A stretch of DNA of 55,264 nucleotides, counting the filler, from Sphacelaria rigidula (lineage: Eukaryota): NCBI GenBank assembly GCA_964200075.2. It is 5 parts of 5 records of this genome, joined end to end, with 100 filler letters (N's around TTAATTAATTAA, not from the genome) between each part and the next. Parts side by side here need not be neighbours in the genome. Positions count along the whole stretch, not along the records: positions 44,294 to 55,264 come from CAXNAA020005604.1; 4 more parts are not named here. One strand, 5' to 3'. The notes beneath the pieces are model-generated. The model was given only the letters and a program-made list of their open reading frames with translations. It made no database searches and had not been told where the DNA came from. Positions 1 through 55,264 of the stretch are shown here, piece by piece; position 1 is the stretch's first letter; the number at the start of each line of letters is the position of its first letter. A program made the position numbers and the translations under genes.

Positions 1-3000
1 TTTGGTCAACATATACCCCCAATATTTTCCAATTTTGGACGTTTTTGCGTGAAACACGAGCAATTACACGCTGAAAATATGTTTGATGGGGCGTGCGTAG
101 GTTTATGTCACGAGGGTACCCAACCTCACCGTTTTTTTTTTTGCGATTTTCACGTTTTTTTCACATTTTTTGGCGATTTTTCGTGTTCCCGGATCCCCCA
201 GGTTCACTGGGAAAAAAAGCGAAAAATCGCCGTTTTTTGGCTGACCTACTTTTTCTCGATCGTGAGACTGCACGCGTTGAGCACCCACGTCGTGGAGTGT
301 TGTGTTTAGCTAAAAAAACGCCAACGAATGCAATAGAATAATCGAAAATCAAATCGAACACCGTCGAGGGCTCGTATAAGCATAACGGACTTTACTTATG
401 GGACAGAGGAAGTATATGTTTTCCTCGTATTTTCGTCCAGAAGTCGCTCTTGAAATCTCTGACCCAAGCGAATCGGGAAAGTAGGCTAGCCTCCTCTCGG
501 TGGGGTGATACAACGTGTCCAAGACGTGTAGTGGCGATTTTCCCTGTTTGAGGGGTCAAAAACCCTGTCAGATGTCCTAAAGTGGAAAATACGAGCCAAA
601 CATAATACGAACTGGAAGAAACGGCCCAACTCATGAAAAAAAAAGCAAAACAACTTCGGGACCCCACAGACGGGCTCTTGTCATGCCCGGTTGATTGTAT
701 TGTCCATACCAAATTTCACTTTGCAACTCCAAGTAAAAAATTGCGACATCGCTCGCAAACTACAGATCCGCTTCTAGGCTGGCCCAGCCTGAATTTCAAT
801 TTTTTTTCGCATGCGCACGAGAGGAAAAATATACCGAAGCTCAGGCCGTGTCTTGTCGAGACCATGAGAAGAAGCAGGAAAAGGAGCGAGCGTCTCGAAG
901 CAGCACGTTGACAAGTCACCTCAACCAGCAAACGCGCCCAGGGATCAATCAACAAGACACGAGCTCTGCCGTTTCGACCGAAAACATGCAGAGGAATGGC
1001 ATGAAGGCGCACTTGACGCCTATCTTGCAGACCACCACGCCAGGGACCACCCGTTCACAGGATCATGCAAACCTCCCACGATTCATTCTCAGCTTCTGCA
1101 CCACCGCAACCCTGCTGCATAGAGCACGAGTTGAAGGCAGGTATACATACATGCAGTAATTTTGAACCGGCACTATCACCCTCTTGGCATGATGTGTTTG
1201 TTTTGTCTTTGCAAAAACTGGGGCGCATCTTCTTTCATGGTGGGGGTTGGCGACGGAATTGCATGGTTTGGTGGGCGACCGACACATGTGTACACGTTCA
1301 TGGCCAGTGCAGACAGTAGAAAACTGCACGTTGTTCAAGTCCTCTACACATTGCAGCATATGCAGACTGCAGTTCTATACTACTTGCACTACACGTCGCC
1401 CGCTTCTTTTCCACATCTTACTGCATAACATACACACTACTTGGACACATTGTATACAAACAGCACAAACAGAGCTGTGCTGTTTGTATTGATACACGGG
1501 AACAAGTACCGCTGCACGAATTTCACAGTCTTTTTTTCGGTCGAAAGTGCGCAAAGTCGCTTCGACCACAACCGCTCTAAACTAGCAAATCGCTGCAGTA
1601 AATCCCACAGCACATTACTTTTCGATCACAGAATGAAAGTCGTGACAAGACACGCCCTCAGTGCAGATGATGGCGCACATAACCAAGATCAACCACACAT
1701 ATTGTGAAGTCAAAAAGAGTAAATCCATCCCATGCATACCTCACCGGTCAGAATCAGTTCTACAGCAGTACGGTACATCAATGATTGTAAAGCGCATCGC
1801 AGCATCTCATCGCACTGCGCTGAAAAACCACCTAACGATCTGTATCCAATCCCATCTCCAACACATGTGTCCTCCAGCTTGAATTCAGGGCAGCAACAAC
1901 GTGTCCTGGAGAGTGTGACGGCCATAAACTAGCCTACAGTGTACAGTGTACGAGTACGAGTGAGAGATACGTGCCGTCCAAATCAAGTGTGTACAACGTT
2001 GTGTGCAGTAGCTGCACGATGGTTTCGTGCCCCAGCAAGGTTGGTAGTGTTTTCTGAGTGTACATCACGTGAAATACAGTACCCTGAAAAGGTCCCATAG
2101 TAGGTCGTCCACACGTTTTCGTACATGCCCTCTTTGCTCCTCATAATGGAGCTACAGTATTTGGTTATTGCATGCAGATATTTCGCACCACGATATGCTC
2201 TTGACGTGAAATAGTTTCCCGTTCGTGATCCCTGGCCTCTGGATTGCTCCACTCCCCGTTGGTGTGATTGGTTTAGCACCACCGATGAAAATACGACGTG
2301 AGCACTACGTTCGGGAGTGCGGAAGATCGAAAAGACAACGGAGTTCCGTTAATTTTTCCGAAATCGACAATCAAAAGATGATACCGATATGTTTGTCGAC
2401 GTTCCAAAGGAGAGACGGTACGCACGATACTCGATCTCGATTTGATATTCCGCTGTTTTGTGAAGGTCAACCTATGCAATCGAGCGATAAATGAAAGCAA
2501 AAGCAGTGGAGAGGATGTCGTGGGTGGACTAGTGCAGGTTCCAGTGTACCATGGACACACACCACAAGACTGCGCTTTAGCAACGGGCGTAAACAGCGGT
2601 TTCTTTGTATGTTTCACTAAACATTCGTGGTAAATAACAGGTTGATCAGAGCAGCACGGGGTGTGTAGTTGCTTCGTTGCATACATGGTAGTACGAGCTG
2701 ATGCAGGCGGACATTGATTCGTCTGTTCCCATCCCTAACTGCATATCCCCACACCATGCGCGTAGTTACTGGGTGCTTTGCAACAGTCAGACCGGATACA
2801 CCGACAAGCAGGCCAACACATTATCAAGACGCTGGTTGAAATATTACACACGGCGGACAGCTCGTGAGCTACCTCAATATTACTTGTTTTGAGTGTGCTG
2901 ATCCGGATCGTGCTATATTCCAAATTCCACATTGTCTTCCTACAGTGCTGGACGCCAACCACGAAAAGTAGCTCAAAGGTGGCGTTTTGGCTTCTGGGAT

Positions 3001-6000
3001 CCCGCTGTCATGTATTTGGTGGTGTTGACCGGCGGATCTAAGCATCCTCTTTGATTAGTTGTTTTTGGTAGCTTATGAGCTGTCCCACGTGTGGAAAATT
3101 ATGCTGCCGACAGTGCAACAGAAAGCAACGATAATTATCCACTAGACACCATAACCCATTTCTATTTCAGAAAAAAGGAGGGAAAGGAACAACACAATAT
3201 ATCGATGAGCTTACCCACACTCCCAGCAAGGGACAGCCACTTTTCTTTGCCAAAACCCGGGAGAGTACGAGATACACGAATGAAAACATTAGTACACCTA
3301 TGAAAACAAATCGATTCCCCCTGTACTTGTGCACGGCTCTCATGACCGCAACCATACTCTGCCACACGCCCGAACACATCGGGGATGTCAAAACGTCCCG
3401 CTTTTCCTGCAGAGAAATTTCGGATAAGAAGTAAGCTTGGAATTAGCGATGCCTGCGAAACTCGGATCGATATGGTGTAAAATTGAATACCAACCAAGAG
3501 AAGAAATGACAATTTGCAAGACATCGAGGTTGCCTTCCTCATCACACCGCACCAAAGCACGTCAACACGCCCTACGTCAATCACATGGTCACAATTTCCT
3601 CGGTTTTGTACAGTCTCATGACAAAATCAGCATTCAGAAAATCCTGAGAAACGAGATGGTTTCCTCACAAGCGGACAAATGCTCTTGTGCCAGAACCAGC
3701 CGTACACTGGAAGCTCCACCACCACCTCGCCACCCGCAACCTCATTCAAATCGGCATTCTTGTCCATGAACTTGTTTTCAGCTTCATGGGGCGGTGGCGT
3801 TTTCTCTGCCGAGTTCCGCGGTCTCACGCGAAAAAGTAAGTAGAGCTTCAACGCCACGTCTTTTGACCCGAGAAGACACCCCCTGAAAACGTTCGTGAGT
3901 TTTCACTAGATGTTATCCGAACAATTTTTCCTGGGACTTTTCAGACAGGACTGCTCCGAGATGAGGAGGTTCCTCTGAGAGGGACTCTTCATGCCCATCT
4001 CGTCGGGGGTAAATGGACTGTTCGGAGAAATGAGTTCTCGTCGGAACAGGGGATAGCCGGAAGCGTCTCCGTGAAGCACGGTGCATTCAGTCGTACAGAC
4101 AAGACATGAGTGCTGTACAGCTTTACACGGAAGGGTATGTAACACAGGGTACGACACAGCAATTCCACGATGCAGTGAGTGCCGCTGTCCAACTGCATAG
4201 ACAGCACACACAGCTGCGGCACGTTGCTGTACAAGGCGTGCATGCACACACCAACGGCAGCACCATACTGTGCGGTACACGCAGTACAGCCGGGCACATC
4301 AAACGTTATACAGTAGACGATATGGCTCAAGACGACTGACAGTACATCGGCCGTGGTGTAGTACCGAGTAAACCATGGCTAGCATCACGGCGACAGACTT
4401 GCCCGTGTCGGTGTGACAGACGCAAAACGCTTTCAAGAGTTGTGAAAGGGTTCCGGGAGGCGGCCTAGAAACAAGGATAATGAAGAAGACATGAAGGATA
4501 TTTCTAGGAAAGCAATCGCAGTTTGATGCGCCTTTTCCAAATTTGAGTCACACACCACGTATAGTTGCCCTGGGCTTTCCATGATGCATTTATCGGAGGC
4601 TATGAGTTTTTTACATATTAGTTACTTCATGATACGTGTGATTCGCGGTACGATAAGGCCTGGTACGCGTTATTGAATAATATATTACGGCTCTGTGCTA
4701 GAAATTCGTGATTCGGTTATTATTGCGAATAAGACTCATGATCTCCCGTTTCCTCGGTATCGTGCGCTGCTGGATGCGCTCACTTGTGCGAAACCCGGGG
4801 GGAAGTTCAAGTGCGGAGTTCAACGCGAAAATGATTCCGGGCGAAAGAAAGTCCTGCCTTGTTCATGTGTTTTTGCCGAAAGGTTTAATCCAAATCTCAC
4901 CTCACATCGCACGAATCATCCAAGCATACCTTATTCGATACCGTGTAACCCGCTGTGCCGCTCGGGACGTGATGTTGATGTCAAGCGTGTTTTTACAGCT
5001 GTCTCCCGAATTCCGTCTTTGCGTGTGTTTCCCGCCGTTATTCACACATGTCCCCTTCGTCTCAGGATAACGACTCACATGTGCATGTCGCTCGTGGCAG
5101 CCCAACTAAGTAGGTCATGATGTCGATTCCTCGTGGTTTGACGTGGTGATCACTTCCAAGGGTAGAACGAACCGTCCCTGCGTAGGATGAACGAATACAC
5201 CATTTCTTCAACCCTGAGTGCTCGGCAGAGAGAAGTAAGTTGACTGCGGGTCAGAACATTCTCTACGCATTGTTGCCCCATTTAACGTGCGGTACGTGGG
5301 GTGCATTTCTGAAACAAAGCGCCATGATTTACTCGTATTGTTCGATTGAATTTCCGTTCGAAAAACTTTAAGATAAATCACCATTCGCCTGGCTTTTGAT
5401 CGCTTTCTCTTTTCGAAATCCGAACAACCCGTTCTTTAGCGCCCTGTTGCGTTTTATCTGGTGTGCAGCCGTCTTAACGAACACAAACTAGAGTTGATCT
5501 TACTTCTGTAAAAAAACATGTACTGACATGTCGTGCTTTGGCCCTGACGACATCATGCAGTCATTTCGGAAACAGTTTTGGCTGTGTCACAGTACGTCAA
5601 ATAGGGGAAACGCCGATTTCGTGCGTTCCCATTATTCACGTTCCCTGCGGAGCTCCCCCTGAAATTGAAAACGTCACACCAGGCTATGGCCGTCCCCAGC
5701 GAAGACGCCGCCGGCTCTTGGAGTTTCGAGTATCTACGCATCACAACTGTGATTTCAGAGCAGTCCCGACTCCAATTAGACTAAGCCCTACGCTTCTAAA
5801 CTGCATCATATTGAAGATCGACCCACGTGCTCTAGCTACTCAAACCCCTTCAGCCCAACAGCAACTCGAATCCCTGTAGCCCCACAGCTCCACGCATGGT
5901 AGCCGTTGTCTCGCGTCATGCTGATATGTTGTGCCGGAGGGCGCCGGTTGGTGGGAGGATGGGCGTGTCCAAGAGTCATTATTTCCGCACCCAAGTGTTG

Positions 6001-6913
6001 TATAGAAGTGCTTCCAAGCCCAACAGCCTGTCAGCTCATTCAAGTTTCTCCCGCCACTTCATAGCGTTACACGTATCAGTATTCACACCAGCAGCGGCAA
6101 CAATACCTACTTCTAATACTGCCGCAAAGGCCCAACAACGAAGTACCGCTCGCCGGGCGAATGCCATGTGGCGGGTTCAGTGGCGTTTACAATATCCCTG
6201 TCAGGGCCCACCGTCACCTCACGCACTGTGGAGAGCCCTTCGCCTGCCCACGCAGGGTAGAGCTGTGTTTCCAGACAGCGCATGACAGGACGCTCAACAC
6301 GTGATGTATGGACAGATATGCGCACTCCTACTTCATTACCCGCCTAGTGTGGACTCCCGGCGCCGATTATTTACTGCTGACGGATACCATTCACGTGAAC
6401 CTGACCCCCGACACAAGGCGCAAAAAAAAGAGTGGCCATCGGCGCATCCTGTGTAGAGGATTTCTGATTGGTGGAGAGGCCGTATGAGCGACGTCGGCGC
6501 TCTAGAATTTTGTTGAAGATGTAAAGTTCAATGTCCCCACCTATGCTCAGTCGACCCAATGTTTTCCAAAGCTCTCTCGGTACTACATTTCTCATAAAAA
6601 AGGCGCTGTCCACGCTGTAGCGACCGTGGTGCAGTAGTTTTTTTTGTCGACTGGTGACTCCACGGTTGGCTTGTCAGTACACTCCGGCCCACGTGCATGT
6701 TCGCGACCAAGCCTCTAATATCATGGTTCACCTACTTCCAATATGAGCCCAACGTATCATTATCTTTGCTGGTTGATTGAAACAGGCTGCTGCTGGATTG
6801 GTGAGCCGGTCTTCAAGAGCGGGTGCGTGACGGCGAAGATAGCAGCAGCAGCAGTGGGACCACCGCGGCCTCGAGATTTTTTTCCAGTACAGTCGTAAAG
6901 GATACGCTTTTTT

Positions 6914-9199
6914 GTGTGCACTAATATGAGTTGCACGACGGGAGCAGCGTATTCCTTAGCGGATAGCGTAAAGCCGAATTTCTGCGCCATACACGCTGTG
7001 GCGGGCATGGTTGATGTAGTGAACAAGCAGTGCGGCAAGAAGGGCTGCTCAAAACGGCCATCGTTCGGTGCAGCCGCTGGCAGGAAGGCGGACTTCTGCG
7101 CTGCACACGCCCCGGCGGGCATGGTCCTTGTAACAAACAAGCGGTGTGGCCAGGAGGACTGCTTCAAACACCCTTCGTTCGGTGCAGCCGGTAGCAGGAA
7201 GGCGGAATTTTGCGCCAAACACGCCCCGGCAAGCATGGTCGATGTAAAGAAGAAGCGCTGCGTCGAGGACGGCTGCTCCAAACATCCAATATTCGGTGCA
7301 GCCGGTGAAGTGAAGGCGCAGTTCTGCGCCACACACGCCCCGGCGGGCATGGTCGATGTAAAAAACAAGCGGTGCGGCAACAAGGCCTGCTCCAAACAAC
7401 CATCGTTCGGTACAGCCGGTGAAAAAAAGGCGCAGTTCTGCGCCGCACACGCCCCGGCGGGCATGGTTAACGTGAGAAACAAGCGGTGCGGCGAGAAGGG
7501 CTGCTCAAAACGGCCATCGGTCGGTGCAGCCGGCGGTAGGAGAGCGGAGTTCTGCGCGATACACGCCCCGGCCGGCATGGTGAGTGTAGGGCGCATGCGG
7601 TGCGGCATGGACGGCTGTTCAAAATACCCATTGTTCGGCGCAGCCGTTGGCAGGAGGGCGGAGTTCTGCGGCGAACACGCACCAGCGAGCATGGTCAATG
7701 TACGCCACAAGCACTGCGGCGAGGAGGGCTGCTCCAAACAACCATCGTTCGGTGCAGCCGGTGGAAGGAGAGCGGACTTCTGCGCCGAACACGCACCAGC
7801 GAGCATGGTCAATGTACGCCACAAGCACTGCGGCGAGGAGGGCTGCTCCAAACGACCATCGTTCGGTGCAGCCGGTGGAAGGACAGCGGACTTCTGCGCC
7901 GAACACGCACCAGCGAGCATGGTCAATGTACGCTACAAGCACTGCGGCGAGGAGAGCTGCTCCAAACGACCATCGTTCGGTGCATCCGGTGGAAGGAAAG
8001 CGGAGTTCTGCGTGGCACACGCCGGTGTAAGAAACAAGCACTGCGACAAGGAGGGCCGCTTTCAACGAGCATCGTTCGGTACAGCCGGTGGCGGGAAGGC
8101 GCAGTTCTGCGCCGCACACGCCCCCGCGGGCATGGTCGATGTAAGAAACAAGCACTGCGTCAAGGAGAGCTGTTCCAAATACCCGTCGTTTGATGCAGCC
8201 GTTGGCAGGAAGGCGGAGTTCTGCGCCTCACACGCCTCGGCGGGTATGGTTGATTTACGAAACAAGCACGGCGGCGGGGAGGGCTGCTCTCAACGACCAT
8301 CATTCGGCGCAGCCGCTGGTGGGAAGGCGGAGTTGTGCGCCACACACGCCCGGCCAGGTGTGGTAAACGTACAAAGCAAGCGGCGCAGCAACGAGGGCTG
8401 CTCCAAATACCCATCGTTCGGTGCGGCCCGTGGTAGGAAGGCGGCGTTCTGCGCAACTCACGCCTGCGCAGGCTCTATGAATGGCAGTGAAAACGCCTTG
8501 CAGCCTTCTTTCACCCGGGTGCGGAAGCACGGGAATGCCAGCCGTCATGCTTCACATGACCTAGCTATGGCGTCGGATGCAGCAGGACGTGTTCAAGAAA
8601 GAAATCGCCTTAACGATGACCCGGCCGGGGGAAAGAATAGTGTCGGTACTGATGATCATGAAGGATCCAGCTCTCCATCGGATGCCGATCCCGACACGAG
8701 CAAGGGGAGTCGTAGCGCTAATTCTCGTCGCAGTCCGCGTGCCATTCGTGGCAAACGACGGAGAGGGAAGGTTTTGACCACATCGCCTGCCGCCTCGGGA
8801 CAATTCCCCGTCGCTGCGGCAGCATTTGAGGTTCCTCTAGGTGGGGCACAGACGCGCATGAAAGTGGAACTTGAGGCGACCATTACGTCTCGGGAAGTTT
8901 CCGAGGGGATGGGAACTAGCGGCGAGCTAAATACTACGCTAGACAGCAGTTGTATCAGTATGGGCAACGGCGGCTCCAGCAGCACCGCTGTAACTAGGAG
9001 TTGCGGTAGTAGCATAGCTAGTAAAAGGAACACAAAGCGACTACGTAAGACGTTGCGGGTGGAGCCGTTATTCGATGTGGTAGCGGGGGATGAAAGGATG
9101 GCTGAAGTTGGGGGAGCCGATTTGAAGTTAGAGTGGGATGTTTCTGCCCGTTCTCGACAGGTGTCAGCGGCAGAATACGGCACGCGAGATCTAGCTTGA
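6914..9199 (+). CDS. EsV-1-7-type Cys/His-rich repeat protein (~14 repeats of ~38 aa) with a low-complexity C-terminal tail
   Basis: 761-aa uninterrupted ORF. The repeat consensus C-x4-C-x-K-x-PSFG-x6-A-x-FC-x2-HAPAGMVxV matches the EsV-1-7 cysteine-rich motif known from Ectocarpus siliculosus virus and expanded in brown algae. The true start is uncertain (GTG 6914, ATG 6926, or upstream splicing). Confidence 0.85.
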   Translation: MCTNMSCTTGAAYSLADSVKPNFCAIHAVAGMVDVVNKQCGKKGCSKRPSFGAAAGRKADFCAAHAPAGMVLVTNKRCGQEDCFKHPSFGAAGSRKAEFCAKHAPASMVDVKKKRCVEDGCSKHPIFGAAGEVKAQFCATHAPAGMVDVKNKRCGNKACSKQPSFGTAGEKKAQFCAAHAPAGMVNVRNKRCGEKGCSKRPSVGAAGGRRAEFCAIHAPAGMVSVGRMRCGMDGCSKYPLFGAAVGRRAEFCGEHAPASMVNVRHKHCGEEGCSKQPSFGAAGGRRADFCAEHAPASMVNVRHKHCGEEGCSKRPSFGAAGGRTADFCAEHAPASMVNVRYKHCGEESCSKRPSFGASGGRKAEFCVAHAGVRNKHCDKEGRFQRASFGTAGGGKAQFCAAHAPAGMVDVRNKHCVKESCSKYPSFDAAVGRKAEFCASHASAGMVDLRNKHGGGEGCSQRPSFGAAAGGKAELCATHARPGVVNVQSKRRSNEGCSKYPSFGAARGRKAAFCATHACAGSMNGSENALQPSFTRVRKHGNASRHASHDLAMASDAAGRVQERNRLNDDPAGGKNSVGTDDHEGSSSPSDADPDTSKGSRSANSRRSPRAIRGKRRRGKVLTTSPAASGQFPVAAAAFEVPLGGAQTRMKVELEATITSREVSEGMGTSGELNTTLDSSCISMGNGGSSSTAVTRSCGSSIASKRNTKRLRKTLRVEPLFDVVAGDERMAEVGGADLKLEWDVSARSRQVSAAEYGTRDLA

Positions 9200-10974
9200 T
9201 TAGAGCGCCCATGCACATCCTCATCCCGCCTGATATTCGGCATAGTGATGTTTCGCCGTGTGTTTAAAATCCAGGCGAATGTTTTTCACAGATCTACGCG
9301 ATAGGCACCAGCTTGGTGTTTCCCGGGATATGTGGTGTCGCTATGTTTCGATGGTAGGTGGGGGAGGCGGACACGGGTGGATCATGTTTGTCGATCATTC
9401 TGTTACTAGCGCTGATGTTCATTCAGTAAATATCTGCGCGGCATGGTGATCTGCTTGCTGGTTGACTTTCCGTTGATTTTACGTAAAATGGCACAGTGCT
9501 TCCAGTTACCTCGACGCTTTCGGCAGGTCGCTATGCAGAAAGGTGCGGTTGTAGCCTTACTTCATACTCCTGCGTACCGAGAATACAACGGGCTCTAGTG
9601 AACGGAGTCAGTACGGAAGGTGGAGCCGTGATGCACCTGAAAAGGAAAAATAATTATTTTCGGCACAAAATATGATCTGTCTTCGCCCCGTTGCGCGCTG
9701 CTACAGCTCCTAACTCGAGATCCATGGACATGAAGTTGTTGATCGAGCTTGAGAGGGCATGCGTGCAAAGTTTCAATGCACCTCCGACAGCCCGCGTACA
9801 GTTGTACCGAGTAGAATTAGGACCTGTACAGGAAATTTTCCGATGGCGTTTTGTTTTTTCAGTACGTAGTCATCATCCACAGAGTACCCCAGTACAAATC
9901 GACACTGTTCGTCAACGTAAAAGCCACCCTGCTGCACACCACGTGGAAACGCTTTCAGCACCGTGTCCACGTGGCCGTCAATTTCGGATGAACGAGGTTT
10001 TGTCCGCGAATCGTTGTGTTGACGGCGTTATGGTCGTTTTGTCAGAAAGTCGAGAGTCGCGGTTCTCGTTTTGCGATTGCCTCGGCACTCGTCGTCGCTG
10101 GGCACAATCGCTGCCTGTGTCACACGAACCAGTGCCAACTGTCATGTCTTGTCGTGGAGGCAGGGTGGAGATTTGCACCGTCAAAGCTGTTCCGAAATCA
10201 CCGAAAACGGCAGTTTTTGACGTTCGCAAGATACCGACAGCATGGGGTACTGTTGTTGTGTGATATCCTGTACGGTGAGCAATATTTTGATATGGAGAGC
10301 AGAGCGTTGATAAAAAATGAGTTTCGTCATCCGCACGAACTCGACAAAGTTTTCATTCTGTGTTGCTCATCTGTGTAACACCGGCGGGTGCTCACAGCTA
10401 CATGTCGATATCGTACTTACGGATGTCGAGGGCTTCAGAGGCAAGCTACTCAGTCTCACGCCGGAAGAAAAAGAACAACTTCCTCTGTGCCTTGTCGCGT
10501 ACAACAGTCAACCCTTTTGGGACCGGACCCCCACTAACACAGGGTTGACCCTGTGTTAGTGTAATAGTAAAAAATAGGGTAGACGTCACAGTAGGGTATA
10601 CCAAGGTGCATTAGCGATAAACCTAGGTACCCTCTTTGTTTGGAGGAGAAATGAGAGCAGCTGATTGGCCAACGACCATTTTCACCCGGCGGCGGCGGTA
10701 GACGGCCACGGTATACCCTGCTGTGACTACTTTTCTCCCGTTTGTACCCTTGCTTTTGGAAATTGTACCCACATGTGACGGAAATCAGTCTCTTCCATCC
10801 GCCATCTTCGACGCAACAATCACTTCCCGCCCCCAGCCAAGGGCCCCAAAATACAGATCTTACCGCTGCAAACAACCATGCAGCCCGTGCAGAATATCGT
10901 GACCACGAATCTTCCATCGACCACTTTGGCCGAAGAAATCACTTCCCACTCCCAGCAAAGGGCCCCAAAATACA

Positions 10975-11074
10975 NNNNNNNNNNNNNNNNNNNNNNNNNN
11001 NNNNNNNNNNNNNNNNNNTTAATTAATTAANNNNNNNNNNNNNNNNNNNNNNNNNNNNNNNNNNNNNNNNNNNN
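10975..11074. other. Artificial contig spacer (N44-TTAATTAATTAA-N44)
   Basis: 100-nt N run with a central six-frame stop linker. Identical spacers occur at 22049-22148, 33122-33221 and 44194-44293. Confidence 0.97.
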
Positions 11075-11309
11075 TTTTCTTTCGACTTTTTTTATCCCAG
11101 CCGGTTGTTTGTTTTTTTTGGTTTGTCTTCTGGTGGGGGGGGGTGGGTACTCATTTGTTGCTTGTCTTAGTCGTTTGACCATTGACCACGCATCCCTTTA
11201 AAGATGGATCGCCGTTCCTACTCGTAGTAGAGGGAGGGTGGGGGGGCATAGTGGCATAAATCAAGCAGACGAGAATACAACCGGAACGGAAAAAAAAAAC
11301 AAGGAAGAG

Positions 11310-12148
11310 AGAAAACAATTAAACAGCCACGGAGAGCAAGCAATAGACAGAGGAGAGTGGATAGTGATTCGGGAGGAAGTTGAGAATAGGATTGTGGAAT
11401 GTGTGCCGATTTGCTACGGAATATAGAAAAATACTACATAAAGCCGAAGAAGTGAGAGAGCTGCGACGATTTAAGAGACAACCAACTAGACTACTGACGA
11501 GTCAGCGCTAACTGGTCAGTAGTGTAGTTGGTTGTCTCTTAAATCGTCAAAAAAGTTAGTCGCTGGTTCGATTCCCGTCGAACGCACTTTCTTTGAAGAA
11601 AAAGGAGGAGAGAAAACCTCTGTAACAAAAATTGGCCCCAAGGAGAGAAAACCTCAGTTAAAAATTGGCCCAAAGAGAGAAAGGGTGGGGTATAGCCTGG
11701 TGCGCACAGCTGCTGCAGTACAGGAAGGATATTTGGAGTTGATTGCTACAGTCCCCAGTGCACACACTCTTGGAATGAGTGGGGAAGACGAGTAACTCTA
11801 GGGTACGGTGCGAGTGACAATATTAGACGTCCTGATTGCAGTCGATAGAACGCTAGCAAGGGGAGTCGCCCTCCTCGGAGTGAAAGTGACGGGGATCAAG
11901 CCCCCACCACTAGCTTTTTTGACGGTTTAAGAGACAACCAACTACACTACTGACCAGTTGTCAGTAGTCTAGTTGGTTGTCTCTTAAATCGTCGCAGCTC
12001 TCTCACTTTTTCGGCTTTATGTAGTATTTTTCTATCTTCCGTAGCAAATCCGCACACATTTCACAATCCTATTCTCAACTTCCTCCCGAATCATTCTCCA
12101 TTCTCCTCTGTCTACTGCTTGCTCTCCGTGGCTGTTTAATTATTTTCA
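11310..12148. repeat. Long inverted repeat (~240-bp arms, 11310-11557 vs 11912-12148), each arm containing a short palindromic MITE-like element
   Basis: AACAGCCACGGAGAGCAAGCAATAGACAGAGGAGAG...GAGAGAGCTGCGACGATTTAAGAGACAACCAACTA is mirrored at 11970-12148. The internal hairpin GACGATTTAAGAGACAACCAACTA..TAGTTGGTTGTCTCTTAAATCGTC occurs at ~11465-11548 and ~11921-11993, with a partial third copy at 12148-12218. Confidence 0.8.
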
Positions 12149-12229
12149 ACCAGCTAGACTACTGACCAGTTGCAGTCAGCGGGTCAGTAGTCCAGTTGGT
12201 TGTCTTTTAAACCGTCAAAGAGCGCAACC

Positions 12230-15200
12230 CAGATATAGTGGGAGTGGGAAGCGAAGAGTTATGGGAGAAATATGGGGGGAAACAGGGTACGAAGTTGAAG
12301 GGGCACATGGACAGGGAAAATTAGGAAGGGACAGCAAAGCAAGAATAGGGGAGCGGGGGGGAGCAGGATTCGTTGTCGAGAAACCTGTGTGACATAATAG
12401 AAGTAATCAACCACACAAAATTCGACGAGAGCATATGGATAAGAGCACGAGGAGAGTGGAAAGTGAATTTGTTTTCTTAGGAAACATCTCTATGCCTCCA
12501 GGGTCGAAAAGTGCACTAACATATATACTGGCGAAATTCGGGAAAACAGCAAAAGGCAGACGCACAGGAGTATTAAAGACAAAGAGAAGTGACGTTAGCG
12601 GGATATTTTAATGCAAGAATTGGAAAAGCAAGCAAACCGAATGGTACGATTGTGTAATATAGAGAGACGAATAATCATACGAATGGCGTAGAGATGTTGA
12701 AGTTCCTCAAGAACAGCGAGATGAAGATGCTAAACGAATGAAAAAGTCAGATCAGGTATAAACTAGACAATGCATGCAAAAGGGAGGAAGCTCCATTCTT
12801 GACTTTAGAGGGGTACAATGTGGAAGTAGTGAGGAAACGGAATGACATATATGCGCAGCGGACGTAGAATTTCCGGATCACTGCCGAATATGGACAGACA
12901 GCCAACAGGCGAGGTTTTAAAAAAATGGGCGGGGTAGGAAGCTGTAGAAATGGAGAATGTGTAACCTAGAAACATCAACGAAAACAGCAAGAGTTCCAAG
13001 AAAAGGTGAGATGAAGTGCAGCGACATTCTCCGCGTTGTTGGAAAGCGTAGTTATAGCTAAGAACGAAATAGAAGGGGGTACAGCAGGAGCTAACGTTAC
13101 AGGGAAAGGGAAGCAACTGGCCAGGATCAAAGCAAGTAAAGTCATGGGGAAGAAGACGACAGTATGCAACAGAGCAGTAACACGGCGGGATAACGAAGTA
13201 TAAGAGGCTATAAGAGTAGTAGAGGGAGAGAGGCCCACGCAAGGTCTACATCGTGTGAAAAAACGATAGGGTGGGAGGAGTATGGCAAAGCTAGAAAGAG
13301 GTTTCAAATGACGGGAGCGAAAAAATAAGAGGGGAGTATGGAAGGATGTAGTTAATTCAATAAATCAAGACTTTGATGGCGGGATGAAGCAAATGTAGGT
13401 AGGGATTGAAGGAATACTGGGCAAAGAGGCAGGAGAGGCAGACAAGGGAGTAGGAATAGCCACAATGAGGGTACAGAGCGGTAAAATGGTTGGTAACTCG
13501 AAGGATAGGAGAGAAGTGCTAGCAGAACACTACCAACAGCTAGCAGCACCGACAACTAACAAGAGGTTGGACGCGGAATTCGAAAAATAAACCAACCCGT
13601 GAGCCAAGGCCAATACATGTACAGGCATCAAAACGAGAAAATGGCGGTTCAAAAGAATTGCAAAGAAAGTCCACAAGAGAAGAAGGAAAGGAGTGTGTAG
13701 CTAACCTCAAGAATAAAAGGCAGCAGGGGCAGACGAAAATATTGGACGCATTTATGAAGTACGGGGGAGAGAGAATGATTACCATGATGATAAGGTTGTA
13801 TACTTGGATCTGGTAAGTGGTAAAAAGACGGAGTAGTAGGAGATCTATTCAAGAACGGAGACAAGGCTAATCAAGAGGGTCAATATTGAGGGATGACGCT
13901 ACTAAGCATCCTACGCCAGCAAAAAAGTCTCTCAGATGCTGAACCATAGAGTGGAAACGATGCCGGAGGAGGAAAAAACCATCAGCGAGTAGCAAGCAGG
14001 GTTTAGACCAAACCTTAGCTGCGTAGATCGTACGTACAAATTAGGTAAGATTATTCAAGACGGGAAAGACGCCGGGCTAAAAAGGTGCTGTTTCTTTCTG
14101 GTTCCAGACGTACAGAGCGCCTATGACACAGTATGGATAAATGAGTTGTGAAAAAGGATGTGGGAAACTGGGACCAGAGGAAAGATGTGGAGAATGGTGA
14201 CGCAGATGACAAAACGCGGGAGACGTGTTACGATGCTAGATGGGGAAATATCCACGTATGTTGATATTCTACAAGGAATTGCACAGTGATGTACGCCGCT
14301 ACCACGTTCTTCAAGGCATCTCGTAATGCCGTGATAGTAGCAATAGAAGCAGTAGAGCAAGGAGTCAGGGTGGGGAAGATACGGTGTCGGGATTGATGTT
14401 GGTGGGTGCTTTCGTGGGGATATAAAAAATACCAGAGGGACTGCAGAAGCGAGTAGAGAAGGCGCTAGAGTACACTAGGATATGGTGAGGGACAGCGAAC
14501 GTTGAAAAAATGTGCGGTACGTATGTCACGAAGATGAGGAAAGCCCACCAGGGTTCAAATGGAAGCGGGAAAAGAAGGAACTACCGAATTACCGATCGTA
14601 CACCAGTGTATATACCTTGACATAGAGATAAAGAGAAGGTTGTTCTTGGGATACACACATGATAAAGAGTAATAGGAAAGGGTGAATCACAGAGAGGCAT
14701 GATGGACGTGATCCCCAGAGACTCACGCGTCGGCACTAAGATTAGGATATTTATTCTGATGGATATGATTGTGCGACAGCTAGAGTGTGCAAGAGAGAGT
14801 ATGGCAAGGGCACGCGAAGTGCGTGAAGTTGCTGGAAACAGTACAGATGACAGCAGCTTAAATTATAGTTGAGTGATCAGAAACAACGAGCAAAGCAGTA
14901 TTCAGAGCAGAATTGGGAAGGTACCCACTTGAAACAAATGGAGACATGAGAAAATTTGAATGTCAACATAATGTCAGGAGCCAGTAAGAAAAATATTGCC
15001 GTCCATCCGTAGTTTTGATAGCGCTGTATGGGAGGAAGTGACGAAAGGGCAGGCTGCAGCAAGGTGGGATATAGGGTAGTCGAGAAAGTATGGGATAATA
15101 TAGGAGGAAACCAAGAACAGATATTGTCCATAGGTGACCGTGGGCAGTACAAGACCGAACTAAGAAGAATAGATAGGAATAATGGCAAACGTAGCACCAT

Positions 15201-15790
15201 GACCGGAAGTGGATGAGGAAGAACACCCGAAGAAACACGGGCCATCGAGAGAAGAGATAGGGATGAAAACATACTTGCACGGCCCAATGGACTACGGAAT
15301 GACGCTGAAATCGCAATTTCCGGTGGAGGACCTGGACCTGCCGAAAAGGCGAAGTGGGTCTACCAGTAGTAGTCGGGTGTAGGAGGAGATAAATGCACAT
15401 AATGGCCCTTGTGTCAAAGCAACGGAGAGTAGAACCCATATAGTGGGGGAGTATGAACTATGCGAGGAAGGGTGGAACATGGTGGAGAAGGAAATGAGGG
15501 ATCTGAATTATTGTGACACGAAAGCGTTTGGTACAACGGAAAGTAGGAAAGAGACGATTACTATACCAAGAGATGGGTGGTGGCCACAGACGGCGGAACA
15601 GGAAAGGGATGAGATGTGCAAAAGAGTTTGTGTAATGTATGAGAAAAACGCAATAATTGCCCAAGTGTTGGAGGTGCCTCTATTATGAGGAGCAGGGGCG
15701 ATGCTCCGTCTCGAAAGGGATGAGTGGGCAATGGTCAAACGACTACAGGAAGCAAAACACGAGTACGCCGCCCCACCTTCATCCCCACCC
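12230..15790 (+). mobile_element. Decayed non-LTR (LINE) retrotransposon: APE endonuclease, reverse transcriptase and C-terminal region
   Basis: Frameshifted motifs read by eye: GDFNARIG-like (~12600), QAGFRPNLSCVD (~13993), AYDTVW (~14120), QGIAQ*C (~14275), a degenerate SGLMF(ADD)FVG (~14390) and C-terminal DGWWPQTAEQE (~15575). The strand is purine-rich, has many stops and ends in a C-rich tail. Confidence 0.88.
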
Positions 15791-16320
15791 TTGTTACCCC
15801 GTCCCCAACATTCGTTTGTAAAAAGTATCCTCACTCTGTAAGGTGGACAAACTTCAAGCATTCTTAAGAACGTGATCCGTAGTAGGCGGTAGTCTCGCAG
15901 ACTGGGATAGCTACCTGAGATATCGCAGAGTACCGTGTACCAACGTGATACGACTGGACGCTCCCGCCACCCCCGAACACCCCCCTGTCAACTCTCAAAC
16001 GTACCCCCTACCCCTTTCTTTGCCGTTCGCAGTTACCCAGGGAAACAAGTGACCCTTGACTGCCGTGCAGGCTGTACTCGAGATTAGTCCGAGGCTTCGT
16101 GCTTGGGCAACGCATTTATATGCTCGTATCATGTACCCTACCGAAGGTACCAGACGTGCACTACTCCTTGCCCTGACGTGTTTTCCTGATCCCATGGTGA
16201 CTGTCCATTTTTCTTCTCTTTACTTTTGTCATTTCGTTTCTTCTTCAATCTTATTTTTCTTTCGCCCACTGCCCCCTTCACCTCCCCTTCACTTCTAGGT
16301 GGTGCCCCACACAAAGTCAG

Positions 16321-19300
16321 CTAAACGTCCAGACTTGGCTCCCACAGTACCCTACCCCGGGGCGTTGTCACCGCGACGCGGCCATCAGGGGTTACACCCA
16401 GCTCGGCGTTCCGGATATCCCGGCCTGTGCTGTCCACCATGGAGAAGTAGGTCCGCCAGTATCCGGTGGGCCTCGGTGACCGGAAGGTCGTCTCTGTCCT
16501 GGGGTGCTCTCCGTTGTAAAAGAAGCCGGACAGCCTCTTCCTTGTTTGCGGTGTTTTTCGGGTTACCGACACACGCCCCCGGTGCACCATCATCTGCATG
16601 TTAGTGTGTGTTTGTAAGGGTAAGGGTAGGAGCGGGATCGGTTGACGTGGATGAGAATATGGTGTACGGGCGTGACATGTGAAGAAATGGGCGCTTGTTT
16701 CATGTACACCTCCTGCCCCATCGGCAGTGCGACACAGAGAGCACGGATACGAGTGAAAGTGGAAGTTCACAAGTCCTGAACGCGTGAAGTACCTCAGGAA
16801 GCAGCCATGACCGTGCCTAACGTCCATCTCCGCATGGTACTGTGCCAATGAACTGATTCAACCATCAACATGTATCTATCCACCAATTTCCAAAGCTTAG
16901 GATTCGCTCTGTATATAGTTTCACGCCGGCACCAAGCCTGTACGCTCAGGCCAGCTCATCGTGCTCTTACCGTGATGTTCAAGTTGGAATATTCTCACCT
17001 CAGTGGACGACTCCTCCTTGGATACACCGTTTTCTTCAGCCCTACCTGCCCCTCCTCGGTCGGCAGCATCCTGTGCGGGCGAGACCTCGTCGTCGCCACG
17101 TTGCTTCCCCTTCGCAGGCGTCTCAACTTCCTTGCCGAACTTCCTCCAATACCAGCCCTTCTTCCTCTCCTGTGCTGTGCCCTCCCAAGCGACACTCTGG
17201 GGGTCCTCGCTGGGCTCATAACCGCGGTTCACACGCAAGGAGCCGTGCCCCGTCGCGGATACACACAGTCCATCACTAACAATAGAGTCTGCCGACCGGT
17301 ACGCGGTTTGCGCGAGCATGTGGGAAATATCGTCGCTGCTGGCGGAGCAGGCGCACGAAAGAAATTCATCACCCCGGAGGGGTGGGTCGTGGGGACCCAG
17401 GGTGCTGAAGGGTCGTCGCCAGTTGCCCTGCCAAAATTCCACGAAATGGTGGAAAGAGGTGTTCATGAACACACGTATCGAGTGTGGCGTTCAAAGCAGA
17501 GGAAGGAGAGTTTTCTCAGAACGACAGAATCATCAAGTTGACAAACCAAATTTGCGATAGGGTAGAACTAGGGCAGGAGACCGATATACACGCCAAGAAC
17601 CACTAGCATACAGCAAAAACCGAAACACTGCATGCTGGTGCCGACTGCAAATCACAACAAAATACGCGGCAACATACACTCGCTGCAACATGAAGGCGAG
17701 TAGTTCGGAATACTACTCGAAACGACATATATATTCTACAGCCGAGGCGTCACGGCGGCATTTGATTCGCGTTTTAGCCCTATCCCATCCAATTCAATGC
17801 GCTCACCCGTTCCTGGGATCCGCGGCCGTCCACAGGCTCTCCGTTCCGGAATGTTCGATCTGATTTCCATTGAAGTTCAGGCTGCAATTAAAACGGTAGG
17901 ATTGGGAGAAAAAACATAGCGTCTTAGTTCTGGTCGAGCCGCCCTTTTCTCTACATTTCTTTTCATGGAGAACGCTTTGTATCGTGTTGGCCTCACCCAG
18001 CGAAGCTATCCATGGCATTCAGTCTTCAGAAGCCAAAGGCAAAACGCACCGGGAATGACGTACTTACACATGGAAATATGTTTACAGAGATATATCTATC
18101 GCGAATCGAATTTGCAGTGTTTTACGATGGCGCCAACAAGAGCACGGTAACGCAATTTAGTGATAAAACAGATCGGACGCATCGTGTTTCATGTCTAGCG
18201 TGGTGACAGGCATGTAATCAGCATGCTATGAGCACGCCAGAGTCAGTACTCTCTGTGGTGAAGCCTTGTGAGTGTAGAGATCTGCATAATGTTGATTCTA
18301 TTGTGTCAGCAATGAGTGCTGGGGTACGGGAAACTCACCAACAATAAATACCAGGTGAGCTTTATAGCAAGCCAAGTCAAACGGGCAACACGTTTCCGGA
18401 AAATGTTACAATGAAAGAAAAAAAAGCTGGAAAAAACTTCAGCGCTAGACTTTCTGCGTAGTATGTAATCAGTCTTGAATTGTCCCATTCCTTGGCCTGG
18501 TTGAGAACCTTTTGTCACATTTTTTCGGAGAGGGAGCTTTTTTCACCGGTCGGAAAAAAAGTGGGAAAGTCGGGAAAAAACAGCTTCATCAATAACAACG
18601 ACCCTACCTCATGGCTTTGACCCATATGCTACACATTTTGAATCGCACCGCAATGTGTAACACCGTCCCCTCGAGCGTCCAACATCGTCATTGTCATCCA
18701 CAAAACTAGCGGAATCACATCTCCACTGCAATGCAGCTTCGGAGCAGTACGTGCACCAGGCTGCGTGAGTCGCGCAGCCGTGCTAATTTTTGGGGCCGTA
18801 TACATTTTCCAAACCGAGACGGAAACTTGTATGACGCTGAGAAAATTGAGACGCAAATTGAAGACACAGGTGGGTACACAAACAAACACAAATACAACAG
18901 AAGCCGTGTACGGAAACGTTACAAAAGCGGAAAGCAGTCGAACAGACGTCTCCTTGTTTCTCATAGTCCGGCGGGGCTCTCGTCGAGAAGACATGAGCCC
19001 GTTCCGGCACTGTGTAACAATGAACGAATGCAATCGATCGGAGTTGGACACATGCAGGAGGTGTATCGCTTATTCGTAGGGTAGGCCTTACCCCCGGTCT
19101 CGTCGGCACGCCCTCCATCAATTGGAGTAGCACCTGCTCCAGATCATCCTCACGCCGTGCACCGAGTGGCGCTTCTTCGTATGTCCCGGGCGTGACGATC
19201 GTTGGGCCGGGAATGGAGACCCCGGGTGAGGGAGCATCGCCTGTGGTGTAGACACAGGTAACGGTTGTACAACAGAAATATCTCCCGCTGGTGAGGCATC

Positions 19301-19690
19301 ATGTGGTCGAATTCAAGTCGGTTCTTGCAGTCATATATGCCAGTCTCAAATATCAACAGCCCTCGACGGCTATAAAATATCTGTATGCTAAGTATGGTGG
19401 TAGGGCCATCATGCGATCGACGTGCGACACATACAACCAATATTCACTCTTAGGCAGTGTAAAACTAAAAAAAAGGAACAACACAATGAGAACGGATGCG
19501 TATACTATGACTACAAAAAGACGATGCGATACTTACCGTTCGAATCAGCAGCCCACTCGTCGAAGTCATATGACAGGTAAAAGCTAGCAGCCTCTGCTGC
19601 CCACCCGTCCAGGTCGAAGGCATCTACGGTAGGAAGCCCCTCGGGTACGTCCAGTCCGTCAAGAGTGACGTCAGCCGACTTGTCGTCTCC
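16321..19690 (-). CDS. Probable multi-exon gene (partial), product unknown; last exon has weak bulb-type-lectin-like wording
   Basis: GC-rich segments flanked by splice signals on the minus strand. The terminal exon 16593-16321 follows CTAAC..TGCAG and reads ...RNAELGVTPDGRVAVTTPRGRVLWEPSLDV*. Exon ~17427-16999 ends GAG|GTGAGA. Other candidate exons are 17859-17807, ~19240-19155 and ~19690-19605. I could not reconcile all the phases. Confidence 0.4.
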
Positions 19691-19766
19691 TGTTTGTCGG
19701 GTGAGTTTTATTCAGCACCACCAATTAGGCACGAAAGCCGGAAACAATCAATGAACATATAATACC

Positions 19767-20225
19767 ATATTCGTGAGATTCAGAGCGTAATATCGGGTTC
19801 AGAGTGGATGCTCTAGAATTCCTTACAGGCAAATTTTTTCATTTTTTTTTTTGCATGAGCATACGTCGTCCTGTGCATGCAGCTATATACGATACAGTAC
19901 CCCATTCGAGGAATTCGGTGGTCTGGTTGGTGAGATACCGCACAAAGGATTTTTACGCCTGAGGGGGCATTTTGGAACTGAAATTGTTTCAGGCACTGAT
20001 CGTTTTTTTCTGAAAGAGGGGATCTTTTGTTGCAATGGACTGACTACGTCGTTGCGATCAAGTGATGTGTAATTGATCGTGTAGGTGACAACTTTCATTG
20101 AAGCCACCGCTTGACCAGCTGGGCGCATTACTCCTCGAACTGTGGCGACGTCGAAATCGACGGGAAAGTCAATTGTTTCGGGTCTCACTCTGAATCCGAT
20201 GTTACACTCTGAATCTCACGAATAT
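19767..20225. mobile_element. MITE with ~40-bp terminal inverted repeats
   Basis: ATATTCGTGAGATTCAGAGCGTAATATCGGGTTCAGAGTG (19767-) is mirrored by CACTCTGAATCCGATGTTACACTCTGAATCTCACGAATAT (20186-20225). The flanks are AT-rich. Confidence 0.75.
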
Positions 20226-20539
20226 ATATAGTGTTTACTGTGACTTGACTGTATATTTCCAACCGGCATAAAAATGTTTTGGCAATACTCCCATGGTGTC
20301 AACCAATTGTAGATACTCAAGGATGATCACCTGGTGCCCGCTTAGGCAGTGCCCGCGTCCGAACAGCTGTGTCGAGGGGCAATCTCTAAAGGTCGGCATA
20401 CTGTCCAGCAACACAGGTAAAAGCGGCAAATAATGAGAGTATCGTGAAGATGGTGTCGCTAAAGAAAGTAGCCAACAAGTCAAAGTTCTCTGTATTCTTC
20501 ATCCATGCTGGCATAATTTGTTCCAATAAAATGGGACCT

Positions 20540-20750
20540 CACGGTCGACGAGGGAAAGGGAGTGCTGAAGCCCGCTGTCGATAAAAAACAAATAAGGGAA
20601 GAACCGTAGGAGGAAGATGGAGAACTAAAAAAAAACTCCTGTGTTTGTCTTCCTCCTGTGTGACCCCGCCTCGTGCGCCCATATATACCGGAAGGTATAG
20701 CTGGCGTCCAGAACAGATGGGACGACAACACGAACACAGACACAACAAAT
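20540..20750 (-). repeat. Dispersed ~210-bp SINE-like repeat (copy 1)
   Basis: The reverse complement matches 24905-25122 (GTCATCCCATCTATTCTGGAC...CAGTCCCTGTCCCTCGTCGACCGT), which lies on a different contig. Confidence 0.7.
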
Positions 20751-20929
20751 ACAGACGTTGCTCAGCCAAGGCTCGACGTACCCCTACCACCTACCGTGCA
20801 GCCGTAGCATACACAACGTGTACAAAAGCCTGGCACAAGCCGGGAAAAGCCATTCATGCACATAGCACAGTACAGTGCCTACTATCGTCAGTATCCATCT
20901 AATCAGGGGATACCTATCCTTCCAAAGTG

Positions 20930-21990
20930 GGGTACTCCCCCCCCCGTCGCCCAGAATGAGGTTTTCGAAAATCGAGGGCGGTGTATAACGTATTACAGTT
21001 TGTAAGGCCCTTTGACCTGACCGTTGTTTCGTGTGGTGTAGCCTCTGCCAAACGATCTGGACAAGAGGATTATCCACGAGGGACTCCTCCAGTAGCACTG
21101 GCCTCGTGCTCAACAAGTCCTTTCTTCTCCCTTCTTATCATCACGGGGTGATCCTCAACAGACCACATCAAGAGCCAGATCGCAAGGGGCCACACAGATG
21201 AGGGTTATCAATCCAGGATCCCCTGTCCCCTGCGACTGCTCCAATCATGCATGCGATTATACTTAAACCTACGGCTTGGTATCGTTTGGTTACAGCACCC
21301 CCGGAGCGAGTTCAAGACAAACGAACGAGCTTGACAACCAACAAAAACCAAGGCGGAATCGCATGCGCCAAATCACAAAGAAATACCATACTCCGACGCT
21401 AATTTCCTGGTCAGCGCCCGAAAGATTCATTCTTCTGAGTCAGCATAGAAACGTAAACGAGCGACATGGGCCGAGTGCACGGCGCCAGAAACAATGCTCT
21501 GCACCGAATACACGTGAGCGTGATCGACTCCGACCACTCGCCACGGACCTATCCACGTGGACATCAACTTCGGCGTCACATCTTGCCTCCGAACACGGGC
21601 ATGCAATACGGTTTCGCCAGCAACTGCAAACTTGCGCAACACAGCCTGGCCCGAGCAAGCTTGCGTTAGGTTTCTCGAGACATCGCGACAGCAGCTTGCG
21701 CTTCGTTACGAAACCGCACTTGCTCGTAAACCACGCCTTGAACCTTGTCACGCAACGAATCAGCATCCATGACATCGACGTTCCACTCGCCGCCAGTTAC
21801 AGAAGCAAGCGCGGAAAACGCTGTACGCGGCGTACGCCCAAACATCACACAATACGGAGTGTTACGGTAGCGTTCACGATAAGAAGTATTCGACGCCCAC
21901 TGAGCGGCTGGCAAAACATCAACTCATTCAGGCACCGGCCGTCGCTGTTCCGTCAAAATAGACCGCAATGCACGAATAACCTCTTTCACC
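20930..21990 (-). mobile_element. Gypsy/Ty3 LTR retrotransposon remnant (3' part of integrase, possible chromodomain relic, PPT-like tract)
   Basis: Minus-strand peptides EVIRALRSIL, LPAAQWA-NTSYRERY-TPYCVMFGRTPRT and KLMSTWIGPWRVV...HVYSVQSIVSG...HVARLRFYADS match the integrase core end and GPY/F-type motif. A G-run that could be a PPT lies at ~20935-20946. The element is frameshifted. Confidence 0.8.
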
Positions 21991-22048
21991 ATGCAACAGC
22001 CGATTTTATATTTTGGGGTTCATACAAAATATGAAATCGGCTGTTGCA

Positions 22049-22148
22049 NNNNNNNNNNNNNNNNNNNNNNNNNNNNNNNNNNNNNNNNNNNNTTAATTAA
22101 TTAANNNNNNNNNNNNNNNNNNNNNNNNNNNNNNNNNNNNNNNNNNNN
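22049..22148. other. Artificial contig spacer
   Basis: N-TTAATTAATTAA-N, 100 nt. Confidence 0.97.
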
Positions 22149-24904
22149 GCTGGACGTTGGCTGAACGTTTCGAAAACACGTTCCAGCGCCTCCGCCCGAC
22201 GCCCAAGGTGTCTGGGCAGCTTACCCGTCGATTTTTTTTTCGTTTTCACAAGTGTTACTGGGCTAAACTACGGCGCCGAAAATGAGAGCCTGTGAGAGTA
22301 CCCTTTTTTGTAAGAAAACTAGGAGGGTACACCCTGCCCTCTGCTAAAATGTCATATCTACCCTTTTTTGTGAAGTGGTGACCGTACCGTCGTCTCAGCA
22401 CAAGTTACGCCGAGCAGTTACAACCATGGCCATTTTCGGAACAATTATACCCCACCAAAAAAGGCCGAAACCCAACCACCAGAAGAGTGTAGCCCCCCTG
22501 TTGGTCGATCCGAAGACCCGGAAGACCCAACGATGCGTACAGGTCGCTTGTGTGCCTGACCTCTCAAAGATCCAACGAACATGGCTGAACATCTTGCCGA
22601 CACACCAGCCCGAACGGCATCATGCGGAGACAATCAGACCGTTGCCGGACCTGCAATTTGCGGCTGGGAAACGGAGATGGACACCGACCGGATTCCGGAT
22701 TGGAGCAAAAACGCTTTAAGCGAACGGCGCAGACTGGACAATCGGGTGTCTTCCTCCGATCGTTGCCGTCGGGGCGGGGGGGGGGGGGGGGGGTAAGCCT
22801 CCGAAAAGTGTCGGGCTGTTCGATGATGTTTTTTCCGACCTTCGATCAGTTTTCTTCGTTTCCTTGGATGCACTTGACTGTAGAGTACGTCTTCGTCATG
22901 AGGAATCGTGCGTTACGGTGACACCCTCCCCATTCAGACGTCGCACACGCCACTACACCATTGACACATCCCGGAATTTGTTTCAAGTGCTTTTCAAGCT
23001 CGCTCCCGAACCCTGCAAAGAAGGTGATGACCGTGTGCATTCAGGTCGAAGCACACAACGCATAAAGGAGCGCTCGAGTCGCACCCATCGCTGAGGAGAA
23101 CTGGGGTATTTAAGTCGGCCCCTCGAAGTATTCCCCTGACCAACCCGCCGTTCTCAATAACAGCAAATGAATGATAGGAGACCAAGATAAACAGTGGTGT
23201 CCACCGGGTCGTCAGGTTTACCGACTCGGAGGGTACCGGTGACAGCGGCGTTCGGACAAGATGCGCACCATGACATGGGCTATGAAATCGGGCCATCAGA
23301 TTCAAGATATTTCAAGCTTTCTCTGAACAGAACCAAGGTTCTGGACAGAACTGTAAGGCATGTTGGGTTCGCATATGTGGGACTCACCCACTGCTCTCAA
23401 AGATTTACGAATCATGATTTGAAAAGCTCTGCCACTTATGTCCCCAGCTGGACGGGGGGACCCAGGGTAGACAGCGTGGCGTGCACAGGAACAGACAGCA
23501 TCGAGGTGTCTGTATTATGCTCTGCCGTTCGTTTTTCGTGTTGAGTCTATCGCTACGGCCATTTACGCCGTGCCGTTCAAGCAACATCCATCCACTGCGA
23601 CAAAGCTCTTGGCTCGATTTATATGCCAACACCGAAAGTCGGATCTTTAGTGGAGTCCCAAGTGCTCCAAGTGTGCGCAGAATCTTTCGCAATTGGATTG
23701 ATTGATTGATTTATTTATCGTCGCACTTTAAGTGACCCCCCAGGGATCCAGCCGTGGTCTCTTGATAGACGTACTGTACTCAAGAGAAACGAAACTGAAA
23801 CACGCCCTGAAGAAAGGAAGAAACAGAAAAAAAAAAACCGAGTCGAACCAAACGACGTATCAGACCAAGTCGTAGCAAAAAAAAAAGTAATAAAAAAGTC
23901 AACACAGGCAAAGCACAGAAATAAATGGCCGACCTAGAACAAAAGGAAAATTTGAAGGAAAATAAGAGGAGAGTCAGGAGGAAATAAAATAAAATACCAA
24001 AAAAGGCTCGAAGGGATTCAGGGCAACAGAGTAGATACAGATACAACGGCCATTTTGAGGTCTGTCAACGCCACGCTTTGCCGAGGGAATACTCTGCAGC
24101 CCTCTCTCCCGGAGGGTTCTCCACATGTATTGATCAAGGTTTGACGGCTCGCATAATCAGGAGTTGGCCTTACAGTCTCCACATCATTGATGCCGATCCA
24201 ACGCAATTGAACCACACTGCACCCCCTCAAGTCGTAACGAAGAACCACAGAGCTGGCTTACTGGGGAGACCGGTGATTTTTCCGCACTGAATCAGTCGGA
24301 GACAGGTCTGGAAATGTCAACGGGCGTGACTGAATCAGATGATCGAACGACGATACATCTTGATGATCTAACCCGAGCAAACACGCAGGGACATCCACGG
24401 CAGGAGTGCAACAAACACAATCGCATAACACAGCCACCATGATGTTGCCTGTTTCTGTACACCCCACGTCCTCTACCTTGACTTCCGTGTGGGCTGGGTA
24501 TACAAGCGCCAGCGTTTCTCTTCACAATTTTTCGAGAGTGCATCATACATGGTACATCGAGACACGCACATAAGTTACTCCAACTCAGACCTCTTCACTT
24601 GCCCCACCACCTTTCTCGGAACGCGAAGCGGAAGCTTTGTCGCAGCGAACAGCTACACTCAACAGAACCAACAGACAAGAGCGCATAATACAGTCACCAT
24701 GATATTGTCTGTTTACAACACACACCACGCCCTCTATATTGGGTTTATTGCACAGCTGGGTACACAAGCGTCATCGTCTGTCTCTTGGTAATATATGTCC
24801 TTCTTTTGAGGGTGCGTCCGGAGCACGACAAACACGGAAAATGACTGTTTCCTGCGGTAAAGTTCACCACTTGGTAAGGGTTTGTTGGTCCGACTTGGTT
24901 TCAG

Positions 24905-25122
24905 TGCGTGTTGTGTGTATGTTGTCATCCCATCTATTCTGGACACCGGTCTACACCTTTCGGTAAATGTGGGCGCACCAGCCGGGGTCATCCAGGAGAA
25001 AACTCAACACAGTACGTTTATTTTTTTTATGCGTTCAAGTACTCCACCTTCCTTCTGCGGTGTTTGCCTTTTATTTTTTTATCGCGAGGTGGGGTTCAGC
25101 AGTCCCTGTCCCTCGTCGACCG
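24905..25122 (+). repeat. Dispersed ~210-bp SINE-like repeat (copy 2)
   Basis: Homologous to the reverse complement of 20540-20750. Confidence 0.7.
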
Positions 25123-25250
25123 TTAACCCTTTTTGGAACCCACTGACGACTTTTGTTTTCGTGAACCGGCATCATTTTGACTTGAAAATGACTGAAAACA
25201 ATGCCGATGCACAAGGACAAAAATCGTCAAATGGGTTCCAACAGGGTTAA
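25123..25250. mobile_element. piggyBac-like MITE with TTAA target duplication
   Basis: TTAA-CCCTTTTTGGAACCCACTGACGACTTTTG...CAAAAATCGTCAAATGGGTTCCAACAGGG-TTAA. CCC/GGG termini flanked by TTAA are the piggyBac signature. Confidence 0.75.
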
Positions 25251-25326
25251 GTCGAGTTTAGTGTACCCACGACATGGTCGCTCTCCGCTGTTGGGCACTG
25301 TGCGAGAAAAAATCCCAGATCTCTCA

Positions 25327-25393
25327 GAGATTCAAACCCACGACCCGACCGTCGGGAGGCTTCAAGGTTACTAACTGAGCCACCTGGGCGACC
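25327..25393 (-). repeat. tRNA-derived SINE head / tRNA pseudogene
   Basis: Minus strand GGTCGCCCAGGTGGCTCAGTTAGTAACC...GGTCGTGGGTTTGAATCTC has A-box (TGGCTCAGTTAG) and B-box-like (GGTTTGAATC) motifs but no complete cloverleaf. Confidence 0.55.
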
Positions 25394-25648
25394 GGTTGTG
25401 GATTCTAAAATCCGGATTGTAATGAATACATATGTACTTGTGTACGTATCACACCCGGGACAATATATGGTGCAATAGATGCAACATACGAGAAGTGTAC
25501 TGCATAAAGTATAGGTCTATTGCAACTATTGCCGGCCGACAACAGTCGCCATAGGCCCATACTTTATGCAGTACTTTCATTGTTTATTGCAACCATTGAC
25601 CATATAATGTCCAAGGTGTGGTACATATACAAGCTTTGAAACAATCCT

Positions 25649-25753
25649 TCAACCCCTTGACCGCCAGGGTGGGTCACCTGCTGAGTAGGCATCATCTTGA
25701 CTTGAATGATGAACATGAGACCCAGATGGCCAACCCTCGCGATCAAAGGGTTA
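25649..25753. mobile_element. ~100-bp piggyBac-like MITE family (other copies ~27918-28018 and 42792-42898)
   Basis: TIR AACCCCTTGACCGCCAGGGT ... ACCCTCGCGATCAAAGGGTT. The same internal sequence (GGCATCAT..ACTTGAA..CCAGATGG) is recognisable in three copies with degenerate TTAA-like flanks. Confidence 0.65.
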
Positions 25754-28700
25754 GAAGCGCACTTGAAGGTAGAGGTATCAACCAAGGCTTTATCAGCAGT
25801 GTGAAGGTGACTGCAGCCCGGATAGTGTTTGAAGCCCAACGCTGTCCCTGGATGTTGTACATTGTTCTTCAAATCTGGAACGAAAATTAACCTCCTTTCC
25901 AGCCAACGTCCGGTGCTCAGCACAATATTCACTCACCACTTTTCAACCTGACGCGGGATCAATCACCCGACAGCAAGATGACGGAGCCTTGACGAGCAGC
26001 GCATCACGGCTTTTTGTCACGTCGTTGTGGATACAATTTTTATTGTACCAACGCACATCGCACTGTGTTTCACTGCGTCCTACCAGCGCACGTAGGTCGG
26101 ACCTCCCGTTGCCCGATGAGTGCTCCGGCCAGGTTAGGTGGATGTGGTTCGTGACGCTAAAAAAACTGGATTTGCTTTGCAAGGGTGCAGTGAGTCGTAT
26201 CGGTAGACTCTGGAATAGTTTTTTTTTCAAGTATTGTTTGGTATACATGAAACTTGACCGTTTCGGGGACCGGTCAGCTTTTGCCCTGCTTGTGCGGGGC
26301 AGTTGAGAAGGGTGATAGTCATGCCGGCTTTCTCCTTTCGCCAGAGCGTATTGTAGAAACCGTTCCGAAAACGATAATTTTTTACTTGGATTGAGAATGG
26401 ATTTGGACGTCACGGGGATACCAGTTAAAGTATGGAGCGGGGAGACATTGACGCTATTAATAATATTAACAATAATAGTAATAATAAAAACGATATAATA
26501 CGGGAGGGGCAGGGTTCATGCGAAACCGCCGTACAGTAGTCATGAACCATGAACTACAGGTGGCGACAGCGCTTGAGAAATCACCTGTTAGGAAATCGAG
26601 GCTCATATTTCTCATATTTCAAGAAATTTTGTTTCGAAACTGTACCCGAAATACGGGCATCTGCGTTCTTTTGCTACGAAATATCCGGGCCTCTATGAAG
26701 GCAAAACACCAATCATCATAGTTTTAGTTGAAGTCAGGATGTCAGTTGAATTTGATAGAGAATAACCATTCTTGCAGATTACCCAGGCAATTATGTTCGT
26801 GTAGACTGTGAGACGGTGCCGAATGGATAATGACGATACCTTCACGTTACCTTGAAGCTCTGTTTCTCTAGTCTTGGACGTTACACACTGGATAATGACG
26901 ATAGTTGGAGGTTACCTGGTAATTCTGTCTCTGTAGTGTCAGAGGACGCTAAGCGAAATTATTATTTTTGCTACTTTTCCCCTCTGAAGATATACAAGGT
27001 ACAGGTAACGCACACCGAAACGTAGAATTAGTAGTGACTCATTAGTCACCTTTTCTCCGTCCCCATTTTTTTTGTGTCTGTATCGAAGCAACCTTCGTCT
27101 GTCTGTCTTCTTTTGAAATTGATTGATTTCGGAGGCTGCGCGATAGATGTTGCCTGTCTGTGTCTCTCTGTCCGCCTTTGTCCCATCTGTCTGTCCTTTT
27201 TCTCTTTTGTTCCTGAATTTTTATGTCATGACAGGCGGAGTTCGGGAGCTGCTCTATCGCATGAACTGTCTGCCCAGACGAGGTGAGGACAAAACATGAC
27301 AAATTAACAAAAAAATGTGCACGTTTGCATACCGCCAAACGCCTAAGGCCGGTCTGGTGCTGTAGTGCAAGTTAACTTGACTATCGTCCCATCGGAAGCG
27401 CTATTACGTGTTGTATGTATATGTTTGTATGTGGGAACCACCACATGGAAGGGAAAAATATCCTCTAGCGTCTGTCAAGAAATCACATTTTCACATTGGC
27501 GACACCATGAGATAGCTCGTACGCTTCACGAACAGAAGGTCCTGGGATCAAATCCCGGAGCCCACCAAAAAAGTGGTTGCCCGAAACAAAATGGTGAATA
27601 CCCTCTGAAGCAGAGTTCAAAACCCACGGAAAATATCCCGCGGCGAATGTTGGTTGGGTGATCTGTCCGTAAAATTACTGTTTTATTTCGAAGAACTTTC
27701 CCGGTATATCAGTACTCAATTTGAGTGTGATCACCGAAATTTGGATCTTTAGTGTAGGGCTGGAAGTCCCAGGTGAAACCTAGCGTGCGTAAAACCCGCT
27801 TCTGTGCAAAGACGCCGATCTAAGGCCTGGCAACGTACGTAATGCCTAGAGCACTCTTTGTACCCCCCCCCTTGCCCCGAGGGTTCTCGGAATGCCTTCG
27901 GTTGGGATTAGGGTAGTCCTTCGACCGCGAGCATAGATCATCTGTTGAATCAGCGTCAGTGTCACTTGAAAAATGACGACATGGCCAGAATGACCTACCC
28001 TCACGGTCGAAGGGTTGATGGGGTTCGCGTCAGCGTTATTCAAGACCCTAATTTTTTCCAACAGAGCGTTCTTTGAAGAGTCATTATTTTTTTACGGACC
28101 GGCAAGCCGAGTTTTATTTTGACGACCAAGCGAGCGACCAGACCGACCGTCCAGCGGACAAATCAACGAATGCCCTCACAAACAATTGATCATGGTATTG
28201 CTTCTTTTTCTCTTCTGACAAAAAAAAAACTTCAGGAATTGGACAATCGGCGATGTTAGCTCAAGGAGAAAAGGAAGATACGTTCCCTTATCAAGATGCG
28301 GTGTTTGGCCTTGACATCGTCCGTCAACATCCTGAGCGGCCGATCGGCTCTTTAGCGCAGGTGTGGGGGCGCAGTTGTGTCTTTTATTACTTTTTTTTTC
28401 ACCTACATGCATTTTGGTATCAAGCAGACTTTCTTCTTCATTTCGGTTAAATTTGAGTATCACGCCTTCGCACCCCCTCCCTCCCCTTGTTTCAATTTTT
28501 TCTCTCTGTTTTTCCTCCCTGTTCTGTTGTTCCCGCATTTATACTTGTTTGTTTTCTCATTCTTTTTTGCCATCGTTGTGAGCAAATTTTGTACGAGTAG
28601 ATTTGATTGGAGAAAAAAATGTGGATTTATCTCGCTGTTTTTACTTATTTTTTTAAAATCTAATTTCTGTTACCTACATGGTGTCGATAGGAAGAGAGTC

Positions 28701-29084
28701 TTTCCCCGTATATTTGAATAAAATGATCCCGCCTTTTTTCGTGTTTTTTTGTTTCTGGTTTCACACCATGGTGGGAATTTTATACTTACAATAGGGGGGG
28801 GTGTTGATCCAGGTCGAAAATATATATCTAGCCTTTGTTTTTATTCGCTATTTTGCCAATGCCGTGGCAGGCATTTTCCAATCAGATGAATTGATTAATC
28901 ACAAGATTGGCGTATGCAAGGTAATCAGAAGTGGAACCCTCGCTAGAGTAAAGAAATATATTTGGGAAAGAAGCAGCTAGATACCTGTAGAACAAACGAA
29001 GTAAGGGGTGGCACATCTTCCAGTCCGGGCACCGTAGACCCTCTCCCCCCTTGTCTCTCCTCCTACAGCACATGTTGCAGTACA

Positions 29085-29360
29085 TGGTGAGACACCCATG
29101 AGGAATTGTGAAACCTATGGCTGTCTCTGGAAGTGGTGATGCCAGAAGATGAAGCAACTCATCGCACGCTGTCATCTATACTCAAGATAGGCAGTATGCT
29201 TCGGGCCGAACATTCTCAGCCGAATGCAGCTAGCTCACCCTTCGTGCGACTCGCCGGACACATCACGGCGGTTCTTGCTTGGTGCTTGATTGCGAGCCTA
29301 GTCCGGCGAAAACCCGGCGTGTCTCCGCGCCGGCTTTGCAGGGATGCGAGGCCAATGGAT
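29085..29360 (+). repeat. Partial copy of the ~500-bp dispersed element
   Basis: GAGACACCCATGAGG..GGCTGTCTCTGGAAGTGG..CACCCTTCGTGCGACT..GGGATGCGAGG matches 30655-30930 and 41072-41330. Confidence 0.75.
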
Positions 29361-30440
29361 TTAATGAGTACACTCAACTACAGTGCAAACCACCTTTTCA
29401 AGAATTTTCACTCTCTTTTTGCCTCCACGTTTGTCCCATCTTCTTTGTCTCTCGCCATCCCTAAGCGAGCTTCGCGTTAGGCTTGTCTCCTCTGAGTATG
29501 ATACCTTCGACATAATCCAAGCATTGCATGTAGGTAATGAGACATTCCGAGCACTGCACATTAGTTGTAAAGGCAATTCTGTTCTACTCGCTGAATACCA
29601 CCCCCCCCGTCCCCTTCCCCGTTTCCCCATCCCACCGCTGAAACTCCCTTGCGCCGACTCTCCCATCAAATTACCGGCCCAATACAATCGCCGGGCCAAT
29701 AAATACAATCAGCATATCCATCTTACGGCATGGACTGCGCCTAGCGGCCAGGTCAGGGTCACCTCGGTAGGGTCTCGGGAGTGCTCGCCGGGTGAGCAGC
29801 ACCCCCTGGCCGCGGGCTACGTGGACCGCTTCGGCAAGAGATCGAAAAAATCGCAGCAGGTCGATGTCAAGGAAAACATGGTCATGCACCGGTTCGAGGT
29901 ACGGAGAAACATGCTGATGGATTCGTAAACCTGTGCTACATCTGAAGGACATGGGGGCGGGCGAGGGGACGGTTGGGAGGGGGGGGGGGAGTTCTCGTAT
30001 CTAAGCGTTACCCATAGGGGCGCGCAGGGGGGTTGGCGGCGGTATTTTTGGCTCCGGTGAATTTTACACACTTGTCCAAGATGATGTCTCGAGCTTGTGT
30101 GTAGGCGTGATTGGTTTTGGGGGGAGGAGGGGGGGGGGGGGGGGGTGGGGTACTTTCAACCCTTCCCCCCCCTTCGGGCGGGGCGGTGGTAATTTTTCTA
30201 GTCTTAGGGGNNNNNNNNNNATCGTTGGCGCCGGTTTATAGGGCGGTGTGCTGCGCGGTTGGCCGGGGCGGCGCGGGGCCCGGGGCGTTGTCGTACTTTC
30301 AACCCTTCCCCTCCCTTCGGGCGCGTCTGTAGTAATATTACTAGTCTCGAGGGTTTTCAACCCATCTCCCCCACCCGGTACCTCTAGCCTGATCCGGCAA
30401 AACCCTGGCGTGCTCCGTCACGGCTTCTTGGGGAAGGACC

Positions 30441-30975
30441 CCCCTATGGGGTTGGGGTCGGTTGGCAATGACGCTGTATAATACGCCACTCACTGCGTAA
30501 GCTCGGCAACCAGGTCACCAATTTTGTTTTGCGCGCTTTTGCGGGGTTTTCGCGGTCATCATCATGGTCGTCGAGCTAGATCATATTGTGCGGGGTGGGA
30601 GAACCTCGATTCCGCAGAAGGGGGACGATCGCACTATAATACGTGATGTTTGAATCGTGAGACGCCCATGAGGCAGTGTGTAAGCCATGGTAGTCTCTGG
30701 AAGTGTGGCGATACCAGAAAATGAAGCACACTCATTGAAGGCTGTCAGCCTAATGCAAGAAGGTAATCAGTAGGCTTCGGGCCGAACAATTTTAGCAGGA
30801 TGCAGCTCACTCGCCCGTCATGCGACTAGCCGAACACATGACGGCGCTTCGCGCTCGGTACTTGATTGCGAGCCTGGTCCAGCGGAAACCCGGCGTTCTC
30901 CGTCCCGGCTTTGGAGGGATGCGAGGTCAATCGTCCTGTGACTACGGCATGCAAGATCATGATTCCCCCCTCTCC
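30441..30975 (+). mobile_element. ~500-bp dispersed non-coding element, near full length
   Basis: Starts GGGGTTGGGGTCGGTTGGCAATGACGCTGT and ends GGCATGCAAGATCATGATTCCCCCC. It is colinear with 40860-41376. Confidence 0.75.
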
Positions 30976-33121
30976 CCCCCGTCCCCGGTACCTCTTACTG
31001 ACTTTTTTTTCTCGCGGATTGATGGAATCGGCACTTTAGCAGCTCGTCGACCTTGATCACTTTGTACTGGCAACTATCCTTCTCACATCTCGGGCAACGG
31101 ATACTGGACCAGAAACACAAAGGCTCCATATTGTCGGGATTCCGAACAATAATACTCACCGATAAGGGTGTTGATGCACGAATCTTACGATTACTTCCAT
31201 GGCATACTCGAGGGACACTGCTCAAGCCATCGCGAGAAACACAAGCCGAGAGAAAAAGGAGACTAAAAACGGCCAAATATGCACTCACTTGCGTGTGCCG
31301 AGCACATACCCTCTTACCGTCGACTTGATATTCATATTCCGTATGGGGGAAGATGTCCTGCTTGATCATGGACGACTGTTCGGTTTCCTGTAGAACCGGC
31401 ACATGGGTTTGAGCCCGCTTTTGGAGTCAATCGTCTTCCAGAAAGCACGCAAGTACTGTTTGGTGAAGGGGAAGGAGGGGAGAGGGGGGAGATGATGTGC
31501 AGTGTCAGTTAGCATCTGTACTTTTGGGGTCCGGGACGACGAGATGATGAATATAGTAGTCAGCATCAGAAGTCTTCAGAATTCGTAGTTGTTGCAGTTT
31601 TTTTTTTATTTTTTCTCGAGAACTATTCTTCGTTACTACTTGAACGTGTGCTAGCGCCGGTAGATTAAGGGGAAAGCGTAGGCCGCGCTCAAACGACAGC
31701 GCCCGAGTTGGTGTTTTTTGGGGCGATACGCACTAGATACCCCGTTTGTCAGGAGGGTATTATTGACCGTTTTTTATCCAATGAAAACAGTTGTCCGGCT
31801 CTTCCGCAACGACGCGGTAAATATTTAATAAAGTGAATATGTATACAATTCTTCGCGGTAACAATCGAGAACGTGTTTCTCTCCTATACTGCCCAGACCT
31901 CAGTCTAGCATTTTCTGCGGATGGCCTCTTTTCGTTTTTTTTCGCATAACATTTTTCATGAGCACTCGAAAGTGCTTGCGTCGAAAGTTTTAGCAAAATA
32001 AGCAGACCGTGCTCAGATCACAATGCCCAAGGTTGGTGTTGTGGGGGCGATACGGAGTAAAGACACTGTTTATCAGGAGAGTGTTATTGACCGTGAATGG
32101 TCCAAGAAACATAGTTTTCCGGCTTGAGCGCAGTGAATAGGTGGAATTTCAAAAGAAATAATATTTTTTGAGTCTTCGCTTATATGATCGGGATCGAGTC
32201 GGTCCACCGAAAATACCGAAAAGTTCGACCCCGGGATTGCGCTTTCGCAGGACCCTCGAAGATCGGTCAAGCCCGTAAGTCACTCTATATTGACCGCAGA
32301 TATTTTTACTTCCAATATTTGTCAAGATGATAAAAATATCTCCGGATGCCCATTTTTTGGCATCCAACAGTTACCGTGATGAGCGGGGGGAAGCGTAACA
32401 AATCTGGAAAATATTTGAGAAACTAAGAAATTACGATTTCTACATACTTCTGACGCTGACTACTGTAGTGACATCCACGAGAAATCGAAGAAGAGTAGCA
32501 GGTAAGAAACGTATCTTGGAGAACTCTCAAACTTTGTCGAAATCACGGCACTGTGTTGTCATGGCTAATCGATCTGACGGACCCTGGCGGGTTGAAAAAG
32601 CGTACAAGCATGCGTGCACACGCGCACCTAGCCGTGCTTGCCTTCAATTCCTCACCCCATCCCTCCCTGTGCTTTTGGATGATTGCAGTACGTCCAACGT
32701 CAACCTTCAGGGGATCGTCGAAGGCCAGACGGTGCGACGGCAACTGCAGCAAGCTCCCGCGGGGGTGCATCTTCGGAATCGTCCGGCAGAGCTTTCATGA
32801 GGGCGTATGTCGGCTCGAAATCTGAAGGCACGAGGCTCATAAAATGGAGAGAAGGGTCGTCGAAGCTGCCGGGACTGCTGGTGAGCTGCTCTCGCTTTTG
32901 AATCCCAAGCGTTGTTTTCGGTGTGGCCATTGAATCGGATGCTACATGTCGGTGGGGGCATGCGGGTGACAGTGGAGAAGTGCGGGAGGGGGCAGTTGAC
33001 TCGAGGGAGTAGTCCCCGTTTCGGTTCGCTTGATTGGTGGTTAATATACCAGATCTAGGTAAAGGGGGGTGTACTCATGATCATGCATGCCATAGTCATG
33101 ACACCATTGACCTCGCATCCC

Positions 33122-33221
33122 NNNNNNNNNNNNNNNNNNNNNNNNNNNNNNNNNNNNNNNNNNNNTTAATTAATTAANNNNNNNNNNNNNNNNNNNNNNN
33201 NNNNNNNNNNNNNNNNNNNNN
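33122..33221. other. Artificial contig spacer
   Basis: N-TTAATTAATTAA-N, 100 nt. Confidence 0.97.
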
Positions 33222-33889
33222 CATCGGGAGTCCGCCCCTACAAAGCCGGGACGGAGCACGCCGGGTTCTCGACGGACCAGGCTTCTTTTTCGAGAAGGGG
33301 GTGTACTCATGATCATGCATGACTATGGAGGGGGGGGGGGAGGAGTAGGCCTAAATTGTCACACGCAGCATATGCGTTGGAGTACTTTTTTATGTACTGC
33401 AAGAATTGTCTCTTTACCGCAAAATATTATTTCGATCCCCATCCCCACCCCCCTCCCCCCAAACTCGTCCACCCCGCCTCGAGGAAGGTGCCCGTGTGAT
33501 CAAGGGGAGGAGCATACTAATTCGTTGCTTGCCTTATTAATATTAATAGACCTTTGACCATTGACCACGCATCCCTTTCGAGACGGAGCAAAAACCCGGG
33601 GAAGAGGTGAAATCGGTTCATACCCTGCTATTTCTTGAGATCGAATAGCGTGTAAACAGCTTCTCCCGCCAACTAGTCACCTGAGTGAAGGCCTTTGTCA
33701 GTGTGTTCCCCGCTGGACATTTGTATACAAGTAATCATCAAAGCTCAAACGCTAACCGGGGGGCAACAACGAGAAAACACAAGGAGAAACAAACTACAGC
33801 ATGAAATGGATATCGGGACACTCCATATGCCTATTTTTTCCCCCAAGATTGTGTTCACGGGTATACTTGAGAAAAAAACGTGTCGGGCT

Positions 33890-34665
33890 GGGTATGTACT
33901 TTTAAGTACCTGGGTATGATAACCGAGTACTTATCTATCCAAATTGTGTGTGGATTGGGTGCGACCTCAAATACTCTACCCAAACAGTGGATAGAGTTTG
34001 GTATGATGTCAACACTCTACACAAATATAGGGTGAGTACTCTCAGCAATACCCGCGTGTAGAGTATCACGTGGGTATGACCTGAAAACTCGACCCAAGTT
34101 TTGGGTAACATGGATACGATCTCAATACTCCACCCAAACATTGGGTAAGAAACCTCAGCAATACCCAGGTATAGGGTACCACTTGGGTATGATGAGTCAC
34201 CCTGACCGTTGTTGACTTCGTGACGTCACTTCACAGACTGCGCTGAAGGTGAGGGCTACCGGTGAGAAACAGTAATGAAAAAGGCGCGTATTAATAGTTA
34301 ATTCGCCCCCCACACGAGTAGTTGAGTAGGGTTTAGACTCTGTACCCAAAGGGTAAACTAACTCAAACTATTCCCAAAATTTCTGTCGGGTCAGGTGTGA
34401 TCTAATTACTCTACCCAAATAATGCGTAGAGTTTGGGTATGATGTCAATACTCTACCCAACAACTGTGTGAGTACTCTCAGCAATTCCCAGGTATACAGT
34501 ATCACTTGGTAATGGCCTCAATACTCTTCCAAAAAAATGGGTAACTCCTCTCGGTAATACCCGGGGATGGAGTATAAATTAGGTATGACCTCAATACTAT
34601 AGTCAAATTTTGGGTAGTTGGGGTTAAGGTTAGGGTACGATTTCAATACTCTACCCAAACCTTGA
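33890..34665. repeat. Degenerate short-period repeat region (TACTCTACCCAAA / GGGTATGA motifs)
   Basis: More than ten recurrences of (A)TACTCTACCCAA and GGGTATGAT/C variants. These are probably subterminal repeats of a non-autonomous element. Confidence 0.6.
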
Positions 34666-34674
34666 GGACTGTAA

Positions 34675-35677
34675 GGCTACTTCTTATGTGTCAAAAAATG
34701 AATCCTGTTGAAAAGTGCATTGTTGGCCCTTCTCCGTCGTTTTTCCCCCGAAAAGAGGGCTGGGCGGATGTTGACACCTTGGAATGACTTGCTCTACTCG
34801 CCGAGGCCGTTCCAGATCACCCCTGCGTTTTCCGTAGGTCACGGTTTCGTTCTTGGTCAACGTTGCATTTTCAATAACAAACGGCCAAGTTATCAAAAAG
34901 CAGGGTGGCAACTGAAGTTTTTTTGGTAACTTGACTGTTCGTTATTGAAAATGCAAATTCGACCAATAACGCAGAGGTGCTCTGGAACGGCCTCGGCGAG
35001 TAGAGCAAGTCATCCCAACGTGTCAGCATCCGCCTAGCCCTCTTTTCGGGGGAAAAACGACAGAGAAGGACCAAAGATGCACTTTTCAACAAGATTCATT
35101 TTTCGATACATAAGAAGTAGCCTATATGTATCGAAAAAACTCTATCAGAAAACGCGTTTCCTGATAGAAACTTTTCCGATAACGTTTTTCGATAGCCCAA
35201 GGTTATCAGAAAATCACGATTTTCTGATAACCTTGGGCTATCGAAAAACGTTATCGGAAAAGCGGTTGAACTCGTTTGAAGACGTTTGAACACACATTAC
35301 AGCCCGATACAGTACCTGTGATGGCTTGGCTTACATCACTACTAATGCTGTCGCCGGTGCTTGCGGGCATTCAGCGTGTTGCATCATTGTCCTTCGCTCG
35401 CCAGTAGCGTGGTGGCACTCTACCCCATGAGAACAGCAGAGGGCAGGGTCGTCGATGACAAACTTACTATGTGGATAGAAGTACAGCCATTCAGTACGAA
35501 CCGCACACCACGACAGGACAGCAGAGTGCTGCGTTTCTCTCGCGCGCCCCATACGTTTTCAATGTTGATAGCGCGTCGATCACGTGAGAAGGGCTACTTT
35601 GAAAAACTCTGTTGGAAAACGTGTTGTTGAAAAAGGGCTTTTCTGATAACGTGCTTTTCGATACACAAGAAGTAGCC
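34675..35677. mobile_element. Composite PIF/Harbinger-like MITE(s) with long internal palindromes
   Basis: TAA|GGCTACTTCTTATGTGTC at 34675 and GATACACAAGAAGTAGCC|TAA ending at 35677 give a 3-bp TAA flank on both sides. 34675-35122 is itself a long hairpin ending in GAAGTAGCC, and there is a second palindrome at ~35171-35261. Confidence 0.75.
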
Positions 35678-36029
35678 TAAGTGCGATTTTTTTTAAATCC
35701 GAGATATTGGGTTTTGTATACCCTACCCGACACACCCGTGCATTGTCTATGTCTTCCACTTTGTTTTCGACAATTTTTATGACGGGAGTCTAATATCTTG
35801 TGGGCCGACCTGCATAATATGTCAGCACAGGCTACGGTACATCTTTGTCGAATATGTCATGTTTGTCACGTTGAGCTTACAGCTCTGCTTTGTGTATCAC
35901 ATGAAGAAACTCATGAAAGAAGGCGTCTACCCTTGGAGTACCTACGTACAGGATCTGAACACCATGGTTGTAGGATTGCGTTGCTGTACCTTGTTTTGAC
36001 TCGTTCTCCTTTATTTTGTTCTCCATCAG

Positions 36030-36216
36030 GTCGCTCGAAGGCCTGCTGGAGGAAAGAGAGGCTTCTTTAGCAGATTGCTTCGCCAGGTACGGCGCGACGT
36101 ACCCCACACCTCTCCGTGTTCCGTCGTGGGGATGCACCCTTCGTGAATCAATTAGTCTGGTGACAACTTTCTTTCGTAGAACGAACACCCAAAAGACTTC
36201 GTCACCTGTTGTTGTT

Positions 36217-36309
<93 letters not shown>

Positions 36310-39300
36310 AAAATGTTAACATGACCAGTTTTTCGTTTGGACCGTGGTTTTTTCGGTGACTACCATGTTGGTCGATCAATGACTGCATGAATAAATTATA
36401 TAAGAGAAGCGGCTCAATGGTGGAGGGGGGGGGGAGGGGGGGGGTACTCACACAAAGTAGGACGACGGAAATCGATTTAGAGTGTCCGTACATTGGAGTG
36501 ACGATACCTAGCCTAGGCCGCACAAGCTCGGAAAAACAATATGTAAACTTCGTATGTTCGAATGTTTTCCAAAAGCTTTCATTTCAATAATGGGAACGTT
36601 GCATTTTTTCTGTGCAAAAAAACATCCACGCGCTCCTTGTGAATTGAGTGTGAGCGTGAAGGGGGGGGAGGGGCTAGATGTATTGAACTCCCAATCTAGG
36701 GGGGCTCCCAAATCGAAGGCAACAGACATGAATGAAATCAAGACTGATGGATGAATGGAAAAACAGGTACGACAAGTTAAAGGAAGATTTCAAGTTCAAC
36801 TTGGGGCTGATTGAGGATCGCGACATGGAGCTAGGCCGTTACGAAGCCACTATCCAGGGGCTTAAGGAGTGCCTCCGAGACAAGGTGAGAAAATAACTTT
36901 CGAAGGAAAAAAAAACACAGAGAAGCGTTCAAAACAAAAAAAAAAGTAAAGATATATGATTACCCTCGCCGCCCCCCTCCCGTGCTCCGTCTCGAAAGGG
37001 ATGCATGGTAGATGGTCAAACGACTCGGGCAAGCAACAAATGAGTACGCCCCGCCCCCCCCCGCACTCTAAATCAAAACAAAAAACGAGAACGACGGAAC
37101 ACCAATTGACATGAATGACTTCCGTTTGACGAGTGTGAGTGATACGCAAAACGACGAAGAAAATAAACAGATACGCTAGTTCGCAAAATCAGCATTCGGC
37201 TTTCGAGGGAGCAAGGAAGTAGATAGCACATACCATAGCAGTACAGTACGAGAAGAAGAAAAAATGAAGAGTGGTGGAGGGAAAGCTGCTGTTTTTTGGG
37301 GCATTTTGGTTTTTCGTGTTTTTGTCTTGCTGGGGGAGAGGGGAAGGGGGAGACGGGTTCTGCCAACTTGTTAGTGGCGATGCAACGGGTGCATATCGCA
37401 CACCCCGACCCTTCGTTGTTCGCTGCATTGGTGGTCACATGGGTCATGTAGACCGGTCGCTGCACGACTATGTCCATTTTTTTTATCTATATCTATATAT
37501 TTATGCGCCTTCAGCCACTGTCTCTGATTTGTTGAAGCAAATGAAGATGAAAAAAACGAGACCAATGGTTTGTTGCGCCGACCGTCGTTCTGTCGATCGC
37601 CGCGCATTACACGAAAAACAAGCGCTCCATCTGGGGATGTAAGTCAGGCGTCAGGATTGGTCTGATATTGACGGTTGACCTATCACAAAAATCGATACTT
37701 TTCTACCGCTGATATATATATATATGTATATGAAAAAAACACCTCATGAAATCATCTCCTAGAATCGTCTCATGAAGTCATATTACGAAGTGCTGTCTGA
37801 TTTTGAGCACGGCGATCAGCCCAATGTATGATATTGTGATGACTGAAACGTTGATACATAGACACGCGCCGATAAGCGATCAACACCCCTATTATAGCCA
37901 CCACACACCACAGACAGGCATTGCGCGTAGGCCGGGGCGAAAAGGTTGTGGGTATATATTTGCCTGGGACCTAAAACGGAGATCTTGATGTTGTTGTTGT
38001 TGTTGTCTTCACATTAAGAAACCGTTCCGATATCTGCCCGGTACATTCGTACTGGGCATCTGATGCGGACGCCTTCCGTGGTCACAGGCTAGCTACCTAT
38101 AATAAGGCTCACCTCCCACAGATGGGGGTAACTCAAAGTGAAGTAAAATATTTTCGCGCGAAGCGCGATTAGGGCCGAGCGTTTGAAAATCACCACTGGG
38201 CAAAAATCGAGGACCCACTTGAAATCAGGGAAAGGACTATCGCATGGGACATGTCCTGTACAACTGTGCTGCAGCACAAACACACTCATGCTCTGTCTTG
38301 TGTGTTGTAGGTGTCGCTGCGCTGTGGCGTCTTCTGGCCTTTGTGGAGACGATTTGATCTCCGCTGGGAGTGCCTGAGTTGCTTCATACTGTAATTCCGT
38401 TCGTCTCTATGAAAAATAATGTTGTCGGCACGCAGTGCTCTCTACACACCGTTGAAACGTTCATGGTGTGTTGGCTGTTTCGTCTCGAGTCAAAGGAATA
38501 AGGCGCTTCCCAAACCCATCATTTCTATGCTGTAGTTCTCGCTGTGCTGTTGGGCATCCAAACACTCTACGACGATCACGGTGCGATGTGCACTGGAGAG
38601 TGCGTACTGCTGCATGCCGTGTTACGGGCTGCACAGAATTGGGGTGGGATCAAGGTGCTGTTGGAACAAAGAAAGGCTGAAACAATCGTCACATGACGGC
38701 TGTACAGCTGTCTGTTGAGTCTTCTCTGCTACTTCAACTATAGTCGGGTGCTGTGATCGGGGAAGACACGACAGGCGGGTGCGTGCAGGTTGGGATAAAC
38801 AAACTGAGCCAGCACGGAGCTGCGGTATCCTCGTTTGTTGTCGGTAGCAGCTGTCTGTGTCGCAGCGGCGCAATGTGTGGACCAATCAAAGCTGCTTTTT
38901 TACTCACCTGCTACTCATATCTCTCATCTGATTGGAGAAAGGTCGCCGCATTTTGGTGTATTTAAAGACTCTGATTGCTCTAAAAACTTCGCAACTCATA
39001 AATCTTGCCCCTATCTGTGGGCCCAGTGCCTATAATAAGGTATGAGGAAATCAGACAAAGCCAAAAAACAAAATAGTCCTAAATGAAAACTCACAAAGCG
39101 CGATGCAAGCAAAACAGGGTTACATTATAAAGAAGAACGATAATGCATTTAGCTAACCTCAGAAGATCCGGTGCCGCAGGTGGTCATTCGGACTTCAGGG
39201 GGGTATAGTATGATGGGCGGTGATCAAAAGGTTTGGTTCCTATTTTTATTTCTTTAACGTCTTTTTCCCTCGCTCGCCCTATCTGCTAATGTTCGTTTTG

Positions 39301-40218
39301 TATCGTTTCGGAGTCCTCAGGAGAAGCCGCTCAATAAGCGCATTTTGTACTCATCATCGCGGAAAGGAAAAACAGAAATCGCTTCGTTTCAGAACGGCAC
39401 AAAGAAAAAGCAATACATGATTCTGCGCCGTGCTGTACACCAAAGTCTCCTGTCCTGTACTGCGCTGTCGCCCACTTTTCTCAACAATGACTGTTGCGGT
39501 ACAAGCCACACCATACTACATCTGCAGGCAAGGCAGGCAGGCGTCTCGAGTTTTGCTTTCGACCATCAAGCCATTTCTTTGTTTTTTCTTTCAATGACAA
39601 CATGATATAATAATATGGACCGAACAAGAGAAGAGGAAAATGGAAGGAAGGCCCACCCCCGACACCACACCCCGCATACCCCGCCGGAATGTTTCTTGTT
39701 TCTTTTTCGTTTGTTGTTGACAAACGGCACTATCGAAAAACGGTAGGAAGTGGAGGCAAGCGAGCTCAAGATCCGTCTCGACGAGGCGCTTAGCGTGCAT
39801 CGGCAAGCGGCTGCCAGGGAAAATGACCAGCAGGCATACTGGCAGGTAACGGAAACGGAACAGATGAACCGACGACCGTCGAGACGTCCCGGCCCCCGCC
39901 CGCCCCTCTGCCGCGTATTTCTAACCACCCGGGCGCTCTGTCCTCGATTTGTGTTTGTGCGCGCGCGCTCTGCGGTGCCATACCATGCCGTGCAGGCGTA
40001 GAATGCAAAATAAGTGAGCACGCACACACATATATAAATACATAAGACAAACACACAACGCAGTAGGTTGGTGAAATAGTACGGGTACCCATGAGGTGGT
40101 ATAATAGTAAAACAAACGCGCACACACCAAAAAGGACGCAGCATTTCAGTGTTTCGTTCTGACGTCTCAACAAGGTACAGATTATACACACACAAGCGTA
40201 TGCCCCCCCCCCTTCTCT

Positions 40219-40256
<38 letters not shown>

Positions 40257-40564
40257 CACCCCCCCCCCTCCCCCTCACCCCCTGTTGCGCGGTGGGTTGC
40301 GTTGTGTTCCGCTGCTGTGTGTTTGTTTGATACGTGTTTGTTTGATACACAGGCAAAGTGCAAAGCCCTTCGGGACGAGGCCGATGGTCTGAGGTGGGCG
40401 CGCGAAGAGGAGTGCCGGGCCAACAGAGAGAGATCCGAGGCGGCTCAGGCGGCGTTGACTCGGCAGCTGAGGGAGAGGGAGGACCAGCTGGAGGCTCAGC
40501 GGGCCGACGCTTCGGAGGCGTTCGACCGGCTCATGCAGCAGAGGGAGGACGAGACGCATGCCAG
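36030..40564 (+). CDS. CCDC57: CCDC57-like coiled-coil protein, partial: exons 36030-36086, 36767-36884, 39747-39845, 40353-40564
   Basis: All four exons have AG|..|GT boundaries and compatible phases. The joined peptide is RSLEGLLEEREASLADCFARYDKLKEDFKFNLGLIEDRDMELGRYEATIQGLKECLRDKEVEASELKIRLDEAL...LTRQLREREDQLEAQRADASEAFDRLMQQREDE. It matches the CCDC57 N-terminal signature as I recall it (L-EDF-YNL--LEERD-EL-RY ... E-SELKI ... L--QR-EL---F---M--RE-E). First and later exons were not found in this contig. Confidence 0.75.
36208..36308 (+). repeat. (GTT)n microsatellite in an intron
   Basis: ~100 bp of GTT repeats grading into GCT. Confidence 0.95.
36980..37062 (+). repeat. Isolated LINE 3'-end fragment (also ~11160-11212 minus and ~33552-33591 minus)
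   Basis: TGCTCCGTCTCGAAAGGGATG..TGGTCAAACGACT..GCAA..GAGTACGCC-C-tail matches the 3' end of the LINE at 15702-15780. Confidence 0.8.
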
Positions 40565-40859
40565 GTTCGACTTGTTTTTCTGAGCGTGGTGGACGTGCGT
40601 GCGTGCGTGTATATGTGTGTGTGTTGTGGATGCCAGTTGAAAAGGAGGATATTGATCTGCTTTTGGTTATGTGTATTGTTTGTGTTATTTTCCAAGAAAC
40701 ATTGCGAATAAGTTTTTTTTAAGCATTTTGTTTTTCTTCCATGGCGCGTTCCGTGTTCTGTGTGTGTGTGTGTATGTGTGTGTGTTGTGTTGTTCTCGCC
40801 GCCAAAGGACTATGATGTTGTTGATGTTTTTACGTCTTTTGCCATATGTCGAATACCCC

Positions 40860-41376
40860 CCCCCCCAATTCCCTTTTGAGGGTTGGTGTCGGTTGGCAAC
40901 GACGCTGTAGAATACACCACTCGCTGCGTACGTTAGGCAACCAGGTTACCTTTTTTTCGCCTGCGACTTTTTGCGGTAACGGTCATGATGGCCGAGCTAG
41001 ATCATGTTGTACGAGGCAGAGAACCTCAAATCCGCGCAAAGAGGATGACCATGGGACGTAGTGTTTAAATGATGAGACACCCAGGAGGCACTGTGCAACC
41101 CGTGGGTGTCTCTGAAGTGGCGTCATCACAAAACAAGGCAACTCATTCGAGGCTGTCATGCATATGCAAGATGATTAGTTCGCTTCGGACCGAACACCCT
41201 TAGCAGGATGCAGTTCACCCTTCGTGCGACTGGTCAAACACATCATGGCGCTTCGCGCTTGCTGATTGCGAACCTGGTCCGGCCAAAACCCGGCGTGCTC
41301 CATCCCGGCTCTGAAGAAATGCGAGGTCAATAGTCTCATCACTATGGCATGCAAGATCATGAGCATACCCGCCCCC
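40860..41376 (+). mobile_element. ~500-bp dispersed element, full copy
   Basis: GAGGGTTGGTGTCGGTTGGCAACGACGCTGTAG ... GGCATGCAAGATCATGAGCATACCCGCCCC, homologous to 30441-30975. Confidence 0.8.
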
Positions 41377-41596
41377 AGTCCACAATAAGGGTTAGGTATA
41401 TTACGAGTGAAACGTACCGGGGTCATCATTCCAATCGAAGTCTTGCGGCTGGGGGCATGGTGAAGTCACGGTAAACATGGTGTCAAAAAAATGAGTGTGT
41501 GCGTTGAAACCCCCACCCCACCCCACCTCACCCTCCATCCCCTTCCCTAGGATGATTTTTGGAAATCGAGAACGCGTCATGCGGGGGTGAAATTTA

Positions 41597-44165
41597 GGGG
41601 GTATGCTCATGATCGTGCATGTCGTAGTCATAACACCACTGACCTCGCCTTCCTACAAAGCCGAAGCCGGGAGGGCGCACGCCGGGTTTTGGCCGGACCA
41701 GGTTCACCATCACTAAGCGCGAAGCGCCATGATGTGTTTGAGCAGTCGCACGAAGGGTGAGCTGCATCCTGCTAAGGGTGTTCGGTCCGCAGCGAACTAG
41801 TCATCTTGCATATGTATGACAGCATCGAATAAGTTGCTTCATTTTCTGGTATCGCCACTTCCAGGGAGCAGCCATGGCTTTCACACTGCCTCATGGGTGT
41901 GTCACCATTTGAACATTGCGTAGTACGACTATCCCCTCTGCGCGGTGTTGAGGGTCTCCCACCCCGTACAGTTATGGGCGCGCCTGACCCCCCAAAATGG
42001 GCAAAAAAAGTGTCACCGACCAAAAGCACGAACAGACCGACTTCTGGGGCTTATCCAGGCCCGTGGAGGAAAATGCGCCTTACGTCATCGGAAGAGAACG
42101 GCATGGATCCAAAATTCATATCGAAAAAAAGTGGACTGCCATCTAAAATCAGAACCCTACCGTTTTTTCCGTTGTACCTCATATATTACATACCACCGCG
42201 TCGCCTTGTGTCCGCGCTTGCGATACCCTCGCATGCAAGAAGGCTGATGGGGTTGAACCAACCCAACGCACACCGAGAACACTCGGGCAAGGGCGGTAAA
42301 TACATTCCCTGAAGGAAGTGAGGCCTTGGTAGACCCCAAATCGGCTTCTGTGGCGTCGATTTCAACGAAAACGCGTTGTGCGCACCCGAGGAGCACACGG
42401 GACCGTCAGCCCTACTCAAATTCCGATTCTCCTTGTAAGACCCAAATCAAGTAGTATCAACCATGAACATTTGTAGCCCAACGCCGGTAACTGAAACCAG
42501 TAAGCTCTGAACCATTTTTGGGAGGGGATGCGGATCGAAATTGGGCCAAAATGAGCCACATGTACTGATGAACTTCAACGGGGGCGGCCCTTAAACAGAC
42601 GAGTGGAGTACAATTAGTCACCGGGTGTGTAATGTGGGCTGGGCGGGTGTTGGTCCACAACCTCGTCATGTTTTGAGGAGCTTGATTTATCGGCTACCAT
42701 TATTCCACAGCTTTTGTCGGATGAACGACTCGCCTTGTGCAAGGATATTTGTTGTTCCGTGGGCATGGCTTTTCATTTCATACGATATTCATTAACCCTT
42801 TGACCGCGACGGTTGGTCACATGCTGAATTGGCATCATTTTTCACTTGAAAAAAGTATGCATGGTCCAGATGGACTACCCTCGTGGTCTAGGGGTTCATC
42901 GGACCCCAAAGCTATTGTTTTGCAAGAGGGGGTGAAAACAAACGGTCGTCCGTCACCCACCATTGCCAATACAACAGATGCGTGTCTACAGACGGGTGGG
43001 TCCACTGAAAGACATGATTGGGACTTCGGTGCCATGTGGCTTCAGCGAAAGTGGGCCGACGACTTTATGCTGTCTGTTGTGTCGTCTTGGCGCAGTAACC
43101 CTAACCCATTCGGGAGCGTGAGTTGGTCAATCTTGATGTTGGTGTGAAAACCGAAATCCGGATCTTTCACGGGGGCTGTGCTACTAGCATTCTCCTAGCG
43201 TCCCAGAACGCGTTCTTGTCTTAATCGGCGCCCGGGACGCCGATTTGAGGTCTGGCAACGCACCCTTCGCCTACGAAACACGTTGCACCCGCCTTGCCCG
43301 ATGGTTCTCGGTATGCTTTCGTTTGGGCCAGTGTCATAATTTGTCTTCTCCGCTGCTGCGAGGTCGCGAAGATGATTCTTGCTTCTGGGGGCTCGGTCGA
43401 AGGTTCAAATTCTACAACATTCCACATACAGTACCCGATGTATCAATCACCTGCTCTATCAAGAGTCATTCATGGCTGTCATTTATTCCGAGGCCGTTAG
43501 ACAGGGGGGAGGTTTCGCGTTTTGTGTAGACCGGCGGATGGAGGTGCGTGTTTGCGATCACAGCCCAATCTGTCTCAGAGAATGCTCATCGCCACGGCCA
43601 TCGATTGGGATGCGACTTTTTGCATCATCTGCGCCAAGACGACAGCTACAATTGTACCGGTTGGTTTGTTTTATTTTATCAGGATGCGAGTTTTATAACG
43701 AATTAAGTGAAGAAAAAAACATGTTTTTTTTGCGACTTTTTCGATTACCGTCACGTCTTAGGTAAAACCAACCTGTACAATTGTAGCTTGGACAAATACA
43801 CGCCGGTGAGTAGCCGAGCCACGCCGTGGTTCGTCCTCCCGAACAAAAAAACCTCCAAAGCATGGAATGGAAACCCTACTCAAATCAAAAGGACTTTGAG
43901 GGATTTTGCGGCGTGCATAGTCAGAGGATGAACGAGATCTCCGGTCTGTTCGTGCTTTTGGTCGGTGACACTTTCTGGGCTCATTTTGGCGGGTCAGGCG
44001 CGCCCATGACAGTATAATCTAATTCGACACCGTCATGGTTACCACAAAATAACGCAATCGAGAAAAAAACGGTGATCTGGTTGTCTCGCGCGTGAGGGGC
44101 GTATTTTACAGCGTCGTTCCCAACCGACGCCAACCCTTGAAGGGACGAATATGGGGGGGGGGGGG
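41597..44165 (-). mobile_element. Inverted copy of the ~500-bp element, split by a 2-kb insertion (pieces 41597-41972 and 44009-44165)
   Basis: 41597- GGGGGTATGCTCATGATCGTGCATG... runs to CCCACCCCGTACAGT. It resumes after the insertion as ACAGTATAATCT...CCAACCGACGCCAACCCTTGAAGGG. Confidence 0.8.
41973..44008. mobile_element. Non-autonomous DNA transposon, ~68-bp TIRs, apparent 5-bp TSD (ACAGT)
   Basis: The left end TATGGGCGCGCCTGACCCCCCAAAATGGGCAAAAAAAGTGTCACCGACCAAAAGCACGAACAGACCG is mirrored at 43941-44008. ACAGT lies at 41968-41972 and 44009-44013. No transposase ORF is recognisable. Confidence 0.85.
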
Positions 44166-44193
44166 CCCTGCCTATTTTTTGCCGCCCCATGTC

Positions 44194-44293
44194 NNNNNNN
44201 NNNNNNNNNNNNNNNNNNNNNNNNNNNNNNNNNNNNNTTAATTAATTAANNNNNNNNNNNNNNNNNNNNNNNNNNNNNNNNNNNNNNNNNNNN
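44194..44293. other. Artificial contig spacer
   Basis: N-TTAATTAATTAA-N, 100 nt. Confidence 0.97.
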
Positions 44294-45624
44294 TGATTAT
44301 TGCAAAAATGAAGAGAAAAAAAAACGTATACTCCCGCCAACTTGACGACAGATCTTGGACGTGGCTGCAGGGAGCGACATGAGCTTCGTTGTTGCAGATG
44401 TGGACGGTGAAAAACGTGTTTCTATCGCTCCTTACTGCCGTGAAGCATACACCTGGCAACACACGGGAAAACCCTAAAAACGTTGGATAAGCACGCATTG
44501 TCCAGGGCGGTCATGACAAGCTGACGTGTTCTGGTCCTGTGAATCGCTGTGCATTGTGGATGGTTAGAAATTTTCATGACGGGATTCCCAGGAACTACTT
44601 TCAGAATAGTCGAGTTGTCCAAACACCTCTTCCTCGTACTGGACGAACGCTATGGGATATACGGGGTCGATCGGTGTCGCAGTGTATTTATTTTTCTCTC
44701 TAGCGTCAAGATGCGTTATTACCGGGCTCGAGAACATGCCGCCTGTTGCTCCCTTTGTACTGTGCATCCCTGCCACTACGAGCAATCGCACAACATAATC
44801 CTGTACTGCAATTGCAATCTACTGTGCTGAACCCAGACGTAGTGTACGGGGTTGAGCTGCGAACTAGATAATGAGCGAATCGACCCCTGTGCTCAGCAGC
44901 TGAAATATCGGAACTACAAACGATCATGCCGACTAGTAAGTTGAGCAGCTGTCATCGGCATCTGGGACACCCTGCCTTTTTTTTCAACGTGGCCTTTTGA
45001 AACGGGGAAGTCCGCAGAGTGAGACAAGCTGTACTCGTTGTCCGGCCGAGGATCCACGAGTTGGGTACCGGATGGACGAGCGAATCGCTCCGTTGCCACT
45101 TTCCATCTCCACTCTAGAACAGGTTTGCTTGTAGACCTGCTCGTGATGAAGAGTGCTTACTGTTCAGACCCAAGTATCATGCCTGATTAGTTTCTTGACG
45201 TGGTGTATGTGTGACTATTGTTTCCGCGTGTGCTCATTGATACCTTCGGACGAATGGTGTTGTCGATGGTGTTGGTGGGGTCTTGCAATCTGAGACTTGG
45301 GGTGACCTCTGTAGGGGAAGATTCGTGCGCACTCGAGGGTGATTTTCTCAGCACATGATTGATGCGGTTGGGATTCCCTCTGGAAGCTCGTATGCTTCGA
45401 CCACGGGTTGGAAGGAAGAAGGTGCGCCGCAAAGATCAGACATATTTCGATATCTGGCTGTTCGAACGAAGGGCAACGTACGCGTAGGATATGATAGGAT
45501 ATGATATGATACAGAATACTCGATCAATTTAAATCTGAACGCCTGCTTCGATGTGCACCCCATTGGCCCGGTGTCAGAAACGCTGAGGGTTCCACGACTA
45601 CCGAGCGAGACTCGGCAACCCCCT

Positions 45625-46149
45625 ATGGACGGAACCACTGAAGATAGCCTGGCGGCACCGGTGCTTGCTTGCCCGGACAATATCATCGCCGCCATCTTGG
45701 CGAAGGGCAAGCACCAGAAGCGATGTCCTGCCTGCACGACCCCAGCCGAGCTTCAGGCGATGAACTGTCTTGCCTGTAAGCATGCACTTGATCTAATATC
45801 GCACAACTCCGTACGGTCGCCGGCTCCGGGGACCCACATGCCGAGTTCCGGCGGAGACTCTGTCATGTTAACGCCAGCAGCGGCAGCAGCGGCGGGCGTG
45901 GAACGGCGTCAAGGTCACACCCCCCGTGCCGGCCGAGCCTGCGCCGCCGCCGTCGCTGTCACTGGGAAAGATCGCTGCAGCGACAGGTGGAGCCCTTGCT
46001 TCTCCTCTTTCTCCTCCTCCTCCTCCTCCGCGGCGGCGGCACCGAATGAGGCAGACGCGGAACATGGTCGTCATTCGAAGTTCCGATCCCCGGTGCGTGA
46101 AGTACCTCAAACGATGGCTTCCGCTCAAACATCAGCCGTCAGCGTGTAA
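45625..46149 (+). CDS. Hypothetical protein or fragment with a CxxC-x10-CxxC zinc-ribbon-like motif followed by low-complexity sequence
   Basis: ATG at 45625 is in frame within ORF 45553-46149, which contains KRCPACTTPAELQAMNCLACKHAL. Codons are GC-rich. The stop codon coincides with the start of the repeat array. Confidence 0.45.
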   Translation: MDGTTEDSLAAPVLACPDNIIAAILAKGKHQKRCPACTTPAELQAMNCLACKHALDLISHNSVRSPAPGTHMPSSGGDSVMLTPAAAAAAGVERRQGHTPRAGRACAAAVAVTGKDRCSDRWSPCFSSFSSSSSSAAAAPNEADAEHGRHSKFRSPVREVPQTMASAQTSAVSV

Positions 46150-49100
46150 AGGAGAGGAAAACTCACATGGGAGCAGAAGTGTTGCCAGCAGGCGCGAGCA
46201 GGGTAGGCGGAGAGTTGTCCTCGCGTGGGTAACTGCCTTACAGCAACCACGACGAGGACGGCGCACATGGTTCAAAGCGGATAACCATGAGCGGCGACTG
46301 CAGTTCGCCCAGCATTAGTTGTGCCCGGATACACGTGGTGGCCGGGGGCTTCACGTACGGCGGCGGCGGTGGTGGCGGTGAGGTGTACAATACACCACCC
46401 CCCCAATAGAAAGGTCAAGTCTGCACGGTTGGAGACGAAGGGTTTGGTCGCGATCCCAGTTCCGTGTGCACGAGAAACCACCGGCAGAAGCGGGGGGTTA
46501 CGGGATCTTTCTCGCCCCTTTTTGCGTCTCCGCCGTGCACTACGGGATTCCCCGAGGAAAATGCTCTGCCCCCGGCCGTGGGGTGTACTCATGATCATGC
46601 CATGTGCATGGCCTGATCATGAGTACACCCCACGACAGGGGGCAGAGCATTTTCCTCGAGGAATCCCGTAGTGCACGGCGGAGACGCAAAAAGGGGCCAG
46701 AAAGTGCCCGTAACCCCTCGCTTCTGCCGGTGGGTTCTCGTGCACACGGAACTGGGATCGCGACCAAACCCTTCGTCTCCAACCGTGCAGACTTGACCTT
46801 TCTATTGCGGTGGTGGTGTATTGTACACCTCACCGCCACCACCGCCGCCGCCGTACGTGAAGCCCCCCGCCACTTCGTGTCCCCGGGCACAACTAATGCC
46901 AGGCGAACTGCAGTCGCCGCTCATGGTTATCCGCTTTGAACGATATGCGCCGTCCTCGTTGTGGTTGCTGTAAGGCAGTAACCCACGCGAAGACAACTCT
47001 CCGCCTACCCTGCTCGCGCCTGCTGGCAACACTCCTGCTCCCACCTGAGCTTTCCTCTCCTTCTACGGGATTCCCCGAGGAACACGCTCTGCCCCCTGCC
47101 GTGGGGTGTACTGATGATCAGGCCATGCGCATGGCCTGATCATGAGTACACCCCACGGCAGGGGGCAGAGCGTATCCCTCGGGGAATCCCGTAGTGCACG
47201 GGGGAGACGCAAAAAGGGGCGAGAAAGATCCCGTAACCCCCCGCTTGTGCTGGTGGGTTCTCGTGCACACGGAACTGGGATCGCGGCCAAAATCTTCATC
47301 TTCAACCGTGCAGACTTGACCTCTCTATTGCGGGGGTGGTGTATTGTACACCTCACCGCCGCCAACGCCGCCGCCGTACGTGAGGCCCTCCGCCACTTCG
47401 TGTCGCCGGGCACAACTAATGCGAGGCGAACTGCAGTCGCTGCTCATGGTTATCCGCCTTGGATGATGTGCGCCGTCCTCGTCGTGGTTGCTGTCAGGCA
47501 GTAACCCACGCGAAGACAACTCTCCGCCTACCCTGCTCGCGCCTGCTGGCAACACTCCTGCTCCCACCTGAGTTTTCCTCTCCTTCTACGGGAATCCCCG
47601 AGGGACACGCTCTGCCCCCTGCTGTGGGGTGTACTCATGATCATACCATGAGCATGGCCTGATCATCAGTATACCCCACGGCAGGGGGCAGAGCGTGTTA
47701 TTCGGGGAATCCCGTAGTGCACGGCGGAGACGCAAAAAAGGGCGGGGGAGATCCCGTGACCCCCCGCTTTTGCTGGTGGTTTCTCGTGCACACGGAACTG
47801 GGATTGCGGCAACAACCTTCGTCTCCAACCGTGCGGACTTGACCTCTCTATTGGGGGGGTGGTGTATTGTACACCTCACCGCCACCACTGACGCCGCCGT
47901 ACGTGAGGTCCTCCGCCACTTCGTGTCCCCGTGCACAACTAATGCTGGGCGAACTGCAGTCGCTGCTCATGGTTATCCGCTTCGAACGATGTGCGCCGTC
48001 CTCGTCGGTGTTGCTGTATGGCAGTAACCCACGCGAGGACAACTCTCCGCCTACCCTGCTCGCGCCTGCTGGCAACACTTCTGCTCCCACCTGAGTTTTC
48101 CTCTCCTCCTACGGGACTCCCCGAGAGACACGCTCTGCCCCCTGCCGTGGGGTGTACTCATGATCAGGCCATGCGCATGGCCTGATCATGAGTACACCCC
48201 ATGGCAGGGGGCAGAGCGTTCCACTCGGGGAATCCCGTCGTGCACGGCGGAGACGCAAAAAAGGGTCAGAAAGATCCCATAACCCCCCGCTTGTGCTGGT
48301 GGGTTCTCGTGCACACGGAACTGGGATTGCGACCAAAAGCTCCATCTCCAACCGTGCAGACTTGTCCTCTCTATTGGGGGGGTGGTATCTTGTACACCTC
48401 ACCGCCGCCACCGCCGCCGCCGCCGTACGTGAAGCCCCCCGCAACTTCGTGTCCCCGCGCAGAACTAATGCGAGGCGAACTGCAGTCGCCGCTCATGGTT
48501 CTCCGCTTTGGACGATGTGCGTCATCCTCGTCGGTGTTGCTGTAAAGCAGTAGCCCACGCGAGGACGACTCTCCGCCTACCCTGCTCGCGCCTGCTGGCA
48601 CCACTCCTGCTCCCACCTGAGTTTTCCTCTCCATCTACGGCATTCTCCGAGTGGAACGCTCTGCCCCCTGCCGTGGGGTGTACTCATGATTATACCATGC
48701 TCATGGCCTGATCATGAGTACACCCCACGGCAGGGGGCAGAGCGTGTTCCTCGGGGAGTCCCGTAGAAGGAGAGGAAAACTCAGGTGGGAGCAGGAGTGT
48801 TGCCAGCAGGCGCGGGCAGGGTAGGCGGAGAGTCGTCCTCGCGTGGGTTACTGCCTCACAGCAACCACGACGAGGACGGCGCACATGGTTCAAAGCGGAT
48901 AACCATGAGCGGCGACTGCAGTTCGCCTAGCATTAGTTGTGCACGGGGACACGAAGTGGCGGAGGGCCTCACGTACGGCGGCGTCGGTGGTGGCGGTGAG
49001 GTGTACAATACACCACCCTCCCAATGGAGAGGTCAAGTCCGCACGGTTGGAGATGAAGATTCTGGCCGCGATCCCAGCTCCGTGTGCACGAGAACCCACC

Positions 49101-52100
49101 AGCACAAGTGGGGGGTTACGGGATCTTTCTCGCCCCTTTTTGCGTCTCCCCCGTGCACTACGGGATTCCCCGAGTGAAACGCTCTGCCCCCTGCCGTGGG
49201 GTGTACTGATGATCAGGCCATGCGCATGGCCTGATCATGAGTACACCCCACGGCAGCGGGCAGAGCGTGTCTCTCGGAGAATCCCGTAGAAGGAGAGGAA
49301 AACTCAGGTGGGAGCAGGAGTGTTGCCAGTAGGCGCGAGCAGGGTAGGCGGAGAGTTGTCCTGCGTGGGTTAGTGCCTTACAGCAACCACGATGAGGACG
49401 GCGCACATGGTTCGAAGCGGATAACCATGAGCGGCGACTGCAGTTCGCCCAGCATTAGTTGTGCCCGGGGACACGAAGTGGCGGGGGGCCTCACGTACAG
49501 CGGCGTCGGTGGTGACGGTGAGGTATAAAATACACCAACCCCCAATAGAGAGGTCAAGTCTGCGCGGTTGAAGGTGAGGGGTTTTGCCGCAATCCCAGTT
49601 CCGTGTGCACGAGAACCCACCAGCAGAAGCGGGGGGTTACGGGATCTTTCTGGCCCCTTTTCGCGTCTCTCCCGCGCATGGCCTGATCATGAGTACACCC
49701 CACGGCAGGGGGCAGAGCGTGTCCCTCGGGGAATCCCGTAGGGCACGGGGGAGACGCAAAAAGGGGCCAGAAAGATCCCGTAACCCCCCGCTTTTGCTGG
49801 CGGGTTCTCGTGCACGCAGAACAGGGATTGCGACACAAACCTCCATCTCCAACCGTGCAGAGTTGACCGCTTTACTGGGGGGGTGGTGTATTGTACACCA
49901 CACCACAACCAGCGCCGCGGCCGCCAGACGTGAGGCCCTCCGCCACTTCGTGTCCCCGGGCACAACTCATGCTGGGCGAACTGCAGTCGCCGCTCATGGT
50001 TATCCGCTTTGAACGATGTGCACCGTCCTCGTCGTGGTTGCTGTAAGGCAGTAACTTACGTGAAGACAACTCTCCGCCTACCCTGCTCGCGCCTGCTGGC
50101 AACACTCCTGCTCCCACCTGAGTTTTCCTCTTCTTCTACGGAATTCTCCGAGAGACACGCTCTGCCCCCTGTCGTGGGGTGTACTCATGATCATACCATG
50201 CGTATGGCCTGATCATCAGTACACCCCACGGCAGGGGGCAGAGCGTTTCACTCGGGGAATCCCGTAGTGCACGGGAGAGACGCAAAAAAGGCCAGAAAGT
50301 GCCCGTAACCCCCCGCTTGTGCTGGTGGGTTCTCGTGCACACGGAACTGGGATCGCGGCCAAAACCTTCATTTCCAACCGTGCAGACTTGACCTCTCTAT
50401 TGGGGGGGGTGGTATCTTGTACACCTCACCACCGCCACCGCCGCCGCCGTACGTGAAGCCCCGCGCCACTTCTTGTCCCCGAGCAAAACTAATGCTAGGC
50501 GAACTGCAGTCGCCGCTCATGGTTCTCCGCTTCGAACGATGTGCGTCGTCCTCGTCGGTGTTGCTGTAAGGCAGTAACCCACGCGAGGACAACTCTCCGC
50601 CTACCCTGCCCGCGCCTGCTGGCACCACTCCTGCTCTCACCTGAGTTTTCCTCTCCTTCTTTGGGATTCTCCGAGTGAAACGCTCTGCCCCCTGCCGTGG
50701 GGTGTACTCATGATAATACCAGAATGTATTATCATGAGTACACCCCACGGCAGGGGGCAGAGCCTGTTCGTCGGGGAGTCGCGTAGAAGGAGAGGAAAGC
50801 TCAGGTGGGAGCAGGAGTGTTGCTAGCAGGCGCGGGCAGGGTAGGCGGAGAGTCGTCCTCGCGTGGGTTACTGCCTCACAGCAACCACGACGAGGACAGC
50901 GCACATGGTTCAAAGCGGATAACCATGAGCAGCGACTGCAGTTCCCCCAGCATTAGTTGTGCACGGGGACACGAAGTGGCGGAGGGCCTCACGTACGGCG
51001 GCGTTGGTGGTGGCGGTGAGGTGTACAATACACCACCCCCCCAATAGAGAGGTCAAGTCCGCACGGTTGGAGATGAAGATTCTGGCCGCGATCCCAGCTC
51101 CGTGTGCACGAGAACCCACCAGCACAAGTGGGGGGTTACGGGATCTTTCTCGCCCCTTTTTGCGTCTCCCCCGTGCACTACGGGATTCCCCGAGTGAAAC
51201 GCTCTGCCCCCTGCCGTGGGGTGTACTGATGATCAGGCCATGCGCATGGCCTGATCATGAGTACACCCCACGGCAGGGGGCAGAGCGTGTCTCTCGGAGA
51301 ATCCCGTAGAAGGAGAGGAAAACTCAGGTGGGAGCAGGAGTGTTGCCAGTAGGCGCGAGCAGGGTAGGCGGAGAGTTGTCCTGCGTGGGTTAGTGCCTTA
51401 CAGCAACCACGATGAGGACGGCGCACATGGTTCGAAGCGGATAACCATGAGCGGCGACTGCAGTTCGCCCAGCATTAGTTGTGCCCGGGGCCACGAAGTG
51501 GCGGGGGGCCTCACGTACAGCGGCGTCGGTGGTGACGGTGAGGTATAAAATACACCAACCCCCAATAGAGAGGTCAAGTCTGCGCGGTTGAAGGTGAGGG
51601 GTTTTGCCGCAATCCCAGTTCCGTGTGCACGAGAACCCACCAGCAGAAGCGGGGGGTTACGGGATCTTTCTGGCCCCTTTTCGCGTCTCTCCCGCGCATG
51701 GCCTGATCATGAGTACACCCCACGGCAGGGGGCAGAGCGTGTCCCTCGGGGAATCCCGTAGGGCACGGGGGAGACGCAAAAAGGGGCCAGAAAGATCCCG
51801 TAACCCCCCGCTTTTGCTGGCGGGTTCTCGTGCACGCAGAACAGGGATTGCGACACAAACCTCCATCTCCAACCGTGCAGAGTTGACCGCTTTACTGGGG
51901 GGGGGGTGTATTGTACACCACACCACAACCAGCGCCGCGGCCGCCAGACGTGAGGCCCTCCGCCACTTCGTGTCCCCGGGCACAACTCATGCTGGGCGAA
52001 CTGCAGTCGCCGCTCATGGTTATCCGCTTTGAACGATGTGCACCGTCCTCGTCGTGGTTGCTGTAAGGCAGTAACTTACGTGAAGACAACTCTCCGCCTA

Positions 52101-55100
52101 CCCTGCTCGCGCCTGCTGGCAACACTCCTGCTCCCACCTGAGTTTTCCTCTCCTTCTACGGGATTCTCCGAGAGACACGCTCTGCCCGCTGCCGTGGGGT
52201 GTACTCATGATCATACCATGCGTATGGCCTGATCATGAGTACACCCCACGGCAGGGGGCAGAGCGTTTCACTCGGGGAATCCCGTAGTGCACGGGGGAGA
52301 CGCAAAAAGGGCCAGAAAGTGCCCGTAACCCCCCGCTTGTGCTGGTGGGTTCTCGTGCACACGGAACTGGGATCGCGGCCAAAACCTTCATTTCCAACCG
52401 TGTAGACTTGACCTCTCTTCTGGGGGGGGTGGTGTATTGTACACCTCACCGCCACCACCGCCGCCGCCGTACGTGAAGCCCCGCGCCACTTCGTGTCCCC
52501 GAGCAAAACTAATGCTAGGCGAACTGCAGTCGCCGCTCATGGTTATCCGCTTTGAACCATGTGCGCTGTCCTCGTCGTGGTTGCTGTGAGGCAGTAACCC
52601 ACGCGAGGACGACTCTCCGCCTACCCTGCCCGCGCCTGCTGGCACCACTCCTGCTCCCAACTGAGGTTTCCTCTCCATCTACGGGATTCTCCGAGTGAAA
52701 CGCTCTGCCCCCTGCCGTGGGGTGTACTCATGATAATACCAGAATGTATTATCATGAGTACACCCCACGGCAGGGGGCAGAGCCTGTTCGTCGCGAAATC
52801 CCGTAGAAGGAGAGGAAAACTCAGGTGGGAGCAGGAGTGTTGCCAGCAGGCGCGAGCAGGGTAGGCGGAGAGTCGTCCTCGCGTGGGTTACTGCCTCACA
52901 GCAACCACGACGAGGACAGCGCACATGGTTCAAAGCGGATAACCATGAGCGGCGACTGCAGTTCGCCTAGCATTAGTTGTGCACGGGGACACGAAGTGGC
53001 GGAGGGCCTCACGTACGGCGACGTCGGTGGTGGCGGTGAGGTGTACAATACACCACCCTCCCAATGGAGAGGTCATGTCCGCACGATTGGAGATGAAGAT
53101 TCTGGCGGCGATCCCAGTTCCGTGTGCACGAGAACCCACCAGCACAAGCGAGGGGTTACGGGATCTTTCTGGCCCTTTTTTGCGTCTCCCCCGTGCACTA
53201 AAGGATTCCCCGAGGGACACGCTCTGCCCCCTGCCTTGGGGTGTACTCATGATCAGGCCATGTGCATGCACATGGCCTGATCATGAGTACACCCCACGGC
53301 AGGGGGCAGAGCGTGTCTCTCGGGGAATCCCGAAGAAGGAGAGGAAAACTCAGGTGGGAGCAGGAGTGTTGCCAGCAGGCGGGAGCAGGGTAGGCGGAGA
53401 GTTGTCTTCGCGTGGGTTACTGCCTCACAGCAACCACGACGAGGACGGCGCACATGGTTCGAAGCGGATAACCATGAGCGGCGACTGCAGTTCGCCCAGC
53501 ATTAGTTGTGCCCGGGGACACAAAGTGGCGGAGGGCCTCACGTACGGCGCCGTCGGTGGTGGCGGTGAGATGTACAATACACCACCCTCCCAATGGAGAG
53601 GTCAAGTCTGCACGGTTGAAGGTGAAGGTTTTGGTCGCAATCCCAGTTCCGTGTGCACGAGAACCCACCAGCAGAAGCGGGGGGTTATGGGATCTTTCTC
53701 GCCTCTTTTTGCGTCTCCGCCGTGCACTACGGGATTCCCCGAGGGACACGCTCTGCCCCCTGCCGTGGGGTGTACTGATGATCAGGCCATGCGCATGGCT
53801 TGATCATGAGTACACCCCACGGCAGGGGGCAGAGCGTGTCCCTCGGGGAATCCCGTGTTGCACGGGGGAGACGCAAAAAGGGGCCAGAAAGATCCCGTAA
53901 CCCCCCGCTTCTGCCGGTGGGTTCTCGTGCACACAGAACTGGGATTGCGACCAAAACCTCCATCTCCAACCGTGCAGACTTAACCGCATTACTAAGGGGG
54001 TGGTGTATTGTACACCACACCACAACCAGCGCCGCGGCCGCCAGACGTGAGGCCCCCCGCCACTTTGTGTCCCCGGGCACAACTCATGCTGGGCGAACTG
54101 CAGTCGCCGCTCATGGTTATCCGCTTCGAATCATGTGCGCCGTCCTCGTCGTGGTTGCTGTAAGGCAGTAACCCACGTGAAGACAACTCTCCGCCTACCC
54201 TGCTCGCGCCTGCTGGCAACACTCCTCTTCCCACCTGAGTTTTTCTCTCCTTCTACGGGATGCTCCGAGGGACACGCTCTGCCCCCTGCCGTGGGGTGTA
54301 CTCATGATCATACCATGCGCATGGCCTGATCATCAGTACACCCCACGGCAGGGGGCAGAGCGTTTCACTCGGGGAATCCCGTAGGGCACGGGGGAGACGC
54401 AAAAAGGGGCGGGCAAGACCCCGTAACCCCCCGCTTCTGCTGGTGGGTTCTCGTGCACACGGAACTGGGATCGCGGCCAGAATCTTCATCTCCAACCGTG
54501 CGGACTTGACCTCTCCATTGGGAGGGTGGTGTATTGTACACCTGACCGCCACCACCGACGCCGCCGTACGTGAGGCCCTCCGCCACTTCGTGTCCCCGTG
54601 CACAACTAATGCTAGGCGAACTGCAATCGCCGCTCATGGTTATCTGCTTTGAACCATGTGCGCTGTCCTCGTCGTGGTTGCTGTATTAACATCAGTACAC
54701 CCCACGGCAGGGGGCAGAGCGTTTCACTCGGGGAGTCCCGTAGAAGGAGAGGAAAACTCAGGTGGGAGCAGGAGTGTTGTCAGCAGGCGCGGGCAGGGTA
54801 GGCGGAGAGTTGTCCTCGCGTGGGTTACTGCCTTACGGCAACACCGACGAGGACGACGCACATCGTCCGAAGCGGAGAACCATGAGCGGCGACTGCAGAT
54901 CGCCTAGCATTAGTTGTGCCTGGGGACACAAAGTGGCGCGGGGCTTCACGTACGGCGGCGGCGGTGGCGGCGGTGAGGTGTACAATACACCACCCTCCCA
55001 ATAGAGAGGTCAAGTCTGCACGGTTGAAAATGAAGATAATGGTCGCAATCCCAGTTCCGTGTGCACGAGAAACCACCGGCAGAAGCAGGGGGTTACGGGA

Positions 55101-55264
55101 TGCTTCTGGCCCTCTTTTGCGTCTCCGCCGTGCACTACGGGATTCTCCGAGTGAAACGCTCCGGTCCCTGCCGTGGGGTGTACTGATGATCAGGCCATGC
55201 GCATGGTATGATCATGAGTACACCCCACGGCAGGGGGCAGAGCGTGTCCCTCGGAGCATCCCGT
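46147..55264. repeat. Mixed-orientation tandem array of ~523-bp units with 65-bp terminal inverted repeats (at least 18 units; runs off the contig end)
   Basis: Unit = IR (CATGGCCTGATCATGAGTACACCCCACGGCAGGGGGCAGAGCGTGTCCCTCGGGGAATCCCGTAG) + ~390-bp core + reverse IR. Junction centres are at ~46605, 47128, 47651, 48174, 48700, 49223, 49675 (half), 50201, 50722, 51243, 51695 (half), 52221, 52742, 53266, 53792, 54318, 54690 (half) and 55200. Core orientations are A B B B B A A B B A A B B A A B B A. Confidence 0.95.

Follow-up and report, generated by a model that had tools for sequence, protein, structure and literature searches.

A non-coding tandem array with palindromic joints and mixed monomer orientation at one locus of Sphacelaria rigidula

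Tandem repeats that combine units of both orientations have been described in Tribolium, where satellites contain inversely oriented subunits or subarrays, seen as macro-dyad symmetries in T. madens and within a complex monomer in T. brevicornis, according to the available part of that report (PMC13081366). At inversion breakpoints of Atlantic cod, the accessible text of another study describes tandem hAT-derived MITEs with internal inverted repeats, and proposes that these arrays promote inversions via ectopic recombination (PMC12368964). Also, hobo and P element tandems of Drosophila were attributed to double insertion followed by expansion into satellites, and inverted tandems were regarded as unable to expand, at least in the available sections of that work (PMC5932611). 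Within the accessible portion of the literature on brown algae, no description of an array such as the one presented here was found; the subtelomeric satellite of Ectocarpus, as given in the available part of its report, has a different unit of ~98 bp (PMC11541908).

The window analyzed in this study is a stretch of 55,264 nt of Sphacelaria rigidula (assembly GCA_964200075.2) that joins five parts of five records, of which positions 44,294 to 55,264 come from CAXNAA020005604.1. A BLAST search with one unit (47129-47651) as query locates in the window an array at 46149..55264 that comprises 18 units of ~523 bp and the first 64 nt of a 19th, each unit being formed by a 66-bp inverted repeat, a core of ~391 bp and the inverted repeat again. 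The orientation order is - ++++ --++ --++ --++ -, identical to the pattern A B B B B A A B B A A B B A A B B A given in the initial annotation, which had counted at least 18 diverged units in both orientations from the sequence alone. The monomers are contiguous and the period is fixed, with 521-526 bp between centres, as in a tandem repeat; Tandem Repeats Finder missed the array solely because the longest period that it considered was 500. GC content is ~0.60 in the array vs ~0.50 in the flank. At its right end the array reaches the end of the window and of the contig, so that the contig stops inside the array, at a palindrome. At its left end it starts at the exact boundary between core and arm of unit 1 (46149..46604, minus strand), which lacks the outer inverted-repeat arm; no duplication is present there, and the left flank has no similarity to the unit and thus no sign of a decayed older copy. 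BLAST and similarity searches found no full unit in the remaining 46 kb of the window, and no telomere repeat dimer is present in the window.

As the same ~66-bp sequence lies inverted at both monomer ends, each monomer-monomer joint constitutes a palindrome of ~132 bp. We found such palindromes at 15 of the 18 junctions. The symmetry scan returned 15 centres with an arm complementarity of 80-95% over 64-65 nt, spaced by 521-526 bp, or by 978/882 bp where a junction is incomplete, and an inverted-repeat search recovered 14 inverted pairs in the array. In a typical complete junction (47063..47194) two arms of 66 nt are 95% complementary, and its fold as single-stranded DNA has an energy of -80.9 kcal/mol (z = -20); the further centres lie approximately at 46605, 47651, 48174, 48700, 49223, 50201, 50722, 51243, 52221, 52742, 53266, 53792, 54318 and 55200. 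A 27-nt arm motif occurs 33 times (<=3 mismatches), always within 46563-55243, with 0 occurrences expected (100 shuffles). The 17 junctions between the 18 units include nine head-to-tail, four head-to-head and four tail-to-tail joins, the three kinds that had been annotated. The units also abut without target-site duplication, as had been stated from the beginning: only 0-6 nt of variable centre separate the arms, and comparison of all junctions revealed neither a duplication-like sequence nor a constant spacer between them.

The centres themselves vary and read CG, T, A, CGT, CAGAAT or a symmetric 6-nt extension. The asymmetric 6-nt centre CAGAAT belongs to the tail-to-tail junction at 50699..50746 and is repeated at 52719-52766. 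The junction of units 14 and 15 (53238..53295) is a perfect palindrome with a symmetrically longer centre (+3 nt per arm compared with the standard one), and this symmetric lengthening suggests that hairpin or cruciform processing took place at least once. The earlier statement that most units are flanked by the inverted repeat and that complete junctions are palindromic stands for 15 palindromes, with corrections for the leftmost unit without outer arm, for two head-to-head joints and for one deletion. The head-to-head junction at 49610..49741 (centre ~49677) contains a single arm, in the order core-minus, arm, core-plus, and an identical copy lies at 51630-51761 (~51697); the third block has a full palindrome at the equivalent position. 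In the deletion junction (54684, within 54670..54700) unit 17 is broken at unit position 366 and fused to the shortened tail arm of unit 18.

The array has undergone block amplification and more than one orientation event. The segment 49676-53717 aligns with 47652-51689 at 94.5% over 4050 nt with a shift of ~2024 bp, which corresponds to a four-unit block of ~2.02 kb in tandem whose copies are 94-100% alike. After unit 1, which forms a 456-nt mirror pair with unit 2 (94% identity), units 2-5 form a run of four head-to-tail units on the plus strand (46606..48699), the last two of which open the first block copy (units 4+ 5+ 6- 7-, 47652..49678, ~2.02 kb). The second copy (units 8+ 9+ 10- 11-) covers 49676..51698 and the third (units 12+ 13+ 14- 15-) 51696..53792, followed by a rearranged last block (16+, truncated 17+, 18-) at 53793..55200. 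Units 7 and 11 are identical (100%), units 8 and 12 share 99% and units 6 and 10 share 97% identity. Units in the same position are 93-100% alike vs 87-91% between positions and about 88-91% between unit types, hence the array is organized as a higher-order repeat; recent block copies excepted, units differ from each other by ~3-14%. A tree of the cores needs five changes of orientation label, of which at least two are forced by strongly supported branches; it groups the plus unit 17 with the minus units in the clade {6-, 10-, 14-, 17+} (support 96/98) and joins the pair {1-, 2+} (support 90/93). Tree and layout together imply at least two orientation-changing events, and probably three or four. 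Since the alternating pattern is largely one amplified four-unit block, few independent flips are needed, and most of them are old given that the units are ~10% diverged.

Most units contain stops in all six frames and a conserved ORF is absent, so the units are non-coding. The head arm has a nucleotide diversity of 0.07, the core one of 0.095 and the tail arm one of 0.11; arm differences are equal within a unit (6.6), within a junction (6.4) and over all pairs (6.3), and no co-variation of the two arms was found when those of one unit were compared with those of one junction. By these measures, conservation in the inverted repeats does not exceed that in the cores, and there is no sign of constraint or arm-to-arm correction. 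Pfam detected no recombinase, transposase, viral or protelomerase-like gene among 25 of the 29 ORFs of >=150 aa in the window, a scan that covers unsplit reading frames up to the contig end; this agrees with the initial annotation, where no recombinase or transposase gene had been seen. One of the 25 ORFs scored above the curated cut-off, with EsV_1_7_cys, a family that takes its name from the phaeovirus gene EsV-1-7; this ORF may be of host or of viral origin. There were no Rfam matches in the window at gathering thresholds. An exact scan with three motifs gave 0 matches in 2.9 million viral contigs, and an exact-motif scan of metagenome contigs also gave 0 matches.

Contigs of four public runs (three samples, two studies) were aligned to one unit. 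The left array boundary is present as a loose end at 47587 in all four runs, and the head-to-tail joint, the single-arm head-to-head joint (47129/47198, opposite strands) and the asymmetric tail-to-tail centre with the same letters are each present in three of the four. Contigs drop minority variants, so ongoing flipping in a minority of molecules would go unseen. The short-read contigs did not bridge the full head-to-head palindromes, and neither this nor the stretches of the unit that lack contig cover were counted as evidence; the orientation order at the kilobase scale rests on one assembly. Contig depth summed over the unit is ~5-25x that of the boundary contig, a very rough figure since summed depth does not equal copy number; it suggests about one array's worth of copies, of the same order as the 18 units seen. 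Other contig junctions are absent from the window: unit positions ~23 and ~205 are joined in inverted fashion, one centre is a 'CG' variant and another includes 25 nt similar to family X, a dispersed repeat described below. Further loose ends fall inside the tail arm (47608, 47616, 47625 and 47630). These junctions and ends, missing from the window, imply that there are more copies or loci than the 9 kb seen. In some contigs, arm fragments lie beside unrelated sequence.

The explanation that we favor, with a probability of roughly 0.68, is that of a locus-restricted, non-coding tandem repeat that is related to a transposon end and whose own palindromes served as the sites of rearrangement, through recombination or template switching. 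As the joints are palindromic, any two of them repeat each other in direct as well as in inverted orientation. Ectopic homologous recombination among these palindromes, or a switch of template there during replication, may thus account for both kinds of change: palindromes paired in direct register would lead to deletion or duplication of blocks, and those paired in inverted register to a seamless flip of the intervening sequence. A few flips or mirror duplications would have taken place long ago and at the array edges, and one four-unit block (+ + - -) would then have been amplified by unequal exchange, giving rise to the regular AABB pattern. Small events may have followed, in which one arm was lost at the head-to-head joint, palindrome centres changed in a symmetric or an asymmetric way, and 156 nt were deleted. 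A dedicated enzyme would not be required for such a history, and nothing in the array suggests a new enzyme system. The initial annotation reasoned that a symmetric junction is directionless and thus allows inversion; this logic holds and flips did happen at junctions, but an active mechanism finds no support. A static satellite with old inversions, the outcome to which that annotation had conceded its proposal might be reduced, is the best fit; the array is real and non-coding, and appears to be static.

Like the Tribolium satellites, the array contains monomers and blocks that change orientation inside one array, long dyads capable of forming hairpins, and inversion sites inherited by amplification. 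The Tribolium arrays, as the available text depicts them, are megabase-scale, (peri)centromeric and of very high copy, with specialized and diverged subunits at the inversion sites (PMC13081366), whereas here we found one low-copy locus of ~9+ kb that has a 132-bp palindrome at each monomer joint and combines both orientations inside a four-unit higher-order repeat. With the cod MITEs the array shares short, non-coding units bearing terminal inverted repeats (TIRs), stacked in tandem and in both orientations, with palindromic dot-plot patterns. The accessible text assigns the cod units to an identified hAT family that has copies throughout the genome (PMC12368964), whereas our search of the window yielded no superfamily, target-site duplication (TSD), autonomous partner or dispersed full unit. 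The Drosophila tandems resemble the array in their TIR-to-TIR joints and in the passage from dimer to array by unequal exchange; however, the TIRs in their joints are still separated by an 8-nt target motif, and most of these joints are head-to-tail, as stated in the available sections (PMC5932611), and the present array has no spacer and a mixed-orientation block that did expand. An origin of this satellite by transposon double insertion finds no support, as the target-length motif expected between abutting TIRs under the criterion in the available sections of PMC5932611 is not retained.

With regard to the origin of the arms, their inner 18-26 nt match the terminus of family X, a non-coding dispersed repeat of ~0.5 kb. 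The first 18 nt of one such terminus (33064..33121, plus strand) are identical to the inner part of the array arms; other family X pieces lie at 29081-29356 (-), 30449-30970 (-), 33296-33340 (+), 40856-41373 (-), 41597-41958 (+) and 44038-44163 (+). Outside the array the 18-nt inner arm motif occurs exactly twice, both times at family X termini, with 0 occurrences expected. About 45 nt of arm and family X can be aligned, with a 7-nt gap, so the link is 18-45 nt long; beyond the terminal motif there is no global similarity between family X and the unit, and the family X terminus is not significant as a hairpin (z +1.1 to -0.6). Given this relationship between the inner arm and a dispersed-repeat end, the array palindrome probably descends from a transposon terminus.

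The same relationship, together with the ~523-bp non-coding unit, its ~66-bp terminal inverted repeats and the arm fragments beside unrelated sequence in some contigs, would fit a miniature mobile element whose successive insertions, in either orientation, each placed it end to end with an existing copy, as the initial annotation had proposed. We consider such repeated MITE transposition unlikely, since only 0-6 nt lie between the arms where double-insertion tandems keep a TSD-length motif (PMC5932611, available sections), no solo unit or dispersed copy is found in the other 46 kb of the window, the array edge has neither arm nor TSD, the depth in contigs roughly equals one array, and the regular pattern reflects block amplification. 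In addition, the shared motif has in the unit a polarity reversed with respect to the family X terminus, opposite to the prediction of a simple model in which the unit is a MITE with family X ends. The possibility that the orientation switches are artifacts of a collapsed tandem repeat in which reads were mis-joined or folded back has in its favor that the contig ends within the array, at a palindrome, and that independent contigs did not bridge the full head-to-head palindromes. It is nevertheless very unlikely, considering that mirror partners are 88-94% alike and not identical, and that the left boundary and the head-to-tail, single-arm head-to-head and asymmetric tail-to-tail junctions recur in runs from two studies.

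The two remaining mechanisms of the initial annotation are a shufflon-like array and a concatemer of a hairpin-ended mini-replicon. Shufflons and other site-specific invertible systems consist, as the array does, of multiple segments that lie between inverted copies of a single site and occur in either orientation. In those systems a recombinase gene lies next to the segments, the sites are short and specific, and the segments supply alternative coding ends, three features that are not present here. A recombinase encoded elsewhere that acts on the palindromes and keeps flipping the cores might be invoked from the symmetry of each complete junction, from the at least two separate orientation events and from the one symmetrically extended centre. 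Yet this is highly improbable: the scanned ORFs include no recombinase, the cores do not code, the arms are conserved no better than the cores, the centres are variable and partly asymmetric, the pattern is mostly block copying, other samples share the characteristic junctions, and the ~10% divergence of the units makes most events old. Long perfect palindromes also join genome units in poxvirus concatemer junctions and in the telomere resolution sites of N15 and Borrelia, and brown algae, according to the initial annotation, can carry integrated phaeoviruses, so the near-perfect junctions could be read as unresolved telomeres in an integrated concatemer of a hairpin-ended mini-replicon related to a protelomerase or a virus. 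Such replicons require units whose orientation strictly alternates, a centre that is conserved and a resolvase, whereas nine of the 17 joints are head-to-tail, the centres vary with no conserved cleavage site, and no resolvase, viral or protelomerase-like gene was seen in the scanned ORFs, EsV_1_7_cys being the sole match above cut-off. With units ~10% diverged and no match in the viral contigs, we regard this origin as extremely improbable.

A further, decidedly unlikely scenario is that the 52-bp palindrome centre is a mirror-doubled terminus of the dispersed repeat and still works as a hairpin or cruciform site, which a nuclease or transposase from elsewhere, or the replication fork, would process repeatedly, generating a self-rearranging stack of cassettes in which cores would continue to be inverted, duplicated and deleted. 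If true, it would constitute a eukaryotic case of enzyme-assisted making and reshuffling of a satellite from a single transposon end, and its footprints would be the symmetric lengthening of one centre, single arms removed with precision, and the junction types exclusive to other samples. Under the favored reading, of a tandem repeat rearranged at its own palindromes, the locus provides a small and clean example of how inverted monomer ends may make a tandem array prone to seamless inversion and amplification. It also shows that a mixed-orientation block can still expand, which was judged unlikely for inverted tandems in the available sections of the Drosophila work (PMC5932611). Long palindromes break assemblies, as in this contig, which ends in one, and they can act as fragile sites or give rise to hairpin RNA; the locus is therefore worth flagging for genome finishing and small-RNA work.

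The final 9.1 kb of the window (46149-55264) is an array composed of a single repeat type, with a GC content of ~0.60 vs ~0.50 in the flank. Using BLAST with a reference unit (47129-47651) against the window, we mapped 18 units of ~523 bp, numbered here from the left, and the initial 64 nt of a 19th; outside the array, the window gave no further unit matches (E < 1e-5). A full unit consists of a 66-nt arm, a core of ~391 nt and the reverse complement of the arm. Since the same arm is inverted at both unit ends, any abutting pair of units forms a palindrome of ~132 nt. A symmetry scan located 15 palindrome centres with arm complementarity of 80-95%, a separate inverted-repeat search recovered 14 inverted pairs, and a 27-nt arm motif was found 33 times, always within the array (0 expected by chance). 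Folded as single-stranded DNA, a typical junction palindrome reaches -80.9 kcal/mol (z = -20). The orientation string of the 18 units is - ++++ --++ --++ --++ -, and the 17 junctions comprise nine head-to-tail, four head-to-head and four tail-to-tail joints. The unit map and the symmetry scan confirm the mixed-orientation array with palindromic joints described in the initial annotation, whose order of orientations matches the mapped string exactly. Tandem Repeats Finder left the array undetected only because its period limit is 500, the unit being of ~523 bp. The leftmost unit ends precisely at the core/arm boundary and the array starts without an arm; a sensitive search outside the array revealed no similarity between the left flank and the unit.

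The top self-alignment pairs 49676-53717 with 47652-51689 (94.5% over 4050 nt), offset by ~2.02 kb. Same-position units in successive blocks share 93-100% identity (100% for units 7 and 11, 99% for 8 and 12, 97% for 6 and 10, 95% for 9 and 13), in contrast to 87-91% for units at different positions. This difference indicates that the AABB alternation is a four-unit higher-order repeat (+ + - -; units 4-7, 8-11 and 12-15) amplified at least three times. The pattern thus reflects copying of this block and not a series of separate flips. On a maximum-likelihood tree built from the 18 cores, five orientation changes are required, at least two of them forced by well-supported branches, and orientation clusters on the tree no more strongly than when shuffled (141 and 108 of 500 shuffles were equally low). 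Units of both orientations group in the clade 6-, 10-, 14- and 17+ (support 96/98) and in the edge pair 1- and 2+ (support 90/93), which is 94% identical and forms a mirror with 456-nt arms. All placeable breakpoints fall in palindromes. A parsimonious history would be that an old inversion of two units created the block, which was then amplified, with a mirror duplication at the left edge and, in the last block, a further inversion or mirror event plus a deletion.

The standard palindrome centre reads GGCCATGC to the left and GCATGGCC to the right of its axis; variants carry single-base changes or a CGT form, and two tail-to-tail joints have an asymmetric CAGAAT centre. In a single instance (53238-53295), the centre is perfectly symmetric and longer by 3 nt per arm (CATGTGCA and TGCACATG about the axis), a lengthening of the kind expected from off-centre hairpin opening and fill-in. 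At ~49677 and ~51697, head-to-head junctions have only one arm between the mirrored cores, and their counterpart in the third block is a complete palindrome. Unit 17 breaks off at unit position 366, where a shortened arm of unit 18 follows. The instability of long perfect palindromes would explain the asymmetric centres. Each palindromic joint is at once a direct and an inverted repeat of all the others. In this sense, ectopic recombination or template switching between joints would duplicate or delete units when the joints pair in one register and invert them seamlessly in the other, and a dedicated enzyme would be unnecessary. Such exchange would account for the block amplification, for the small number of inversions and mirror pairs that break within palindromes, and also for single-arm loss, which removes the perfect centre. 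The anatomy of the array and its history are shown by the units; this molecular route and the present-day stasis of the array are inferred.

Five public runs contain 12-36% of the words sampled from the region; no run is recorded as RNA. Logan contigs from four of them (three samples, two studies) were aligned to one unit (47129-47651), where junctions show as joints. Variant contigs over the unit are abundant in all four runs (97-212 pieces). The left boundary also recurs in all four, as a loose end where the core meets the arm; its flank letters agree with the window at 28 of 30 positions, and the head-to-tail joint, the single-arm head-to-head joint and the asymmetric tail-to-tail centre were each found in three. 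This recurrence indicates that the characteristic junctions of the assembly are real. They occur in other genomes as well, which seem to have diverged slightly, although coverage may instead underlie the low word share. Over the unit, contig depths add up to very roughly 5-25 times the depth of the contig at the boundary, a figure that is of the order of 18 units and is not a copy number. The contigs additionally hold features that the window lacks: unit positions ~23 and ~205 are joined on opposite strands, one centre variant reads CG, a palindrome centre of low depth includes 25 nt resembling family X (a dispersed repeat of the window), and the tail arm contains loose ends. The ~23/~205 joint and the family-X-like centre, from contigs of three of the runs, may belong to the unassembled remainder of the array or to another strain's version; contig-only junctions and loose ends count against a fully closed picture of the array.

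The inner 18 nt of the arm (GGGGTGTACTCATGATCA) has exactly two matches outside the array, at 33066 and 33298 (sensitive search, 0 expected), and both are termini of family X. This family of ~0.5 kb is present in at least seven pieces in the window, including 29081-29356, 30449-30970, 33064-33340, 40856-41373, 41597-41958 and 44038-44163. GGGGGTGTACTCATGATCATGCATG stands at its start and a G-run at its other end; the flanks upstream of the motif are unrelated, and no terminal inverted repeats were seen in the window copies. About 45 nt of its terminus can be aligned with the palindrome centre across a 7-nt gap; beyond the terminal motif, family X and the unit are unrelated, and a folding test of the terminus as a hairpin was not significant. 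As the motif proceeds from its GGGG end in the direction of the palindrome centre, the central 52 nt resemble a mirror-doubled family X end inside a longer palindrome. This likeness offers a lead, that the palindrome may have descended from a transposon terminus, and says nothing for unit mobility. With this motif direction, the arrangement does not resemble a unit having family X ends that face outwards. Two family X copies lie head-to-head with 225 nt between them (41373/41597). A ~2.05-kb segment (41967-44014) with 73-nt inverted repeats at its ends (90% complementary) interrupts a family X copy, probably as a nested insertion of a TIR transposon.

Most units have stops in all six frames. 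Among 29 stop-to-stop ORFs of at least 150 aa in the window, 25 were searched against Pfam, the other four overlapping the long ORF at 6899-9199 (+ strand). This 766-aa frame, with 14 EsV-1-7 cysteine-rich repeats (PF19114, E = 3e-170), is the sole match above the curated cut-off in that set, and identifies the source as brown-algal; one other ORF gave sub-threshold, low-complexity matches. No recombinase, transposase or viral gene was detected in these 25 of 29 ORFs, and an Rfam search of the window returned no match. Diversity is 0.07 in the head arm, 0.095 in the core and 0.11 in the tail arm, conservation in several core windows equals that of the most conserved part of the arm, and the arms are no better conserved than the cores. 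Arm pairs differ equally within a unit (6.6), within a junction (6.4) and at random (6.3), which gives no evidence for mutual correction of palindrome arms or for arm co-evolution within units.

We consider, with a probability of about 0.68, that the array is a locus-restricted, non-coding and probably transposon-end-derived tandem repeat, shaped by a few old palindrome-mediated inversions and by block amplification. Concatenation of a MITE would suit the inverted arms and the terminus likeness, and is unlikely for units confined to one place in the window. An artefact of assembly is very unlikely given the junctions recurring among runs; full head-to-head palindromes are unbridged in the Logan contigs of the four runs, in which minority orientations are invisible. 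The initial annotation also proposed a shufflon-like array. Mixed orientations at symmetric joints are what such a system would show, and its activity today is highly improbable beside the copied block and the Pfam results. For concatemers of a hairpin-ended replicon, with nine of 17 joints head-to-tail and no viral gene among the ORFs searched, we regard this origin as extremely improbable.

Tribolium satellites are described as forming arrays in which subarrays are inverted and inversion sites conserved (PMC13081366), and inversion breakpoints of Atlantic cod as carrying tandem and inverted stacks of hAT-derived MITEs (PMC12368964). In Drosophila, TE dimers give rise to satellites that retain a spacer of target length; inverted tandems are reported as rare, and head-to-head ones as likely selected against (PMC5932611). 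In cichlids, the organisation of centromeres centres on inverted elements (PMC13652916). A brown-algal subtelomeric satellite has a ~98-bp unit with TTAGGG motifs (PMC11541908), and brown-algal centromeres are described as lacking satellites (bioRxiv 10.64898/2025.12.07.692804). The main text of an Ectocarpus TE survey describes miniature inverted-repeat elements by their full name, does not contain 'MITE', 'palindrom' or 'foldback', and reports no palindrome-jointed, mixed-orientation array (PMC12477816). The brown-algal literature searched yielded no description of a comparable array.

Elsewhere in the window, a block of 100 nt (44 N, TTAATTAATTAA, 44 N) occurs in four identical copies, at 10975-11074, 22049-22148, 33122-33221 and 44194-44293, spaced by ~11,073 nt, and the one at 33122 splits a family X copy whose halves are contiguous in other copies. 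Their regular spacing and this split suggest that they were inserted as linkers or masks when the data were prepared and are not biological. A cluster of inverted repeats at 34674-35262 includes 156-nt arms (92%) at 34674-34829/34968-35123, 52-nt arms at 34848-34971 and a perfect palindrome with 45-nt arms at 35171-35262; long palindromes are thus evidently not rare in the Sphacelaria rigidula genome. The + strand of 12001-16000 is strongly purine-skewed (GC skew 0.24-0.28, AT skew 0.24-0.30).
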